Part shown: positions 1 through 64,000 of the stretch, piece after piece
How the letters are laid out: the number at the start of each line of letters is the position of its first letter
Position numbering within the stretch: position 1 is the stretch's first letter
DNA from: Blasia pusilla
Lineage: Eukaryota
Reading direction: 5' to 3'
NCBI GenBank assembly: GCA_050084515.1
Contig: CM114271.1
Location: forward strand, 27,838,001-27,902,000
DNA: 64,000 bases
Position numbers and translations under genes: made by a program
Notes under the pieces: generated by a model
What the model saw: only the letters and a program-made list of their open reading frames with translations
What the model was told of the DNA's origin: nothing
The model's database searches: none

Positions 1-407
1 ATGTTACACAATTCACATTGATGTTCACATTTGCATAACAAACACCATCAATCTTCTTAGCGCACGAATAGATCCAAACACACATGAAAAGAAACTCATT
101 TAGGTGCACCAAGGCCACACAAAAAAATGACTAACATGGCCAACTCCACTCTCAAAATCCACATATCCATTTGGAGCTATGAGGGAATCTGAACTCTAGA
201 GCTTAAGCTCCCACAAAATCCCAAAAAGATGAGTGAAAACATGAGAAATAAGGTTTTTCGAAAACCTTCCAACCTCACCCGCCCATTCATGACAAATTAA
301 TGTCCAAAAAATTCTTGGAAGAAAGAATGAGCAAAGCACCGGCAAGGGCCTACAAGGTCCTTTCTACCACGTGATTTTCTCTAGTCTTCACACAACAATG
401 TAGAAAC

Positions 408-960
408 TTAGGGATCTAAATTATGGCGCAGTGAAGAACCTGTATGGATGATAAAAGCTTCTTGAAAGCAAGAGAACACTTCCCTATCATCCTCAAGAAG
501 TCCTAGTTGAATAGCAACTTCCTTGAACATTGGACTTAATACCCCTTGAACAATTCTTAAGCATTCGTATGTAGTTGCTCCTCGAACATGATGGACGAGC
601 AATCTCAACCAATGACGTTCTCCTTCACTTATGAAAAAGTTAAATAAATTAGCCCACATTCCAAAAAAAATACATCGCTTTAGAGGATAATATATATTGC
701 AAATATACAAAGAACTTTTATTTGGATAAGTAAGGTATAAGCGGCCAATGGGATGGCCACAACCATTTACATTCTGTACCCTACGAATCCATTTCTTGTT
801 GCTCCAACGATAATATGGAGGAAAATCTAAATATAGATTTTGTCGAGCATTAGAATCAGATAGATTGGTTACAAACCATTATGTCAAATTTGTCTTTCTT
901 TTTTGTTGCAGAATATCTTCTGGAGCCTCAGTATCATTCAAGTAGACTATTTGTTGCTCT
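408..960 (-). pseudogene. Helitron Rep/helicase coding fragment (degenerate)
   Basis: ORF 408-710 reads EGERHWLRLLVHHVRGATTYECLRIVQG...FKEVAIQLGLLEDDRE, matching the Helitron motif GERYYLRLLL.HVRGATSFE.LRTV.G....F.EA...LGLL.DD.E. The upstream broken frame gives YRWSNKKWIRR...HPIGRLY. Confidence 0.8.
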
Positions 961-1035
961 GGAAGATCCAAGAGGAACCCATAGGGCCATGGGACTTAGT
1001 TTTGCAAAAATGACAAAAATTTGAAAGAAGCACTA

Positions 1036-1620
1036 GCAAGGGCCTAAGAGATCCTTTGTGTTAGGTTATTTTCTCTAGTCCACACACAACAATGTGACAA
1101 TTTAGCAATTTGAATCTGATTTTTCCTAGCCACGAATTCAGAGACTTTGAGAAATGGATGAGCAAAGAGATTTGGGAAGTCAAGTCTAATGTGATTGTGA
1201 AAGGTGCAATGGAAGAGGTAATGATGTTCATCATCAATGAGCCTCGAGTTGCAAAATCTACATAATTTTTCCTCCCTTTTCTTCGGTGATAATTTCAAGG
1301 TGAGTTGAGCCACATCTAAATCTCACTAATGTATGACATAACTTAGTGGGAATGGTGGCAAAGATATAAAAGGCTTGATGTATGGATCTGATAGTGTTCA
1401 TGAGGGTGTGGTAGCGCCTCATACTTTCTCCATTTTTTTGAGATATATACTGCCTAGTTTGGTTGGGAGGAACCATTGGGAGAAGCATAAATCCATAATG
1501 CATTGTCCACCACATACCAGATTCAGCCAATATCATCCCCTGGTATGAGGCCAAGGAAGACACAAGTATCTGAGTCATGTTCTCTACCCACGCTTTCAGT
1601 TATATGTGCAAAGGAATCTC
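1036..1620 (-). pseudogene. Non-LTR retrotransposon (LINE) ORF2 C-terminal remnant
   Basis: Frameshifted LVRFRCGSTHLEI...CRFCNSRLIDDEHHYLFHCTFHNHIR is a LINE-type C-terminal CCHC region. Its 3' end (gcaagggccta...ttttctctagt.cacacaacaatg) also occurs at about 342-400. Confidence 0.65.
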
Positions 1621-2626
1621 TTGTCGAGACCCCTCCTAGAACCATAAGGATTGCATCTCCATCATAACTTCTACCTCACGATCCTACAAAATCTCCATAT
1701 GAATCTATTGTGCACGATAGCCAAATTTTGGACTCTCGTGTTCTATCTTTGAGGCAGAGTTCGTAAGGTTACATTTAGCTAACCCCTTCAATACCATCAC
1801 ACAACGACTAAAATATCTGATACAATTACAAAAAATCATCCCTCCATACCAAAAACCAATTATAATGATATATTTCGCAACCCTCCTCTCTCAGATTATC
1901 ACACTGGTCTGCTTCAATTTGGCAATAACAATCCCACTTATGAGCCCAACCAACCATCCACTCAACCTTTCCACACACCTTTTTGCCACACCACAAAATC
2001 ACTTCACCAACAAGCCCATACCATCCCATCATATACTGAACACCCTTTGGAAAGTAACCATCGTCAAAATTGGATAGGTGATAGGTTGACGGATTATCAT
2101 GTTCTAGACCTGAACCACTTATCATACTTGCATAGTCTAGGGGATTCCCAGATTGTAGGTATTGAGCCGTGGATTGAAGCACCTTGCGCTACACTGCCGT
2201 CTCCATCCAGAGTGTCACATCTATTATGATAGATCGTCAAGATCTAGTAAGGAGATATTGGAGGACGGCCTCATGAGATCGAGGATGACTTGCTGAGGCT
2301 ACGAGTAACTTGAGAGAGCAAGTTTTCCCTTTGTTTTGGCTCGTGTAGAACCATATAGAGAAACTTACTATTTTAGATATATTTCCATATTGACTTTCCA
2401 TTTGAAAAGTGGTCAAGAGCCAAGAAGGTGATCTGCAAGCATAGGTTACCGTGGAGAGAGCTTGGGAGAGAGAAGGGGGTATATATATACCTCCAAGAGA
2501 GAGAGCTCGAGAGCTCATTCTCTTTTTGTTGGACCTCTTGGCTTGAGGCAGTGGAGCTATGATCCTCCTTGCCTTGTATGAGTAACCCACGCTTTTCATT
2601 AGGAGATTGGGTTTGGTTTGACATAT

Positions 2627-3029
<403 letters not shown>

Positions 3030-4685
3030 TATGTTCGGTGTCGCAATGTATGTTGTGTAGCGATGTATATGCGCCCGATAAGAGGAAGAGAGTGAATGCG
3101 AGGAGAGGAGGGATTTTTAGTTTTCTATTTCAGAAAGTTTAAGGAGTCAAGGAAAATTTTGATTATTTTTTCATGATTTTTTCCCTTGAAATTTGAAAAT
3201 GTAAAATTTTGATGATATTTTTAAAATATCATCTTTCTTGATAAAATTTAGGGGTTTAGGATTTATTAAAATAAATCATCCCAACTAATTCTTCTTAAGT
3301 TCTTATTTTCCTTGAAATTTGAAAATGAAAAATTTTGACCAATCTAAAAGCAGAAAATTTTCTTTTCAAAAGAAAATTTTTGAAATCAAAAAAATTTACA
3401 AAGTCTAGAAGGTGCCTATTTGCATTATTTATAGTGCATTTTTACCTATTTTCCTATGATCTTCTTTTGCATCTTTCTCTTGCTCTTTAGAAGATTTATT
3501 TTATTTCAATTTTCTGTCCCATCAAATTTGAATTCTCCTACAAATGCTCAAATTTTCAATTTGATTTTAATGATTTATTTAATCTTTTAAAAACGTGCAT
3601 GGCATGGCTCAAAGAGAGTGTTGTGGTTCAAAAGTTGCTGCGCAGATGCCGACAGAGTCGAGTTGAGCTTTGGAGTCTTCTTGTCAGTTGAATCAACTTT
3701 AAGGGCTAGGGTGTCACTGGTGAGGACGGAACGTGCGTTGCCTGGCTCTATTGAGTCTATTCGACTCTATTGTTAGGGCCTTTCCTGCCTTAGCAAAACG
3801 CACATGCGCCCATCCAGTGGAGGCACTACTTTTTCAACTTTGAAGGCTTAAAATCTGCGGATTCTCTGGGCCTCTCTCTGCAGTTCTCGCCTTCTCGGCG
3901 GCTCTGCCTCTCGCCTATCGAGGTTCTAGTCGCTCGGTCACTCGTTTCAGTCAGAGAGAGTCGCTTGGGAATTGGCATACTGCAAGTTTTAAAAGCAGCT
4001 TTTAGTACGCAGCAGAGCGAAAGTGCAAAGCAATCTCGTTTCGGATAAAGCCAACATGACCCGGTATGCGTTCACTTCTGTTTTCATCGAGAATTTGCGT
4101 AACTCTGGTTTCTACGCAAAGTGGTGCATTTGTCTTTATCGCTCAGGAATTAGAATCGTGATTATAGCAACGATTTCCCTTCCGCCTTCCCTTTTCGTTC
4201 GCTACTTCGTATGGTAGCCGCATGAGTGACTCAGTGAGGATGCAGATCAAGTTGTAAAATTATATGTACAAGAACTGATTTTTTCCTAATTTCATCTAGT
4301 AAAATAAGTAAAAGGAAAATTTGCACTATATCAAGGAATACCTCCCTAAGGCGACGCCTCTAGTTTGACACGTGGTGTCAGACACTCTCGACATCACCAT
4401 CTGAATAGGCGGAGTGGTTGGGTAACTGGGGTTTCAGTTCTGCTTTGACCCGCCACAGACGAAGAGGTGAAAAGCGTCGCTGCTCTCGGGAGGAAACTGG
4501 TTCGCGCACATGGACAGGATGTGAGTTCCAGGTGGTCAGGAGGTAGTTATGGATCAAATCAATCGGCATTTTGTTTTGGGAAAATGTTTCAAATGCGCGG
4601 TTCCAGCGCAAACAGATGCGCGCCACTAGTTTCCATTGCTGATCGACCCTGGATTCAGAGCAAGAACGACATTCAAACTCTCAGA

Positions 4686-5056
4686 GTCTAGTGAGGGCTA
4701 CGGGAAAATATGATTTTCAGGGTGCCACTGAGGGCTACGGGAAAAGCGTGTGTGAGTCCATGGAGAACTCCAAGTCTTACAATACTCGAACTCTCGTGTC
4801 CCAAAACACGGTGTGGTCACGGCGCGGGAAGGCCAACAGATGGTCTTGTGTGAGACCACACCCATCAAAAGTCTGGTGAGGGCTACGGGAAAATATGATT
4901 TCAGCGTGCCACTGAGGGGCTACGTGAAAAGGGTGTGCGAGTCCATGGAGAACTCCAAGTCTTACAAGACTAGAACTCTCGTGTCCCAAAACAAGTTGTG
5001 GTCACGGCGCACGAAGGCCAACAGATGGTCTTGTGTGAAACCACACCCACCAAAGT
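4686..5056. repeat. Tandem duplication, ~185-bp unit x2
   Basis: gtgagggctacgggaaaatatgattt...gagtccatggagaactccaagtcttacaa...ggccaacagatggtcttgtgtga starts at both 4691 and 4876. Confidence 0.9.
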
Positions 5057-5955
5057 TTCGGTCTGTTTCGAGCAGAAACCAATCGATCAGCTTGATTAAT
5101 ACGAATAACACTCCAAAGTGTGCAATAAACAATTATCGTTCAAAGACTAATTTCCGAATTCCTAATAATTTCAACGCATGCTATCAGAGCTCGAGTGCGT
5201 AGTCAGACTCCCCCCTAAGCATATGGACGTACAAAAACTCGATTTAGTATAAATGGAGTTTTTGAAGTAAATCCTTCACTCTCCCTTTATTGACGGGTCA
5301 TGGAACCAACAAAGTTTCTTTCCGCATATACATTTTGTAGAACACTCTCTTAGCTATCTTTTGTATTGAGTGAGGTTGGTCTTCAGGTCCTACACTAGAA
5401 ACACGTCCCCACAGTTTTTGCTATCCGTGCCCCTCAAATTAAACAATGAACTGAGGGACAGGTACGTGTACACCTTAGGTTTCCAGCATAAAGCCAGAGG
5501 AATTGTCTTTATCATGTTAAAACAACCACTAAACGTAGGGGCACTAGAATGTACATAGAGCATTCGTATGCAGATATCCAGTACTGTACTATAATCCTCC
5601 TGGTAAGATTTCTATCTGACTTTGAAAGTAGCGTTGTGGAGCTTCTGCTCTGCTGAACTATGCGATGAATTAACCTTGGACTTGAAAACTTGCCCGCTAG
5701 GTAGTGTTACTCCAAAGGCCGAGCCGGGTAATTGGCCTGTGGTGCGCTTTACAGCAGATGCTCAGTAATGAATAAAAGAATGCATTATTAAAGAATGTAC
5801 ACTGATTGAATTGGCGTAGTGAGTCTGGACAAGATTTGAATGCTCAAGACTACTCACATTGCGCCGTAAATTTTGTATACAGCCAACTTGTGGGGGACCC
5901 CAGAATTGGTACCAAGAGTTGGACTACCTGATCGTAATCTTCTACTCGTGGTGAT

Positions 5956-8900
5956 TTACCTGTAAAAGAACTTCCAAATTTCTCTTACATTTGATGAACC
6001 GTCTGCAAAATCCGTCACGAGATGGGCCCCGAAAATCCCTGTAAAAGACAAGACACATCAGGACTCATAGAGCTACAAAAGTGATGAATAGACAGCTGAA
6101 TTCAGTGGAGGATATCTGCTGCTCAGAAAAACAAAAGAGCAGGCATCAACACCAAAAGAAGCCATACCATCCTCTTCAACCACATATTTAAATTGTCGAG
6201 TTCCACCACCTACGCCGAAATAATGCTTCTTCCCAGCCACATAAAGAACTCCATAAGGTGGTTTGAGGCACTGTAAAAGAGAGGAGACAGCATTTGAGTG
6301 AAAAAGATTAGGCAACTACTTAGGTGATGCATGTAGATGCCATTTCCAAAACGTCCCGATTGAGCTTATGGCGAAATCCACTCAAAATGACAAACGGATT
6401 ATTAGTCTCTTACTTCACCTTATATTTTGAAGATTATGAACACCTCTACTTCGTGCCACTAAATTGAGCAAAGATTAGAAATATCTGCATCTTCTAGCCT
6501 ACAACAGAGCTTTGAAGACATCACGAACATAAGCCAGAAGACGCCACTCAGAAGCTGCAACAGAAGGAGGAGGTGGGACAAACCTTCTTGATAAGTTCAT
6601 AAAGCTTTGGGAGTGACAATAAGGAGTATACAGTCTCGGACATCATAATGATATCATACCCGCCTTCCAGTGCTGCATCATCACTTCCTTGCTCACAGGC
6701 CCGACTACTCCTCCGAGACAACTTTCGTGATGCTTGATGGGCTATGGAGGATCCTAATTTGTATGAGGCCACAGCATCGCGGTTTTCCTGGCTACTCTCT
6801 TTCTCTACAGTAAACTCCACAGTACCACCACTAGTAACTTGTGAGAGATCCTCTTCACTGCTACAGTCACTGTTGTCAATTGCATTTGCAACTGACAGCA
6901 ACTCATAAACATCTCCCCAGTCACCAGCATAGTAATGAACATCAGGAGCTAACTGCCCTGAGTTGACTTTTGATAAAACTTCCCCGCTTAACTTAATTCG
7001 AGTTTGGTCCTGCTGAAGATTTGCTATCACATTTGGTATTGTGAGATGTCTCAAAACCTCGGCGTTAAAGTCCTGGAAATGCACCGTTGTTGCACCCTAC
7101 ATTCAAACAGCATGTGTGCACACAATGAGCCAAACACATCACATAAACTTGATGCTTGAGAATCTCACATCAGTCTTTACAGGCAAAACTGATGCCAAAT
7201 AAAAAAATAACGTTGAGCAACAGCTGTCCAGTAAGGTAGGCTACAAGTTTTACTGGAATTTCTTCCTGATGGGTTGCTCCACGTGGCCAGATTTCTCACC
7301 TTCAGACAAGCGAGAATACCTGGCAAACCATGCCCACATCCTAGCTGTTCACATAGGAAACACTTTGCATTAGATCAACATGTTATCACATTAAGAGGAA
7401 ATTCACTGTTTGCCTCTTTTGCTAGAAAGGGATATCCATTAAAATAAGACAACAAGGCACCACATACCTCCAGCACTCGCTTCCCTCGAAACGACAGCTG
7501 ACCGTCCTTGATTTCACGGCGTAGAGTATTTATTAAATCAATAGTACACTCCCAAAGTTTCAGTCCTCCTGAAAGCAACAAAATTACAATACGTTTCAAT
7601 CTCAAAGTAAAACTCCTCCTCGATGTGCGGTGCAGGTCCAGCAGTCCGGTGCGGCACGGGCGGCACAGAACGGCCACAAACGGCAATCCATTACCTGGAT
7701 GTGTCTGCCTAATCCAGCTTAGACACTATTCAAAATTATTAATCATACAAAAGAAATGAAATTCTAGCTTCTCTACCAGTACTTCAAAAACTCCTCTTTG
7801 CCGAAGAACATCAGAACATCCTAACCTTCTCTTGAAATTTAAGAGTTGGATCACGTTCCAAATACCTTCATACTTTCCAGGCACAAGATCAGTCTTGGCA
7901 CCACCGAATATATCTGCAGTATTCACACGACCCTACCATGAAAAGAGGAAATGAGTGAGTTGAGAAAGACATCCAAGCATAAGAATCTACAAAGTACTAG
8001 ATACCCGTGTGAACTAGCTTCAAGACTACCGTTTTGTTCAACCTAGCTTCGGCCACTCAAAGATCCCATCCTGTGAGCCGTAACAGAAGAATAATACAGT
8101 ACGTTCTTCCTTGAGTATACCATAGGACAGTTTCCACAGTTCTTCAAAATTCACTTCCCTACAAAACAGCTAAGTAAGCCGTGCATTCACAGGTGCGTTT
8201 AAAACTGACTCTAATTACTGGGGCTCGATAAGAAAATACTCCAAGAGCTAAGAGCAAGATTTCTTACTTTGAGCAATGTGAATCCTCCCGGGAAAACAAC
8301 AGAATCTGTAGTGAAGGGCTTGAACACGTCGATCTGGTAGCAATCCACACTCCAAGAGTTAGTTTTTATTCAAGACCCTCAGGTTCGGAGTTTGTAGACA
8401 CACGTCGGTTTAACTTCCTAATGATCAAGGCAGTCTTGTTGACGGTGTGACCACATTAGATGTTTGATGACTCTATCCCAGCCTGCAGATAATCTCACTC
8501 GCTCGACTCCCTCAGCTCTGCTTCCGATTTGTGCTGGTAATCAACGAAAGTCCACAATCTCGACCGTGACGCACATCGTGTCACACACCCCTTCTTGAAA
8601 GCATCTTCTGGGGGAATCTTTATCCTTATGTATGGTTACAGCACCAGAGTACCTAGTATGCTACCACGCCTTTCACCGATGGCTTTCATGTGTGGGAATA
8701 TGGTGCAAGCGCTTTCGCGGCAGGTCTTTCTAGCTGCAGCACAGAACGCTGAGGCGGTGTGAGAGCAACCACTGAATCCACGGTGAGGCATGCATTTACA
8801 CATGGCGGTGAAGCTAAACTCACCTCACTAGCAAAGACTTCTTGCGGGGGAGGCGCTGGAGGCAGAGCACCATCTTCTTCATCGTATCCGAGTAGAGAGT

Positions 8901-8976
8901 TATGCTTATCGAAATTCTGAAGCAAACACTGGGGGGTCAAGCCAGGAAGGCATGCAAAAACTGAGGGGGCCCTCAT
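5956..8976 (-). CDS. METTL18: Histidine protein methyltransferase 1 homolog (METTL18/HPM1 family), 8 coding exons, ~376 aa
   Basis: Exons 8824-8976, 8268-8333, 7866-7932, 7468-7568, 7300-7344, 6584-7096, 6168-6270 and 5956-6038 all have GT-AG introns and join in frame (1131 nt). Family motifs: DLVPGKYEGGLKLWEC, VLELGCGHGLPG (SAM binding), VHFQDFNAEVL, YDIIMMSETVY, KKHYFGVGGG. Confidence 0.93.
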
Positions 8977-10533
8977 TCCCTCTGAACTGTGCGTGAGGAA
9001 TCCGCAACTACTCCTATGTTCTTACGCTAAATGCATAATACTCCCGACCGACCGGATGGGACTCGACGTACTATCGTCACGCGGCACTCTCAACAAGAAT
9101 GATGGTTCACGCAAGTTCCACTTGGGGAGAGGATGCAAGACTGCATGCAAAAATGGACCAGAGTTTTATGTTTCTTTAACTACTTGTTCGGCGATCTAAA
9201 AAGGAGGAGGAGGAGGAGGTAAATGATGTCAGGTTGAACAGGCATGCACAACCATAGAGAGGATTCAAGTCGAAATAAGCGAGGTGATCATGATCCTCAA
9301 TTGAGGAATCCTCAATAGACACTCTAGGACAGAAGCTCTTGTCGGCACTCGATAGCATAGACACCAGTCATTGACAGATGTTATCTATGAATCGGCTTCG
9401 AGCGTGAACTAATGAACCTTTATAGTGGTGCGGAACGCCTACAAATAACACAGCGCACACAGTGCACCTTTCTCATGATTACTTCCACGACTCTCCCTCT
9501 CCCTCTCTCTGACTATCTCTCTCCAATTGGTGGAGGAATGTGAATAATTTTAACCGTTGCTAGAAAGCAGACTAGGTACATTGAGAAGGCAAGCAGGAGT
9601 TGGGAAAAAGGGTTACGAGGAAATCTTGTGCTCCTGACCACTGACGACGAGAACCAGCGATCGCTAGCTTTACGAAGCAAGGAATGGGCACGGGGATCAC
9701 ATCACTTGCGAATACACTAAGGGATCCGGATCCAAGCGTCAAACAATGCCACACCTTCTGTTCAGAAGCACCGAAGTTGAAGCGGAACACGGGCACGCTC
9801 TCGTCCATGTTTCTTTCCCTATTTTCCCCCTTTTTCCCCATTTTTGCCCTTCTTTGTGTTGACGTCTGGGCGAAGATTCCTGCACCCGACCCTGCTCCTC
9901 CCCTTCCACACAGCGCGGCTGTCTGCTGCCGTTCCCTGTCCTCGCCTTCGTCACCCCTTACCCGCGGATGTCCTCCCTGCCCCGTCCACATCGTCATGAT
10001 GCCCGGCCACCCGCCCGGCGAGACGGCCGCTGGGTCAGTTAGACTGGACGGACCACCGCCGAGACAAGTATGCCGTCGCTGCGCCCAGCGCGTCCACGTG
10101 GCCCCGCCTAGATGGCAGGGCACCGTTAGCCTAAAGAACGGGTCGTTGATTTCTTTCGCACTGCGTTCGCCGAGTGGAACATTTCGTCATCATTTTGTTC
10201 CTGGAACGACCTTTCCGTCGCCGCTGCCTCTCCGGCCTGCTGTTTCGGCGCCTCTCATTCGCCCGTACGCCTGGGGCCCCCCGTCTACCTTCCCGGAGCC
10301 CAGTCATCCATCCATCCATCCTTCCCCGTTTCGCTGTCCGACGATGGGCGGTCTTCTCCAAGTCCTCCTGCCACGAGTACCCATGACCGTCCCGGCTTCC
10401 GCATCTCACGGAATATTCTCCGCACCGTCGTGTCAATTATGGGACGATGGGCCGATGACCGCGATGGCGCTCCATCTACCTCGCTCTCTTACCGTGCCTC
10501 CACACCGGTCCTCCTGGACGCGCAAGCAAATCA

Positions 10534-11068
10534 CCCCATTTGATCGAAGACTACGCCGCCGACACCACGAATCGGGATTATATTATAAATAGTTATTTTC
10601 TTAATTATTATTCATTTTCTCCATATTTATAACACAAAGAGGTCTGTTCTTTTAAATCTTAACGCAAATCTATATAACTAGTTAGGCTAACCTAACAAGG
10701 CATGAATTTTTATTCAAAATTTGGTTAAAATAATTCATATTATTATTAGAAAAAGATTTTTTGATTTGCGAATACCTTTATGTTTGACACGTGGCATCAA
10801 AAACATGTTTCACACATTATGGACAAAAAAAAAAATTTGTATATAGCATCATTAGCTAAACTCTTCAAAGATTTTATTTTTTTTTCCTTGCATCACAGGG
10901 GCATCTCACTAGTCCCATTTAATCGAAGACTACGCTGCTGGCACCATAAATCGAGACTATATTGTACATATTTATTTTCTTTATCCGTATTCATTTTCTT
11001 CATATTTATGAAAGAAAGAGGTGTGTTTTTCGATCTTCTCTCCATGAACACAAATCTATATTACTAGT
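10534..11068. repeat. ~150-bp direct repeat (about 10534-10682 and 10913-11068) flanking a short Helitron-like segment
   Basis: cccattt.atcgaagactacgc.gc.g.cacca..aatcg.ga.tatatt...aac.caaatctatat.actagt occurs twice. Confidence 0.75.
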
Positions 11069-11419
11069 AAGGCCCTAATCACCGTGAGAGGCATGGATTT
11101 TTATTTAAAGTTTCAATGTCCCACTTAAGTTGGTAAAAATATTTTTGATAAAAAATCATAGTAATAATAAATTCATCTTTCAAGATATTCAATAAAATAA
11201 TGAGATAATAAGATAAAATAGTAGCATGTTTCACTTTTGTCATATTAGATGAATAGAGAGAGAATTTTGTTGAGTAGAAGATATGAATTACATTAGATGG
11301 TACGGAGAATGCATTTCAATAGAAGAGGAAAATAAATGTATTAATTAATGTATGATCCTAAGTGTATAATAAGAACAAATAATCTGATAATTAAAATAGT
11401 ACAAATTTTACAACCTTTT

Positions 11420-11977
11420 CCTTTAATTCATATTTGAAGGGAAGGGCAAATGAATTTTAAAGGAGAAATAGTAGATCTTTGTTTACATTTTATGGAAGCG
11501 TAAAATTATTTAGGATATTGGGATATCATTTAAATTTTAATTGAGGAGTGGAATCACTTAAAAAAGTGGCATATTATTATTCTTCTAAGATTTAAGAAAA
11601 TAGATATCATATTTAAACTTTGAAATGAAAAATGTTACTATTTTTTTAAATAGTCCTCTTAATTCACATTTCATACTTTGTGAAAGGAAAATGAATTTGA
11701 ATGGAAAAGGGGAATTATTTTGTTAATGAATATTAACTAATAATTTAGTTAGTGGATTCTATTTTGGTGGGAAGAATCAGAGGGGAAGATTAGGTATTGT
11801 TCAAACTTTTATTGAGGAATGAAATTATTTAGGATAGTTAGGTACTATTTAAAAGTGAATTATTGTTCTTCTTTTAAGATTTTCAAAAGTGCAAATTATA
11901 CTTAAATTTTGCAATGAAAAATATTTATAATTATTAGAAAATTAATTTTCATGCGCAAGCACAAGCATGCTAACTAG
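11420..11977 (+). mobile_element. AT-rich dispersed repeat, probable non-autonomous Helitron (other copies at about 21.6-23.1, 32.5-33.1, 46.3-46.6 reversed and 47.3-47.9 kb)
   Basis: Copies share blocks such as ggaaaggaaaat.aatttt.atgg and ttttggtgggaaga. Several end in a GC-rich stretch followed by CTAGT (11973-11977; ccgtgcttcgcac...ctagt at 47854-47880). Confidence 0.55.
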
Positions 11978-13592
11978 TAAGAATAAAAACATATGAAATA
12001 TACAAGATCTTCTTCGTATTAGTATCGGCCAGGATTAGAACAACTTCAAATGTATTGGTTTTCGCGAAAAAGAAACTACCAAAAATTTCCAATTTGGACT
12101 GTTGGGAATAACATTATTATTCAAAGTGTCTTTTTATTTTGCAAACTCTTCTCCTCTTGATACTTGGAATTTTTAGCCAATGGGATTGTTCGCCTTTTAA
12201 ATCAATAGGTTTGTTCAAAATGGTTTAAAATAGCACTTGAGGATTTTGACAATTGATTATGCAAGGTAATTTAAAGTCATACATTACATGGGCTTACTCT
12301 AGTTGACATAGTGGGAGGATTGAGGTTTCTAATGTTCACCCGCTAAAAAATGTATATTTATATAAATTTCTCATTTTTTAGTGTGGAAAAAATATCTACG
12401 ACTCATTAGACAGAATTATGGTAGCACGAGCAAGACAATCGTATTCTTATACTAGTCGGTGCATGTGCCACGTACGGTTTAAAGCATAGTCCTCCTTCTC
12501 CTTGCACACTTTCTCTATGCTACTTAAATAGAACAAAATTATTACACGAGACAAGTGTTACAACTGAAGGCCACCCAAAAGGACGGGTGCCAAATAGGGA
12601 GATTTGTTGTTGAGATCCTTATTACTAATAATCATACAGATAGAAGGTCATATGTGATTTTTTTAAAATGATAATTGAAGTGGTTGAGAATTCGATTCAT
12701 CCTACCATGTGTTTAATTTTCTAATAACAAGTAAAATGCTTCTAATATGTGCGTTCTAGAAAACATTCCCTCTTGAAAAATATCTTTACCTTCTTTTCTT
12801 GCATAATTATTATAGAATTTCACCACCTTGAACCTCTCTTTAATTTTAAGTTTTCGCACCCTGCTCATGATATCTAAAAGCTATCTTAGCCCCCTCATCC
12901 ATATTTCATTAATTTTTGTCCAACCTTACCTAAAGACAATTATGGTTTAATTTGAGTCTTAGTTCTAGTATGTTTTGAGGATATGGTACTTTTTTTTCAA
13001 TAGTATAAATGTTTTCTTCCTTTCTTGAATAATATTTCCAATATTTATATTTCCATTTCAAACAAATTAATAATATATATTATGTCCTTCTCCCCTTTAA
13101 CCATGAAGATTAAAATTATCCTAGGCCTCTATGATTTTTTTTAATATAAGTATACGCATTATTTCAAGTGAGAGCTTATCAACAACAAACAATGCAAGTG
13201 AAGGTTGTGTAAAAAATCCTTATCCCTAAACATAGCAATTGCAAATAGGGGTGAACCTTTGATGTAGAATGAAGAGACTCTATAATTTATTGATTAATTA
13301 TAATTCAATCATGCTTAATTTTAACCTATCACCAATGCACAAAAAATCAAGAACATGCATGAGTTTTAAGTTATGACCACAAAACATCCAAAATGTAAAC
13401 CTTTTGGAACGACTTTCCAATGCAATAATTTTATAGGTAGGGATCATCGTGAGAAAAGGAAAGGAAAGGAAAGGATAAAAGATTAAAAAATACAAGATCA
13501 AGAACACAAGAAAGTTTAGCAGAGCATCGTATATATTTGACATCTATAAGAAGAAAGAATATGTGGGAAAGGGAGTATGCATTGATTGATTG

Positions 13593-13595
<3 letters not shown>

Positions 13596-13653
<58 letters not shown>
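13596..13653. repeat. (GA)n microsatellite
   Basis: About 29 GA units seen directly. Confidence 0.95.
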
Positions 13654-13656
<3 letters not shown>

Positions 13657-15379
13657 TATGTGAATATGTCAAAAGGGCATCCATATAAATTGCATGCAAG
13701 AGAATTTGAAAATGGACGTTCATATGCATAGAAAAAATTATTCATGTTTGTTGAGGAATGTTTTAATCCTTATAATACTTGCATAACTATTTACATAATA
13801 CATCTTACTATCCAAACCATAACCACAAGAACTGTTGCATATCCTTTTATTTTGGTGTGGACATAAAGTAACTATATGATTAAATACTTGAGAAAAAAAT
13901 GCAGTAAAATATATGGAAAGAAATTTACAAACATCTTAAGTACACTAGATCTACCACTAAATCAAATACAATCCTATAAGGGAGGATTTAAACGATCGTA
14001 TATTGATAAGGTGTCAAAAGAGATTTTGAAAATAGATCCTAGTCTTGCCATAAATTTGAGATTGAAAAAAGTTTGGATGATTGATATGTGTAGATTTTGT
14101 AAAGAATTATGTTTTCAAAGGTATTAAAGTTGGAAAATAAGCTTAAAAAATACGTGTTATGATTATGTCACTATGTTAACATATTTATGAAATTTAGTAA
14201 GAGCATAAAATATGCAAAATGAGATGGTGAAATTTTATTTTTTTTAAATTCCCCTTATATCTCTCTTGTTTTGAACCTTTCCCATTATCTCCAAATATAT
14301 ATGGATCCTTTCACATTCATATTCATGGTTCTATCTTGGTTGGTCACTAATTTGACACAACCTTTATCTTTTAAATAGAACCCATGGTAATAAAAAAATG
14401 GAAAATCTTCTCAAGTAAATTTTTTTTGAAAGTTGTGAATAAATTTTTTTCGTAAAACTATTTATCAATCCTTCGATCATGTTGAGTGCGACAACTTATA
14501 ATCTCGATGGGTATGTGTTTTGGAAATTTGATTTCAACTTCACTTAGCTACATATTATATAGGTTGTTAAGTTCCACCCTTGTATTCATACCAGAGCTCC
14601 TTGAGGCTCCAATCAATCCTCATTGGATGCCCATTTTGGAATCTTTAAACAAAGCTCTATGCATCAGACACATTCTAATCCCAATACATCTATTATTATT
14701 ATAAATATGGATAATAAATTTTGATAAGGGATGTTTTTTCAAGATCTTGAATGCTAAAAGTAGATATAGGAATTTACTATTCAAGTAAGGGGCGAGTCCT
14801 TTTTTTTATTATTCGAATTCGGATTTGGGTCACACACTAGACTTCATTAGATGAGATAAGTAAGAACTCTTAAGCAATGCACATGTTTCTCATGAACATG
14901 TGTTAAGTCTTCATTATGATCTACATAAATATAACTAGTATGCGGACTAGGGTTCGGGAAGAGGGTTCCGACGTGGGATCGAGAAGAGGGACGGAGGGTT
15001 TAGAGGGATAAAAGATGCATGAAGAAATTTCTGGAGACAACAAGAAATTAGGGAGAGAGAAACTGCGGGACACTAAGAGATGGAAGAAAACTGAGTGCAA
15101 CACAAAACTTCATTTTCCGCGAAGAAACTTCGGAAGAAGAAATACAACACGAGAGGAAAAATCATGGAGCCTAATTAATACTAACACGAGAGAGTAATTA
15201 GTTCGGAAAGGAAAAAACTCATCGTACGCCCATAATTTCACATTATATCTCATCGTACGGGTGAGGAATCTGCAAAAATAGCTTGTATTCTACAGCCGCC
15301 GTCGCTAGTCGGGTCTGTGGCAATGTCGTACCCTTTGAAAGGGCCAGGTCAAGAGGCCCTTTTGGCTCACGTCCATGAG

Positions 15380-18232
15380 CTAGGGGAAATGGAGATTCTT
15401 GCATAATGCTTGGTGGAGTTGTAGCAGAAGTCCGCCATACTCAGCCAATTCTCCCAATCTCGCTGGTCCGTGCTCACATAATTCCTCAAGTACTGGTTCA
15501 CGAAGGAGTTTACCTTTTCCGTTTGACCATCCGTCTACGGATGGAAGGTTGTGCTGAAACTCAACTTGGTCTTGAACCTCATGAACAAGTGTTTCTAAAA
15601 GGCACAAGTAAGCTTTGGATCCCGATCTGAAACAATACTCCTTGGCAATCCATGCGCACGCCACCAACTATCCAGGAAGAGTCGAGAAGTCGAATATGCC
15701 ATCGCTGAATCCATCATCGGCACGAATCTCCCCAACTTATTGAACCAATCAACTATCACAAGTATAGCGTTGTATCCCTCAGACTCTAGAAGACTCGTTA
15801 TGAAGTCCATACTCACACTCTGCAAGGGTCTGCCGAAATCGACAAATGATACAATAAGCCTTGTTTCTTCGCATAAGAAACCATGTTCGCCTGACAGGTC
15901 ACATAGGTCTTCACATATTGAGCAACATCCTCTTTCATGTTGGGCCAGAACAACCTCTTAGCCAGAACAACCAGCTTGGATTTCTCCCCTTTATGTCCTG
16001 CCAAGGGTCCGTCATGACATTCCACTAACACCTTGGTTTGTAGTCTACCTTCGCCCACATAGATCCTGCTCTGCTTGAACCTTAGCAAACCATGCCTCAA
16101 ACTTATTTTGGCCACCTTCTCGCCCTGCTTCAACTTCCTTAGGTACTCGCTCGCATGGGTGTCTTTCATGTATCCCTCACGAATCCTTCTTTCCACATTT
16201 GTTTCCTTAGAGAACATTTCTCTCAAGACCTGTGTTGTCGATGGCATGTCTTCATCCCTACGGCTCAACGCATCTGGAATGACATTATCCTTGCATGGCT
16301 TGTGGACCAATTCCAAATTCATCAACGCCAAGGTATCATGCCATTGTAGTTGTTTTGGTGTCACTGGATCCTTGGTCTCAAAATACTTGAGTGATACGTT
16401 ATCGATGAACACTCGAGTCACGTGAAGTCCCAAACAGTGACGCCACTTTCTCAAGCAATGGACCACCGCGAACAACTCTATCTCACGAGTGGGCCACCTC
16501 CTCTCGGTGTCGCTGAGCTTCTTGCTTTTGTACACTACAAGTCTTCCTTCATGTAACAACATTCTTGCAATCGTGAAATCACTAGCATCTGTATGCACCA
16601 AGAATGGCTTTTCGAACTCTGGCAGCTTCAGCACTAGCTCCTACGATAGGATCTCCTAGACTCGGTTGAACCCGTCATTTACTCCTAGGATCCATGTTGT
16701 GTTAGAGTACTTTCGGTCCAATCTGTGAGAGGTCTCAAAATACCCAAAAACTTCCTCACATAGGTTCGATAGAAGTGCACTACATTGATAAACCTCCTCA
16801 TTCCCTTCACTATGGAAGGCGGTTTCCACTCGGCCATGGCTTTCACCTTGTCCATATCTGGACTAACTCCATCTTCGCTAACCACGTGAACCAAGAACTT
16901 GATCTTGCGCAACCCGAACTCACTCTTGTCCATATTTGCGTACAACTTGTTCGCCCTTAGTTTCGACAACACCGCCCTCAAGTGTCAAGCGTGCTCTTCT
17001 AGTGACTTCGAATAGATGAGTAGATCAATTAATGTAGATGATCACGTACTCATCCTTCTCCTCGTGAAAAATGGAGTTCATCCATGTGGTGAACGTTGAA
17101 GGCGCATTACTTAGACCGAAGGGCATCACCACAAACTCGAACGAGCCATATCTCGTTCTACACGCTGTCTTTTCCACATCCCCTCCGGAAGTCCGAATTT
17201 GGTAATATCCCGACTTCAAGTCAATCCTACTGAAGTACTTTGCCCCTGACAGTCTATCAAAGAGATCATCAATCCTTGGAAGAGGGTAATGGTTTCTCAT
17301 AGTCACCTTATTCAACACACGATAATCCACATAGAGTCTCATCTTTCCATCCTTCTTCTTCACAAAGAGAACATGCGCTCCATCCGGTGACTTGCTGGTT
17401 CTAATGTAGCCTTTCTCTAAGAGCTCACTGAACTGCTTAACCAACTCCTCATGATTCAATCTGTATGGTGCCTTGGAAGGTGGTTGAGATCGGGGGATGA
17501 CCTGTATCTTATGATTGACTGTCCTATCCGGTGGCAACTCCTTCAGAAGTTCATTCGTCAAGACATCACTAAACTCCTTGACTACTCTCTATAGCAGTGA
17601 TGGGATTCCCCTCGAAGTCGCGTCTTGATCTCTGCACTTTTTTCCTGTGATGTACTCCGCTTGTCTCATTAAGCAAAGGAAGCCATCTTCCAACTCGATC
17701 AGACTCCTCCTCGTAATGGCGTTCTCACGGGCATCTCGCGAACCAATCTCACATGCAACCATTTTCCTTTCACTAAGACGCTCAACCTCAATGGCCTTTG
17801 TCTTTGCTCCACCTCATACGCATCCAAGAATAAGTTCCCCAAGACTCCGTCAATGCCATCCATCTTGCACACTGTGAAATTCACCTTCAACTCGAATACT
17901 CCGCATCCGATCGTCAAACCCAACACAAACTCGGAAGTTCAATATCGATGAGACTTGCCTCCGGCAAAGCCTACTCAAAAGGGCTCGTCCACCTTAGAGG
18001 TTGACAAACCCAACTCCTTCACAATTCTTGGGCTTAGGAAGGAATGCGAAGCACCTGTATCTTCGATCAACATCCTATCGTGATCAAGAATCTTGGATCT
18101 TAGGTACACCAAGTTGGGCGTCCTCTTGGTGACTTGAAGGAAGGTCTCCACACCTCCCGCCGACAAGTGCTTAGCATCCAATGCAATCATACTCCCATTA
18201 CTATCCTTTGTTTTGGAGCATCCTTTTGCCAT
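15380..18232 (-). pseudogene. pol: Gypsy pol: protease, RT, RNase H, integrase (broken by stops and frameshifts)
   Basis: Protease [19 protein letters not shown]...YPLPRIDDL...[10 protein letters not shown]; RNase H VHTDASDF...EIELFAVV; integrase CHDGPLAGH and SMDFIT...SIVSDRD. Confidence 0.92.
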
Positions 18233-19050
18233 GTGCCTAGGTTTGCCACAATTTTAGCATACCACCTTTCCGTTTCTTGACTTCGGATGATGTGCTCCCT
18301 TCGCCTTAGCATGGTGTTCATGTCGCTTTTCCAATAGGTTGAGAGACTCTCCTTGGTCCCGCTCAACCCCACTCCAGACTTTCTTGGATGCCCCTTTTTT
18401 TTCATACTTTTGGAAAAAAAAATTGTCTCAAAGGGCTTCGATGTTTGGACCCCATCGTCCCCAATCCGCTCCGCCACCCTCAACAGCTCCACGCAGGTGT
18501 TTGGAAACTCCGGCATCCTGTAGAGGGGCTTCTCTGCACTCGGTTTGAGTCCAGCAATGAAGATCACTATATGCGATGCCTCATCCATCTTAGGAATGGA
18601 GTTCATTTTCACGCTGAACTCCCTCACATAATCGCTCAAGGGCCCAATCTGCCGCAGTCGCACGAGCTCTACCCTATTGTGAATCTCTTGGTACTCTGGG
18701 GTGAATCGGTCACCAATCAGCGTCTTGAACTCCTCCCAATTGAGAGGTGAACCACAAGCTTGATATTCTTCTCGTTGTGTTGTCCACCACTGTAGTGCAT
18801 GATCCTTTAGAAAGGTGACCGCCACTGCCACCTTATCTTGTTCCGCTGCCCTCTGTGCCTCGAAGTAATATTCCATCTCCATAAGGAAATCTTTCACCTT
18901 GCGAGTGTGCCCCACTCCAGTGAATGGCATGGTAAGTTTGTCTTGTAGAGCTTTTTTCCAAAACTTGAAACTCGGTCTGACTTGAGCTCTACAATCCGCT
19001 TGTTTTTGCATGAAGACTTGCTTGGTCATCATCTTCATATAGTCCATCAT
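18187..19050 (-). pseudogene. gag: Gypsy gag (retrotransposon gag/capsid)
   Basis: FLMEMEYYFEA...KVAVAVTFLKDHALQWW...WEEFKTLIGDRF...LRQIGPLSDYVREF. Frameshifted near the zinc knuckle. Confidence 0.88.
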
Positions 19051-19401
19051 TTGGGCGTAGAAGGCTGGTTCACTTGAGTTTGGAGCCGCTGGTTATGCAA
19101 GAGGGTGTGTGTTTGGGACACCCTCATGTCTGGTGTTCGGCATCTCGAGAGTCGGCGTCTCATCCACCGGTTCCCGATCCGACATCTGTTCGTCTCGTAG
19201 TTCGCGTCGCTTGACTTGGAGTTTCCATTGTTCATCTCCCTTGGTTTCCATCTTCAAGCTGCCACACTCAGATCTCCTCCTTGTTTCTTGTGTCCCTCCT
19301 TGAGCGTCTTGGCCTCGCCGCTACCTTGGTTTTTCCCCAAGCGTCCGGTTGCTCCCACAACCCCAATTTCTCGCTCACCAAGGATTAGCTCTCATACCAC
19401 A

Positions 19402-20386
19402 TGTCATGCACCTACTCTCCTCGAACGTCAATCTCAATATTGGGGAAGCGTACGTTTAGTAGGACACGCTCTCATCGCCAACTTGCACCCAAACGCACCC
19501 ATGTTAGTGTGGCTTTGGGTCAAGCGGCTTTCCAAGTCCTCAACTCGGCATCTCATCAAGCTCAACCTTCCCTCATTCTTAGGTTCCCAACACGCGCAAG
19601 TCTTTCGAGACTTGGGATAGACTTTCTGGTTAGTCCAGGCACCTAAAATGGCGTTTCCATGCCTAGCGGTCCCAACTGTCCAGCGGACCTTGCATGAGCC
19701 CCAACCGAGACTCAACAATATGAGTCACAAGTTGGAATCCAATAGGGATCTCCGAAACCCACTCTATTGGACTAGGTTTGGGTTTTAATTCCCAACACCA
19801 AACTCCCGATCCGTTCCGTGCCCCTGAGTCACCCCACGGTGCCCCAAACTGAGGTTCGAGTCCCAAGTACTCTTGGATACCTTCACCCTTACTAGTACTT
19901 ATGGGAAAATCTGGGGCCCCTTACCTTTGGAAAAGAGCACCTGGGCCCCTCTTTTTGGCCCTCAACCTGACTCCTCTTACATTCAATTTTGGCCAATATC
20001 TCAGATTTTGCTAAGATTTTTAGTGTGTTGGGACCAACTTTGTATAAGCTTTCCAACGCAACTTTATTTGTCCCGGACGCATCTTAGGACTTAAAGTTAT
20101 GCTCAAAATTACAGTCGGAAACTCCCAAACGCCGCCCGCATCTCAAGTCTGTTCCTTACCCCCTTGGCCGCGTCTTGTCTAAGACTTGACTCCTCTCAAG
20201 TCTGAGTTCCCCATTTCATTCCGGTTTCCTGGTCGCGACCATAAATGCACGAAACACTCAAAACACTCGCCTCTCTTGCGTCTCGCCCTGTGTTTCCTTA
20301 ACTCCAAAACACAAACCATCCTAGCGTGAGCCCGCTAGAGTTCGGATGTTCCTCTTGGCGCTCCTTTGGCTACGAGGGTCGCGACA
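19402..20386 (-). repeat. 5' LTR (~985 bp) of the gypsy family
   Basis: Plus strand tgtcatgcacctactctcct...gagggtcgcgaca. Homologous to the solo LTRs at 21930 and 27082. Confidence 0.9.
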
Positions 20387-21929
20387 CTCGGGGCTCAACT
20401 ATGGTAGGGATCGTAAATATAAATATATAAAACCTTATTATTCCATTTTCCCCCTACTATATTAATGTAGAGAAGCAATATTAAATCTTCGATGAGTAAT
20501 TTGAATTTGCATAAGTAATTTTGAGCTAAGAGAGAAAATTATGAAGGGTGGAAGTTTTCTATTATGGAGGGTGGAGGCATGCGATATGGATTATATGGTA
20601 CCAAGATGTGGAAAAGATATTGAAAGCGTAGTTTATTTTAAATGTTTCATGCTCTTACGCTTTCAATCAACATTCCCATCCTTTTAATTTCCCAGTTTTA
20701 CTTCAAGTTTCTACAAAGTAGGTTTTGATTTATTGCATAAATTATTTTTTCAAAATATAATCATAAAAAATCATATAAATAAGGGGAAATTTTGTTAGCC
20801 ACACTAGAGAATTACACGATCTTCCTCCTCCTAAGCATACAAAAAAAGGACCACTATGAGTGTGAATGGGGTGATGGCGATAACAAGAATCAATATTATG
20901 GATGACTATTATGAAACTAACAACAAAATCTTGTGGTTGATTGATTGTATTGACGAAGGTTTGGTTTTTCTTCCCCACAAGGGAAGGGTGAAAAAATTGC
21001 TAGGGAGTTAGACCTCCATCCCTTTCCATAAGTCTCGTGATTATCCTCATCTGGAATACCTTCACCTCATATTCAAAGAAATATTTAATAGTTTGTTTGA
21101 TATGAAATCAAAAGGGATTGAACTATCATAGACGTATCTATGCTTCCTTCCTCCAATAATTATGCAGGGAGTTATTAATTTTATTTATTCAATTTGATGG
21201 AAGGAAAATTCCAGAATTTGAGTGGAAGAAGAAAGTATCAAAAATTATAATTTTGTCTCTTAATTCATGATTGATGGAAAGGGAAAATTAATTTTTATGT
21301 AGAAGGAATATCAAGATTGCATAAGGACAAAGTTTCTACACATGTGAGTCGACTTACGTTTGTTTTATAGAGGATTTTTTTGTATGGGCCCCATCTTCCC
21401 CTTCTTTCTCATCCCCCATCCCCAAACTTGCCTTCATGATCCCCACTTTATTGTTTCTTCCTCTTCCCACCTATATTTTGTCCCTCCTTATTGCCCTATC
21501 CGCCCTTGCCTTGCCTTCCACCATGAATTATAAAATGTTGGCCCCACCTTTTGCAATCCATGTCCGCAGACATGTCAACTTGGTTGTCAAAGGGAAGGAT
21601 TTGTCCATTTTTTTCAACCACGAGGAGTAGATATTTTTTAATTTTATGGAAAGGTAGAATAATTTAGGGGAATGGGATATATGCAAATTTTAGTTGAGGA
21701 ATGGACTTACTCAGAAGATTGGAATGTTATTATTCTTCTAGGATTTGAGAAAATATATATAATTTTTTAAATGAAAATTTTAATTATTAAAAATAATCAT
21801 TGTGTTAAATCATATTTGATGTATAGGGAAAGGAAAATGAATTTTAATGGGAAAAGGAAACTCATTTCATTCGTTCAAATTAAATAATAATTTGGTTAAT
21901 GGATATCATTTTGGTGGGAAGACCCGAAG

Positions 21930-22930
21930 TGTCGTGGCCCTACTCTCCTTGAAAGCCAATCTTTAGTGTTGTGGAAGCGTACGTTCAGTAGGACACGATC
22001 TCATTGCCGATCTACACCCAAACACGCACTCTCGTTAATCGGGTCCGGGCCAACCAGCGTTCCAACCCACCGAGTTCTTAACTCGGCGTCTCATCAAGCT
22101 CAACCTTCCATAATTCCTAGTTTCCAAAACATGGCAAGTCCTTCAAGACTTGGAACAGACTTCCTGATTAGTCTAGGAACTTAAAACGGCACTTGCGCGC
22201 CTAGCGATCCCAACTGTTCAACGGACCTCTTGCGAGTTCCAAACCGAGACCCAAGTAATTGAGTCGCGGGGTGAAATCCAAGAGGGATGTCTAAAATCGC
22301 CTCCGTAGACTTGGTTCAGGTTTTCCAACCCAACCCCAAACTCTCGATCCGTTCCATGCCCTTGAGCCGCCCCATGGCGCCCAAAGTGGGGTTCAAGTTC
22401 CAAGCACTCTCGGAGACCTTCCCCCTTACTAGTACTTCTGGGGTTCTCCAATAACCCCCCCCTTTGGAAAAGGAGGGTCGGGCCCTTCATTGTGGCCCTC
22501 AAACCGACTCCACTTACAATCGTTTCCGGGTTGTTTCTCAGCCGCTGCTTATGCGTTTGCAGAGATCTTTAGTGCGTTTGAACCGGCTTTCCATAAGCCT
22601 TCCAATGCACCCTTGTTTTATCCAAACGCATCTCGGCGCTAAAATTTATGGTTATAAATACAGTCAGAAACTCTCAAACGCTAGTGGCGTTCCAAATCCG
22701 GATTCTTCCTTTGGCAACCCACTTTCTAGACTCGACTCCTTTCAAGTCTTATTCCACGTTTGGTCCAGGTTTCTCGGTCGCGACCACAACATCTGAAACT
22801 CGAAGCCTCGCTTGCGCCTCGTCTCTTGTCTCTTCTTCGAGACTACTCCAACGCGCAAACCATCTTAGCGTAAGCCCGCTAATGTTCCGATGTTCCGCTT
22901 GACACTCTTTTGGTCATGAGGGTCGCGACA
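21930..22930 (-). mobile_element. Solo LTR of the same gypsy family
   Basis: TG...CA ends with a perfect 5-bp TSD CGAAG (21925-21929 and 22931-22935). Inserted in an AT-rich repeat. Confidence 0.93.
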
Positions 22931-25480
22931 CGAAGAGGAATAATAGGTAGTGTTCAAATATTTATGGCAGAGTGAAACTTTTTATGGGAGTTGGATATTA
23001 TTTAAAAGTGAAATATTATAGCTCTTTTAAGATTTAAATTTTTGAATTTAAATCTTAAATGAATATTTCTAAATTATTAAAAATCATTTTCATGATATTT
23101 GATTTAATGGAACATGCCTGGTGCAACATTCGCACAAAACCCAAGCTACCACTACCCTTGGCCAGAAGATTTTCAAAATTTATGTTTTGCTTTGAACTTT
23201 TCCCACTGAGAGTTATGAATTTCCGGAAAGTGGTTGGCCAGAAAAGGTGAGTACGAAAATATGCGGGTTCCTGATAATGTTTTGCCGAAAAATGGATGTT
23301 TGTGATTCCTAGTGGGAGTTCCCGACAGAGGATGCTTTTCTTAAATTGGAATACGTCTGTTGAAATTTTTGACTTCCGAAAATTTGAGAACTTGAGACTA
23401 AATGCCATGTGTCTAGTGGGAGTACTCACGAACCCACATCATCCACGTCAAGGCATCCAATTCCGAAGGTGGGAGATGGAACAACCAAATCCGAAGGTAG
23501 GAAAAGAAAGTAGTCCTAATCTGAAGATGGGAAGGAGCCCGTAGCAATGTAGCCGTGAGACCCTAAACGTGCCGACTCACCAGGGAGGGCGGAAGGGTTC
23601 GGACTCCCCATTCCGGGGTTTAGGGGGGATCTAGGTGGGCATTTGCACTCCTTGCTCTCACTTGCTCTCTTGGTCACTTTGTTCACTCTCTACTCTCTTC
23701 TTTACTCTCGCTACGTCGCACATTTGCAGCTCGTCACTTGTTTACTCTCGCTACGTTGCAGAGTGGCAGGTCGCCGCTGTCCACGTTGTAGGTCGCCACT
23801 CTTTTACTCTTGCTATATTGTAGATTTCAAGCTCACCGCTGCTCGTGACTCATGCTTTCACAAACTCTTAGCTTGCCGGCTCCTTGTTTTCTTTGCCTTG
23901 GACTCTTGAGATTAGACAAGTTCTCAAGTCCTAGCTCTCAGTTCTTAGCTAGCTCATCGGTTGCGTGTGACTTTGCCTTGGACTCTTGAGATTATACAAG
24001 TTCTTGGTTCTTAGTTCTCGATTCTCAGTTTGTAGTTGATTGTGCTTTCTCCCTAGAGATTGGACAATCTTCCTACTCATCCTTCATTTCAACTTACGCC
24101 ATTGTTGCTCCGTTTAAATCCACTCTCAGAGTGGACATTGTTAAGTTGTAGTGAGCCTAGGCTCTGTATGCTTTTGCTCTATGAGTCTATGTGCTCTCAC
24201 GTTGCCCTACGTTCTTCCACAACCCTACCCCAATCTACGTTTTTTGTGTATGCAATCCGATATTGCCCACTAATCTTGAATCTATAAGGGCTTTGTCACT
24301 TCTTAGTTGTCACGACTCCCTACTAACCGCCACGCTTGGTTGAGGGTTGTTTGCTTGTTGTTACTAGATCTTCCCTGGTCTCTCACTACCCAATGTGTAG
24401 ACCCAATGTATTGTCCATTGCTCTCAAGCCCGCACTTGCGCTAAGTGTAGCATTCACAGTCGAGCCTCAAAGAGTTTAGAACTTCAAGCCTTTAGGTTCC
24501 ATTCACACAAACCTATCCAAAAACCCAAGTTTTGCGACCATCATAACCAAAAAAACACCAAATAGGTGCCAAGCGGAACATCATAACTCTAGTGGACTCA
24601 CGTTGTGATGATCGCGCTTTAGAGAGACTTTTGGAAAAGTCTAAGAGACAAAACGCGGAACAGAGTTCTGCCTTTCATGCATTAGTGGTTGCAACCACAA
24701 AACCTAGAACAAATTCAAACCAAGACTTGAGTTGAGTTGAGTCTTGGAAGGTTGGTTGCCAAAGAGGTGAGAACCAGTTTTGGAACACGACTAGCGTTTA
24801 GGGAATTTGACTGTGTTTTGGTCCATAACGTTTAGCTCCAAGATACTTTTGAGACAAATAAGGGCGCGTTGGAAAGCTTATCTTAAGACGCTTCCAACGC
24901 ATTATAGATCTTAGAAAATGCATAAGTACAGGCTGAGATATTGGCTGAAAACAAATATCAGAGCAACCAGGTTGAGGGCCAATCTGAGGGGCTCGGCTGT
25001 CTTTCCCTAAAGTTAGGGGGACCCTAGAGATCCCCAATAGTACTAGTAAGGGGAGTCTCTCCAAAGATTCTCAAAATATGAACCCCACTTTGACACCAAA
25101 CGGCATCTCAAGGGCACAGGATGGAATGGGAGTTTGGCGTTGGAACTCGAAACCCAAACCTGATCCAAGGGAGTGGAATTTGTACGCCACACTTGGATTC
25201 CGACCCATGATTTATTTTGCGTGAGTCTCGATTAGGGACTCAGTGGATGTGCATTGGACAGTCGGACCCGCCACGTGCGTAAATGTTGTTTGAGGTTCTT
25301 GAACGGACCATAAAGTTTGTCTCAAGTCTTTCGAGACTTGCATGTGTTGTAAACCGCAAAACTAGGAAGGTTGAGCTTGATGTGAGGCCGAGTCAAGGAC
25401 TCGACAAGTAAGAACCTCAGATTGATCCAGACCCGTCTAACGTGAGTGCGTGTTTGGAAGCAGATCAATGTTGAGAGTGT

Positions 25481-26762
25481 TGTCGGGTCCAGAGCCTTTC
25501 TTTGAGTAAGGATGGATCTTCTAGCTGCATCAGACGTGGTTGATGCAAGTCAAACTCTATAAGAATTTCTACTTTTTTTTCAGTACAGAATTATTATGTA
25601 AACTCTCGATTCTCTTACGATAGGAATCACAAATGGTAGTGCCGAGGCGATCAATTCTTCGTAACAAGGAACCCTGAAATTCCTAACTATGAAATCCTTG
25701 TAAACTAATTACGTTTGTACACAAGGAAAATTGCACAACTAGTGTTAAACCCTACTCAAGCAGGCCTATTGACGTCCATGGATAACTATATAAGGACATA
25801 CAAAGTGCAATACCATGTCCTTCTGTACGTGAGTGTAGGAAGAATCATCGAAGTTGGAGATTGCATGAATTGATTCATGAACGCGTCCCCAAAGTGATAA
25901 ACTAGATAGCAAGTGAACTTGTGCCTATCTACGAAGAGAATCTTGACGTGGTACGGATTAAGGAAAGGAAAATTCCGCATCACTTGTGCTCCATCCCTAT
26001 CCATTCTTGACAAACATCCTCTACTCTCCTCTTCAATGGGATTTGGCGGCGTTGCTCTTCCAAGAGGGGTGATCCACTCTCTTTGGGAAAATAACAAGCC
26101 AAACCATCCTCTATTTCTAGTATGACTAAATTAATCTAAGGTGATAAGTCTCTCATCTCCACACATAGCACACTCTAGAAAACTCTTGAAAAATAGACCA
26201 AGGTCAAGTTACTCTCCCACGAGGGGTAATCCACTCTCATTGGAAGAGCAAGCAATCCCAAAGCCATACACTCAAGAGTGACACGAGAGATTCAAGATGT
26301 GAAGTAGAAGGTGATGAATCCTTGAAGGTCCCTCCTCTTTATATACTCACAAGGGATCCACAAGACTACGAAATAGGGCTAATCTTATCTTGTGCCACAT
26401 GGCTTCCTCTCAAGGCTTAGCAAATCACATTTTGACATAAGTAGATTACCTCTTATCTCTTCCAAAATATCCTCTTTTACTCCCTTAATATCTTCCAAAC
26501 TACCCCACCAACCCTAGCCACCAACCAAGATTGGTTTTGCTTTTGTTTTATTAAAATACCAACCCACTAATTTACTTTTCTAATCCCATCTTTTATTTAT
26601 CATCTCTTTTCCTAAAGTTGGGCTTGCGCAAATGAGTAATCCTAAAGAGGTTTAATCATGGGAATTTCATTTTTCTAGGCTAATTTATTTAATACTAATA
26701 AAACTCTCTCTAACACTTAATGATAGAGAAGTTTACATAACATGTGATTTTACTATACGACA
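25481..26762. mobile_element. 1.28-kb insertion, probable solo LTR of a different family
   Basis: Termini TGTCG...CGACA. It splits the host LTR cleanly. Flanks gtgt/acgt could be a decayed 4-bp TSD. Confidence 0.6.
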
Positions 26763-27081
26763 ACGTGACCTGCTGAGCGCACGCTTCCGCAACAACAAAG
26801 ATTAAGATTCAAGGAGGGTAGGCGCACGACACGTGGTATCAGAACAAATCCTTGGTGAGCGTGAACTTGGGATGGTATCAGAACGGGACGTTTGAGAAGA
26901 ACTCAAGCAAGGAGACCTCGACGCTTGAGGAGGAACGCAAGAGATACGGAGGAGATCTGAGAAAGCAAGGACTTGCAAATGGGGACCAAGGGCAAAGAAC
27001 CAAGGATGCCGTGAGTCAAATCAAAAAAGGAGAGAGAGAGGAATCAATGACTGACCATGAACTAGAGGAGGAGATAGCGAA

Positions 27082-28084
27082 TGTTGTGCGCCTACTCTCC
27101 TTGAACGTCAACCTTAGTGTTGCGGAAGCGTACGTTCTGTAGGAGACGCTCTCATAGCCAACCTGCACCCAAACGCACTCATGTTAGTCTGGATTTGGGT
27201 CAAGCAGCCTTCCAACCCACCGAGTCCTCAACTCGGCATCTCATCAAGCTCAACCTTCCCTCATTCGTAGGTTCCCAACACGGCAAGTCCTTCAAGACTT
27301 GGAACATACTTTCTGGTTAGTCCAGTAACCTAAAATGACACTTGCGTGCCTAGCGGTCCCAACTGTTCAACGGACCTCGTGCAAGTTCCTAAGCGAGACC
27401 CAAGTAATCGAGTCGCGGGTTGGAATCCAAGAGGGATCTCTAAAATTCACCTCAATAGACTTCGTTCAGGTTTTCAAGCCCAACTCCAAACTCCCGATCC
27501 GTTCCATGCGCTTGAGCGGCCCCATGGCGCCCAAAGTGGGGTTTGAGTCCCAAGCACCCTTGGAGACCTTCCTTCCTTACTAGTACTTATGGGGATCTCC
27601 ACTAACCCCCCACTTTTGGAAAAGGATGGTCGGGCCCTTCATTGTGGCCCTCAACCCGACTCTACTTACAGTTGTTTTCAGGTCGCTTCTCAGCCCCTAC
27701 TTGTGCGTTTGTGGAGATCTTTAGTGCGTCTAAACCAGCTTTCTATAAGCTTTCCAACGCATTCTTCTTTGTCCCAAACGCATCTTGGAACTAAAATTTA
27801 TGGCTATAAATACAGTTGGAAACTCTCAAACGCTAGTGGCATCCCAAATCCGGATTCCTTCCTTTGGCAACCCAATTCCTAGACTTGACTCCTCTCAAGT
27901 CTTGATCCGCGTTTGGTCCAGGTTTCTCAATCGTGACCACAACATATGAAACGCGAAGCCTCGCTTGCGTCTCGTCTCTTTTCTCTTCTCCAAGATCACT
28001 CCAACGTGCAAACCATCTTAGCCTGATCGCGCTAGTATTCCGATGTTCCGCTTTGGCACTCGTTTGTTCATGAGGGTCGCGACA
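27082..28084 (-). mobile_element. Solo LTR of the gypsy family, nested antisense in the second copy
   Basis: TG...CA ends, about 1003 bp, flanks gcgaa/gcgac (4 of 5 TSD match). Confidence 0.9.
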
Positions 28085-29203
28085 GCGACTCGCAAAGTGC
28101 CGAGTCCTAGAGATGAGGATGACCCAAATGTGAATCTTTCCGCATGGTCTTCGGCTCCAAACACAAATGACCCGGCCTTTTATATACAAATGATGGATTT
28201 GATGAAGGTGATGGCGGACCAGATGGCCCAACAAAGCAAGGTGATCATAGAACTCAAGTCAAATTGAGCCTCTAGTTCTGGCAAGAAGCTTTGTAAGACA
28301 AATTTGCCAACACCATTCACAAGAATGGGGCTCTCTCGAAAAGTGAACGAGTTTCTAACAGAACTCAAACTTTACTTCGAAGCACAAAGGGCAGAGGAGC
28401 AGAATAAGGTGACTGTAGCTGTCACGTTCCTAAAGGATCACGCTCTCCACTGTTGGACGGCTCACTGCAAAGAACATCTAGGCCGTGGAAGAACTTTGAG
28501 TTGATAAGAGTTCAAGATGTTGATTGGTAATCGACTCACTCTGAATATTAGGAGTATCGCGATGGCATGGAGTTTGTGCAGTTGCGCAGCAAAGCGGTTC
28601 CCTTAGCGCTTACGTGCGAGAGTTCAGTGCCTAAATGATCTCAATTTCCACGGATCAGTTTACAAAGTATGTAATCTTCTTAAGTGGACTCAAGCCAAGC
28701 GCAGAAAAGGCCTTCTTTTGTATGCCTCACATTCCACAGACGTGCGTGGAGCTTCTGAGGCTAGCGGATCAGATAGGGGACGATAAATTCCGAAACCAAA
28801 AACCATCGAGCCAAAAAGTTCTTCTAAGTTACGGAAAAATGAGGGTTTGGAATGGGGGTGAGCGCGACCACGGAGGGTCTCTTGCCCTAGTAGCAAAGCG
28901 AGTGGAACTCAACGCGAAGCCAAGAGGGCCGCCATTCCTCGAAGTCAGCAAACGCCAAAGGGATTTTCTGCAATTGTGGCGAACCCGGGCATATGGCTAA
29001 GGAATGTGTGAGGCCCAAGGTTACTAAACCGTGTATAATTGCGTTTGCTGCTAAGCACTTATCAACAGGAGATTTAGATACATCTCTCCAAGTCACCAAG
29101 AGAACGCCCAATTCGGTTTACCTAGGATCCAAGATCGCTCATCGCAATGTGATGTTGCTCCTTGATACAGGTGCTTCGAACTCATTCTTGAGCCCAAGAA
29201 TTT
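28085..29203 (+). pseudogene. gag: Gypsy gag-protease remnant
   Basis: KVNEFLTELKLYFEAQRAEEQNKVTVAVTFLKDHALHCW and LLDTGASNSFLSPRI, parallel to the 18-19 kb copy. Confidence 0.85.
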
Positions 29204-29813
29204 GGGAAAACTCAGCACATTTTAGGTATGGAAATTCTTTTCCAAATAGATATGTTTGAGACAAAGATATTACGAATAATCTTAAGATGTAGGTATATCT
29301 CCAAATGTCAAAGTTATTGATATGTAATGTGGATGGGGAGAAGGGCAAGAAGGGACCCTTTTTTACGACCCCTACAAAAAGTCGAGATCGAGTGCAGAGG
29401 CTGCAAAATACAAGTTATTCTGCAGCATGTGCACCCTTGATCTAAATTTTTCTACAGTTAGATGGTCATGGTTCTCCCAACTGTAATGATTCATACGTGA
29501 GTAAATAAATTAAATCGAAAAAATTAAATCGACACGATTCTTCTAGGCCGGACCATTACTCTCTGAACCTCTTCCTTGTCTTAGTCTCTCTCTGGAGTCC
29601 GAGTGTTGCGGAGGCACTATTATTGTTGTTCTTGTCATTTATAGCTTCGGCTCTGCCCAAACATTTCTCTCTTCACGCCGAACCCTCTTCCTCCGGCAGT
29701 ATTCGTCTCTCCGGAGTCCAAACCCTCTTTAAGATCCGGAGTCCGAACACTGAAGCCAAAATTGGGGCCGCATACTGGTTAATACATTGAAATTTCACTT
29801 TAGAAGCTCAAAT

Positions 29814-29886
29814 GTCTTGTTAGGGGGAAGGATACTTGGCTCCCTATCGGTGGGAGGCGTGCCCAGGTTCAAATCCTGCCGAGGAT
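29814..29886 (+). other. tRNA-like Pol III head (pseudo-tRNA or tRNA-derived SINE)
   Basis: B-box GGTTCAAATCC in a cagg/cctg T-stem, a ctccc-tatcggt-gggag anticodon-like arm, a weak A-box and an imperfect acceptor stem. Confidence 0.4.
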
Positions 29887-31861
29887 GTTTATAGAAATTC
29901 CATGGAGAAGGGGGTTGAGTTGAAGGGGAAGAGGTAGGCCACAACCCAAACTCCTAAGTTGAATAGTTTCTTGAACTATTTTCTGGTCTTCCAAATCTGC
30001 CCTGATGTCCAAAGGAGGCCTGGAAAATTTTATCCTGCTTGTTTCCCTTGCATCGGAAATTTTCCAATCAGGCTTGGAAACAATCTAAAATCAAACGTTC
30101 AAAAAATAGAAAATAGGGAAGATAAGTGGCAAAAGGAAATCTCCTGAGAATTTTCCCGTCCATTTCAAAAAGTGTCTTTTCCAACCATATAAATATTCTA
30201 AAAAATGACATAATAAACCACCTGCCAGAATCTACTGGTTTAAAAGAAAAAACTACCCGAACCTGGCCACGGAGAAAATCCAGTAACCACCCTCCACAAT
30301 TGGGAGGAATGCCCGAGTTTGTTTGTTTAAATATTAAAGAAGAGTGGCATTAGATTTCAAATCCAGTGTGAGATCGAGCCATATGTCACAATCCCACACG
30401 TTCAGCAGCTTCAGCTCCGTGATTTCGGGAGCGTGGAAAGGTTTGGTGCCGATCATTCGAACTTTCGGTTCGAGGGACACTCGTATTTCATCCGCAAAGA
30501 AAAGAGAAAGGCCTTGTGGTTGTCCCTACGTGGCGAAAGATCCTCTCGCCGTGTGCGCAATTGGCAATCGCTAAACCCTTCGCAGTTTGCGCCAGCCATT
30601 TGAGAGACGACAGGTACTCACTCAACCCCACCACCCCCCTCCTACCGGGATCGCAAGTAGAAGCCGAGCAAGCTTGGGGCAAGTGGGCCCGCGCTCTTGA
30701 CAAGCACAATGAAAGCGAGCGATCGAGTGGTCCTCACTCCCTCGCACCACAAAGAATGAACCGATGTGTGCCCACTTTTTTGACAACAACTACCTTAGCG
30801 TCACCGCAGTGACCGCACGAGTCATACTCTTACCGGAGTCCTGGCGCACTGACCGTATGCACCCTTTGTGTCCGCTAACCGCACAAGCGACCCGTAGCAC
30901 TTGGGCCTGGTCGTTCGAAGTGAAACGCGAGAAGAGAAAGTGGGTGGGAATATTTCTAGTCATCCTCTGTGGTGGCTTTCCAGGATGAAATATATATTGA
31001 GTAAAGGTTCTCAACTTCTCGCGGACTCGGAAGGTTCCGAGTGTCGCATAATTCTTGAGATATTTTGCGCGACAACACGTGCGTGGTAAATCTTACTACA
31101 GGTTATCATATCTTCGGCTCCATTTTTTATACTCGCCGCTCGCCTGGGAGTATGTGTGTGCCGTGCTTAGAAAATATTGATCATGAAATTTTCATTAATG
31201 ATTTTTCCTTATATGACTTATCAAGGATTCCAAAGGTTCAAAGTCTCTCATTATTTCCAGATTACTCGACTAATGAGGTGCTCCGTTATGCACGATCGCT
31301 CTCAAGTTATTTTTTTTCCACTTTCAAATTCTAAAATGGAAACTTAGAGTAATATGGGAGAGTACTTTTTCATTTTGCAAATTTTATTTGACATTTTCAA
31401 TTAATGAGATTGTCTTTTAAATCGATAACATCATTCAAAATTCATTAAAAATTATATTAAAAAATTATTGAAGATAACATAAGTCTCTTATTATACAGAT
31501 TTATGCCAATACAGTTTAGAACATAGCATAATGATGAGTTTTGTTGATTAGGACCACATGCAATACATCGTTTGATCTATGGCTTCCTCATTTAGAAACT
31601 TTATATCGATGGTCCAACACTCATGTCAATGAGGGTTTGAAGTAAAACCCCCAACCGCTTGTATATAAGTAAGTGAACACATGCCATGTGGAGGGTGATA
31701 AAAAAGAACCAAGTAAACCTATTTGACGGATATATCTATTCACTAGTATATTGCCTGCATAAGGAAACATATGTACAAATGGGCAAATGTTTTATTTCAA
31801 TCACATATTTGGCAATATTTTACATACTATATTTTGTGTATTATTTGAATGTTCATCTCAA

Positions 31862-32076
31862 TCTGTATCATTATAGGAGAGTGCCTTCTTGATTTGCAGA
31901 CATCTCTATGCTTGACACGTGACAATTGGGTAACAAGAAATTGTTTCACATGCTACTAGCAGCAAATAAAAATTTGAATTTATGTACAACATCATTAATT
32001 TCTTTCCTTCACGGGCTATACGCTAACTCTTCAAACACTTTTTAATTTCCTGTGCATTGTAAGGGCATCTGACTAG
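31862..32076 (+). mobile_element. Short non-autonomous Helitron-like element
   Basis: 5' TC (tctgtatcattataggagagtgcc) to 3' CTAG. The same family starts at 33152, about 48498, about 61805 and about 63378. The 33152 copy is split by the large retroelement and ends at CTAG 43183-43186. Confidence 0.55.
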
Positions 32077-33280
32077 AGTTCATTACTAAATACCCATATC
32101 CATTCTATAATGACCCGCTTATGTGAAAATATTTTTTTCAATAAAAAGGTGGATGATCATAAAATACTCAATACATAATAATCGGATCCTACATCAGGTT
32201 ATCTATTTTATTAAAAGAGGACGGGGTTTGAGAACCCGTCCTCAGGTAATGACATATAGGCATTTTAAGGTCTTAGCCTTACGACACGTGGAGGGCCGAC
32301 ACAAAGGGGGGAGGGGTATTCAAGTAGTAAGGCTTTAGGGGTAGGGAGGGGGCATTCAAGTAATGAACATGTTTTAATTTTATTATTTAAACCACACTAG
32401 TTAGATGGGTAGAAATATTCCTAGTAGAAAAAATCATAAGGATTTGAATAAAGTAGAAAATTAACTTATTTAGTATTAATAATGTATTTAATATGATAAT
32501 GGGGGATTAAAAATATTAATAAAATGGAATAATTTGGATTAATTTTTTTAAGAATTTGAGTCTTACTTCACATGTGATGGAAAGGGAAAATTTTAATGGA
32601 TAAGGAGTAGATCAAATTTTATGGAAGGTTAAAATTATTTAGAGGATTGGGATATCATTTAAATTTGAATTGAGTATTGTAATTACTTAAAAGAGTGAAA
32701 TTTTCTTATTCTTCTAAGATTTTAGAAAATTATTATTATATTTTAAAATTTAAATTATTGATGTCATTATTTTTAATTTAATCGTATTAATTTGCATGTG
32801 ATATTTTGGGAAAGGAAAATAAATTTTAATGGAAAAGGAAAATCATGTAATTAAATAAAATTAATTAAGAATTTGTTTAGTGAATGCGATTTTGGTAGGA
32901 AGAGTGGAAGGGGAAGAATAAATTTTGTTGGAACTTTTAGGGAGGAATGTTATTATTTAGGAGAGATGGATATTATCTAAAGGTGATTTTCTTATTCTTT
33001 TAAGATTTATACGAGTGGAAATTACACATAAAATTTGAAATTAAATATATTTTGAAAATTTAAATATAACTTTTAAAAAAATATCATCGACACCTACTTA
33101 GAAGCCATTCTATTGAGGAAATTGTGCTAGGTGTGCATGACACGGGCAACATCTACATTATTATGGGAGAGTGTCTTCTTGATTTGCAAACACCTCACCT
33201 ATATCTTTGATACGTGACAACTAGGCAACAATGAAATATATCTTCTTATGCAAGTCCCGATGAAAAAAATTTGAATTTGT

Positions 33281-33862
33281 TGTCGTACGAATCCACATCG
33301 TCATACAACATACATCGCTGACATACCATACTCACATACATACATAACATAGACGAGAGCATCCACAAACACCAGTGTACCACAACTGAAATCCGTGAAA
33401 GACCTACTGTCATAAAACACGTATAGAATCACATACAATCGAGCCAAACCCACTCCACGATGGGAGAATCTAGATCGAAGCTTGCGGGAAACACCATAGC
33501 CAAGAGCTCTACTCACTACCAAGGCTAACTCCCAACGCAACAGGCTCAACTCAAAGAACTGACTGTTCTTTGAGTGCACTCCACCTTATATCCTCCAACC
33601 TAAGAGCGGACCCTACTAGAGAAGTCACCATCAACTGAGTAACCCCCAACCCTATGTATGAAATTGCATCTCTACTTAGACACTGCGGCCCTATATAAGG
33701 TATGGCCTCTAGTAGCACACTATACTCTACGATATAATCCGTATGGTCATGACAGTTGTCGTGCAAATCCACATCGTCATACAACATACATCGTTGACAT
33801 ACCATACTCACATACATACATAACATAGACGAGAGCATCCACAAACACAAGTGTACCACAAC
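33281..33862 (-). repeat. 3' terminal block B1-A2-B2
   Basis: B1 (33757-33862) and B2 (33281-33386) are 106-bp direct repeats with 4 mismatches, flanking A2. A PPT-like AGGGGGGCGA (33872-33863) lies immediately before B1. Confidence 0.95.
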
Positions 33863-34035
33863 TCGCCCCCCTAATTGGCGGTTAGGTACCTCTAACTCCC
33901 TGGTAGCCCTATACATCTACTACATACTATACACCTTCTTGGATGCACGAATCAAAAGGCCGGGTGCTAGGTTGCCCCATCGTTAGTCGCACATCTGTAA
34001 TCCATATCATGCAAAGATCAAGTCATCTACCCCTC

Positions 34036-34554
34036 CTAAGTACATCGAGGACAAACCCACCATCCAGTAGGAACAAAATCCATACGTGGAGTCAAACACA
34101 TCATGTGCCAACCCCTAGAACACCGATCACACACCAACATACGGGCTGCGTTACCAGCAGACCCACACAACATGCACCTCAAGCTAGCACGTATCATGGC
34201 TAAGCTTGGGTCAACAGTACCATCTACATTTGGAAGATGACATGGCGCACAATTACGCACATGGTCCTTCCAAAAAACTCCATCACGACCCTCCAACATG
34301 AGAACTCCAGAAGCTAACACCTCGCGCACTCGTAAAATAGTGCGGCCTGCCGTCACATCCAAGGTTTTCGGTGTAATCTGCTGCAAATAGACATAGTCCC
34401 CCACATGGAACCTACGAATCGATGGTCGATAACCTCCACCATGAATGGTTGCATACCGCAACGTATCCCTGTGTTGAGCAATGGCAAGATTCTCAAAGGC
34501 TGTTGGTATAACTCTCCGAAAAGAGCTCGCCTCACGAGAAACACTCTCATCCAC
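34036..34554 (-). CDS. Integrase C-terminal region ending in a PHD finger
   Basis: RFHVGDYVYL (integrase C-terminal), then CMLC...LVCDRCSRGWHMMCL..VPTGWWVCPRC, a C4HC3 PHD finger. Confidence 0.88.
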   Translation of the reverse strand: MDESVSREASSFRRVIPTAFENLAIAQHRDTLRYATIHGGGYRPSIRRFHVGDYVYLQQITPKTLDVTAGRTILRVREVLASGVLMLEGRDGVFWKDHVRNCAPCHLPNVDGTVDPSLAMIRASLRCMLCGSAGNAARMLVCDRCSRGWHMMCLTPRMDFVPTGWWVCPRCT

Positions 34555-34559
34555 ATCTC

Positions 34560-36212
34560 TGGGTCATCAAGGTTCACCACCTCACTAGACTCCCGACAAA
34601 TTGCTGCTGGCAAGTCTGGATCTCGGCCGTATAACAGAAATTAAGGTGAGAAGGAAGCCAAGGATGCTTGGCGACTGAACCTATACCCCATGGCTAACCA
34701 TGGCAAGTGAATATCCGGTCTCAAGATGCCCTTCAGAGGCCATACTTGCGCAATGCCCTCTTCACCGTCTGAACCACACGCTCAGCCAAACCATCCGCCC
34801 TGGATGATCTCGAGTCGTGGTCCGATGATCAATCAACGCCTTGTCACACAAGACCGAAACTCACCCAAACTCAGACCTGGTCGGTCAAGACTTCACCTGG
34901 TGCACCAAAATGACTAAGCATTCTATCAAGAAATGCATACGCCGTTCCTCACTTGCCTTGTCGTAATGCCACCAACTCAATCCACTTGGAGAAGTGCTCC
35001 ACCATCACCAACACATATCGATGATGTCGCATACCAACGGTAAGGGTCCCCAAAGTCCAAATCCAACAAGAACTCCAACCCCATAATAGGCAAGGGATGT
35101 AACGTGGTGTAGGGGCATTGAATGATGCCTCACCCGGTCACAAACCATACAACATGACACCAACTGCTGCACCTGAGTATGCATGCCACGCCACCAATAC
35201 TGACCAAGGAGTAAGCTATACGTACGCTTTACCCCAAAATGTCCCAACTCCTCATGGGCCTGTCGCACAATGCGCTCTCTCTGAGCCAAAGGCGGCACTA
35301 CTCGTACTCTACCATCCTCCCACACACGGAGAATATGTGTTCCCTCCAATCGATACCTCTTAGCATGTTGAAGAACACGGTCTCGCTCCTTGGCACTCAC
35401 TATGCTTGGCACCCTACTGGTCCGTAGGAACTCCAATGCCAACGCATCATCATGAATATCACGCTGATCCATACCACCATCTCCAACCTTAGGATCTGAA
35501 GGCTGGCCATCTACCCTCTGACTAGAGTAAGATATCATGTGGTCCTCCATACTAGAGTCCACCCCTAACCAACATAAAAAGGCGGACGCATGCCAACTTT
35601 GCACCATCTCCTCATCAACCTCGTCATGCCATCTAGCCCAAGTTGTATCCTCTTGGCTAGTACATGGGTTCCTACTCAACCCATCAGCATCAAGGTTGGC
35701 AACTCCAGGTCTATGTACCACCTGGAAGTCATACTCCTGTAAGATAAGAGCCCACCGTGCAAGCTTCCCTATAAGCTTGTCAGACTCCATCAACTACTTG
35801 AGCGGCTGGTGATCAGTAACAAGGGTAAACTGTGTGCCAAACAAGTAACATCTAAAGTGTGCCACAGCCCACAAAACTGCCAAGTACTCTCCCTCATATG
35901 AACTATAGCGCGACTCCGCTGCATTATTCGAACGACTTGCATAGGCACAAACTCCATGTGCTCATCATCATGTTGTGTTAACACCGCTCCAAGTCCCAAC
36001 CTAATCCAATCAGTGTGTAATTGAAATGGGCGCCCTCTGATAGGTCTCCTCAAGATAGGCGCCGCCACCAACTGGGCCTTAAGCTCCACAAAAGCTCTCT
36101 CGTGATCATCTCCCCAGTGCCACTCTTGATATGATTTCAGCAATTGGTTCAAAGGCTTTGCCATAGCACTAAATCCCTTCTCATACCTCCGATAGTAGTT
36201 CGCCAATCCCAT
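34560..36212 (-). pseudogene. RNase H and DDE integrase
   Basis: RNase H: FQLHTDW..GLGAVL and KLARWALILQEYDF...ADGLSR. Integrase HHCC: HEELGHFG...CMVC. Frameshifted core: GPLP, LTDQ, IDHRTT..DHP.ADGLAERVVQTVKRAL. Confidence 0.9.
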
Positions 36213-36218
36213 GAATGC

Positions 36219-37124
36219 TCAAACTCTACTCACATCTACCAGAGGCGGAAAAAGTGCAATAGCCTCCACCTTTGCTTGCTGAACTCCCAAACCACCTGGA
36301 TAGATCACATGACCCAAGTACTCAATATCCTCATGGAAGAACTTACACTTTCCTTGATGCAAACTTAGACCATGAGCTTTCAACCGCTCAAACACCATCT
36401 GCAAATGTATCTGATGCTCCTCCACCGTGTTACTGAACACCAAGATATCATCAATGTAACACCGAACAAAATCCAACCCTGCTAGGATCCTAACCATCAC
36501 TCTCTGAAACTCGGCAGGTGCATTCTTCAACCCAAAGGGTAAGAATTTCCACTGGTACAAACAATCCTTGCCATGAGAGTTGACACCCCAAAATGTTGTC
36601 TTGGCCTTGTCACTCTCTCGAATCGGCAATTGATGGTATCCTGCCCGAAGATCCAAAGTACTGAAAATCTTTGCTTGTCCCACCACATCAAAGATCTCCT
36701 CAAGTGTAGGCATGGCATACCTATCGGCCTTGGTTTGCCGATTGATAGGACGATAATATCCGCTATCCGTGTAGTTGCCATGCATATCCTTTTTAGCAGA
36801 CATGATAGTGGCTGATGCATACTCTCTATGCGAAAACTCCACTAATCCAACCTCCAAAAGGTCCAACATCCTACTCTGAATCAGGTCCCTCTCCATATCA
36901 CTATATCGGTAGGGATGACGGAAGATTGGCGTATCACTAGCCAAATCAATCCGTATATCGGGTCCAACCAGAGAACCCAACTCCCTCATGCTAAAGGCAA
37001 AACAACTCCTATAAGCACGTAGGAACTGTGTCAAGCGTCGTTTCTCACCTCCCGTAAGCTTGGGCCCAAGTAATGGCTCCCAAGTCTCCTCCACTGGCAC
37101 ACTAGAGGGAGGGGACGATGCCAT
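36219..37124 (-). pseudogene. Reverse transcriptase
   Basis: YRPINRQT..DRYAMP, FSTLDLRAGYHQ, LPFGLKNAP, CYIDDILVFS, YLGH. Confidence 0.95.
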
Positions 37125-37394
37125 TGGCTGCTACGCAACCCCCTCACAAGATAGTACACCCTTAGCTACACCATCAACTGAGCAAATAACTCCTCCACCA
37201 GCATGAGCAACCAACTCCACATGCCCAACCATTACATAACATTTACTCCAAGGATGCAAAATACTACTCTCCCCGCCCCCAGCCGATGCCTCTATCGTCC
37301 CGGTAGCCATCGAGCTCATTACAAGGGATGGAAGACCCACAAACATAGTCTGAAGTCGACGCTGCTCGGCCATACCAAGACTCAAAATCCAAGT

Positions 37395-38459
37395 CTAACA
37401 ATTCAGGTCCATGGCTTGACCCAACACATGACGTCGTGAAGCCTCAGAAATGGAAGCAACCGCTGTCACACCAGTAGCAAATCCCATCGCACGCTCTCTC
37501 TCATCAGCGTTAGGCTCCACCAACTGTCGCACATGAGAATCCCATACAAGCCCGGAACCACCTTCCCTGTATGCATGTGACGAGGGAAAATTGAGAAATG
37601 TGGGTAGTGCCATCCTAGGCTGGCCCACACGGTTCACCACTGCCATGGGTGACCGATCAAAAACCCTCCCCACCTGAGAAAGTCGCCCAGTATCTAAGAT
37701 ACTATCCACTGTAAGGCAAGGATCCCGCTGCACTGCATCATATGCTTGACGTAGAACCTCCCTAGGCAACAAGTTTGTCCACCACAAGCGTGGACGATGT
37801 GCACGCGAGCCAACTCTCGCTGCATCCAACAACACCGCTGGTCCAATCCAAGACCGCACCTCATGAACACTCGCCATCATCCGGGTCCGAGTGTCACTCA
37901 ACAATGGAACATTTTCCAGAATGTAAGCAAGAGCACGTGCCTGATGAACCTGAAGATGTCGTAACACCCGTAACATCTCCCAAAACAATCGAGATCTAGG
38001 GTCGTGTAATCCCTCACCACGACCAGCACGTGTATGACCCTGACATGGCCATCCAACAATCACCGAATCCACACGACCAACCCTCTCAAGGTCCTGCGCC
38101 CCCAACAATGCAATGTATGACGGTAAAGCACGCTGGTACCCACGAATAGCTGATGGCGGCAACAACTCAGGATATCTCCGCATCAACTGACCAATATGTC
38201 GGGATGAGACTCTCTGGGCCGTCTCATCTCGCTCCACATACACGTATCTCCGCATAGGAATACCGGCCTGCAACAGTGCAGCCAAACCACTGCTAATCCC
38301 ACCAAAGAGATCTAACACAAAAATGCCCTCCGGCGGATACTGCCATACAATGGGTGTAGTATCCAAAGGGGATAACCCAACTGGACGAGAAGTAGGATTC
38401 CGCCGTGGGGCCTCCTCTTCCTCGTGAGGTATAACAGCCTCACACCAAGCCTCCTGCAC
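37395..38459 (-). CDS. C5 DNA cytosine methyltransferase domain within retroelement Pol
   Basis: Motif I VLDLFGGI, II YVERD, IV GWPCQG (catalytic Cys), VI YILENV, VIII AHRPRLWWTN, IX ERERAMGF and X RRHVLGQA, in canonical order in an uninterrupted 354-codon stretch. Confidence 0.92.
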   Translation of the reverse strand: MQEAWCEAVIPHEEEEAPRRNPTSRPVGLSPLDTTPIVWQYPPEGIFVLDLFGGISSGLAALLQAGIPMRRYVYVERDETAQRVSSRHIGQLMRRYPELLPPSAIRGYQRALPSYIALLGAQDLERVGRVDSVIVGWPCQGHTRAGRGEGLHDPRSRLFWEMLRVLRHLQVHQARALAYILENVPLLSDTRTRMMASVHEVRSWIGPAVLLDAARVGSRAHRPRLWWTNLLPREVLRQAYDAVQRDPCLTVDSILDTGRLSQVGRVFDRSPMAVVNRVGQPRMALPTFLNFPSSHAYREGGSGLVWDSHVRQLVEPNADERERAMGFATGVTAVASISEASRRHVLGQAMDLNC

Positions 38460-38498
38460 TAGGCGATCAGCCTCATGCCGTTGTGCACCGCCTGAACT

Positions 38499-39100
38499 CT
38501 AAAGTGGCACATCCAACGATGAGGATGCCACTGCTGCAAAAATAGGGACCTCCTCTACCTCCTCATGCACAGGAGAATCCATAGCATAAACATTACGCTC
38601 CAAAAAGTCTCCTGGCCAAGTGACTACTCCACTAAAACCAGCCACATATGCTAACATTGTTGGGGAAGACCCTCCTGGTCGAGCCCCATAAATAAATCTC
38701 ACAGGAACTTGGCTCATACGTCCATCCCCGGACTGCCAACCAGGTCTATAAGACGCTGTCTCAGTCCAGTAATCCATCTGAAAACCCATCGGGTGCACAT
38801 CGCTCCTCCAACTAGTACATCATACGACTCGGTGATGTGACTACCGTGAGATACTCCCAACCATGAGCTATCGATCGCATGATCTCAGTCTCAACTGCAT
38901 TAAAACTTCTCCCATTGTCATGAATTGAGACCTATCATTGGCTCCTCCAAGTGATGTTTGAATCTGGAATGGGCAAGGCTCAAGCTCTGACCTCCGAATA
39001 CCCAAACCAATACATGCCGCCTTTCCCAACATCAAAGGTTGGGCACCAGAGTCTAACAAACTCTATCTGGTCTATATACCTGTCCTGTAGGACTCACCAA
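38499..39100 (-). pseudogene. Aspartic protease domain
   Basis: LDSGAQPLMLG (D-S-G active site) followed by PCPFQIQTSLGG. Frameshifted. Confidence 0.75.
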
Positions 39101-39849
39101 TCGGAATATCCCACTCCGGTTGTCCAACATACATACACCAGGTGTAAGCCTCTCACGATCAATGGCTGGCCGGGCTGGTAATGCATCCATCTTCGCCGCT
39201 GCTGTCTGCCAAGTAGCACTGGTACTCAATGCTACACCTGACATAGAGGGTCGCTCCACCGCAACACCCTCATCCACCTTAGCACGTGTAGTAGTAACAC
39301 CCCCACGTTCACATAATGTGGCTGCTAGCTGAAATACAGGAGCTAAGTAAACTCCTAAAGCCATCAACTCCGTGGCCAAAAACAATGGGGATCCCAACAC
39401 TGAAGTTGCCATCCGCAATACTGCACTAGATGCTGCATCCGTGTCTACTACACGCGATGTAGATGCCTAAGTCCCCACTGTCGGCTCAATAGGCTGCGTA
39501 GGAACCATGGATGGAGTCCTAAGCACCTTAGACAACAAGAATGACTGGGGAAGCCTAGCCTGCCTCCCAGCCTCATCCCTCTATGGGTCCAACTCCACAG
39601 AAGCACCACGTGGCTCTGACGCTCGAGTGGCTCCTCTCGTAACTACAGCCGATGCCTCAACTTGTGCTGCACTCGCCATATGAGAGAGATCATCCCCTCC
39701 ATAAGAGGTGGAGGCCCCTGCTCCCGAACCTGATCTATGCTGGATACCAGCCATAGTAGCCAACTCTCGCTCCAATCGCCGATCCTGGCACCATAGTCGA
39801 CTCTGTGTCGAGTGGTACGGGTAGCCACCGTAGGCTCTCCAACCACTAG

Positions 39850-41219
39850 TCCACCTCTACCACCCCTACCACCTCTACCACCTCGGCCTCTCGGAGCTAC
39901 TCCACCACGGCCGCGGCCTGATCTCAACTCTGGATGAAGATCAAAGCAACGCTCTCGAGGATGACCCGGTCTCCCGCAATGATCACACTAAGTTGGGGCC
40001 GACTGAGGCCCATCCTCCAAAGTCCGTCTCCCATCCTCTTGGGGAAAAAACTTCCTAACATGATCACCTCCACATGTCCAACATGACTGTCCTTGTTGCG
40101 GGGCAGCAAATGAAGGCAATGGTCTCTGCGCAAGTGTCCCTCTAGGACGTGACTGAGGTCGTGTGTACCCTCCACGACTCCCACTACTACTATCACTACC
40201 ACCACTACTACGAGACTGTGAGGTGGGCTGCTGAACACGAGAAGTAGTAGTTGTATCCCTACTGAATGCGGATGTCACCACTCTCTCCGGATCCTTCACC
40301 ATGTTAAGCTCAATCTTCTCAGATAGAGCAAACACATGGGTCAATGTGGGTGAATCATCACTCATAAGAGTAGCATCACGTACCCTATGGCGCAACTCTC
40401 TGTCCAAGATCCCATACCAAAATTGGATCGTTTCTGAGCCTCATCACACCGGGTAATCGAAATCAAGCGTTGCATACGAGTGTATGCCTCACGAAGACTC
40501 TCACCAATCTTTCGCTCAAATTCTTGAAGACTCCTCAACTTCTCTGTCTTCACTCCCTTATAGTTCTTCTTCAACCTCTTGAAGAACTCTGCAACTGGGC
40601 TAAACGATGGTGGGGTTCTAGTACCTCCACTAGTACCCCCATTGGTACCTCCACTGGTACCCCCACTCTGGCTCGTACTCGTACCACTCAACGTCGGGTT
40701 GGCTGACATAGTAGGAGCACTACTACCAATACCACCATGGGTGATAGACACATAGCCTAGAGACCAATATTGTCTTGATGCCTCAATCTCAGCAACACGG
40801 TCCTTCCTAAACTCATGGTAATCATCCATGGGTGGTCCCTCCAAGTGCTGAAACAACCCCTTCCAAGCCGAGAAGGGTGTAAACAACGTGGCGTTCCGCA
40901 ACATATGCATATCACACCACGTATCAAACTCCTACATGAAGTCCTCCAACTCAATGGTGCCCACTGCACCCGAGTATCGTCGTGGGCCCTTCATGGCCCC
41001 ATATATCCCGTCCATGTCCCAAATCAATGGAGCTGCAACACTCGATAACAACGTAGAAGACTCGGTGTTTGGAACACCCTCGTCCTCCTCTTCATCAACT
41101 ATCAGAAGTGGAAAAGGTAGCCGATACCTAAATCCACTCCGTGTGAAACCACCACTGTCCGCACCACGGTCCCCAACCAGACCACCAGACAACTCCGTGA
41201 TGACCAACGCGGATGCCAT
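39850..41219 (-). pseudogene. gag: Gag of the split-repeat element, with two zinc knuckles and RGG repeats
   Basis: LQEFERKIGESLREAYTRMQRL; a degenerate knuckle CWTCGGDH; CDHCGRPGHPRERC (CX2CX4HX4C, read through the TAG at 39988); then RGRGG...RGGRGGRGGRGG. Confidence 0.8.
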
Positions 41220-42710
41220 CCCACCACCAAATTACCACCACTAAGTAACTAAGTGACGTCGATGTCGCTGTACTATTCTAGCTCTACTAGCTATGGGTGT
41301 AGGAAACCTAACCTGTCATCACCACAAGAAGCCTCCCACGGTCTACTGGTCATCACTCCAGCCTCACTATCGGTAGCACACAGGAATAACACTACTCTGG
41401 AAATCAACGTCAACCCTAACAATGGGCGCGCAAGCAAGAAGCAACGATGGAGGGGATCCAAACACAGGAAGTCCAACGACAACCCTCCAATCGCAAATGG
41501 AAATCAAGGTAACACAATCCACCAAACATGGCGCCCCCTGAATCCACAGAACCCACCACACAATTCTAACGCAATAGCTACTCCGCTGCGGGTCGATAAC
41601 GAGCTAGTCGAACTCGTAGCATCTGAAAATATCACCTGCATGGAGAGGCTACACCGTACTATGCGCTAGAGGTCCATCAACCAGAAACCTGAGATGCATA
41701 AAGCGCCTAACACCTCTCCAAACAACACCAAATGAGCTACAACAGTGTGTACACTGGCATAGTTAAGAACTCAGCAGTTGAGCGTCTTCCAGGCAGAATA
41801 GCCCAAAGATGGATGACTAGTTATGCAACACTCAAATCACAAATCTTGCAAAAACTACCTCACGCCCAAGCAAGCCAGCTTGCTTGCTTGCTTGCTCCTT
41901 GCTCCTTACTCCGCCTCTCACGACCACTCGCCCCGAGCTACGACGAGTTGCCTCGAAGCCTCAAAACGCCGAGAAATGCTCGAGACATGCCCCTATCGCC
42001 AGGCTTCGCTATGGAGAGAGGCCCAACCAGGGCGCCCCCAACGGGATAGGCGTCTCCAACAATGAACGAGTCACCAACCAGCCAGCCCTCCGATCCGCTG
42101 TCCACCATAGCCAGACCTTGAGCTAGTCCGCGAAATTTCGATCAGCAATTACTTCACAAATCCGTTACCAAAATCAAATCTGTTTTGACCAGAATTCAAT
42201 TGACCACCATAGCTATCTCTCCACAAAAAATCAGCTACAACCAAGTTCTGTACTCCGAGCTAAAAATCAGACAAACTTGCTATCCATACACCTCCAGAAT
42301 CGCAAATCGGACAACGCTTCCGCCCAGTTTCATGCACGCAGAAATCCGCAACGCTCCACACACTCGAGAAAATAGCTTCACATGAGATCAAAATACAAGT
42401 AGCAACAGGAACCTCTCACCCGATCTGGATGAACTTCAACAGAGCTTCCGCACTCCAAGCTCTCCACATCAGAAAACCGTCAAACACGAACCAGAATCTT
42501 CAATCCTTGATAACTTCCAACTCCCTTGACGAAATCTGGCAATCTAAAGCGCGTTGGAAAGCTCTCAGCAAGGCCCTTCTTTCCCAACTAACCACGCACT
42601 AGATTCATACCTCTAACATAGGCCACAAGCCACGAACATCCACGTTTGAGTACACAATCAGCCCTAACCAGACCCTACTGATCCACAATCGAAGCTACCA
42701 TCGATCTACG

Positions 42711-42723
42711 TCAGTTCTTTGAG
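42711..42723 (-). promoter_or_regulatory. Self-priming type primer-binding site
   Basis: CTCAAAGAACTGA directly follows the ...ATTTCA end of A1 and is the exact complement of TCAGTTCTTTGAG at 42899-42887. It does not have the TGG start of a tRNA PBS. Confidence 0.75.
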
Positions 42724-43091
42724 TGAAATCCGTGAAAGACCTATTGTCATAAAACACGTATAGAATCACATACAATCGAGCCAAACCCACTCCACGATGG
42801 GAGAATCGAGGTCGAAACTTGCGGGAAACACCATAGCCAAGAGCTCTACTCACTACCAAGGCTAACTCCCAACGCAACAGGCTCAACTCAAAGAACTGAT
42901 TGTTCTTTGAGTGCACTCCACCTTATATCCTCCAACCTAAGAGCGGGCCCTATTGGAGAAGTCACCATCAATTGAGTAACCCCCAACCCTATGTATGAAA
43001 TCGCATCTCTACTTAAACATTGCGGCCCTACATAAGATATGGCCTCTAGTAGCACATTATACTCTACGACATAATCCGTATGGTCATGGCA
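42724..43091 (-). repeat. Repeat A1 (368 bp, 5' terminal)
   Basis: Co-linear with A2 (33387-33754), about 17 substitutions by manual count and no indels. Confidence 0.95.
42887..42927 (-). promoter_or_regulatory. Putative element promoter: TATA box and initiator
   Basis: TATAA at 42927-42923 and an Inr-like TCAGTT whose A (42897) is 30 nt downstream. Confidence 0.6.
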
Positions 43092-46000
43092 TTGTATGTT
43101 GCATAATTAAACTCTTCCTTTCACAAATTATACATTAAGAACAAATTCAAACACTTTTTATTCATGTGTACACGGAACCTTGCTAGTAATATGTACTAAG
43201 AAGATCATAATATATACTAGGATCCTTATTTAATATTCCTTACCAATCTCTATATATGATAAAAAAAAACCTTGAGCAAAAGTATTTTCGAGAGAAATTC
43301 AATATCGAGTTAAAAAACTGCAGTTTGACTTCCAACTTTGATAATCATAAATCTTAGAAAATAATCGTGATTAAGTTACACTTTTTTTTAAAGAAAGAAA
43401 GCAGTTATTCTAATCGCATATGCGGAAAAGCATACACCAAGGTCTTTTCATGGAAACCTTTCTTTCCAAACCATTAAGGAACTAGAGGTGGGTGGCCGTG
43501 GTCAATCGACAGAGGCCGCCGTCTGAGTGAAAAGCGTCATATTGGATTATTCCAGTTCGGGATCCAATTAGGCCGAGATCCATTATCACGGACGACGGAT
43601 TTTTTTAGTCCGGAGCGAATGAGAATTGGCAACTTGAGACACTTTCGATTGCGTCTCAGGGAATGTCTGATATGATGCAGTATCTCTCTCTGCTTCGGGG
43701 GCCTACTGATGGTATGATTTTTCAAAGTTATCATTATGCTTATTTGAAGTATGCGCCAATGGAAGCAATGCGGTGATGTAAAGTTACCCACCGTACAACT
43801 TAACGACCGAGGAAATGAGTGGGTACATGGACGCCAAAAGGATTCATGGATGACCGGAGGTAAGGCATGCGCACCACTAGTGACGAATAGTTCCTTGGTC
43901 GATGGAGCTCTGGATGTCGAATCAAGCTGACAAGAGAGATCACATAAAATCTTACTTTGAAGTGTCGCAGATCCTGGATTGAAAGTCAAACATACGTCCG
44001 TGGGTTTGGTTTCTTTCCTGAGGAATTTCCCGTGATGAAATCAAACGCCGTTTTCTGTCGTCGCTCGATCGAGGTCCACTTATCTGAGTTCCACTAGGGT
44101 CAAGAAGTTTCTTCCAAGCTATCGAATCTTACTGCAATCTAAAAATCCTCTGCCGTAAGCATGACGAGTGGAGTGTTTTTTTTTTCTGACTATGGAGAGG
44201 ATGGATACGGGGCAAACCAGCCACCTAACAATCTCGGTCATCGTTCTTGTCTCGAGAATCTACAGATGTCGCCAAGGAGAGCAAGCCCCAAGGAGAAAAC
44301 AGAACAATGGAAGCTTTCATCACCTTAATCTACAGTCATGTGTGTTGGAAGATCTGATTCAACAACTTCAATCAGTTCTTCAGAAATAAATCGGTTCCGT
44401 GAATTGAGGACAAAGTAACACAACACATTTGCTTCGCCTACGACCCGGCGAATGACGATGCTCGGCTCCCGGAAGCCAATGGAACCGCAACATGGGGTAT
44501 TAATGACATGAGCGGGCAAGAATGTGCGACAGTTCTCGGCGGAGAGCTCCATGATGTCTCTTCAGTCTCCAGTGCTCTCCACTCCGTGATCAACAAGTTT
44601 GGTCTGTCGGTAGTTATTGTATTGATGGAGGTCGGACCAGGTCCGAATCTGATAGCAATCTTTGAAACGTTTCAAAACAGCTGGCAGCTGGCGTTGTTCC
44701 ATGTTCCATCTCCTTCCTCAACGGCGAGCAAGATCGCCGTCAACTCCCACACGTCAACAAACCCACTGGAAGCGACGCAAGTTGCCTCGGATCAGACACT
44801 AGTAGATGCGATGAAAGTGTCACTCGACAATCAGCTTCTTCCCATATGCAGCATGACTAAGCAAGAAGGGGTTCCAAGTAGGGGAGGCTGTTGGTATTAC
44901 GCACCAACGGCGGTGTCGCTGTTGTGGTGGTGTATAGTCGTATCAATGGTTCCTTCGGATAGGCTATTGTCCTGTGTCGGGGGGTTCAAGGCAGTATCCC
45001 TTATCGAGTGGCTGGGCTATTTCCAAAGAAGACAGATCCTCTACTCAAAAGGAATGAAAAATCCATATGAGAAGAAATGGTCGTCGAAATCGTCGAGCAG
45101 AGAAACGGCCACATTGCACCTGGACGCCTCGATCTTCCAAACGCAAGAAGAGAGAAACGGTCAAAAACGTGAAGGAGCGCCCCACTGCCACGATTCTTGA
45201 TTGCAAGGTCTAGGGCTGGGAGGTCCCACTAGGTATGTCAGGTAGTTTGGTTCTTCTACTGGAAGTCTTTGAAAGGGCCAAGATCCCGAAGGCATGATTC
45301 GTCCTGATGCGTGTACCTCTCACGGGAAGGACTGAGCAAACGAGCCGACTCCATGTTTTTTCACCGGGGAACGCCTGTTCAGAAGATATACGATAGCATC
45401 GGAGAGGAGTAGTGATTAGGATCAGCGGCAATTACAGCCCCGAGAAGTGAATTGGGATCATGCTCCTCATCGACTGGCAAAGAGTCACAGACAAACTGAC
45501 CTAATGGAATCGCAGATTCGCAATAGCACATTGGGAAGTCTTGTCTACTGGCCATTCAATGCTACAACGTGAGGTCCAAGAGACGGACGAACACGAAAGA
45601 GACTTCGTCACCACGGTAGTAGAAGCAAGTCTTCAATAAGACAAGCATTAGAGATAATTTCGGTTTTCGGACTAGGGGGCCTAGCGCGGCAGTACAATGA
45701 ATGCATCGGATGTGCACTGACAAAAGGCAGAGAAAGCTTTCAAGTCTTCCAGCCTCCCAGGGCTTCCTAGCACAAACAATGATAGACCAAACAAACGACA
45801 CCTTGCAAAACTTCCAGATCACGATATCTAATCTGACTACTGAGTCACTCACTCCTGACGCTCGCTCCTCCTGCCGTGTAGCTACCAAATTGGCAGGGGG
45901 AAGCTTTCAAAGTGCATCAATCTCTTGTTGATTCCTTCTCGATTAAGAAGATGTACAGACAACTTCATTGTCCTCACCAACTAATTGAATCTTCACTTTT

Positions 46001-46570
46001 TCGCCCGTTGAAGTCCTTACACTTAAGTATCTCCGGAAATTTTGGCGTCTCTTGCCACCCAAAGGTTTCAACGTGCGGAAATTTTGGCGCATTACTTCGT
46101 TGTGAGATATTTTCGAAAATACTGAGTTTTTCTTTGAGCGGAGCTCGACTTAAAAGTGAAAGCCTTCCCAAGCCTCAAGCCCTTACCAGCTTCAAGAAGA
46201 TTCAAGAAATCGATTTCCCGAGTGGGAGTTAAGAACAAAATTGCAAGCTTGTTATTACTCTCTTAACCCCATGCACGAGTTAGGAGAGTCCGCCCTCGTG
46301 TTTGTGGAAAAAAAAATTATTGATTTATTTGTTTTAAAGATATTTTTGCTTTTTAATTTCCGAGAAGTAATAAAATTTAAATTTTCTAAATAACTCCACT
46401 TTTTAATCAACATTTAGATAATATCTCATTCCGAAAATAATTCCATTAAATAAATTTAAACAATACCTACTCCTTCCCCTCCTTTCATCTCACCAAAATA
46501 GCATGCATTATCTAAATCCTTTATTTTTTTTAGTTAATGAAATCGTTTTCCTCTTCCATACAATTCATTA

Positions 46571-46637
46571 TTAAGTCACACTTGATATTTTGGGAAGTGA
46601 AAATTTTTCACTTCCCAAAATATCAAGTGTGACTTAA
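46571..46637. repeat. Perfect 67-bp palindrome (33-bp arms, 1-nt centre)
   Basis: ttaagtcacacttgatattttgggaagtgaaaa-t-ttttcacttcccaaaatatcaagtgtgacttaa. Confidence 0.95.
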
Positions 46638-47075
46638 GGGACAAAATGGCAAACTTGTTTTTATTTTACCTTATTGTGCATAAAAGATCCTCAATTCCAA
46701 TCTAGGTAGTATAGATTAGGAAGATGGAATAAAGTTATTAGAAACCAGGCAAGTCTCGAGAGGAGACAACCCCAAACTACAATTGAGAGAAGAGTCACCT
46801 AGGTGGTCCCCTTCCTAGAGCATGACAGAATGCTTGCCAAAATCAGGTATGTCATGGGAATAATTATGTCTAACATATTGTCTCTAAAACAGCCTTGAAG
46901 AAGTGGACATCTATTAAAAAGAACTTAGAGCCAAAATTTAACAAATATGTATGAGGGAAAAGTTGCGAGAATAAACATAGGCTCACCTAGAAGGAAATCT
47001 ATGCATACTCTTAGAGAATCTTATAGGGAAAAGGATCTCCTATCTATTTGAGACACTCATTCTAGTAAAAGAGAG

Positions 47076-47139
47076 GGATTTTTGTAGGGATTTAGGTTTT
47101 AAGAGCACCCTCTTAAAACCTAAATCCCTACAAAAATCC
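47076..47139. repeat. Perfect inverted repeat (30-bp arms, 4-nt loop)
   Basis: ggatttttgtagggatttaggttttaagag-cacc-ctcttaaaacctaaatccctacaaaaatcc. Confidence 0.95.
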
Positions 47140-48699
47140 AGGGGTCTAGAAAGAGTGAATATCTGGAATTATATCTTTCTATCTATCTATCTATAATAAT
47201 GGGCAACCCTTTATGGAAAATAATACAAAAGAGCAATATGGTTGAAATTTGTTCCTTGAGTTGCATTATATGGATAAAGAGAATGAATTTGAGTGGAATA
47301 GGACAATAATTTAATTAATTAATTAATTATTAATAATAGATGATCAAGATTTACAATAAGCCAAAATAATGGGATAAAAATTTTGAATTAAATTTTTTTG
47401 AATTTTTTCATGTTTGATGGGAAAGGAAAATTAATTTTAATGGAGAAGGTGTAGATATTTTTTAAGTTTTATTGAAGGGTGGAATTATTTAAAGGATAGG
47501 GATATCATATAAATTTTAACTGAAGTGAAATTAGTTAGAAGAGTGGAATTTTATTACTCTTCTAAAATTTAAGAAAATGAATATTTTATTGAAATCAAAA
47601 TAGGATTATTTAAAATAAGAATAATTTTAATTCACATTTGATATTTTGGGAAAGGAAATTAATTTGAATAGAAAAGGGGAATAATTTCATTAGTTAGTGT
47701 ATGTTATATATATAACAACTATTGTAGAATCCATGCATGGCATGAGACTTATAAACATACTTCCTAATATTCAAAATAGATCAATTTTTTCATCCTTTGA
47801 TACGAAAAAAAATTTCATAGTGACCTATTGTCATATATATCAAATAGAAATATCCGTGCTTCGCACAAGCACAAGCTAGTTGGATATATTGGCCTTAAAC
47901 ACTCCATGCATCATGTGGACATTTTTAATTCTAATTTCTAGTCAATGTTTAGTCAAAGTTTCCTAGTTTGTCCAAGTAATGGCATGCATGGAAAGAAAAT
48001 GGGATAATGACAAAAATTAGGAAACAAATCAGAAGAGACTTGAAAATTTTAGGAACTATATTTTGAAAATAAACTTTGGAAGTTGGGTGGGAAAGAAAAT
48101 TGGAGCCCTAATTTGTTTGAAAAGAGTAATTACATTATGCGATCACATAATGTTATTAATATATCTCTTATATTCTAGTAGATGCACTAGTTATCGAGGG
48201 AAAGGGGTTGCTATTAGGAAAAGATATTATAATGAGAAGTGAATTCAAAACTCTCTTACAAAAAGGATTTTGAGATATAATAGTACTACTTAAATATGAG
48301 GAACGAACTAAGTCATTAAGTTACATATGGTTGTATATAAAGAGTATACTTAATAATTTATTATAAATTAGAATTGTAAAAATGGGGATTACTTAACATG
48401 AAGATAATTGTATGTGAAAAATCAAGTCTCATAAGGAATGATGAGGGGCCTCTTTCCTTTCATACATTTGGATTTTTTCTTTGAATCACGTTTAATTTCT
48501 ATATTATTATTGGAGAGTGCCCTTCATTTTGCAAACTCTTTTCCTCTCGACATTTGGCAATCTCAACCTATAGGATCACTCATCTTTTTGAGCCAATAGG
48601 CTCAATCAAAATTAATTTAAAATTATACTTGAAAATTTTGAGAGGTAATGATCATTTCGAGAAGTACATGAGTGTTTTATAAAAATATAGATGTGTCGA

Positions 48700-51600
48700 C
48701 CATGCTAGCATGGTTTCACACATTCTTGTAAGTTTCTATCATTTTATAATTGTATACCTTTTGGTTACTTTTGTACCACCGCCACTTCCAAACATAGTAA
48801 CTTGGGCACTTAGATCAATAGGAGATCTACATCTATCCCATTGACTATATCATATTTCTATTTGATGAATAGAATGTGACTTGACCAAAACTCCTCTGTA
48901 GGGACTAATCTATTCTCATCCAACTCTTTTTATTTATCTCTTCTTTGACTTACTTGATCTGGTAGAAGAGCCAACTTGTGTAGTAGATTCAAACAAAACA
49001 ACTATATCACTTCCAATATCAACATAACAAGTCAGGCAATCTAGATTAGTTGGTTCTTTTTCTTTACCTGTAGTGTAATAGATTTTTGTGACATAAGTAT
49101 TAGCCTATTTTTAGAAATGAAAATATCACATGCCCAATCACTTACCAAAGTAGACTTGAAGTATACTCTATCCTTAAATGTCACAGTAGGCACAACTCCA
49201 CGAGGAACTCCATCAGTGCACTCATGCATAAATTAACTAAATACATGCCTTACCTTACGTCCCAATGTTTTTGTCTATATGGATGGATCGTTATCTACTT
49301 CCTCATCCAAGTCCTCACCAATCACTCTAGAATCCAAAGAGGTCGGTGCATTACTATCCCACGCGTCAAAACTATTCAAACCCTTTGGCATTTGGTCATC
49401 AACTTCTGTTTCATCAATACTAGACTCCTCGAGTGGACAAGGGCCTAATTTTGGTCTCTCTTCTATGAATTCCTCAGAGTCATCATATGTAATTTCCTCA
49501 TTCATAATAGCAAAGTCATGCCATATCTTTACGTCCATATCCCATGGATGCAACCACCATCGCCTCTAACCTAATGGCAAAGAAAACCTAGGATACATAT
49601 TCAACTTGGTCAATATTGATTTTGCTTCATCCAAACCCTCTTTAAGGGCATCAACTACCAACTCATCAGTCTGAATCAATGAATAGTCAAACGGGTTATG
49701 AGCATCTTCTCCTACACCTAACGGATGAAGAGTTCCCCACACATGATCTTGCTTTGGGTGAGACTGGACAATCTCTAATCCTTTTGGTCCAAATTCCAAG
49801 AAAGCTAGTATTTACCATCCCATTGCACTATCCAACAAAGACCCAAAATCATTATTGCGTTCATGGCCACTGATTCCACCAATCTTGCTGAAGAAGATCT
49901 TACAACAGTCAGATCCTAGGAGGTGAAATGGAACTTGCAAGTATGGATACTTGTCACCGAGAGCACATATTAGTAATACAATAAAATGGCAAGACATATT
50001 TATATCATGGAAAGCTTGTACTGATATCATGTTCTTCTCTATCACAGATCCTACACTCCGTGTCATAGAATGATCACCATGTCTCAGCCAAAGTCTCTAG
50101 ATTCGAAAGAACCATGACACTTTAGATGCCAAAACTACACAACTCCTCAATTCATGCTTACGTGAGAAGAAAATATCAATATAATCACCACAAACCTCCA
50201 AGCATAGTTGGGTACCCACGCTTCTGTTATGCAAATATCCATTCCCTCAAACACATCTTGTAAACACGCTTGCACTTTCTTAAAGCAATTCGTTTAGTCT
50301 TATTCACATCATCCTACTTCAAGCCATCGTCATGAATTTTGTAGTGGTTATAGACATTTGTGACATATGACAAAGATGCATATTGATCTTTGAGGATACA
50401 AGTAGCTAAGCATCTATCCGATGGATTAATTGCTTTCTTCCCATTATGAGGCACATTCTAGTCTCCAAAGCCATATAGATCACCATTAGGAGGAACAGAG
50501 ACAAACTACTGTCATCCTTCCCACCCCACACTCTACCTAGGTGTAGTAGACTTAACACCCCTGTAATCCTCCATCATTAGTTTTCTACGACGGCCATCCC
50601 CATCACTAGCATATCGAGATACAGGCCCGATATAAGCTCAACAACACTCATCCCACATTGCTTTCAACTGCACCCAATGTTATCTCACCCAGTCTGCATT
50701 GAACTTTTTACACGTGGTAATAAAACAGATGGCCAATTTAGGCATAGACTCATCAACAAGATTAACAATGATAACTCTAGCATATATGGCGTTAGAATAA
50801 CCCTAGAAAGTACTTATAATCTTGTGGTAGCCCTCATCACCCTCCCAAACCAGTACTTCCATTCCATATGAACACTGGGGTGCCTCTTTGGGCCCGCAGA
50901 AACCAATCAAGGTATCATACTTGGCCTCCCATCTGTCATACTCATCTCTAGAATGCTAGATTATATTCATAAGGAACAAAAATTCAGTGTCCAATAATTT
51001 GTAGAATTGAATCTCAAACGCTCATTTAGGCCGCTCCTTCATCCTTGTTTTGTCCTCTGCAAACATTACAAGGACATCTCCTTCAATTTCAAGAGTCTGC
51101 TTTGATGCAGAGAAAATTCTGCCAATCTCCATGAATATCTCTTTACGCAATCTAGTTCTGAAGGGTGGTAACTTAGCTTTGTCTTGCTTCAATGTCTTCA
51201 CACTTGGACCACCTAAGTTCTTCTAAAATATTTGGCTACTTGCCTATCACTAAATTGTAGCATTGCTTGGGCTAATGCTCTTGTTCTCTTACTATACCTA
51301 AACCCCTTAGCAACCCTGGTTAGATTTCTAGCAGCATCAATCATGAAATTCCATGACCCTTCTTTGAAACCACATGCTCCAATCCTATGCCTATTCATAA
51401 TATTCCTAAGGAATAGTCTTAGATCCTTCCTATTTGTAACTACTCCTAACAATTCGTCTAGCTTTCTCTGCCAAGTACTCAAGGTAGCTACTTTGGCAGC
51501 ATATAATGATAGAAGCCATCTTTGTTTTCTGAATTTGGAGGTCAAATTCCCAATGTGATTTTTTTGCTTTGTCTTGGTGAGAAGATCCAATCGTATTCCA

Positions 51601-52230
51601 TCACTTGTACCTTTGGCTTCTCTCGGCACTAAAGCTTCAATTTGCCTATGCACCCAGCCACGGAAATCATCCAATCTCTTTACACACTCACAATTATTGC
51701 ATGTTAGGTTCAAAAACCCATCACCATTGTAAGACAACCTTTCACATTGCTCGTGTCTAAAACAACCCTAAATATTCACTAGACACTCTGTTGTAGGATT
51801 GTAAACCTATGCAAAACAAGTTAACTCACAATCCCACAAGGCCCCTCCCTCTTGATCATCAAGAATAGCCTTGACATCCATTCGATCTTCTCTCCACTAA
51901 TACATTTCATCCCACAACCCCTAACAGAGCAAACTTAGACCTCGATTTATTGCCGGATCTAACGCATTTTTACCATAAGAGCTCCCAACATTGGACTTAT
52001 CTCCTTTGAACTTTAGGATTAATCCTTGTGAAGGTTGTTGATCCCCGACATCTGCTTTTCTTGGTTTGCCTCTCTTTCCTTACCTTAATGCCATGTCTAC
52101 ATAAGCCTCATTGATCTTAGAGACATCCAAATGATCCCGACTAACCAAGTGTTATGTCAAATTATGATCCAAATTCAGTTTCTTTGAGCATATGTCTGCA
52201 TGCAACTTTCAACAGACTCTATACTTGATC
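48700..52230 (-). pseudogene. P-element-like DDE transposase pseudogene, copy 1
   Basis: Broken frames give MFAEDKTR, YASDGDGRRRKLM, VPHNGKKAINP, LLGSDCCKIFFSKIGG and YFKSTLVS. Co-linear with copy 2. Confidence 0.65.
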
Positions 52231-53930
52231 TTAAATACGTATGACATATTGGCATATAGAGGACCAATGGAAGATTGGTCCTCTATATGCTCTCTCTTTG
52301 TGATTTGGAGTTGTGGCAACGGAATAATCCCATGAATGAGAAGTTACTTATCGGGAGAACAGCCTTGGAGATCAGAGAGAGAGAGAGAGACCTTGAAGGA
52401 ACTTGGATGTTTGATGAAGCCTAATCTAACCACTCCTACGGCCACCACTCTTAGCTCTGCTCTCATGTCCAAAGGTCTGTACATGTGTTATGGGAAGTTG
52501 GAGCGCTCTCGGCTCACGGTCTCATAAGAGCTTAAATCTATGGTCTCACCTCCAAAGCTCTTGAGCTCAAATCTGTGCTCTCACCTCCAAAGCTCTCAAT
52601 CATGCATGCTCTCAACTCTTTCATAGACCTGCGTTCAACACTTGCCTCCGCCGCTTAGCTCATACGCCTCGAGTATACTCTCGGGGGGGACACTCTATGA
52701 AAACCTCCTATACCACGTACGACGTTTTAGGGTCTTGACCCCCTAACTTATAAGAGTAAATTCCTCCCCTCCTCCTTCCCCCTTACTTACTTTAAATCCA
52801 CAATTTTCCAAAAATTATGATCCCTTTATTTTGTTAAGTAAATTATTGTCCTTGATTTATTTAGGGACTTGAAAGTAAAGAAAACTATCTTATCATAAGT
52901 CGAGCCAATTGTTGTAGCAAACCCTACACGAAGCGTGCAGTATACATGTGTAGCCGTTGCCAACAATGACAACTTTCTACGTAATTTTTCTTTTGAATGT
53001 GAAGCATTTCAAGGATCTTCGAACTCATGAAAGCAACACAATTTCATGGACCTACAAACTCAAGGATATCACAAAACTTTTGGGAAACAACATGACCGGT
53101 CTGTTTTTGGGGAGCATTAGCCCCGAGCTCACTCATTAGCCATCGGGCCAGGCTCTTACCTCCCTCCTAGTTCCGGTAAACTTCTTTACATGTTTCCTAA
53201 AGTTTTTGTCTCAATACATGTATTCAAGTTTCCTCATCTTCATCTTTGATCAAGAAGAGATGCATTAGTAGCCTTTGATGAAAACGTAGAATATACAATT
53301 CTTTCTTTTCCTCTTATGAGGCCTCAATTAAAGGAGTGTATGAATCTTTCATGTTAGTGCAGGTTGTGGTTGGTAACCTAGAACTTGGGTCTCTTCATTG
53401 TGTTGACACTCATCCAAATCGGGTTCAAGGGCAAGGAAGATGGTTACTTCAACTTATTTGATCTGTACACATAACTCCGAAGATTGTAGAAATAGTCAGC
53501 CCACTAGCTTACAATAGGAAAGTGTTTTTAATTTTCAAACAGAGTCTGTACATGATGCCATGCTTGTCATTGAGATTGTCGAATGAGACATTCAAATTTA
53601 GGGAGAGTTACGTGCATGACTCCTCCACTGATTGGTACAACGTCATCTATCCCGATAAGGTTGGAACTTATGACGGAGAGTACTTGAACTTCATAATGAG
53701 CTTGATGCTCAAATTTCTAGCCTGTCATCCCCCCTAGCCTATTCCCTAGCCTCTAAACCTCACAACTACATAATTCTGGGATACCTTCTACATACCTAAG
53801 CAAGCAACAAAATATCAAGTGTGATCATCTTCCTCTACTCCTACATGCAAGCAACTCACCTGCTAAATGAAGACACACTATGAATATACTCATTTACAAT
53901 ATCTAGGTCAAATATATCCAATTCATATGC

Positions 53931-56900
53931 TCAAGATGTAAGACTTGGCTTCATAGACAAGCTGACGTTTAGATCTTCTTCTGGATCTTCCAACTCCACA
54001 AAATGTGTTCCTGATTCCTCAGCAGGACATGTCCCTACTGTAGACTGATGATCCAACTGATCCTCAACATCATCACATTTCACAGCTTCCTTCATTACAT
54101 TAGTGTCTGGCCATGTCTCCGCCTCCATATCCCAAGGATACAACCACCATCTTCTTTGGGCAAGTGGCAAAGAACTTCTAGGAGACATGTTCAACTTGGT
54201 TAGTATGCACTTGGCAGCATCCAAGCCCTCTTTGAGAGTGTCAACTACTAGCTCATTATTCATAACTAATGAGTAATAAAACAAATCAAGAGCCAAATCT
54301 TCAATACCTAAGGGATGTAAAGTACCCCACACATGGCTCTGCTTTGGATGCGACCGACTTGTCTTGAAGCCCTCTGGACCAAATTCCAAGCCAGCAATTC
54401 GATTCACTCCCACAACACTATCTAAAAAAGATCCAAAGTCACAATTTCGTTCATGGCCGCTCATGCCTCCAACTTTGTTGAAAAACATCTCACAATAGTC
54501 AGACCCCAACAAGTGAAAAGCGACTTTGAGATATGGCCACTTATCACGGAAGGCACATATCAGTAGTACTCTAAAATAACATGACATGTTATTATCATGG
54601 AAAGCTTGGACAGATATCATGTTTTTCTCTATCACGGATCCAACATTTCCAATTACAGAATGATCCCCATATTTCAACCAAAGCCTCCACAATCTGAAAA
54701 ACCAAGACACTTTAGATGCTAACACTACTCGACTCCTCAAATCATGTTGTTGTGAAAAGAAGATATCTATGTAGTCTCCACAAACCTCCAAGTACAATTG
54801 AGTCCCTAAGCTTCTGTCATGGAGAACATCCATTTGGTTAAACATGTCCTCCAAACAAGCTTGCACTCTCCTTGGAGCTATCCTTGAGGGTCTGCCCAAT
54901 TCTATCTATCAGTTCTATTCACATCATCCCACTTCAATCCATGTTCAGTCAGTTTGTAGTGATTCTATACATTAGTTACATATGATAATGAGGCATGCTG
55001 ATCTCCAAGGATAAAGAAGTTGAATAAAAATCTAGTGGGTTAATTGCCTTCTTTCCGTTGTGGGCTAGATCTTGGTCTCCAAATCCATATAGATCCCTAT
55101 TAGGCAATACAAACATAGAGTGCTGCCATCCTTCCCAAACCACACTGTACCACAGAACATAACTGTTAGCTCCTCTATAGTCTTCCATCATCAATTTTTG
55201 TCGACGAGCATCCCCATCGCTAGCATGTCCTAAGAGAGGACCAACCTCCGCATGATAATACTTATCCCATATGGATTTCAATTGCGCCCACTCATGTCTC
55301 ATCCAGTCTGCAGTGATCTTATTACAAGTTGCAGGAACACAAAGGGCTAACTTGGGCATAGACTCATGAAGCGAATTTACAATCATTACTCGAGCATACA
55401 TGCCTTTAGTGTAGCCCTTAAAAATACTCACAATTTTATGATATCCCTCATCATCTTCACCCATCAAAACCTCCAATCCATAAGAACATGTATGTCATTC
55501 TGTTTGGCCATAGAACCCAATCAAGGTGTTGTATTTTGCCTCCCATCTGTGGGAACAATTCAACGAGTAAGATTGTGACTCAAATGAACAATACTATATG
55601 ATACTTGAACCTCTATGATACTTAAACTCAACCATCAATTGTACATAGGTAGATCATCCGGAGGAACACACCTTGGTCTCTCTTTAATCCTAGTTTCATC
55701 CTCTGCAAACATGACATGCACATCTCTATGAATTCCACCTTTGATACCGATAATACCTGGGAGACCTCTTGAAATATCTCCATACAAATTCGAGCCCAAA
55801 AAGGTGGGAGTTTGGCCCTATCACGCTTCATAGTCTTCAGACTTGGCCTTCCCAATTTTTTCTGAAAATAATGGACCACTTGTCGGCCACCAAATTGCAA
55901 CATGGCCTGGGCTATGGCTCTGGTTCTCTTACTATAGCGGAATCCCTTGCGGCTCCATCTATCATGAAATCCCACAAAGCCTCCTTCCCACCAAAGGCAC
56001 CAGTCCTATGTCCATTTACTATATACCTCAAGAACAATCTCAAATGTTTCCTATCTGGTGCTACTCATAATAACTCCTCTAGCTTCTTACGCTTTGTACT
56101 CAAGGCAGCCACTTTGGCTACTTACTCTGAAAAAAGACACCCCTGCCTCCTTAATTTGGAAGTAAATACACCTACATGTTGTCTCTATTCTCATTTGGTG
56201 AGACGGTCCAATTGTATCTCACCAGTGGTATCTCTCTCTCCTCTGGGCACTTAGGCTACCGCTTCCTTGTGCACCCGACCACGAAAATCATCCACGCGCT
56301 CTATAGACTCACAATTTGTATATGTTAGGTTTACAAACCCTCCACCATAGGAAAATCTCTCACAATATTTGTGTCTAAAACAACCCATTATTTTTACAAT
56401 TGAATCAGTATTGGGATTGTAAACCTGTCCAAAACAGGTCAACTCACAATCCCACGATGCTCCCCCCTCTTGATCATCAAGAACACCCTTCACACCCATA
56501 TTCTCTACTCTCCATTTGACCATTTCATCCCACAATCCTCAGCAGAGTAAACTTAATCCAGGATCTAGGGTAGGATCATACCCACCTTTACTTGTCGAGC
56601 TCTCTGCCTTGGACTTATCCTCTCCGAAAAACTTCAATATCGACCCTTGAGAAGGATACTGATCCCTGCCATCTCCCTTCCTTGGCCTGCCTCTCTTTCC
56701 ATACCTCAATGCAATTTCAGCAGTAAGTTATTTGGTGTCCAAGGCATTTAAATGATCGCGACTAACCAAATGTTGTCTCAAGTTGTGTTCCAAGTTTAGC
56801 TTCTTTGGGCACATATCTGTGTGCCCAAAGAACTATTACCTACCACATACGACATATTGTGCACGTCACTTTAAACAAGACATACTTGCATACCTCAGAT

Positions 56901-57600
56901 CAGATGGAGACGGTGTCACAGTGAAGATCTTTGTTTCATCTCCCAGATCATCATTCATTTGCAACACTATGTCCATCCCTCTAGATAGGGCTTCCCCATG
57001 ATCAAACAAGGGAATCTCCACAATATCAATAGGCTTCATCAAAGACGTGGGCACCTACCTCCGCCTACAGAAGTTATCCTTGTGCTTCTCATTCATTATA
57101 TGCTTTGTCCTAAAGTTGCTAAATCAGTTTGCTATTGCTTTTATATTTTGGGAATTTTCTGCATTCCCATAATGCTCCTGACACTCTAGACATTCTAGAT
57201 TTCCTCTCACATCTATTCCGTCATCCCAAGTTCGCACCTTCCAATTGTGCTTACCATAACCTTTTTTCTCTGCCCATTTTCCTAATCTCAACAACTCATC
57301 ATTCTGGCACTTGGCTGCAACAATAGACATCAATTTTGATTCAAATTAAGGATGCTCAAATCAATGGCACATTTATTGGCATCTGTGTAGTCGGTGTTTG
57401 TGGTTGTGAGGGTGAGGGTGACTCAGATAGAGGAGTTGAGCCTAGTATGGTAGATACAGTAGCAGCAGATGAATGGAAAAAGACCGGTGCGCTCCTCCCA
57501 GTAGGGCCTGATGGTAGGTGTGGAATTACACCAACTCTCCCATCCAACTCTACTAACATGATCAATTTCTCTTCATTGTGTCTCGTTCTCCCTGGGAGCC
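53931..57600 (-). pseudogene. P-element-like DDE transposase pseudogene, copy 2, with N-terminal zinc fingers and an AT-hook
   Basis: Zn-finger-like LECLEC...H and NLRQHLVSRDH; AT-hook GKRGRPRK; AEDETR (first D); GHASDGD (second D); DQDLAHNGKK (DxxH); DR*NW; LGSDYCEMFF (E, compare P-element QD.LE.FF). Confidence 0.7.
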
Positions 57601-57844
57601 TCAAATTCCAAAATTCAAATCAAAGTCAAGTAGGCAATTACATTTCAAACGGAGGTCAGCCAACGATTGCCCTTCTTTATATCCTAAAACACGTATGGGC
57701 TCATCCTCCTGCCCATCCTTCTCCACTATCCGAATATTGTATTGCTTGTTTTAGGGTCCAAGCAAGTGGACCCTAAAACAAGTGTTTACTTTCAAATTAT
57801 AGACACCTGAAACGTGCTTAGAAGGTGTTAAGATGCTACACAAT

Positions 57845-58235
57845 GGATGGACTGCTGCCTATAGAATGGTTTCAAGATCAAAGTGGCAGTCAGGGAACCG
57901 GTCCTTATATGCCTCCACTTCACACAACTTCCTCCATTCTGCAGACCCATCACGGACCAGCATATCAAACTCAGCATTACTTGGCATGAAACTTGGGTGC
58001 ATGTATGTTAAGTCAACAATTACTACCAACCAATGCACTACATGCATTTTCCCCGCCCGTACTTTCATTGCGTTGATCAAATAAAGCAAAGAACACATCA
58101 GTTGAGAGTTTCATCTTGCCATCTCTGCTAACCAATTCTTTCTTTTCCCATCTATCCACAATGAAAAGCTCGTCACCAAAGTCAAGTACTTTAGTTACAT
58201 TTGACGAGGTTGTAGATCTAAATGGACGCAAAGTG
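57845..58235 (-). pseudogene. Fragment of a plant NT-C2-domain (At3g11760-like) gene
   Basis: WEKKELVSRDGKMKLSTDVFFA.FDQRNESTGGENACSALV, then (frameshift) MPSNAEFDMLVRDGSAEWRKLCE.EAYKDRFPDCHFDLETIL. This matches, from memory, the conserved C-terminal block of that plant family. Confidence 0.7.
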
Positions 58236-58532
58236 AGTTTTAAAGAAATAGATACCTACAACCATAGGGAGAATGAGATTGATGGATACTTTTGCATTTA
58301 GATCTTATGTTATATACGTAGGCCAATTGGAGCACTTGCACTATAGTAGTAGGAAACTATAGTATAAGAAATGTCGAGTTTCCAAAAAAGTGTGCCATCC
58401 ATCTCAAAATCAACAGAAAAATTCCGGCACGATGAACCTATAGAGCGGACCGAGAGAGGAGAGGATGGAAGTGCAATAAAGAACTTCAATCATGAGCAAG
58501 ATTCTCCACTAAAATTCCCGAGCATGATTGGT

Positions 58533-58741
<209 letters not shown>

Positions 58742-58881
58742 GGTCTGGTGTACCCTCATAGCAATATCAACATTTTCTCTTTGCATATGGTATGATGATT
58801 CTAGGAGCACATTTGGTATGGAGAACCCCAACATCATAGAGATAAATTATTGTTGTACTTATCTCAAGCTTACCACTATGA

Positions 58882-59790
58882 ATGGAAGAGCTGATGGAGG
58901 CTAAGAGGGTATGCGAGTGTGAACAAGAAACTACAGAGCAAGAGGTACATGACAAGCAAATCAAGAAGGAAATACTTCACCAGGATTTGAAGCTTTTGAA
59001 TGCAGAGGTTCAAGAGGTGCAGGCCCTATTTGATGGTTTCACGAGAAGTCGGCATGTATTTGAGGAAGCTGACAGAAGAATGACTGTGCTGTACGAGGAA
59101 TTGGGAGACCTGGAGATAGCGAGAGGTCTTGTAGAGGATGATGTGGAAATTTTAGACTCTGCAGCCTCTTATAACATCCAAACTCTGAAAGAGAAAGAGA
59201 AAGAGGTGACTCTCTTGCAGAACAAATTTGGATTGGCCCAGTTGAAAGTATTCACCGTCCATAAGGCATATGAGGAGTTCCTGCTAGAGAAAAAAACTTT
59301 ATTAATGAGAAAGAGATCTTGGAGAAGGAGATGGATGTTCTCAAAGCAAAATTAGAGGCCAGTGAAACACGGCTGCAAGAGCAGCCTCATGTCGTTGAGT
59401 TGAAGTTGTCCACCACCGAAAAGGAGATGTCACGTGCGATAGAGACCGTGGAATCTTTTGGTGTCTGAAAGGCAGAGTTGGACAAGGAGTTAGAAGATGT
59501 GCATGAGAAATTATTAGTCGCCATGTCGAAGGCGAAACAACAACAATTAGAGCTTGATATTATGAAGGCGAATTCGGAATTGTTGGAGAGTAAATGTGAG
59601 GAAGCTCACAAAAATGTTGCTGTCGTGCAAACCTTACTACTGCAGTACATCCTTTGAGAAGAAAGTTGGAAGGCCGAGAAAGAAGGGATGGTGGAAAAAC
59701 TAAATGAATTGGCGTCCATGTGTGTAAGGATGAATATGAAAGTCCAGGATGTCTCGAGTAAGCACAATGAAAAGAAGATTGTCAATGGGC
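58882..59790 (+). pseudogene. Degenerate coiled-coil protein coding region
   Basis: E/K/L-rich heptad-like ORF at 58882-59355, continuing in shifted frames with stops. No family recognised. Confidence 0.4.
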
Positions 59791-62700
59791 TGAGGACCAC
59801 CATTTATGAGAACATACATGAGATTGAGCTCTTATTGTAGTGTTAAGTGCTGAGCATGCGTTACTGCCCTTGCGGGTGAACGGTGCAAAAATGACCCCAT
59901 CTAAGGAGGCAGAATTGACACTTCGGCGGGACAGAATGGACAAGAAATGTCCAAAAATCACCTTTATAAGAATGAAGAATTTTTGCTTGTAGGGCACGAT
60001 AGAAAACGAGAGAAACCGAAGAGGAATAGCTGCACATAAATAAAGATTGAGTCCTAAAGGTGAAGCAAATTAGAATCATGCGGTAGAGAGGGATGGCGCT
60101 TACATTGCCTATGCTTACATGTCTACCAATTTTTTTTTCATTTGGAGCTTATTAAGCTCATTACATTACCCGTGAGAAATGAGCACATGGGCTCATGATC
60201 CTGACGGACTCGAACATCATCAAGACAAACACCCTAACTTCATAGCCAGTTGCACGCAGGTCTCGTGTTGCCCCGTCGTCATCGAAAACCCACGCCAATT
60301 TCCCATGCGATTTCGTAAAAAATGGATGTGCAAACTTTGACCCTCTGCTCAATAGTTTTGACCCTTTGTTGCACAGTTCTTGCTTAATTGTCGTAGCTTC
60401 CGGCGTCAAGTGTAAAATTGCCCTAAACCACAACCCCTTCCCTCTTCATTGCGGCTCTACCTTCTCATTCGCGCCCTTTTTCTCACGCCTTGGCCTCACT
60501 TTGTTCATGCAAAATTTAAGTTCATTGGACTTCGCTCTCGCCATCTTAGATAAATTAGGTATCAATTATTAATTTTTAATTATTTTTAAAAGTTAATTTA
60601 AACCTTAAAAACACCATTAGGGTAATTTTATTTATTTATCATTATTAATTTTAATATTCTACTTACACATGTAACAATAAGGGATTGCCACGTGTATATC
60701 TTCATTTCAAGGACAAATAACCTCTAACTTCCATGTACATTTTCCATGAACGAGAGCTTGAATAACATTGGCCTATATTTGTTATAAGGGATTTTCCTTA
60801 AAGAAATACCCCTATAGTCCTTCCACAAAAATTCATAAGTTTTCTCTGATATGGAATAAAACAACCCTATACTTTGTCGTACGTGATGGGTCACTTCTGT
60901 GGAAGTGAGGCCCCCGAGGGTATGCTGTGAAATCCGTTCTCAGTCCCTCGACTAGGAACACCCTTGGGCTCAAGTGGTAGCGCCCTTATCCCACTCGATC
61001 ATACGCTCTCGACTCACGACTTGCTCAATCAGCTTCCGCCACCCTAAAGTTTGTCCCGTACAAACCCCTCATTCCTTGTAGATTTGGAGACCCGGTTCCT
61101 TCACGAGACTGCTACGAATTAGTTTTTAAATTATTTCCCTTTTTAATAAATTTTATTAATTATTAAATATGTTACATTTCAGTTGGACCACGTGGACCAA
61201 GACACGGATAAGACGTATACCCACCATTATAATCCAAAAAATCCCCCTTACTTCCTTGGACATCTTCCATGTACAACAGGAAAAATAATAATGCCCTACA
61301 TTTCTTATAAGTGTTACCCTATTTTAAAAATACTCCTAAGTTCTTCCATAAAAATTTATAAGTCTTCCCTGAAATCCAATTAAAAACTCATATACTTCGT
61401 AGTACGTGATGGGTCTCTTCCGCAATAGTGAGACTCCCGAAATCTATTTATACTTTTTTTTAATTTAAATAATCCTTACATATTACTTGCATGATTGCTT
61501 TTTTTTTCATTAAGGTTTCTTGTATATCTTTTAACATTAAGATTTTTGTTTTATTGAAAAAATCTTACAACTTAAATAATATTTAAAAAAAATAATACCA
61601 AGGTTTTTATATAAAATCAAGGATGAGATGCCACAATACCACTTTTGGAGAGGAAATAATATAAATTAAAAAATATATCTGGCTATGTATAAATGAAACG
61701 AGCCACAGTAACATTTCTATGTTAATTGAAGAAAATTGAGTCATTTTGAATATAAATATTATTATTAAAAATAAAAGACTCTGAATGGAATTATGAAGAT
61801 CTATCTATGTTATTATTGGTGAGTGACTTCTAAATTTGCAAATACCTAACACACGGCAACAAAGTAAGAAGAAAATCTTTTGGGTACAATATGAAAATAT
61901 GTTCTTTTTTATTTTTGTGCATGATCATTACTCATGTGTAGGGCACAAGTTGCACATTAATTTGTTGTAATAGAGTTTCAAAAAATTTTAAATCATACTT
62001 TTAAGGGCGTTAGCCCTGTTGTGATGCTCCCAATTAAGGCCACGTGTGAAGCCTTTCAACTTTTTTATTTTATCTGTGCTAAGCCAAAACTCGAATAGAA
62101 AAGATGTTTTATTAATTAACTTGATTTTTTGAAAAAATGAAATGTAAAAAAATAATATATGGTGAGTTTTTCTCATGATAATTTTTTTGATTTTAAAATT
62201 TTAATTATTATTTTAAATATTTGGTAAAAAATAAAAATAAAAATATTTAAAATTAATTTTGGAAGGGAATTACATATTAATCTACACAAAATTAAACATG
62301 TAATGGTAGAATAGTGGATTTGTTTTCAAAAAAATGAAAATTTTTTAGTTTTTTTTTCTCAAGCTTTAATTGTGAGGGATTTCTAAAGAATATTTTGAGA
62401 CAAACATTGGATCAAAATGAATGATTTTTTTTTACTATTTGAGAGATGGGGGTTGGAAAAATAAGGATAACTGATTTTTTCTCACTTAATAAGGGAAAAG
62501 ATAAGCATTTAAAAAAAATAAAAATTAGAGTCTCATGATTCTTCATATATTTAAGAAAAAACTTATCTTTACAATTTATATTTCAACTTTATAATTTCAA
62601 CATATGTCGAATGAAATGGTTTCATTTGATTCTCTATTTGTGAGGTATTTTCATTTCCATCGATCTAGCTGAGTGCATGGCACAAGAAAAAATATTACTA

Positions 62701-64000
62701 GTGGTTATAAATAGAATTCCCAAAAGATTTTACAAAAAATTCTTATGAGAATACAAGGTGTCTATCATAGTAAAATCATAATCTTTATATTTATTTAAGG
62801 AAGGGCATGTTACTAAATGTGGAAAGTGTATTCCACAAGAAAAAATTTTGTCTATAAAAAGGAAAAATGAGATGTCATACTACTTCTTTTGGAGATGAAA
62901 CAAGATGAGTCAATAATTCAAGTGCCGTTATATTACAAACTAATGTAAAACCTTCTTTGCATTAAGAAAATAGTTATCAGATATAGGATACTATCTCTAA
63001 GAAGATTTTCATATTTTTCCTTGTGATGAAAAAATATCATGCTCCACCAATCCTATATGTAAAGTAGAAGGCTTTTAAAAATGAAGAAGTCATTATGTCT
63101 TGATAGCATAGATGGAACACTTATTAGTTTCAACTTCATTATAATTGAAAGAATTGACTTTACTTCATTAACATGGTAGGAATATTGAAAAATAAGTGAG
63201 CCTTATTATAAAAAGATGAGAGATTTTCTTGGCTTTTCTAAAGCTAGCATACGGCTTGCATTAAATTTACCAAAAAAATGGAAATTTGTTTATCTTCCTG
63301 AAAACTTAAGAAGCATGAATGGAATGTTTTCCATTAGTTACTAGATTTTTCCTTACCAATTATGATGTTACCTTAATCTCTATATTATTCTTAGAGTACA
63401 CTTTCTTGATTTGCACTATTCAAATGCATTTAACACGTGGGGCCATAAGTAAATAATTTTGAAGGGCATATAACACTTAAGTAGCAAAATAATAAATTAC
63501 AGTAAAAATATAATATGTAGGTGTCATATATTAGGAAATAATGAATGAAATTTCTAAATATTGTAAGTTTTTAGCTTGGTAGACTCTATACGTTCTTAAA
63601 AAAATGATGAATAACTAAATTATTCATGGACAAGATTCTAAAAATATGAGATAGAGACTTGGAGGGATTCCTTTCTGCTCTCCAAAGATAGATGGTCCCT
63701 CTAGCCCAATGTATTACACAAGAAAAAACATACAAGTTATAGAGATTTACATTAAAAAATAAGTCTAAATTAATTTTCCTTAAAAAAATAAATTTAGAAT
63801 CTTATCTACACCTATCCTATCCTCCTCATTCTCATCCCCGCATATTTTTTCTGTTTATATTTATATATACGTGTGATAAAAAATGGTAAAAAAACAAATC
63901 AAGCCCGTGAGACCCAAAAGGTTTAAAGGCTTAAAAACACATCAAAAGTAATACACCAAAAGAAGAAAAGACCCTAAAGGCCTTATTCTAGCCAATGCCC

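Follow-up and report, generated by a model that had tools for sequence, protein, structure and literature searches.

A Ty3/gypsy element with split direct repeats in Blasia pusilla: its layout and 4-bp duplications suggest a cut at an internal palindromic joint

Coding region and repeats of the window copy

The analysed window, a 64-kb stretch of the Blasia pusilla genome, contains on its minus strand a defective Ty3/gypsy element of bryophyte type, in which gag, CCHC knuckle, protease (PR), C5-DNA methyltransferase (DNMT), reverse transcriptase (RT), RNase H, H2C2 integrase and PHD finger follow one another. The 1.8-kb leader (40932..42713, minus strand, as for all following features) contains no recognisable domain according to a Pfam search of the minus-strand ORFs at E<=0.1. 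It is followed by a gag-like ORF fragment (40362..40931; Retrotrans_gag, E 0.0024, below the curated cutoff), an ORF fragment with a CCHC zinc knuckle (CDHCGRPGHPRERC) at its start (39643..39987) and an aspartic protease remnant with the motif LLDSGA (38868..39062), the latter two being recognised by eye without a Pfam match. A C5 cytosine DNA methyltransferase domain (37395..38498; PF00145, E 3e-9) is located within pol and has bryophyte relatives of 60-79% identity; the named matches are Marchantia, Calypogeia, Sphagnum and Riccia.

Downstream of the methyltransferase, the reverse transcriptase with YIDD (36219..37130; RVT_1, E 4e-31), the RNase H (35790..36218; RT_RNaseH_2, E 7e-13) and the N-terminal H2C2 zinc domain of the integrase (35005..35793; Integrase_H2C2, E 7e-17) were identified. 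The pol order PR-RT-RNase H-integrase is that of Ty3/gypsy (Metaviridae), with the DNMT inserted between PR and RT. The catalytic core of the integrase, expected at about 35004-34564, is frameshifted in the window copy, and the C-terminal part ends with a PHD finger (34036..34563; PHD, E 1.4e-9). In the related copy L046 the rve domain was recognised by Pfam, the PHD finger is likewise present, and the integrase ORF matches the integrase cores of Ty3, HTLV-2 and PFV. For the tyrosine recombinase domain (PF00589) no match was obtained in the scanned ORFs (at least about 60 aa) of the window and L046. The DDE integrase assumed in an earlier note on this DNA is thus supported by the H2C2 domain in the window and by rve in a relative. 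Every examined copy is degraded, the longest open frame at any locus comprising 545 codons.

The element (43091..33281) has the structure A1(368 bp)-PBS-genes-PPT-B1(106 bp)-AC-A2(368 bp)-B2(106 bp). Alignment of A1 (42724-43095) with A2 (33387-33759) revealed 95.2% identity over 373 aligned nt (E 5e-169), and B1 (33755-33863) and B2 (33279-33387) are 96.3% identical over 109 nt (E 4e-46). No further copies of A or B were found in the window by the repeat comparison. The exact boundaries were read from the minus-strand sequence. A1 (42724..43091) starts with TGCC, ends with ATTTCA and contains a TATA box (42927-42922), the first arm of a hairpin (ACTCAAAGAAC, 42912-42902) and a predicted self-primer or RNA start (GTTCTTTGAGT, 42896-42886); blocks within A1 are conserved among related loci. 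It is followed by a PBS-like sequence (CTCAAAGAAC, 42714..42723), the complement of the 10-11 nt with which the RNA is predicted to begin. At the other end, a polypurine tract (AGGGGGGCGA, 33863..33872) abuts the 5' side of B1 (33757..33862), which reads GTTGTGG...GACA and is separated by the spacer AC (33756-33755) from A2 (33387..33754; TGTC start, 95% identity to A1). The resulting internal B1|A2 joint is GACA-AC-TGTC (33751..33760). B2 (33281..33386) lies flush on A2 (ATTTCA|GTTGTGG) and ends with GACA, so that the inserted copy holds both types of joint, B|A and A|B.

The element, with the ends TGCC...GACA, is flanked by a 4-bp duplication, ACAA, read at 43092..43095 (TTGT on the plus strand) and, identically, at 33277..33280. 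The split repeats A1-internal-B1-A2-B2, which the earlier note had described on the minus strand, were confirmed by the alignment and recur in independent insertions in other assemblies. Both joints it quoted (GACA-ac-TGTC and ATTTCA-gt-TGTGG) are present as given, and its bounding TTGT corresponds to the ACAA on either side.

Insertions, priming signals and joints of the family

The family counts are based on 80 related metagenome loci, and the family is high-copy and transcribed in sense. All 27 distinct 5' ends start with A (TGTC-type) abutting unrelated DNA, with L045 truncated. B was found upstream of A at none of them (0/27), hence no complete BA LTR is present there, and the possibility raised earlier that most copies have BA...BA or A...A LTRs does not apply. 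The 20 distinct 3' ends comprise seven complete PPT-B-nn-A-B structures, two B-A ends, which stop at a contig end or deletion, and 11 in which B is followed by flanking DNA.

Perfect 4-bp target site duplications (TSDs) could be assigned to 9 of the 11 insertions with both ends (ACAA, CATA, TCTC, TGTT, TGTG, TTCA, TACA, ATTA and ACTA), the chance expectation being 1/256 per site. As for the other two, the TSD of L049 matches at 3 of 4 positions and L045 has the truncated 5' end. The insertions of the family end with TGTC...GACA, and TG...CA ends with a 4-bp TSD fit Ty3/gypsy (4-6 bp). Six A-int-B copies are flanked by perfect TSDs. One of these, L030, has both flanks and the TSD (TGTG) in common with L064/L065, which end in ...B-A-B. 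Because one locus occurs in both forms, the short form is attributed to a B1xB2 deletion. The normal inserted form of the family is A-PBS-genes-PPT-B-nn-A-B.

The PPT is located directly before B1 in nearly all related loci that retain the region. After A1 follows TTTCA|CTCAAAGAAC, and its complement GTTCTTTGAG is found about 31-32 nt past the TATA box; both are conserved across two lineages whose A repeats are 72% alike. When the RNA is folded from its predicted 5' end, this end is base-paired to the PBS in both the MFE and the centroid structure. The PBS after A1 would thus represent a Tf1-like self-priming signal. Since the PPT precedes B1 and the PBS follows A1, reverse transcription should make B-A LTRs, and the positions of both signals support the earlier proposal that the unit they bound is B+A. 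The only indication that a poly(A) site might lie within A2 comes from five molecules of one run that begin at 33401.

GACA-nn-TGTC with a 2-nt spacer is present at nine internal joints. The spacer among relatives is GC, AC, AT or TC, of which GC creates a perfect palindrome of 10 bp, and in most cases the B|A joint is a 10-bp palindrome. Some internal joints contain TATC instead of TGTC; this and the four spacer variants are assumed to be transitions that occurred after insertion. The B|A joint looks like an LTR-LTR circle joint, and the inserted termini TGTC...GACA, together with the 4-bp TSDs, agree with the suggestion that they arise at the B|A boundary by removal of the 2-nt spacer. A2|B2, previously explained as a joint of cDNA ends, equals the flush join of the predicted ends in seven of eight joints, L021 deviating by a local duplication of 20 nt.

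Within elements, identity is similar for A1/A2 and B1/B2 (89-96%), and no alignment column distinguishes A1 from A2, or B1 from B2, by a fixed difference. Between the window and metagenome lineages A is only 72% alike, with A1 close to A2 in each, and the UG-rich B is 90-92% conserved. The homogenisation of A1/A2 and B1/B2 within each lineage implies that they are made anew from a single template in every cycle.

Comparison with known elements

A split-repeat layout on Gypsy elements with a DNMT was already noted in 2018 in a single figure legend, without a mechanism, and its novelty was overstated: Klebsormidium nitens Gypsy+DNMT elements are described there as having the repeat structure 'of a DIRS retrotransposon' (de Mendoza et al. 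2018, PMC5890265, Fig. 4c legend). By this description KnitGypsy-Dnmt3 shares the Gypsy pol containing a DNMT and the A-coding-B-A-B repeats; it resides in a charophyte, whereas the Blasia element has its closest named relatives in bryophytes. Section 9 and the Fig. 4 legend of PMC5890265 give no TSDs, termini, PBS/PPT or mechanism for it.

PAT/Ngaro/DIRS elements likewise carry their direct repeats split as A1-B1-A2-B2, an additional A-B lying on the 3' side, but they have a tyrosine recombinase, whereas the Blasia family has a DDE integrase and no tyrosine recombinase was found in the scanned ORFs of the window and L046. Tyrosine-recombinase retroelements are not known to leave a TSD, in contrast to the 4-bp TSDs and TG..CA ends of the Blasia-type family. 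From ordinary Ty3/gypsy elements it differs by the absence of identical complete LTRs, the termini being A (5') and B (3').

Tf1/sushi elements (plant Tcn1; Neumann et al. 2019, PMC6317226) lack a PBS of the tRNA type and have an RNA start that is the complement of their PBS. The Blasia-type element shares the lack of a tRNA-type PBS, the predicted self-priming PBS and the domain order PR-RT-RH-IN. In the cited part of that paper, however, Tcn1 has ordinary LTRs, a chromodomain at the integrase C-terminus and no DNMT, whereas the Blasia-type element has split LTRs, a PHD finger at this position and a DNMT. Troyka, which the earlier note named as a group with split repeats, was wrongly characterised: in the cited part of its description it has ordinary LTRs, 3-bp TSDs and CG...CG ends and is known only from animals (Kojima 2025, PMC12440569). 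Like the Blasia element, Troyka is Gypsy-like but divergent and its termini are unusual, but the Blasia-type family has 4-bp TSDs, TG...CA ends, split repeats and plant relatives.

Cleavage of palindromic LTR-LTR junctions is reported for the integrases of PFV (PMC1180852) and HIV-1 (PMC1905944). The junction of a 2-LTR circle resembles the B|A joint in its abutting ends (CA-spacer-TG) within a palindrome, where a DDE cut could yield both reactive ends. In retroviruses such cleavage is a side pathway or a debated one, and it leaves no permuted provirus, whereas in the Blasia-type family no inserted form other than the permuted one was seen and the joint, with its 2-nt spacer, lies inside the RT-defined LTR. 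In IS3-type circle junctions the element ends abut with a spacer and are the substrate of a DDE enzyme; abutted ends with a short spacer are also found at the nine internal GACA-nn-TGTC joints.

Proposed integration route and alternatives

The A-genes-B-A-B layout with 4-bp duplications suggests a cut at the internal palindromic joint and not at the ends of the DNA copy. We consider it somewhat more likely than not that the integrase opens the upstream B|A joint of an end-joined cDNA. In the full cycle proposed, the RNA would start in A1 at GTTCTTTGAG, about 30 nt past the TATA box, and presumably end in A2. Its first 10-11 nt, folded onto the PBS, would prime the minus strand in the fashion of Tf1, and the PPT that borders B1 would provide the plus-strand primer. 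Given where the PBS and the PPT lie, the linear cDNA should be BA-genes-BA with B-nn-A LTRs.

The DDE integrase would pass over the cDNA termini and act on the palindromic GACA-nn-TGTC in the upstream LTR, for which the joint duplex would be GACAGCTGTC. Cuts 3' of each CA would leave both CA-3'OH ends recessed behind 5' overhangs of 2 nt; recessed CA-3'OH ends are the standard substrate of strand transfer. The true cDNA termini, the end of A and the start of B, would be joined flush before or after the cut in a joint of the 2-LTR-circle type. Integration would then leave the circularly permuted A-genes-B-nn-A|B, bounded by TG..CA and flanked by a duplication of 4 bp, and A-genes-B copies would arise later through B1xB2 deletion.

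In a symmetric 2-LTR circle the B|A joint occurs twice in identical form, so that a cut at the other one would give A-B-A-genes-B. This mirror product is absent from the 27 distinct 5' ends (0/27), and the circle model therefore needs an unexplained bias. Speculatively, the upstream joint might be preferred by virtue of its LTR becoming double-stranded long before the downstream one in plus-strand synthesis. As the inserted copy has both joint types, junction reads cannot reveal a circle. The earlier interpretation, integration from a circular intermediate cut at an internal joint, is thus partly supported; the covalent circle and the cutting of the joint by the integrase are steps we infer.

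The one-joint bias would follow from a PAT/Ngaro-like route, a possible but clearly less probable explanation, in which the RNA extends from A1 into B2, the internal B1-A2 joint serves the reverse transcriptase as a bridging template for closure of the cDNA circle, and the DDE integrase, standing in for a tyrosine recombinase, opens only the newly made B2|A1 joint. Repeat order and orientation relative to the genes are those of PAT/Ngaro (A1-B1-A2-B2), and the UG-rich B, conserved at 90-92%, would suit a poly(A) or terminator role in B2. However, the conserved PPT before B1 and the self-priming PBS predict LTR synthesis with two jumps, and bridging needs neither; moreover, the A2|B2 joint coincides with flush PPT/PBS-defined ends, and the weak hint of an RNA end points to A2.

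It is improbable that A-genes-B is the primary product, generated by cutting a 1-LTR circle joint or by internal processing of both cDNA LTRs, with the A-B tail being secondary. The 11 of 20 distinct 3' ends with B only and the six A-int-B copies with perfect TSDs would be explained in this way, but A-int-B has no second A for strand transfer and could not propagate. Furthermore, L030 and L064/L065 represent the same insertion in both forms, for which deletion is the simple direction, and the long forms are independent insertions, each with its own TSD. The equal divergence of A1/A2 and B1/B2 without class-specific differences fits a long form made in one cycle.

Very unlikely is mobility at the DNA level, with the integrase acting as a transposase on chromosomal TGTC...GACA by cut-and-paste or copy-out, the repeats not being reverse-transcribed. 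A DDE transposon could likewise account for the inverted 4-mers at the ends and for the TSD, but A1/A2 and B1/B2 are homogenised in each of two lineages whose A differs by 28%, the family is transcribed in sense, and conservation extends to PBS, PPT, gag, PR, RT and RNase H. Finally, the reading as an ordinary LTR element altered by a single rearrangement or an assembly artefact, which only prior expectation would favour, is refuted by the ordinary BA LTR being found at 0/27 5' ends and by seven complete independent insertions in other assemblies, and elements with a like layout are reported from K. nitens.

Anatomy and coding capacity of the element

The element is located on the minus strand (43091–33281). 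Reading of this strand, a repeat search and a self-blastn of the window recovered every detail that the earlier note had listed for a split-repeat element. In minus-strand direction, the 5′ target site duplication (TSD) ACAA (43095–43092) is followed by A1 (TGCC...ATTTCA, 368 bp, 43091–42724) and, directly 3′ of it, by the sequence CTCAAAGAAC (42723–42714), which resembles a primer binding site (PBS). From there, an internal sequence of ~8.8 kb extends to the polypurine tract (PPT) AGGGGGGCGA (33872–33863). The 3′ end consists of B1 (GTTGTGG...GACA, 106 bp, 33862–33757), a spacer AC, A2 starting with TGTC (33754–33387), B2 ending with GACA (33386–33281) and the second ACAA (33280–33277). A1 and A2 are 95.2% identical over 373 nt (42724–43095 and 33387–33759, E 5e-169), and B1 and B2 96.3% over 109 nt (33755–33863 and 33279–33387, E 4e-46). 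Neither search revealed a further A or B copy in the 64-kb window.

The 3′ flank (32900–33253) is high-copy in the DNA run X1, with a summed depth of ~10,500 versus 2.4 for the 5′ flank (43166–43500), and for this reason the element probably lies within or next to another repeat. Low-level transcripts from both strands were also found for the 3′ flank, with loose ends at 33151 and 33196.

Coding domains were assigned by searching stop-to-stop frames of the minus strand against Pfam. The gag match is weak; a CCHC knuckle and a DSGA protease motif could be recognized by eye. A C5 cytosine DNA methyltransferase (DNMT; PF00145, E 3e-9) is encoded at 37395–38498 on the minus strand, in which the motifs FGG, PCQ and ENV are visible by eye. 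Furthermore, reverse transcriptase (RT, E 4e-31), RNase H, the H2C2 zinc domain of an integrase (E 7e-17) and a C-terminal PHD finger (E 1.4e-9, 34036–34563, minus strand) were detected, the latter at the position where Tf1-like elements carry a chromodomain. Since several in-frame stops and frameshifts interrupt the frames, the window copy is dead. Its integrase core could not be recognized with Pfam; in the related locus L046 from a metagenome contig, rve and PHD lie within one 374-codon frame, which matches the integrase cores of Ty3 Gag-Pol (7q5b), HTLV-2 and PFV. Elsewhere, the 1.8-kb leader included, ORF-wise Pfam scans of the window element and L046 revealed no tyrosine recombinase or other domain.

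Relatives of the methyltransferase domain are 60–79% identical, and the named ones, which are numerous, belong to Marchantia, Calypogeia, Sphagnum and Riccia, with many at 60–74% in Marchantia; a bryophyte is thus the most likely host. Some of these domains are part of polyproteins, at most 1,991 residues long, that combine DNMT, RT, RNase H, H2C2, rve and PHD. Among the metagenome loci no intact polyprotein was found, open frames being at most 545 codons long. In the gag region of the window copy, three tandem 12-nt units (40621–40665) encode a GGTS-rich stretch, for which a 36-nt length variant was present in one RNA run (joint 40615 to 40652). A second, unrelated Ty3/gypsy remnant is located at 15813–19092 on the minus strand, with gag/Ty3 capsid, RT, RNase H and H2C2 integrase matches and no DNMT in its scanned ORFs. 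Near this remnant lie diverged repeats (19440–20387 and 21969–22931, 80–86% identity, ~2.5 kb apart).

Layout and insertion sites across the family

Other copies were obtained solely from metagenome contigs, in which a scan with a DNMT alignment yielded 80 loci; among genome contigs and viral contigs no relatives were found. The ends were typed by self-blastn and by blastn with A and B as queries, and the junctions were read. Entries representing the same locus were merged before counting (L046 = L067, L019 = L020, L037 = L039, L038 = L075, L056 = L057, L030 = L064 + L065).

At all 27 distinct 5′ ends, A directly abuts unrelated DNA. The end sequence TGTCATGACC is exact in 20 of these and 1–3 bases off in six, and L045 is truncated. 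Neither B nor A-B was found upstream of the 5′ A at any of the 27, and the mirror form A-B-A-int-B (int, internal part) is thus missing among them. The complete arrangement PPT-B-nn-A-B is present at seven of the 20 distinct 3′ ends (window, L021, L045, L046, L049, L065 and L070), whereas B-A is interrupted by a contig end or a deletion at two (L022 and L056). At the remaining 11, B is followed by flanking DNA (L020, L027, L030, L034, L038, L040, L058, L060, L066, L071 and L078); B or its upstream context is damaged in L034, L058 and L071. According to the earlier note, a majority of copies with ordinary BA...BA or A...A repeats would have marked the window element as a single rearrangement or assembly artefact; no such element was seen among these 5′ and 3′ ends. 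As the layout recurs in the family and no ordinary-LTR copies were seen, a rearrangement or assembly artefact is excluded. The split-repeat layout is real, family-wide and mechanistically unusual. L013 (6300–7000) and L014 contain, on their minus strands, a rearranged fragment: part of the 5′ leader, together with the PBS in reverse complement, is inverted and lies directly next to the 3′ end region, PPT and B.

For 11 insertions both ends were available, and in nine of these, perfect 4-bp TSDs enclose TGTC...GACA: ACAA (window), CATA (L046), TCTC (L021), TGTT (L020), TGTG (L030), TTCA (L038), TACA (L060), ATTA (L066) and ACTA (L078). A random 4-bp match is expected at 1/256 per site. The two imperfect cases are L049 (AACA/AATA) and L045, which lacks the first 9 nt. 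Such duplications around TG...CA ends are the mark of a DDE integrase and not of a tyrosine recombinase.

The short form A-int-B at L030 has both flanks and the TSD in common with L064/L065 (A... and ...B-A-B), the identity being 91–92% in the element body and 93–99% in the flanks. One insertion therefore exists in both forms, and in a simple reading the short form is the product of a deletion between B1 and B2, the counterpart of solo-LTR formation.

PAT, Ngaro and DIRS elements have the same repeat layout and differ in enzyme and TSD. The Troyka group, which the earlier note had named as one with split repeats and a DDE integrase, instead has ordinary LTRs, 3-bp TSDs and CG...CG ends and occurs in animals (Kojima, 2025, PMC12440569). 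A split-repeat layout on a Gypsy element with a DNMT, from Klebsormidium nitens, is already in print, in one legend sentence of de Mendoza et al. (2018, PMC5890265). The literature searched on split direct repeats with integrase or Gypsy and on KnitGypsy contained no analysis of the layout beyond this legend, and no paper on the Gypsy layout with TSDs, termini, PBS/PPT logic or a mechanism. The window element is a bryophyte example of this briefly noted Ty3/gypsy variant; what is added here is evidence that insertion is of the integrase type and takes place at an internal palindromic joint, as well as the self-priming and PPT logic, the lack of mirror forms and the existence of deletion derivatives.

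Predicted reverse transcription and the palindromic joint

In almost all loci that retain the region, a G-rich polypurine tract immediately precedes B1. The complement of CTCAAAGAAC, GTTCTTTGAG, is found inside A, 31–32 nt downstream of a TATA box, and the RNA start is predicted at this position, ~31 nt past the TATA box. A second CTCAAAGAAC just upstream of GTTCTTTGAG forms a hairpin with it; A1 of L021 lacks this 29-nt hairpin region. In the minimum free energy and centroid folds of the predicted RNA 5′ end, the first 11 nt pair with the PBS, with an overall z-score of only -1.2. The PBS, TATA and GTTCTTTGAG blocks, the first 13 nt of A and its R/U5-like 3′ half are conserved between the window and metagenome lineages, while A as a whole is only 72% identical. 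With its predicted RNA 5′ end, the arrangement is of the Tf1/sushi type of self-priming, which Neumann et al. (2019, PMC6317226) predict for the plant Tcn1 clade. As a tRNA-type PBS, TGGTAGC, 30 nt past A1 in the window, was rejected due to its missing conservation in relatives.

As the PPT precedes B1 and the PBS follows A1, two-jump synthesis would result in a linear cDNA with B-nn-A LTRs. The A2|B2 joint TTTCA|GTTGTGG is exactly the sequence expected if the right end of the predicted cDNA were joined flush to its left end, and the same was found at seven of eight joints. The sole aberrant one, in L021 (10835–10857), has ~20 nt between A2 and B2, an apparent local duplication of the A end.

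The internal B1|A2 joint reads GACA-nn-TGTC at nine joints; the spacer is GC in four of them, AC and AT in two each and TC in one. GC results in a perfect 10-bp palindrome and the other variants are single steps away; the spacers of the orthologous pair L046/L067 are one substitution apart. A hypervariable or flank-derived spacer was rejected on these grounds. The inserted termini of the element are the two half-sites of this joint. Retroviral integrases, by 3′ processing, make recessed CA-3′OH ends with 2-nt 5′ overhangs, and a cut 3′ of CA on both strands of the B|A joint would create two such ends.

The most likely mechanism is that end-joined cDNA is opened at the upstream palindromic joint. 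Self-primed, otherwise ordinary reverse transcription would yield a BA-int-BA cDNA, whose own termini would be joined flush, as in a 2-LTR circle. The integrase would assemble on the palindromic joint of the upstream LTR (proposed substrate GACAGCTGTC) and cut it, and after integration the permuted A-int-B-nn-A|B would be flanked by a 4-bp TSD. The chief problem of this scheme is the mirror form A-B-A-int-B, which a symmetric circle should produce as well and which occurs at 0 of 27 5′ ends. Speculatively, timing could favor the upstream joint, the upstream LTR being double-stranded from the second jump and the downstream LTR being completed last. This bias to one joint would be accounted for by the chief rival, a PAT/Ngaro-like scheme in which the RNA would extend into B2 and the B1-A2 joint would act as bridging template; under this scheme, which is considered unlikely, the conserved positions of PPT and PBS would have no function.

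Identities within elements are alike for both repeats (A1/A2 89–95%, B1/B2 90–96%). A comparison of 25 A1 with 7 A2 and of 18 B1 with 6 B2, leaving out window rows and same-locus duplicates, revealed no column fixed differently between the classes. At 13 of 388 columns in A and at 2 of 116 in B the classes have different majority bases, and all of these columns are polymorphic in both classes. Inherited class-specific differences between A1 and A2 (TGTC versus TATC, L046 and L049) were ruled out by this comparison. Because A1 stays close to A2 in the window and metagenome lineages each, though A differs by 28% between them, both pairs are regenerated from one template, like LTRs, which makes a pure DNA-level transposition of the element highly improbable. 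B is more conserved between the two lineages (90–92%) than A (72%) or the DNMT protein (~73%), and is therefore under strong constraint. It is UG-rich (TGTGTTTGTG and TTGTATGA, window 33757–33862 and 33281–33386) and perhaps acts as an integrase-binding end, terminator or enhancer.

In the textbook view, LTR retrotransposons and retroviruses integrate both termini of a linear cDNA, and circles are dead ends. In this family, the sole inserted form is a circular permutation of the predicted linear cDNA, with TSDs of the integrase type at a palindromic joint within it. Regular integrase use of an LTR-LTR joint has been debated since the 1980s, and support for it has been limited to in vitro work or to a side route (PFV and HIV-1). 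Palindromic LTR-LTR junctions are cleaved by the integrases of PFV (PMC1180852) and HIV-1 (PMC1905944). If the proposed route is true, an LTR-LTR-like joint would be a regular substrate for a retroviral-type integrase, the A-B-A-B layout of DIRS, PAT and Ngaro would be independent of a tyrosine recombinase, and LTR-finding software seeking two identical terminal repeats would mis-annotate this abundant bryophyte DNMT + PHD family.

More tentatively, and with rather less than even confidence, end-joined or circular cDNA may be the obligatory substrate in this Ty3/gypsy lineage, from charophytes to bryophytes, the DDE integrase opening an internal palindromic att-like CA-nn-TG joint and not the cDNA termini. 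This would form a bridge between retroviral integration, IS3-type circle-junction transposition and split-repeat tyrosine-recombinase retroelements, and would suggest that it is the replication scheme, rather than the recombinase, that gives rise to split direct repeats.

Transcripts and sequencing reads

From three RNA runs with the same species label, 3,944, 3,730 and 4,172 reads were placed on the window. They are mostly 90–99% alike to the window copy and therefore derive from other copies. Nearly all are in sense orientation of the element (depth 7–166 versus 0–11), and the depth increases toward its 3′ end. Five molecules of one run start at 33401, 14 nt short of the A2 end, a weak hint at a poly(A) site in A2.

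Two RNA joints recur in all three runs, one from 34506 to 35499 with an identical insert of 11 letters in each run (16, 31 and 48 reads) and one from 34426 to 40929 (6 reads per run). Neither has splice-site ends, and both are transcribed internal-deletion derivatives of the family. A joint going back from 43088 to 33281 (4, 7 and 4 reads) was rejected as a circle or tandem signal, as each transcript contains the same B|A sequence at B1|A2 and these reads, mostly 90–99% alike, derive from other copies.

For the DNA run X1, 198,531 contigs were placed on the window, so the family is very abundant in X1; no single X1 piece spans the window. A few low-depth X1 k-mer contigs have 3–4 other letters at the A|B joint (33386–33388, 33857–33861 and 42725), which hints at imprecise joining of cDNA ends in some copies.

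What the first reader, a model, noticed from the sequence alone, without database searches (positions are those of the whole stretch)
37131..38501. A DNA cytosine methyltransferase built into the Pol polyprotein of a plant retroelement
Seen: C5-MTase motifs I, II, IV, VI, VIII, IX and X (DLFGGI, GWPCQ, ENV, AHRPRLWWTN, ERERAMGF, RRHVLGQA) are intact. The domain is in the same frame as the post-protease linker upstream and the RT downstream. Only single TAG codons at 38499, 37395 and 37131 interrupt that frame, so the ancestral Pol was PR-DNMT-RT-RH-INT-PHD rather than a separate captured gene. Established: DNMT-carrying retrotransposons have been reported in dinoflagellates and in the charophyte Klebsormidium. 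Motif VIII resembles DNMT3-type AHRARYFWGN, and the motif order is not permuted as in plant DRM. Inference: the enzyme may be packaged and methylate the new cDNA (self-marking or evasion), or alter chromatin at insertion sites. Its presence in what looks like a land-plant genome would extend the known range.
Basis: partly seen in the sequence, partly recalled or inferred. Interest (0 to 1): 0.92.

Follow-up and report, generated by a model that had tools for sequence, protein, structure and literature searches.

The report
Retrotransposon carrying its own DNA methyltransferase
This is a dead copy of a plant jumping gene whose family has long carried a DNMT3-like DNA methyltransferase as one of its own proteins, a known kind of element that turns out to be common and still transcribed in mosses and liverworts.

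Summary
On the minus strand, 37410-38324 encodes a C5 cytosine methyltransferase domain with unpermuted motifs I, IV, VI, VIII, IX and X. Its nearest solved relatives by sequence and by fold are DNMT3A/B/C. It lies between protease and RT of a 9.8-kb Ty3/gypsy-like element (33281-43091).

It is a family trait, not a one-off capture. Relatives occur in Marchantia, Calypogeia, Riccia and Sphagnum. Of 50 related metagenome loci with enough sequence downstream of the DNMT, 46 have RT-RH next to it. Its dN/dS (about 0.2) equals that of RT. DNMT and RT trees share their main groupings.

Three corrections:
- The TAG at 37131 is not decay. It is a conserved ORF1 stop in a UAG-CAR-YYA read-through context, so the DNMT ends a Gag-PR-DNMT protein.
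- This copy is dead: two other TAGs, a TGA and several frameshifts.
- The range extension is modest. A Gypsy-DNMT3 element is published for Klebsormidium, and bryophyte copies already sit unremarked in public annotations.

Also seen: split repeats (A...B-A-B) with 4-bp target duplications, a likely self-priming site, and strand-biased RNA reads from sister copies. What the enzyme methylates is untested. I file it as a new member of a known kind.

The parts
43092..43095 (-). Target-site duplication, 5' side (ACAA).
   Evidence: Read directly. The same 4 nt follow the 3' end. Four of the five other full elements also have a 4-bp duplication.
42724..43091 (-). Repeat A1, 368 nt, starting with TG. 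It is the left terminal repeat.
   Evidence: 95% identical to A2. The differences are 16 transitions and 1 transversion, K2P 0.048.
42711..42723 (-). Primer-site position directly after A1. It is complementary to 13 nt inside A (A positions 193-205).
   Evidence: 0 of 200 shuffles match as well. The pairing is kept in other copies with different sequences in clades A and C.
39925..41015 (-). Gag with CCHC zinc knuckles, broken by one frameshift (near 40435) and in-frame stops.
   Evidence: tblastn with P0001 and P0037; a weak Retrotrans_gag hit; read-through translation.
38730..39059 (-). Aspartic protease (DSG at 39045-39053). Its C-terminal part is disrupted by stops.
   Evidence: Relatives hit Asp_protease_2 / gag-asp_proteas.
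38499..38501 (-). In-frame TAG in the linker before the DNMT (decay).
   Evidence: Relatives read through at this place.
37410..38324 (-). DNMT3-like C5 cytosine methyltransferase domain, motifs I-X in unpermuted order.
37395..37397 (-). In-frame TAG just after motif X (decay).
   Evidence: Relatives read through at this place.
37125..37133 (-). Conserved ORF1 stop with its context, TAG CAG CCA. It matches the UAG-CAR-YYA leaky-stop motif.
   Evidence: The motif is taken from a passage of PMC3542737.
36303..36755 (-). Reverse transcriptase (RVT_1) within ORF 36222-37130.
36219..36221 (-). In-frame TGA between RT and RNase H (decay).
35731..36116 (-). RNase H (RT_RNaseH_2 / RT_RNaseH), with a frameshift near 35900.
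35125..35292 (-). Integrase H2C2 zinc-binding domain. The catalytic core downstream (about 34560-35124) is shattered by frameshifts and stops.
   Evidence: rve is not detected here but is detected in L041.
34042..34176 (-). C-terminal PHD finger.
33866..33872 (-). Polypurine-like tract AGGGGGG, two bases upstream of B1.
   Evidence: A G-run sits at the same place in five other elements.
33757..33862 (-). Repeat B1, ending in CA. Two bases (AC, 33755-33756) separate it from A2.
33387..33754 (-). Repeat A2.
33281..33386 (-). Repeat B2, the right end of the element, ending in CA.
33277..33280 (-). Target-site duplication, 3' side (ACAA).

Best explanation
Window 33281-43091 (minus strand) is a decayed copy of a Ty3/gypsy-like retrotransposon lineage of the green plant line. 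This lineage has carried a DNMT3-type C5 DNA methyltransferase as one of its own protein domains for a long time.

Shown:
- The domain has every catalytic motif, folds like the DNMT3A/B catalytic domain, and has been kept under purifying selection as strong as that on the RT.
- In this lineage the DNMT is the last domain of ORF1 (Gag-PR-DNMT). ORF1 ends at a conserved UAG in a UAG-CAR-YYA context. RT-RH-INT-PHD follows in the same frame.
- This copy cannot work: two extra TAGs, a TGA, several frameshifts and a broken integrase.
- Sister copies about 95-99% alike are transcribed, with a strong bias to one strand.

Inferred:
- ORF2 is made by stop-codon read-through. The methyltransferase would then be produced in Gag-like amounts and packaged in the particle (about 0.7).
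- After release by the protease, it methylates cytosines of the element's own new cDNA or fresh insertion. That would give the copy a host-like or self-limiting methylation state from the start (about 0.4).
- The C-terminal PHD finger on the integrase reads histone tails to choose insertion sites (about 0.5).
For: - Identity of the domain: Pfam PF00145 above its cut-off. DNMT3A/B are the best solved relatives by sequence, E 1e-10, and the alignment is collinear.
- Fold: AlphaFold model with pLDDT 86.8 and pTM 0.87. The top Foldseek hits are all DNMT3B/3A/3C catalytic domains, E about 1e-16, TM 0.75-0.80 by target length for the catalytic-domain entries.
- Conserved chemistry: LFGG, GWPCQG, ENV and AH.R..WTN are invariant or nearly so, and ERERAMGF nearly so, in 21 sequences that are 41-72% identical.
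- Family trait: 43 long and 180 near-length homologues, including Marchantia, Calypogeia, Riccia and Sphagnum proteins. 316 metagenome stretches encode a relative. RT-RH lies downstream in 46 of 50 loci and gag-PR upstream in 47 of 48 loci that have enough flank.
- Selection: window against related loci gives DNMT dN/dS a median of 0.205 (11 loci) and RT 0.18 (19 loci), at dS about 0.7.
- Co-evolution: the DNMT tree and the RT-RH tree give the same major groupings.
- ORF1 stop: present at the same aligned place in 29 of 29 same-frame clade A and B loci, and found by motif in 35 of 80 loci, 26 TAG and 9 TAA. P0001 and P0002 of Marchantia end there. L041 and L047 have two long ORFs in one frame, split only by this stop. 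The window reads TAG CAG CCA, which fits UAG_CAR_YYA.
- Transcription: RNA raw reads of two runs from one study cover the element. About 95% of pairs have the first mate on the + strand, and depth is 18-37 over the DNMT.
Against: - No activity data exist for this family. In the one published test, the Klebsormidium Gypsy DNMT3 domain gave no methylation in yeast. The authors called that result inconclusive.
- All related loci were found with the DNMT itself as bait.
- Only 5 of 57 single-frame DNMT copies in the metagenome loci are free of stops. Within the closest clade dN/dS is 0.55. Most copies are therefore dead.
- Read-through is inferred from conservation and context only. Clade A loci read CAA CCC, which misses the last base of the motif. 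No downstream RNA structure is supported (z -0.78; consensus energy -0.72).
- 2204 of 2237 RNA reads in X22 are only 95-99% alike, so they come from sister copies and not from this one.
- Summed DNA contig depth is 2-3 times lower over the DNMT than over the RT. The tool warns that this is not a copy number.
- Self-methylation would be expected to silence the element, so its benefit is unclear.
Confidence: 0.8

Rival explanations
1. One-off capture: this single copy picked up a host DNMT gene or was hit by a nested insertion, and the family normally has no methyltransferase.
For: Only one DNMT lies in the window. Every related locus was found using the DNMT as bait, so the sample is biased.
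Against: The same gag-PR-DNMT-RT order recurs in 46 of 50 and 47 of 48 testable loci. It also occurs in annotated proteins of four bryophyte genera. The DNMT and RT trees agree. DNMT dN/dS equals RT dN/dS. No repeats or duplications bound the domain.
Confidence: 0.01
2. The domain is kept as a non-catalytic part. It could act as a decoy that binds and poisons the host's de novo methylation machinery, as DNMT3L-like partners modulate DNMT3A. It could also be a structural piece of the Gag-PR protein.
For: It sits in ORF1 with Gag, so it would be made in structural amounts. The Klebsormidium domain was inactive in yeast.
Against: The catalytic Cys in PCQ, the ENV Glu, the SAM-binding FxGxG and the RxR of motif VIII are invariant across 21 sequences at 41-72% identity. 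A decoy would be free to lose them. The yeast result was called inconclusive because human DNMT3B also failed.
Confidence: 0.1
3. It methylates RNA, not DNA. The target would be m5C on the element's genomic RNA or on its own priming region, as DNMT2 acts on tRNA. The effect would be to stabilise the RNA or help packaging and priming.
For: The authors of the 2018 paper raised this for the LINE-borne DNMT. The element seems to prime itself from its own RNA, so an RNA substrate is at hand in the particle.
Against: The best relatives by sequence and fold are DNA-acting DNMT3 enzymes. DNMT2 scores only E 0.04-0.5. DNMT domains of DIRS elements also classed as Dnmt3 methylated DNA at CG in yeast.
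Confidence: 0.12
4. It acts in trans on host chromatin at or near the insertion site or genome-wide. This would shape local heterochromatin to make insertions tolerable to the host, rather than marking the cDNA.
For: The polyprotein carries a PHD finger. In most algal relatives the DNMT lies directly before INT-PHD: 32 of 150 representatives have the complete RT-RH-DNMT-INT-PHD order. That hints at coupling to integration. The idea is discussed.
Against: In this lineage the DNMT is in ORF1, separated from INT-PHD by a stop and by RT-RH. A physical link to integration is therefore not kept. There are no data on targets.
Confidence: 0.2
5. The stop at 37131 is not read through. ORF2 would instead be expressed by splicing, reinitiation or a separate transcript, or the stop was inherited from a dead master copy amplified by helpers.
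For: No downstream RNA structure is supported. Clade A loci have CAA CCC rather than the full CAR YYA. Marchantia gene models bridge the stop with predicted introns (P0006 and P0007).
Against: The stop is shared by clades whose DNMTs are only about 50% identical and by at least two plant genera, so it went through many rounds of transposition. ORF2 has no start context of its own and stays in frame. No RNA joint spans the site among the 15 joints listed (20 more not shown).
Confidence: 0.2

Closest known systems
KnitGypsy-Dnmt3 of Klebsormidium nitens (de Mendoza et al. 2018, PMC5890265; sections 9-11 read)
   Same: A Gypsy-type element with an unpermuted Dnmt3-like domain inside its polyprotein. 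There is purifying selection on the DNMT (their Ka/Ks is below 0.2; here about 0.2). The repeat structure is described as 'the same as that of a DIRS retrotransposon' although the domains are Gypsy; here the repeats are A...B-A-B.
   Different: The host is a bryophyte-like land plant, not a charophyte alga. I could not compare sequences or domain order, because the figure and supplements were not visible and no K. nitens protein surfaced in my searches. The ORF1 stop, the target-site duplications and the self-priming site are not mentioned in the sections I read.
SymbioDIRS-Dnmt3 of Symbiodinium (same paper)
   Same: A Dnmt3-type domain in a retrotransposon polyprotein. It is the only such domain shown to methylate CG de novo, in yeast.
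   Different: It is a DIRS element of dinoflagellates, which the paper calls distantly related to LTR Gypsy elements, and an independent acquisition according to the paper. The element here has an integrase zinc domain, an rve core in relatives, and 4-bp target duplications.
Cellular DNMT3A/B/C (animals) and plant DNMT3 / DRM
   Same: The catalytic fold and motifs. DNMT3A/B are the best solved relatives by sequence and structure. The motif order is as in DNMT3, not as in DRM.
   Different: There is no PWWP or ADD domain. The domain is embedded in Gag-PR. It has PCQ instead of the PCN of DNMT3A. The stretch between motifs VIII and IX is longer than in DNMT3A. Identity to the solved structures is only about 20-23%.
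Algal PHD-bearing Gypsy elements with DNMT (proteins of Scenedesmus, Monoraphidium and Cymbomonas; Closterium)
   Same: The same DNMT clade (35-48% identity), the same RT-RH and INT-PHD modules, and congruent trees.
   Different: There the DNMT sits between RNase H and integrase, or ahead of RT without a detected protease in Closterium. Here it sits between protease and RT and upstream of a stop.
Read-through gag-pol expression (gammaretrovirus type) and the tobamovirus UAG-CAR-YYA signal (PMC3542737, passage read)
   Same: A single in-frame UAG between the upstream and downstream polyprotein parts. The six bases after it in the window fit CAR-YYA.
   Different: The stop lies after PR and DNMT, not after Gag. 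No downstream pseudoknot or hairpin is supported. Read-through has not been measured.
Ngaro / PAT-like DIRS elements with split direct repeats
   Same: The repeat topology A1 - internal - B1-A2-B2.
   Different: Those elements use a tyrosine recombinase and make no target duplication (recalled). Here there is a DDE-type integrase, TG...CA ends and 4-bp duplications.

Membership tests
C5 cytosine DNA methyltransferase, DNMT3 type | Match to PF00145 above the curated cut-off. | tested here: met
   37.1 bits against 22. In the intact relative L041 the score is 51.1 bits, covering profile positions 2-120. The coverage of the profile is partial.
C5 cytosine DNA methyltransferase, DNMT3 type | Catalytic and cofactor motifs present (FxGxG, PC, ENV, RxR, motifs IX and X) in the order I-IV-VI-VIII-IX-X. 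| tested here: met
   Residues 64-67, 149-154, 195-197, 233-242, 333-340 and 359-362 of the ORF. They are invariant or nearly so in 21 sequences.
C5 cytosine DNA methyltransferase, DNMT3 type | Fold of the DNMT3 catalytic domain. | tested here: met
   Model pLDDT 86.8. All the top listed Foldseek hits are DNMT3A/B/C, E about 1e-16, TM 0.75-0.80 by target length for the catalytic-domain entries.
C5 cytosine DNA methyltransferase, DNMT3 type | Groups with DNMT3 rather than DNMT1, CMT, DRM, DNMT2 or bacterial enzymes in a phylogeny. | not tested
   No cellular DNMT sequences were at hand. The only support is the ranking of E-values: DNMT3A 1e-10, DRM 3e-6, HaeIII 9e-5, DNMT2 0.04.
C5 cytosine DNA methyltransferase, DNMT3 type | Transfers methyl groups to cytosine C5 in DNA. 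| not testable with these tools
   This needs an enzyme assay. The published test of the Klebsormidium homologue was inconclusive.
Ty3/gypsy LTR retrotransposon | Pol order PR-RT-RH-INT with gypsy-type RT, RNase H and integrase. | tested here: met
   RVT_1, RT_RNaseH(_2) and Integrase_H2C2 in the window. The rve core is seen only in the intact relative L041.
Ty3/gypsy LTR retrotransposon | Two equal long terminal repeats at the very ends. | tested here: not met
   The left end is A only and the right end is B-A-B. The same holds in L043, L056, L062, L065 and L066.
Ty3/gypsy LTR retrotransposon | TG...CA termini and a short target-site duplication made by integrase. | tested here: met
   A 4-bp duplication in 5 of 6 full elements, with TG at the start of A and CA at the end of B.
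Ty3/gypsy LTR retrotransposon | A polypurine tract before the 3' repeat and a primer-binding site after the 5' repeat. | tested here: inconclusive
   A G-run lies at or within a few bases upstream of B1 in all six elements. No tRNA-type TGG site is present. Instead there is a site complementary to 9-16 nt inside A, which would fit self-priming.
Gypsy-DNMT3 elements (KnitGypsy-Dnmt3) | A Dnmt3-like domain inside the polyprotein of a Gypsy element, under purifying selection. | tested here: met
Gypsy-DNMT3 elements (KnitGypsy-Dnmt3) | DIRS-like repeat structure. | tested here: met
   Split direct repeats, set against the figure legend.
Gypsy-DNMT3 elements (KnitGypsy-Dnmt3) | Common descent with the K. 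nitens elements (one clade in RT and DNMT trees). | not tested
   No K. nitens sequence was returned. Supplements were closed.
DIRS order (Ngaro / PAT-like) | A tyrosine recombinase instead of an integrase, and no target duplication. | tested here: not met
   The integrase zinc domain and rve core are present and 4-bp duplications are seen. No recombinase hit appeared in the Pfam scans of the element's frames.

The most novel reading that the evidence does not exclude
This bryophyte lineage makes its DNMT3-like enzyme as the tail of Gag-PR, upstream of a programmed leaky UAG. The methyltransferase would then be a bulk particle component rather than a trace Pol enzyme. The lineage also replicates by an undescribed route for an integrase-bearing element. 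It primes itself from its own RNA, builds B+A repeats, and integrates through an internal B|A site. This leaves the permuted A...B-A-B form with 4-bp duplications. Together these would define a distinct, ancient group of green-lineage retroelements that write DNA methylation on themselves and are still expressed in land plants.
Probability: 0.3. Interest if true: 0.7.

Novelty: new member of a known kind. Interest (0 to 1): 0.5.

Why it matters
DNA methylation is the main way plants silence transposons, so a transposon that carries its own de novo methyltransferase turns the usual picture round. The only published streptophyte case I found is in an alga, and one opinion paper states that such elements are missing from land plants 'such as tracheophytes' (PMC6338049, passage read).

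The family here is abundant in liverworts and mosses. It is under selection and is transcribed with a strong bias to one strand. This puts the question of what the enzyme does within reach of tractable models such as Marchantia, where methylomes, mutants and transformation exist.

The ORF1 position of the enzyme bears on how much of it is made and where it acts. The read-through signal and the odd repeat topology are testable leads on how these elements express and copy themselves.

For genome annotation, these copies are easily mistaken for host DNA methyltransferase genes. Several are labelled as such in public records.

Tried and rejected
- Whole genome: none is held for the window. An unbiased RT- or gag-based count of relatives without a DNMT was therefore not possible.
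- The search for related loci was unreachable twice and answered on the third try.
- Homodimer prediction for the DNMT domain returned no verdict. It is not used as evidence either way.
- RNA structure after the ORF1 stop: the single-sequence fold gave z -0.78. The 10-sequence consensus gave -0.72 kcal/mol with 2 compensated pairs of 13. There is no support for a read-through stimulator.
- ESM Atlas only repeated 'C5 methylase, Streptophyta' and added nothing.
- The look-up of sequencing runs listed no holder on record as RNA. The RNA evidence comes from laying raw reads of runs with the same species label.
- Host genes to place the organism: Pfam on 10 further long ORFs of the window found only a second gypsy element.
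- Literature: searches found no paper that describes DNMT-bearing Gypsy elements in bryophytes, or integrase elements with split direct repeats. Supplementary trees of PMC12344493 and PMC5890265, which may include them, could not be seen.
- Two hits carry bacterial MAG labels (P0085, P0381). I take these as mis-binned eukaryotic contigs, not as evidence of bacterial origin.
- A one-off capture and a non-catalytic relic were both considered and rejected (see the rival explanations).
Full report
**The observation**

The finding lies on the minus strand. ORF 37395-38498 translates to a 367-residue protein that carries DLFGGI, GWPCQG, ENV, AHRPRLWWTN, ERERAMGF and RRHVLGQA.
- It matches Pfam PF00145 above the curated cut-off (37.1 bits against 22), though only over profile positions 61-120.
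- Against all PDB sequences the best matches are the catalytic domains of DNMT3A (E 1.2e-10) and DNMT3B. The alignment is collinear from motif I to VIII and again over IX-X. DRM (3e-6), M.HaeIII (9e-5) and DNMT2 (0.04) follow.
- An AlphaFold model built on 21 sequences is confident (pLDDT 86.8, pTM 0.87).
- The top Foldseek matches in the PDB are all DNMT3B/3A/3C catalytic domains (E about 1e-16, TM 0.75-0.80 by target length for the catalytic-domain entries, 20-23% identity).

The motif order is I-IV-VI-VIII-IX-X, so it is not the DRM permutation.

**The element around it**

Pfam and tblastn with relatives give the order gag (CCHC), protease (DSG), DNMT, RT, RNase H, integrase zinc domain, PHD finger, from 41015 down to 34042.

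This copy is dead.
- It has the TAGs at 38499 and 37395 and a TGA at 36219.
- The protease holds further stops.
- There are frame changes near 40435, 39900, 39059-38777 and 35900.
- The integrase core no longer gives an rve hit.
- Its two A repeats differ at 17 of 368 positions, 16 of them transitions (K2P 0.048).

It is the only DNMT in the window. A second, ordinary gypsy element without one lies at about 15.8-19.1 kb.

**A family trait, not a capture**

A search of long proteins with the DNMT returned 43 hits. They include many Marchantia polymorpha models (up to 72% identity; gag-PR-DNMT or PR-DNMT-RT-RH), Calypogeia fissa and Sphagnum fallax. The near-length search returned 180 hits, adding Sphagnum troendelagicum, S. 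tenellum and Riccia sorocarpa. The best hits are 79-82% identical metagenome proteins.

A scan of JGI metagenome contigs found 316 stretches that encode a relative, and 80 loci were kept.
- Where at least 1.5 kb of flank exists, RT-RH lies within 3 kb downstream in 46 of 50 loci.
- Of the four exceptions, two (L034, L035) have another retroelement nested in the DNMT and two (L050, L051) show no RT-RH downstream.
- Gag-PR lies upstream in 47 of 48.

All these loci were found with the DNMT as bait, so close relatives without it could not show up. I could not run the unbiased RT-based search (and caps).

Three further results argue for long residence.
- The catalytic motifs are invariant or nearly so in 21 sequences that are 41-72% identical.
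- Nei-Gojobori dN/dS between the window and related loci has a median of 0.205 for the DNMT (11 loci) and 0.18 for the RT (19 loci), at dS about 0.7.
- Quick maximum-likelihood trees of the DNMT and of RT-RH give the same main groups. They used 49 rows, including 35 of the 110 available proteins that have the DNMT after the RT.

Against a rosy view, only 5 of 57 single-frame DNMT copies in the loci lack stops. Within the nearest clade dN/dS rises to 0.55, as expected for mostly dead copies.

**The wider group**

An exhaustive HMMER search of 1.84 billion representatives gave 3149 hits at E up to 1e-3 and 226 at E up to 1e-30.

Among the best 150, domain mapping with the family's own domains showed 32 complete RT-RH-DNMT-INT-PHD proteins plus many partial ones. 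Only a few have PR-DNMT-RT.

Named members with the DNMT after RNase H come from Scenedesmus, Monoraphidium and Cymbomonas. A Closterium protein has DNMT-RT-RH-INT.

In both trees the proteins with the DNMT after RNase H form one side of a single branch (SH-aLRT 95 and 99). This fits one acquisition followed by a change of position. The trees are unrooted and quick, so direction is not shown.

**The TAG at 37131 is native**

Translating the linker between DNMT and RT in every locus shows a stop at the same aligned place, followed by Gln. This holds in 29 of 29 same-frame loci of the window's clade (about 70% identity) and of a second clade (about 50% identity). Other stops are scattered.

A motif search finds the stop in 35 of 80 loci, 26 as TAG and 9 as TAA.
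- The Marchantia models P0001 and P0002 end exactly there.
- In L041 an ORF of 1359 aa (gag-PR-DNMT) and one of 1043 aa (RT-RH-INT-PHD) share a frame and are split only by this stop. In L047 the DNMT-bearing ORF (692 aa) and the RT-RH-INT-PHD ORF (1043 aa) are split the same way.
- A third clade (about 40% identity) has no stop there.

The window reads TAG CAG CCA, L041 and L044 read TAG CAG TTA, and L047 reads TAG CAA TCA. All fit the UAG_CAR_YYA read-through signal of plant viruses (passage of PMC3542737). The close clade reads CAA CCC, which misses the last base. No downstream RNA structure is supported.

I therefore read the layout as ORF1 Gag-PR-DNMT and ORF2 by read-through. The conservation is shown; the read-through is inferred.

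**Ends of the element**

The repeats are not plain LTRs. On the coding strand the order is A1 (43091-42724), the internal part, a G-run, B1 (33862-33757), two bases, A2 (33754-33387) and B2 (33386-33281).
- The same A...B-A-B topology is present in L043, L056, L062, L065 and L066. B1/B2 pairs are also seen in L011, L031, L071 and L072. These span two clades.
- A starts with TG and B ends with CA, and these ends form a 7-nt imperfect inverted repeat.
- A 4-bp target duplication flanks the start of A1 and the end of B2 in 5 of 6 full elements. In the window it is ACAA.
- The bases directly after A1 are complementary to 9-16 nt inside A in 6 of 8 elements. The score is 0 of 200 shuffles in five of them. 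The paired sequences differ between clades, which looks like self-priming of the Tf1 kind (recalled, not checked in a paper).

The topology equals a two-LTR circle (LTR = B+A) opened at the internal B|A site. Only one of the two possible permutations is seen, and I have no worked-out mechanism.

The figure legend of the Klebsormidium paper notes a DIRS-like repeat structure with Gypsy domains. This matches.

**Expression**

The best DNA holder and three 2026 RNA-seq runs share a coded species label. I laid two of the RNA runs at 95% likeness.
- 2237 reads (X22) and 2097 reads (X23) fall on the element.
- About 95% of pairs have the first mate on the + strand. This bias argues that the reads come from RNA rather than from contaminating DNA. 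In the usual stranded libraries (the library type of these runs is not on record) it would mean RNA of the element's coding strand.
- Depth is 18-37 over the DNMT, up to about 120 over INT-PHD, and low over gag.
- 2204 of the 2237 reads in X22 are only 95-99% alike and carry fixed differences, so sister copies are the source and not this copy.
- The two runs belong to one study.

**How it probably works**

Shown: a DNMT3-type domain with intact chemistry, under selection, encoded in ORF1 of a transcribed family.

Inferred: Gag-PR-DNMT is the main product and is packaged. The protease frees the enzyme, which methylates the element's new DNA. The PHD finger on the integrase reads chromatin.

The 2018 paper showed CG methylation in yeast by the DNMT domains of the dinoflagellate DIRS elements. 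It got no signal from the Klebsormidium Gypsy domain and called that inconclusive. It discusses self-methylation of cDNA, protection from editing, and self-limitation. I put self-methylation of cDNA or fresh insertions at about 0.4. The rivals are a trans action on host chromatin, RNA methylation, and a non-catalytic role.

**Novelty**

The kind is known: Gypsy-DNMT3 (PMC5890265, sections 9-11 read). It is cited as 'streptophytes (Gypsy-DNMT3)' in a 2026 preprint and as retrotransposon-embedded DNMT3 in PMC12344493 (passages read).

One 2019 opinion piece says that methylase-bearing transposons are not present in land plants 'such as tracheophytes'. My searches found no description of the bryophyte elements, of their ORF1 stop or of their ends. 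Supplements that may list them were closed.

I file the window's copy as a new member of a known kind. The read-through layout and the permuted ends are leads that could raise it.

Noticed in passing
window 33281-33862 and 42724-43091; L043, L056, L062, L065, L066: The family's terminal repeats are split (A1 ... B1-A2-B2), not plain LTRs. Even so, the ends are TG...CA with a 4-bp target duplication in 5 of 6 full elements. The form equals a two-LTR circle opened at an internal B|A site, and only one of the two possible permutations is seen.
   Followed up: partly
window 42711-42723 paired with 42887-42899 (and 33550-33562 in A2): The bases right after A1 are complementary to a stretch inside A (13 nt here, 9-16 nt in 6 of 8 elements). 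The paired sequences differ between clades. This suggests that reverse transcription is self-primed rather than tRNA-primed.
   Followed up: partly
P0040, P0229, P0359, P0387, P0290 and the best 150 representatives: In green algae the same DNMT clade sits between RNase H and integrase (RT-RH-DNMT-INT-PHD), or ahead of RT in Closterium. The domain has therefore changed place within the polyprotein while staying with the same RT lineage.
   Followed up: partly
window 15813-19092 (minus strand): A second, conventional Ty3/gypsy element (gag, RT, RNase H, integrase zinc domain) without any DNMT. Its RT is only 25-35% identical to the family studied.
   Followed up: no
window 34506-35499 and 38832-38916: RNA reads of both runs join 34506 to 35499 (992 nt skipped, 11 other letters between) and 38832 to 38916 (83 nt skipped). 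The ends are not intron-like, so these are probably deletion variants among the transcribed sister copies.
   Followed up: no
window 37208-38543 against neighbouring bins: Summed DNA contig depth in run X1 is 2-3 times lower over the DNMT than over RT or gag. The tool warns that this is not a copy number. It could mean more divergence there, or some copies without the domain.
   Followed up: no
window 41016-42723: The stretch between A1 and the gag start is 1.7 kb here, but about 1.1 kb in L043, L056 and L008. This copy may hold an extra insertion in its leader.
   Followed up: no
P0085, P0381: Two relatives are labelled as bacterial MAG proteins (Obscuribacterales, Minisyncoccia). They are most likely eukaryotic contigs binned by mistake.
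   Followed up: no

Follow-up and report, generated by a model that had tools for sequence, protein, structure and literature searches.

A DNMT-carrying gypsy-type retrotransposon with split terminal repeats

The window (the whole stretch of Blasia pusilla DNA analysed, 64,000 nt) carries on its minus strand a degraded copy of a gypsy-type retrotransposon which encodes a C5 cytosine DNA methyltransferase (DNMT) domain (Table 1). Its layout reads A1 - PBS - leader - gag-PR-DNMT-RT-RH-IN-PHD - PPT - B1 - A2 - GT - B2, where A is a 368-nt repeat and B a repeat of about 110 nt. Its reading frames are interrupted by many stops and frameshifts; all the family copies that we saw are likewise broken, and hence none of them demonstrates activity.

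Table 1. Features of the element, listed in its own 5′ to 3′ direction (positions in the window)
Feature	Position	Strand	Evidence or remark
Whole element copy, 9811 bp	33281..43091	-	stops and frameshifts; termini TG...CA
Target-site duplication ACAA, 4 bp, upstream copy	43092..43095	-	
A1, 5′ terminal repeat, 368 nt (promoter, R, U5)	42724..43091	-	95% identical to A2
TATAA	42923..42927	-	30 nt upstream of predicted first transcribed base
Left arm ACTCAAAGAAC, same sense as PBS	42902..42912	-	kept in relatives
AGTTCTTTGAG, predicted first 11 nt of transcript, proposed self-primer	42887..42897	-	
Putative PBS CTCAAAGAACT, directly after last A1 base	42713..42723	-	exact reverse complement of AGTTCTTTGAG
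Leader without sense ORF of at least 100 aa, sense-transcribed	40932..42712	-	ORF list, RNA reads
gag remnants	39643..40931	-	Retrotrans_gag weak, E 0.0024, below Pfam cut-off
Probable aspartic protease (PR) remnant	38871..39062	-	LLDSGA by eye; no Pfam match
C5 cytosine DNA methyltransferase domain inside pol	37395..38498	-	PF00145, E 3.2e-09
Reverse transcriptase (RT)	36219..37130	-	PF00078, E 3.8e-31
RNase H (RH)	35790..36218	-	PF17919, E 6.6e-13
Integrase (IN)	34356..35793	-	PF17921, E 6.9e-17; zinc-binding domain intact
C-terminal PHD finger	34036..34563	-	PF00628, E 1.4e-09
PPT AGGGGGGCGA, then GT, then B1	33863..33872	-	kept in relatives
B1, short GT-rich repeat ending ...CGACA	33757..33862	-	
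A2, internal copy of A, source of 3′ R	33387..33754	-	same TATAA, hairpin and 11-mer
GT junction and B2, terminal copy of B, ending ...CGTACGACA	33281..33386	-	
Target-site duplication ACAA, 4 bp, downstream copy	33277..33280	-	

The DNMT domain (PF00145) is positioned between PR and RT, and the solved structure closest to the element RT is that of Ty3 RT (E 4.3e-38). The DDE core of the integrase is badly degraded in the window copy and is present in relatives (rve in L072 and L057). The PHD finger occupies the site where chromoviruses have a chromodomain, and rve and PHD are found within one ORF of L072; Pfam gave no chromodomain match in the window element or in the ORFs of relatives. The order PR-RT-RH-IN, an RT near that of Ty3 and TG...CA termini with a short target-site duplication are all Ty3/gypsy features, while the two complete LTRs expected at the ends of an integrated copy are missing. 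CCHC knuckle motifs were noticed by eye in the gag region, and a zf-CCHC match was obtained in one relative (L045).

Repeat boundaries and termini in relatives

Relatives were collected by scanning metagenome contigs with a DNMT alignment, and the best 80 of 118 were taken (L001-L080). Their repeat A is ~73% identical to that of the window. Homologues numbered 665 matches for RT and 180 for DNMT, the named ones being from the liverworts Calypogeia, Marchantia and Riccia and from Sphagnum mosses. No relatives were found in viral contigs (RT query and DNMT alignment) or in genome contigs, and the ESM Atlas yielded only generic RT clusters.

In the window copy, A1 starts with TGCCATGACC after an unrelated flank and ends with ...GGATTTCA at 42724, an end set by comparison with the 3′ copy located 9.3 kb away. 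B2 follows A2 and the motif CTCAAAGAACT follows A1; thus the repeat ends exactly before the motif. The end of B1 and the start of A2 form a near-palindrome in the window, GACA-AC-TGTC, and a palindrome in relatives, GACA-GC-TGTC. With this palindrome at the B1|A2 boundary, the element termini resemble an integrase attachment junction split in two.

The boundaries are shared by relatives. All 24 distinct 5′ ends share one TGTCATGACC-type start position, with a different flank before each; they start at the B|A boundary, inside what would be the reverse-transcribed LTR. At their 3′ ends, relatives terminate in B (...GACA), the shorter of the two repeats. Three copies, those of the window, L046 and L072, show the whole A-int-B-A-GT-B layout with both ends visible, and L044 and L053 show its 3′ part (B1-A2-junction-B2). 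Among 23 distinct B1 copies, A2 comes next in 7 and flank directly in 14, with two left unassigned; the 14 correspond to an A-internal-B form without downstream R. Where both ends were visible (nine copies), the 4-bp target duplication was perfect in seven, matched at three of four bases in one and was absent in one. Of six distinct A2-B2 junctions, four are a clean CA-GT-TG, that of L044 carries a 20-nt insert and that of L064/L065 an insert CTCAAAGAA..., beginning with the PBS motif.

Two other readings of the layout were rejected. The 3′ copy extends about 110 nt further upstream and the same stretch, of 109 nt, recurs directly after it, which gave rise to a first reading as a truncated 5′ LTR with a stray LTR fragment; this was abandoned because relatives share the boundaries, with target duplications. 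The inverted B found before the U5 end in L015 and L018 is the end of another element inserted there and not a variant layout.

Complementarity between the predicted RNA start and the sequence after U5

A sequence-only reading of this locus had placed TATAA (42927) 30 nt upstream of a predicted transcription start at 42897. We confirmed this spacing on the minus strand, and the positions within the repeat agree (165 for TATAA and 195 for the 11-mer); the base before the predicted start is a pyrimidine. The same reading had claimed that the first 11 predicted nucleotides are exactly complementary to the bases after A1. They are, and in the window copy the complementarity even extends to 14 nt (TCAGTTCTTTGAGT / ACTCAAAGAACTGA), the extension being made of the last A of the repeat and GA (42712-42711), of which GA is variable within the family. 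With the match in this place, copying would begin at the last base of U5.

The window (64 kb) has three occurrences of the 11-mer, all of them in the element: twice at R starts (the A2 copy at 33560-33550 on the minus strand) and once in the opposite sense at the PBS. Only 0.06 occurrences were expected from shuffles and none of 100 shuffles reached three. When the 368-nt repeat was simulated 200,000 times with a Markov model, the frequency of a complement of at least 11 nt to the post-repeat bases was 3.5e-4.

The reported lack of a tRNA-type TGG at this position also held: there is none in the 13 bases after the repeat. The TGG located about 22-24 nt after U5 was considered as a tRNA PBS and rejected as too far from the U5 end. 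The tRNA-Met-type TGGTATCAGA exists elsewhere in the window, at 26834 and 26873, in agreement with what the sequence-only reading stated for a neighbouring gypsy family. We found no tRNA genes in the window or in 52 loci, and a scan for bacterial-type promoters and terminators, of a type not relevant to a eukaryote, returned nothing.

For an RNA starting at 42897, the duplex between the 5′ end and the PBS showed pair probabilities of 0.84-0.99 and an energy of -15.9 kcal/mol, and the MFE fold includes it. The fold of the 248-nt RNA as a whole was no more stable than shuffles (z = -0.29).

Another structure, absent from the sequence-only reading, is a hairpin across the predicted start. The same-sense copy of the motif, ACTCAAAGAAC, lies 5 nt upstream of this start and pairs with 42896-42886; the predicted start thus falls within the resulting hairpin of 11 bp with a 5-nt loop. 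This left arm has no role in the self-priming model discussed below. It would compete for the primer sequence in RNAs starting further upstream.

Conservation and limits of the pairing

Both sites were alignable in 19 distinct 5′ copies, i.e. the window and 18 loci from the best 80 of 118. Relatives have retained the 11-mer, the PBS and the distance from TATA (29-31 nt), and differ in the loop of the hairpin and in the bases on either side of the duplex. The expectation that relatives would conserve the complementarity was borne out: pairing in register was found in 89.9% of 228 cells versus 29-49% when the partner was slid by 1-3 columns. At least 10 of the 11 pairs, with G-U counted, are kept in 14 of the 19 copies and pairing is perfect in three.

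The boundaries of this pairing are sharp. Of the 19 copies, 7 form the pair that lies next on the outer side (columns 5/197) and none forms the pair that would follow the twelfth on the inner side (columns 18/184), so that in relatives pairing is bounded to 11(+1) nt. Since it stops exactly there, 42897 is supported as base 1.

As to covariation between the PBS and the 5′ end, which was proposed as a check, changes on both sides do exist but they do not reach significance. Both members have changed in two pairs of L031 (U:A to C:G and G:C to A:U) and in one of L041 (G:C to A:U), that is 3 doubly changed pairs versus 1.5 expected, and 80 of 500 shuffles also reached 3. The covariation score was reached by 61 of 500 shuffles. 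Differences among copies are mostly C-to-T or G-to-A decay. The RNAalifold consensus omits the helix between the 5′ end and the PBS, with columns 15-29 paired with columns 118-130 instead.

RNA and DNA reads from the same organism

We examined region 42400-43200 with stranded RNA reads from three runs of the same organism. The reads are ~40:1 in the sense of the element, assuming the usual library type, and cross the A1-PBS-leader junction (42724/42723) at a depth of 10-29. No pile-up of read starts or ends was seen over 42400-43200, nor any depth step at 42897. Depth is flat across 42859-42993, as the U3 part of A is also read from A2. At 43088, ~100 RNA reads per run pass from A into B-like sequence. 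The proposal that the element primes without tRNA is in part supported by the conserved, bounded pairing and by sense transcripts over the junction; the RNA reads speak neither for nor against the predicted start.

The family is very abundant in contigs of the DNA run (22,520 pieces), and the complementarity is also present in this read-level family of the same organism. Among the variants listed (40 of 202), none at 5% or more falls inside the 11-mer or the 11-base PBS. Just outside, position 42898 (minus sense) is T rather than C in 81% of DNA depth and in about half of the RNA reads, and position 42712, the twelfth PBS base (minus sense), is A rather than G in 59% of DNA depth and in 33-50% of RNA reads. 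If these variants co-occur, C:G here and U:A in many copies would represent a compensated twelfth pair. The two sites are unphased, contigs being 83-97 nt long versus 186 nt between them.

Priming of minus-strand synthesis

On comparative sequence evidence, it is probable that the RNA of the element itself primes minus-strand DNA synthesis, in the manner of Tf1. We infer the transcript start, the cleavage and the priming itself, and the steps would be the following. The TATA-containing promoter in repeat A would start transcription at 42897 or within a few bases. The RNA 5′ end, AGUUCUUUGAG, would fold back over the 174-nt R-U5 and pair with CUCAAAGAACU directly after U5. RNase H of the element would then cut after base 11, and the freed 3′ OH would prime copying of U5-R. 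Strong-stop DNA would be transferred to R in A2. Finally, plus-strand synthesis would start at the polypurine tract before B; the reverse-transcribed LTR would thus be B+A. A plus strand that copied a primer complementary to the PBS would be expected to leave an insert such as the PBS-like one of L064/L065. Since U5 ends exactly before the motif, whatever primes must anneal at 42723 onward.

The primer annealing there could instead be a host RNA, a tRNA fragment or half or a small RNA ending in ...AGUUCUUUGAG, with the copy at the R start serving another purpose. tRNA-half priming is predicted for some plant copia lineages and half-tRNA PBSs are reported in about 2% of plant elements (PMC6317226). 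This explanation would agree with a PBS 11-mer which is identical in the window family and in the metagenome relatives despite ~73% repeat identity, and with the non-significant covariation. However, the lack of TGG in the 13 nt after the repeat speaks against a mature tRNA 3′ end as the primer, and a host primer leaves unexplained both the exact complement present 29-31 nt after TATA in every lineage and the bounding of the pairing on both sides. Moreover, the PBS of L031 fits its own R start (9 Watson-Crick pairs and 1 G-U) better than the common 11-mer (7 and 3 G-U). We consider a host primer unlikely.

The three copies of the motif might also be structural or regulatory, acting as a palindromic site in the promoter or, in packaging or translation, as a signal for 5′ cyclisation, with priming achieved otherwise. 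Such a function would account for the perfect and conserved 11-bp hairpin across the predicted start and for the left arm, which is unnecessary for self-priming alone, and the consensus fold favours other pairings for bases 10-24. Yet the U5 end adjoins the motif, so that minus-strand synthesis must start exactly there, no alternative PBS exists within 13 nt and PBS-like bases are found at the A2-B2 junction of L064/L065. This possibility appears quite improbable to us. Lastly, a chance match in one decayed copy, for which nothing speaks beyond the small size of the motif, is virtually dismissed by the in-register conservation, the window count against shuffles, the simulated frequency, the presence of the complementarity in both repeat copies and in the reads of the same organism, and its retention in 14 of 19 distinct copies, including those of other hosts.

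Integration and origin of the A-internal-B-A-B layout

As defined by PBS and PPT, the cDNA would extend from the start of B to the end of A, whereas genomic copies end at the internal palindrome instead. The GT junction between A2 and B2 matches the product expected from joining of cDNA ends, whose scars differ between copies. This arrangement suggests that integrase acts on end-joined, circular or head-to-tail cDNA, or on internal sites of linear cDNA; the latter would give the A-internal-B form. A simple circle model is weakened by the lack of its mirror-image product, A-GT-B-A-internal-B, at all 24 distinct 5′ ends. We conjecture that this product is perhaps lost faster via its longer and closer repeats.

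Taken jointly with self-priming, these features point tentatively to a further possibility, which we find rather doubtful as a whole: a Tf1-style self-priming element whose DDE integrase cuts the LTR-internal palindrome GACA-GC-TGTC in end-joined, circular or head-to-tail cDNA. Cutting of this palindrome may give rise to insertions that have the DIRS-like A-int-B-A-B layout, end in TG...CA and are flanked by 4-bp target duplications. Variable A2-B2 junctions may then be end-joining scars made fresh in each cycle, and copies without A2 may be dead-on-arrival products of linear cDNA or result from later B1/B2 deletions. Such a combination may unite, in a bryophyte-wide family, two things not known together.

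Comparison with known elements

[quoted passage not shown] A sequence argument like the one used here has led to Tj1 being classed as self-priming (PMC4600332). Like Tf1/Tf2 of Schizosaccharomyces pombe and Tj1 of S. japonicus, the Blasia element has an 11-nt PBS after U5 complementary to its (predicted) RNA start, no TGG of a tRNA-type PBS in the 13 nt after U5 and the domain order gag-PR-RT-RH-IN; its PBS abuts U5 and is complementary to ~11 nt of its own LTR, as in Tf1-type self-priming. Unlike in the Blasia element, where they are predicted, the transcript start and the RNase H cut have been demonstrated in Tf1. Tf1 also has an integrase chromodomain, which characterizes Tf1/sushi chromoviruses, and two complete LTRs, whereas the Blasia family has a PHD finger in place of the chromodomain, a DNMT and the A-int-B-A-B layout. 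A further difference is the upstream same-sense copy of the PBS motif, forming a hairpin with the primer sequence in the Blasia element; we know of no upstream PBS-motif hairpin in Tf1.

Self-priming has been predicted for 12% of the plant LTR elements surveyed by Neumann et al. (2019), namely for chromoviruses of the Tcn1 clade in mosses and club-mosses and for TAR (Houba, Osr-1) copia elements (PMC6317226). Our prediction resembles theirs in nature and in the sort of sequence evidence behind it, and the Tcn1 host group also includes bryophytes; in contrast to the Blasia family, Tcn1 elements carry chromodomains and ordinary LTRs. Neither 'methyltransferase' nor 'PHD' is mentioned in the text of that survey, whose supplementary tables may bear on this point, and the DNMT/PHD family therefore appears uncovered by it.

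The DNMT in a gypsy-type pol and the A-coding-B-A-B repeats are shared with KnitGypsy-Dnmt3 of Klebsormidium nitens, as described by de Mendoza et al. (2018, PMC5890265). Repeats of this element are presented as the 'same as that of a DIRS retrotransposon' (Fig. 4c legend, PMC5890265), and the published description of the element contains, in the parts concerned with it, nothing on PBS, priming, termini or target duplications, 'primer' being used solely for the PCR methods. The hosts differ, bryophytes here versus Klebsormidium. The label 'streptophytes (Gypsy-DNMT3)' is used in a 2026 preprint (10.64898/2026.05.21.726589), and two Gypsy-DNMT3 features, a C5-DNMT domain inside a gypsy-type pol and the A-coding-B-A-B layout, were found in the Blasia element.

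DIRS/Ngaro/PAT-like elements likewise have split direct repeats (A1 ... B1-A2-B2), in which the junction between the two termini is present once more internally. Unlike these elements, which use a tyrosine recombinase and insert without target duplication, the Blasia family has a DDE integrase and 4-bp target duplications, and no PF00589 match was obtained among the 17 ORFs scanned.

The literature searched (titles and abstracts) contains no report of self-priming in a DNMT-bearing gypsy family, and its predicted presence in this DNMT- and PHD-bearing family appears new. The mechanism is not, bryophytes included: it is established and already predicted in bryophyte chromoviruses, so that our priming claim adds a family and not a principle. 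The context of the element, with its ends at an internal palindrome and its 4-bp target duplications, is more unusual than its priming site. For the DNMT-carrying gypsy elements of streptophytes, the analysis offers a concrete replication scheme with PBS, PPT, R and U5, in which the ends made by reverse transcription would differ from the genomic ends. By virtue of this difference, the origin of a DIRS-like layout in an integrase-bearing element becomes testable. Should the RT fall outside the Tf1/sushi/Tcn1 clade, self-priming would have had an independent origin among gypsy elements.

Repeat layout and termini of the element

The gypsy-type element (43091-33281, minus strand) carries two repeats, A (368 nt, with promoter, R and U5) and B (about 110 nt). 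In the window and in relatives from metagenome loci (L001-L080, the best 80 of 118 by DNMT alignment), copies were found in two layouts, A-internal-B-A-GT-B or A-internal-B. Their TG...CA ends fall at a palindrome inside the LTR, GACA-GC-TGTC, and the copies are flanked by 4-bp target duplications, perfect in seven of the nine copies with both ends in view. The repeat arrangement is similar to that of DIRS elements, and the element encodes a DDE integrase. Two further domains of the element are listed in the table, and named homologues belong to Marchantia, Riccia, Calypogeia and Sphagnum.

Features of the element and its relatives
Feature	Coordinates	Strand	Remark
Copies showing the layouts	window 33281-43091; loci L009, L031, L039, L044, L046, L053, L055, L057, L064, L072	minus (window)	
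C5 cytosine methyltransferase domain	37395-38498	minus	in pol, between protease and RT
PHD finger	34036-34563	minus	after integrase
11-bp hairpin	42902-42912 with 42886-42896	minus	conserved; also in A2 and relatives
A2-B2 junction, 14-nt insert	L064:13263-13603; L065:5479-5819		insert starts with PBS motif
A2-B2 junction, 20-nt insert	L044:10624-10974		insert like nearby U5 sequence
Inverted B copy	L015:6365-6485		same place in L018

Junctions between repeats

The junction of the internal A copy (A2) with the terminal B copy (B2) differs between copies: a clean GT was observed in the window, L046, L053 and L072, and inserts in L044 and L064/L065. Four RNA reads of run X24, from the same organism as the window, pass from the end of A (window 42724) into the start of B, hence some transcripts read through the A2-B2 junction. 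A second join was detected in all three RNA runs, each with four to five reads, and runs from 42770, towards the end of A, to 43058, near its beginning, the two sides sharing 4 nt; it was absent from all DNA contigs of the same organism. These reads imply an A-to-A adjacency carrying a deletion, in a template or product unseen among genomic copies. The inverted B copy of L015 and L018 sits some 110 nt before the U5 end and PBS; another member of the family has probably inserted into repeat A there, and the inverted B would be its end.

Predicted transcript start and PBS

The left arm of the hairpin has the PBS sequence and immediately precedes the position where transcription is predicted to begin. 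In L041, a single position of the left arm is changed, and both the R start and the PBS show the matching change. Within the family in the same organism, 42898, one base before the 11-mer of the predicted start, shows a common C/T variant, and 42712, the twelfth PBS base, a common G/A variant. The two variants are unphased; a compensated twelfth pair would be consistent with how frequent they are.

Other features of the window

On the strand antisense to the leader (41253-42602, plus strand) there are several ORFs of 100-138 aa, and the sense strand of the same interval is without ORFs of that size. The antisense ORFs are probably a consequence of the strong G/T bias of the sense strand and not genes. 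The tRNA-Met-type PBS motif TGGTATCAGA, assigned to the neighbouring gypsy family in the sequence-only reading, is present exactly at 26834-26843 and 26873-26882 on the plus strand, two sites 39 nt apart. A tandem array of 8-bp period occupies 2570-2927, with 41 overlapping copies according to the repeat finder.
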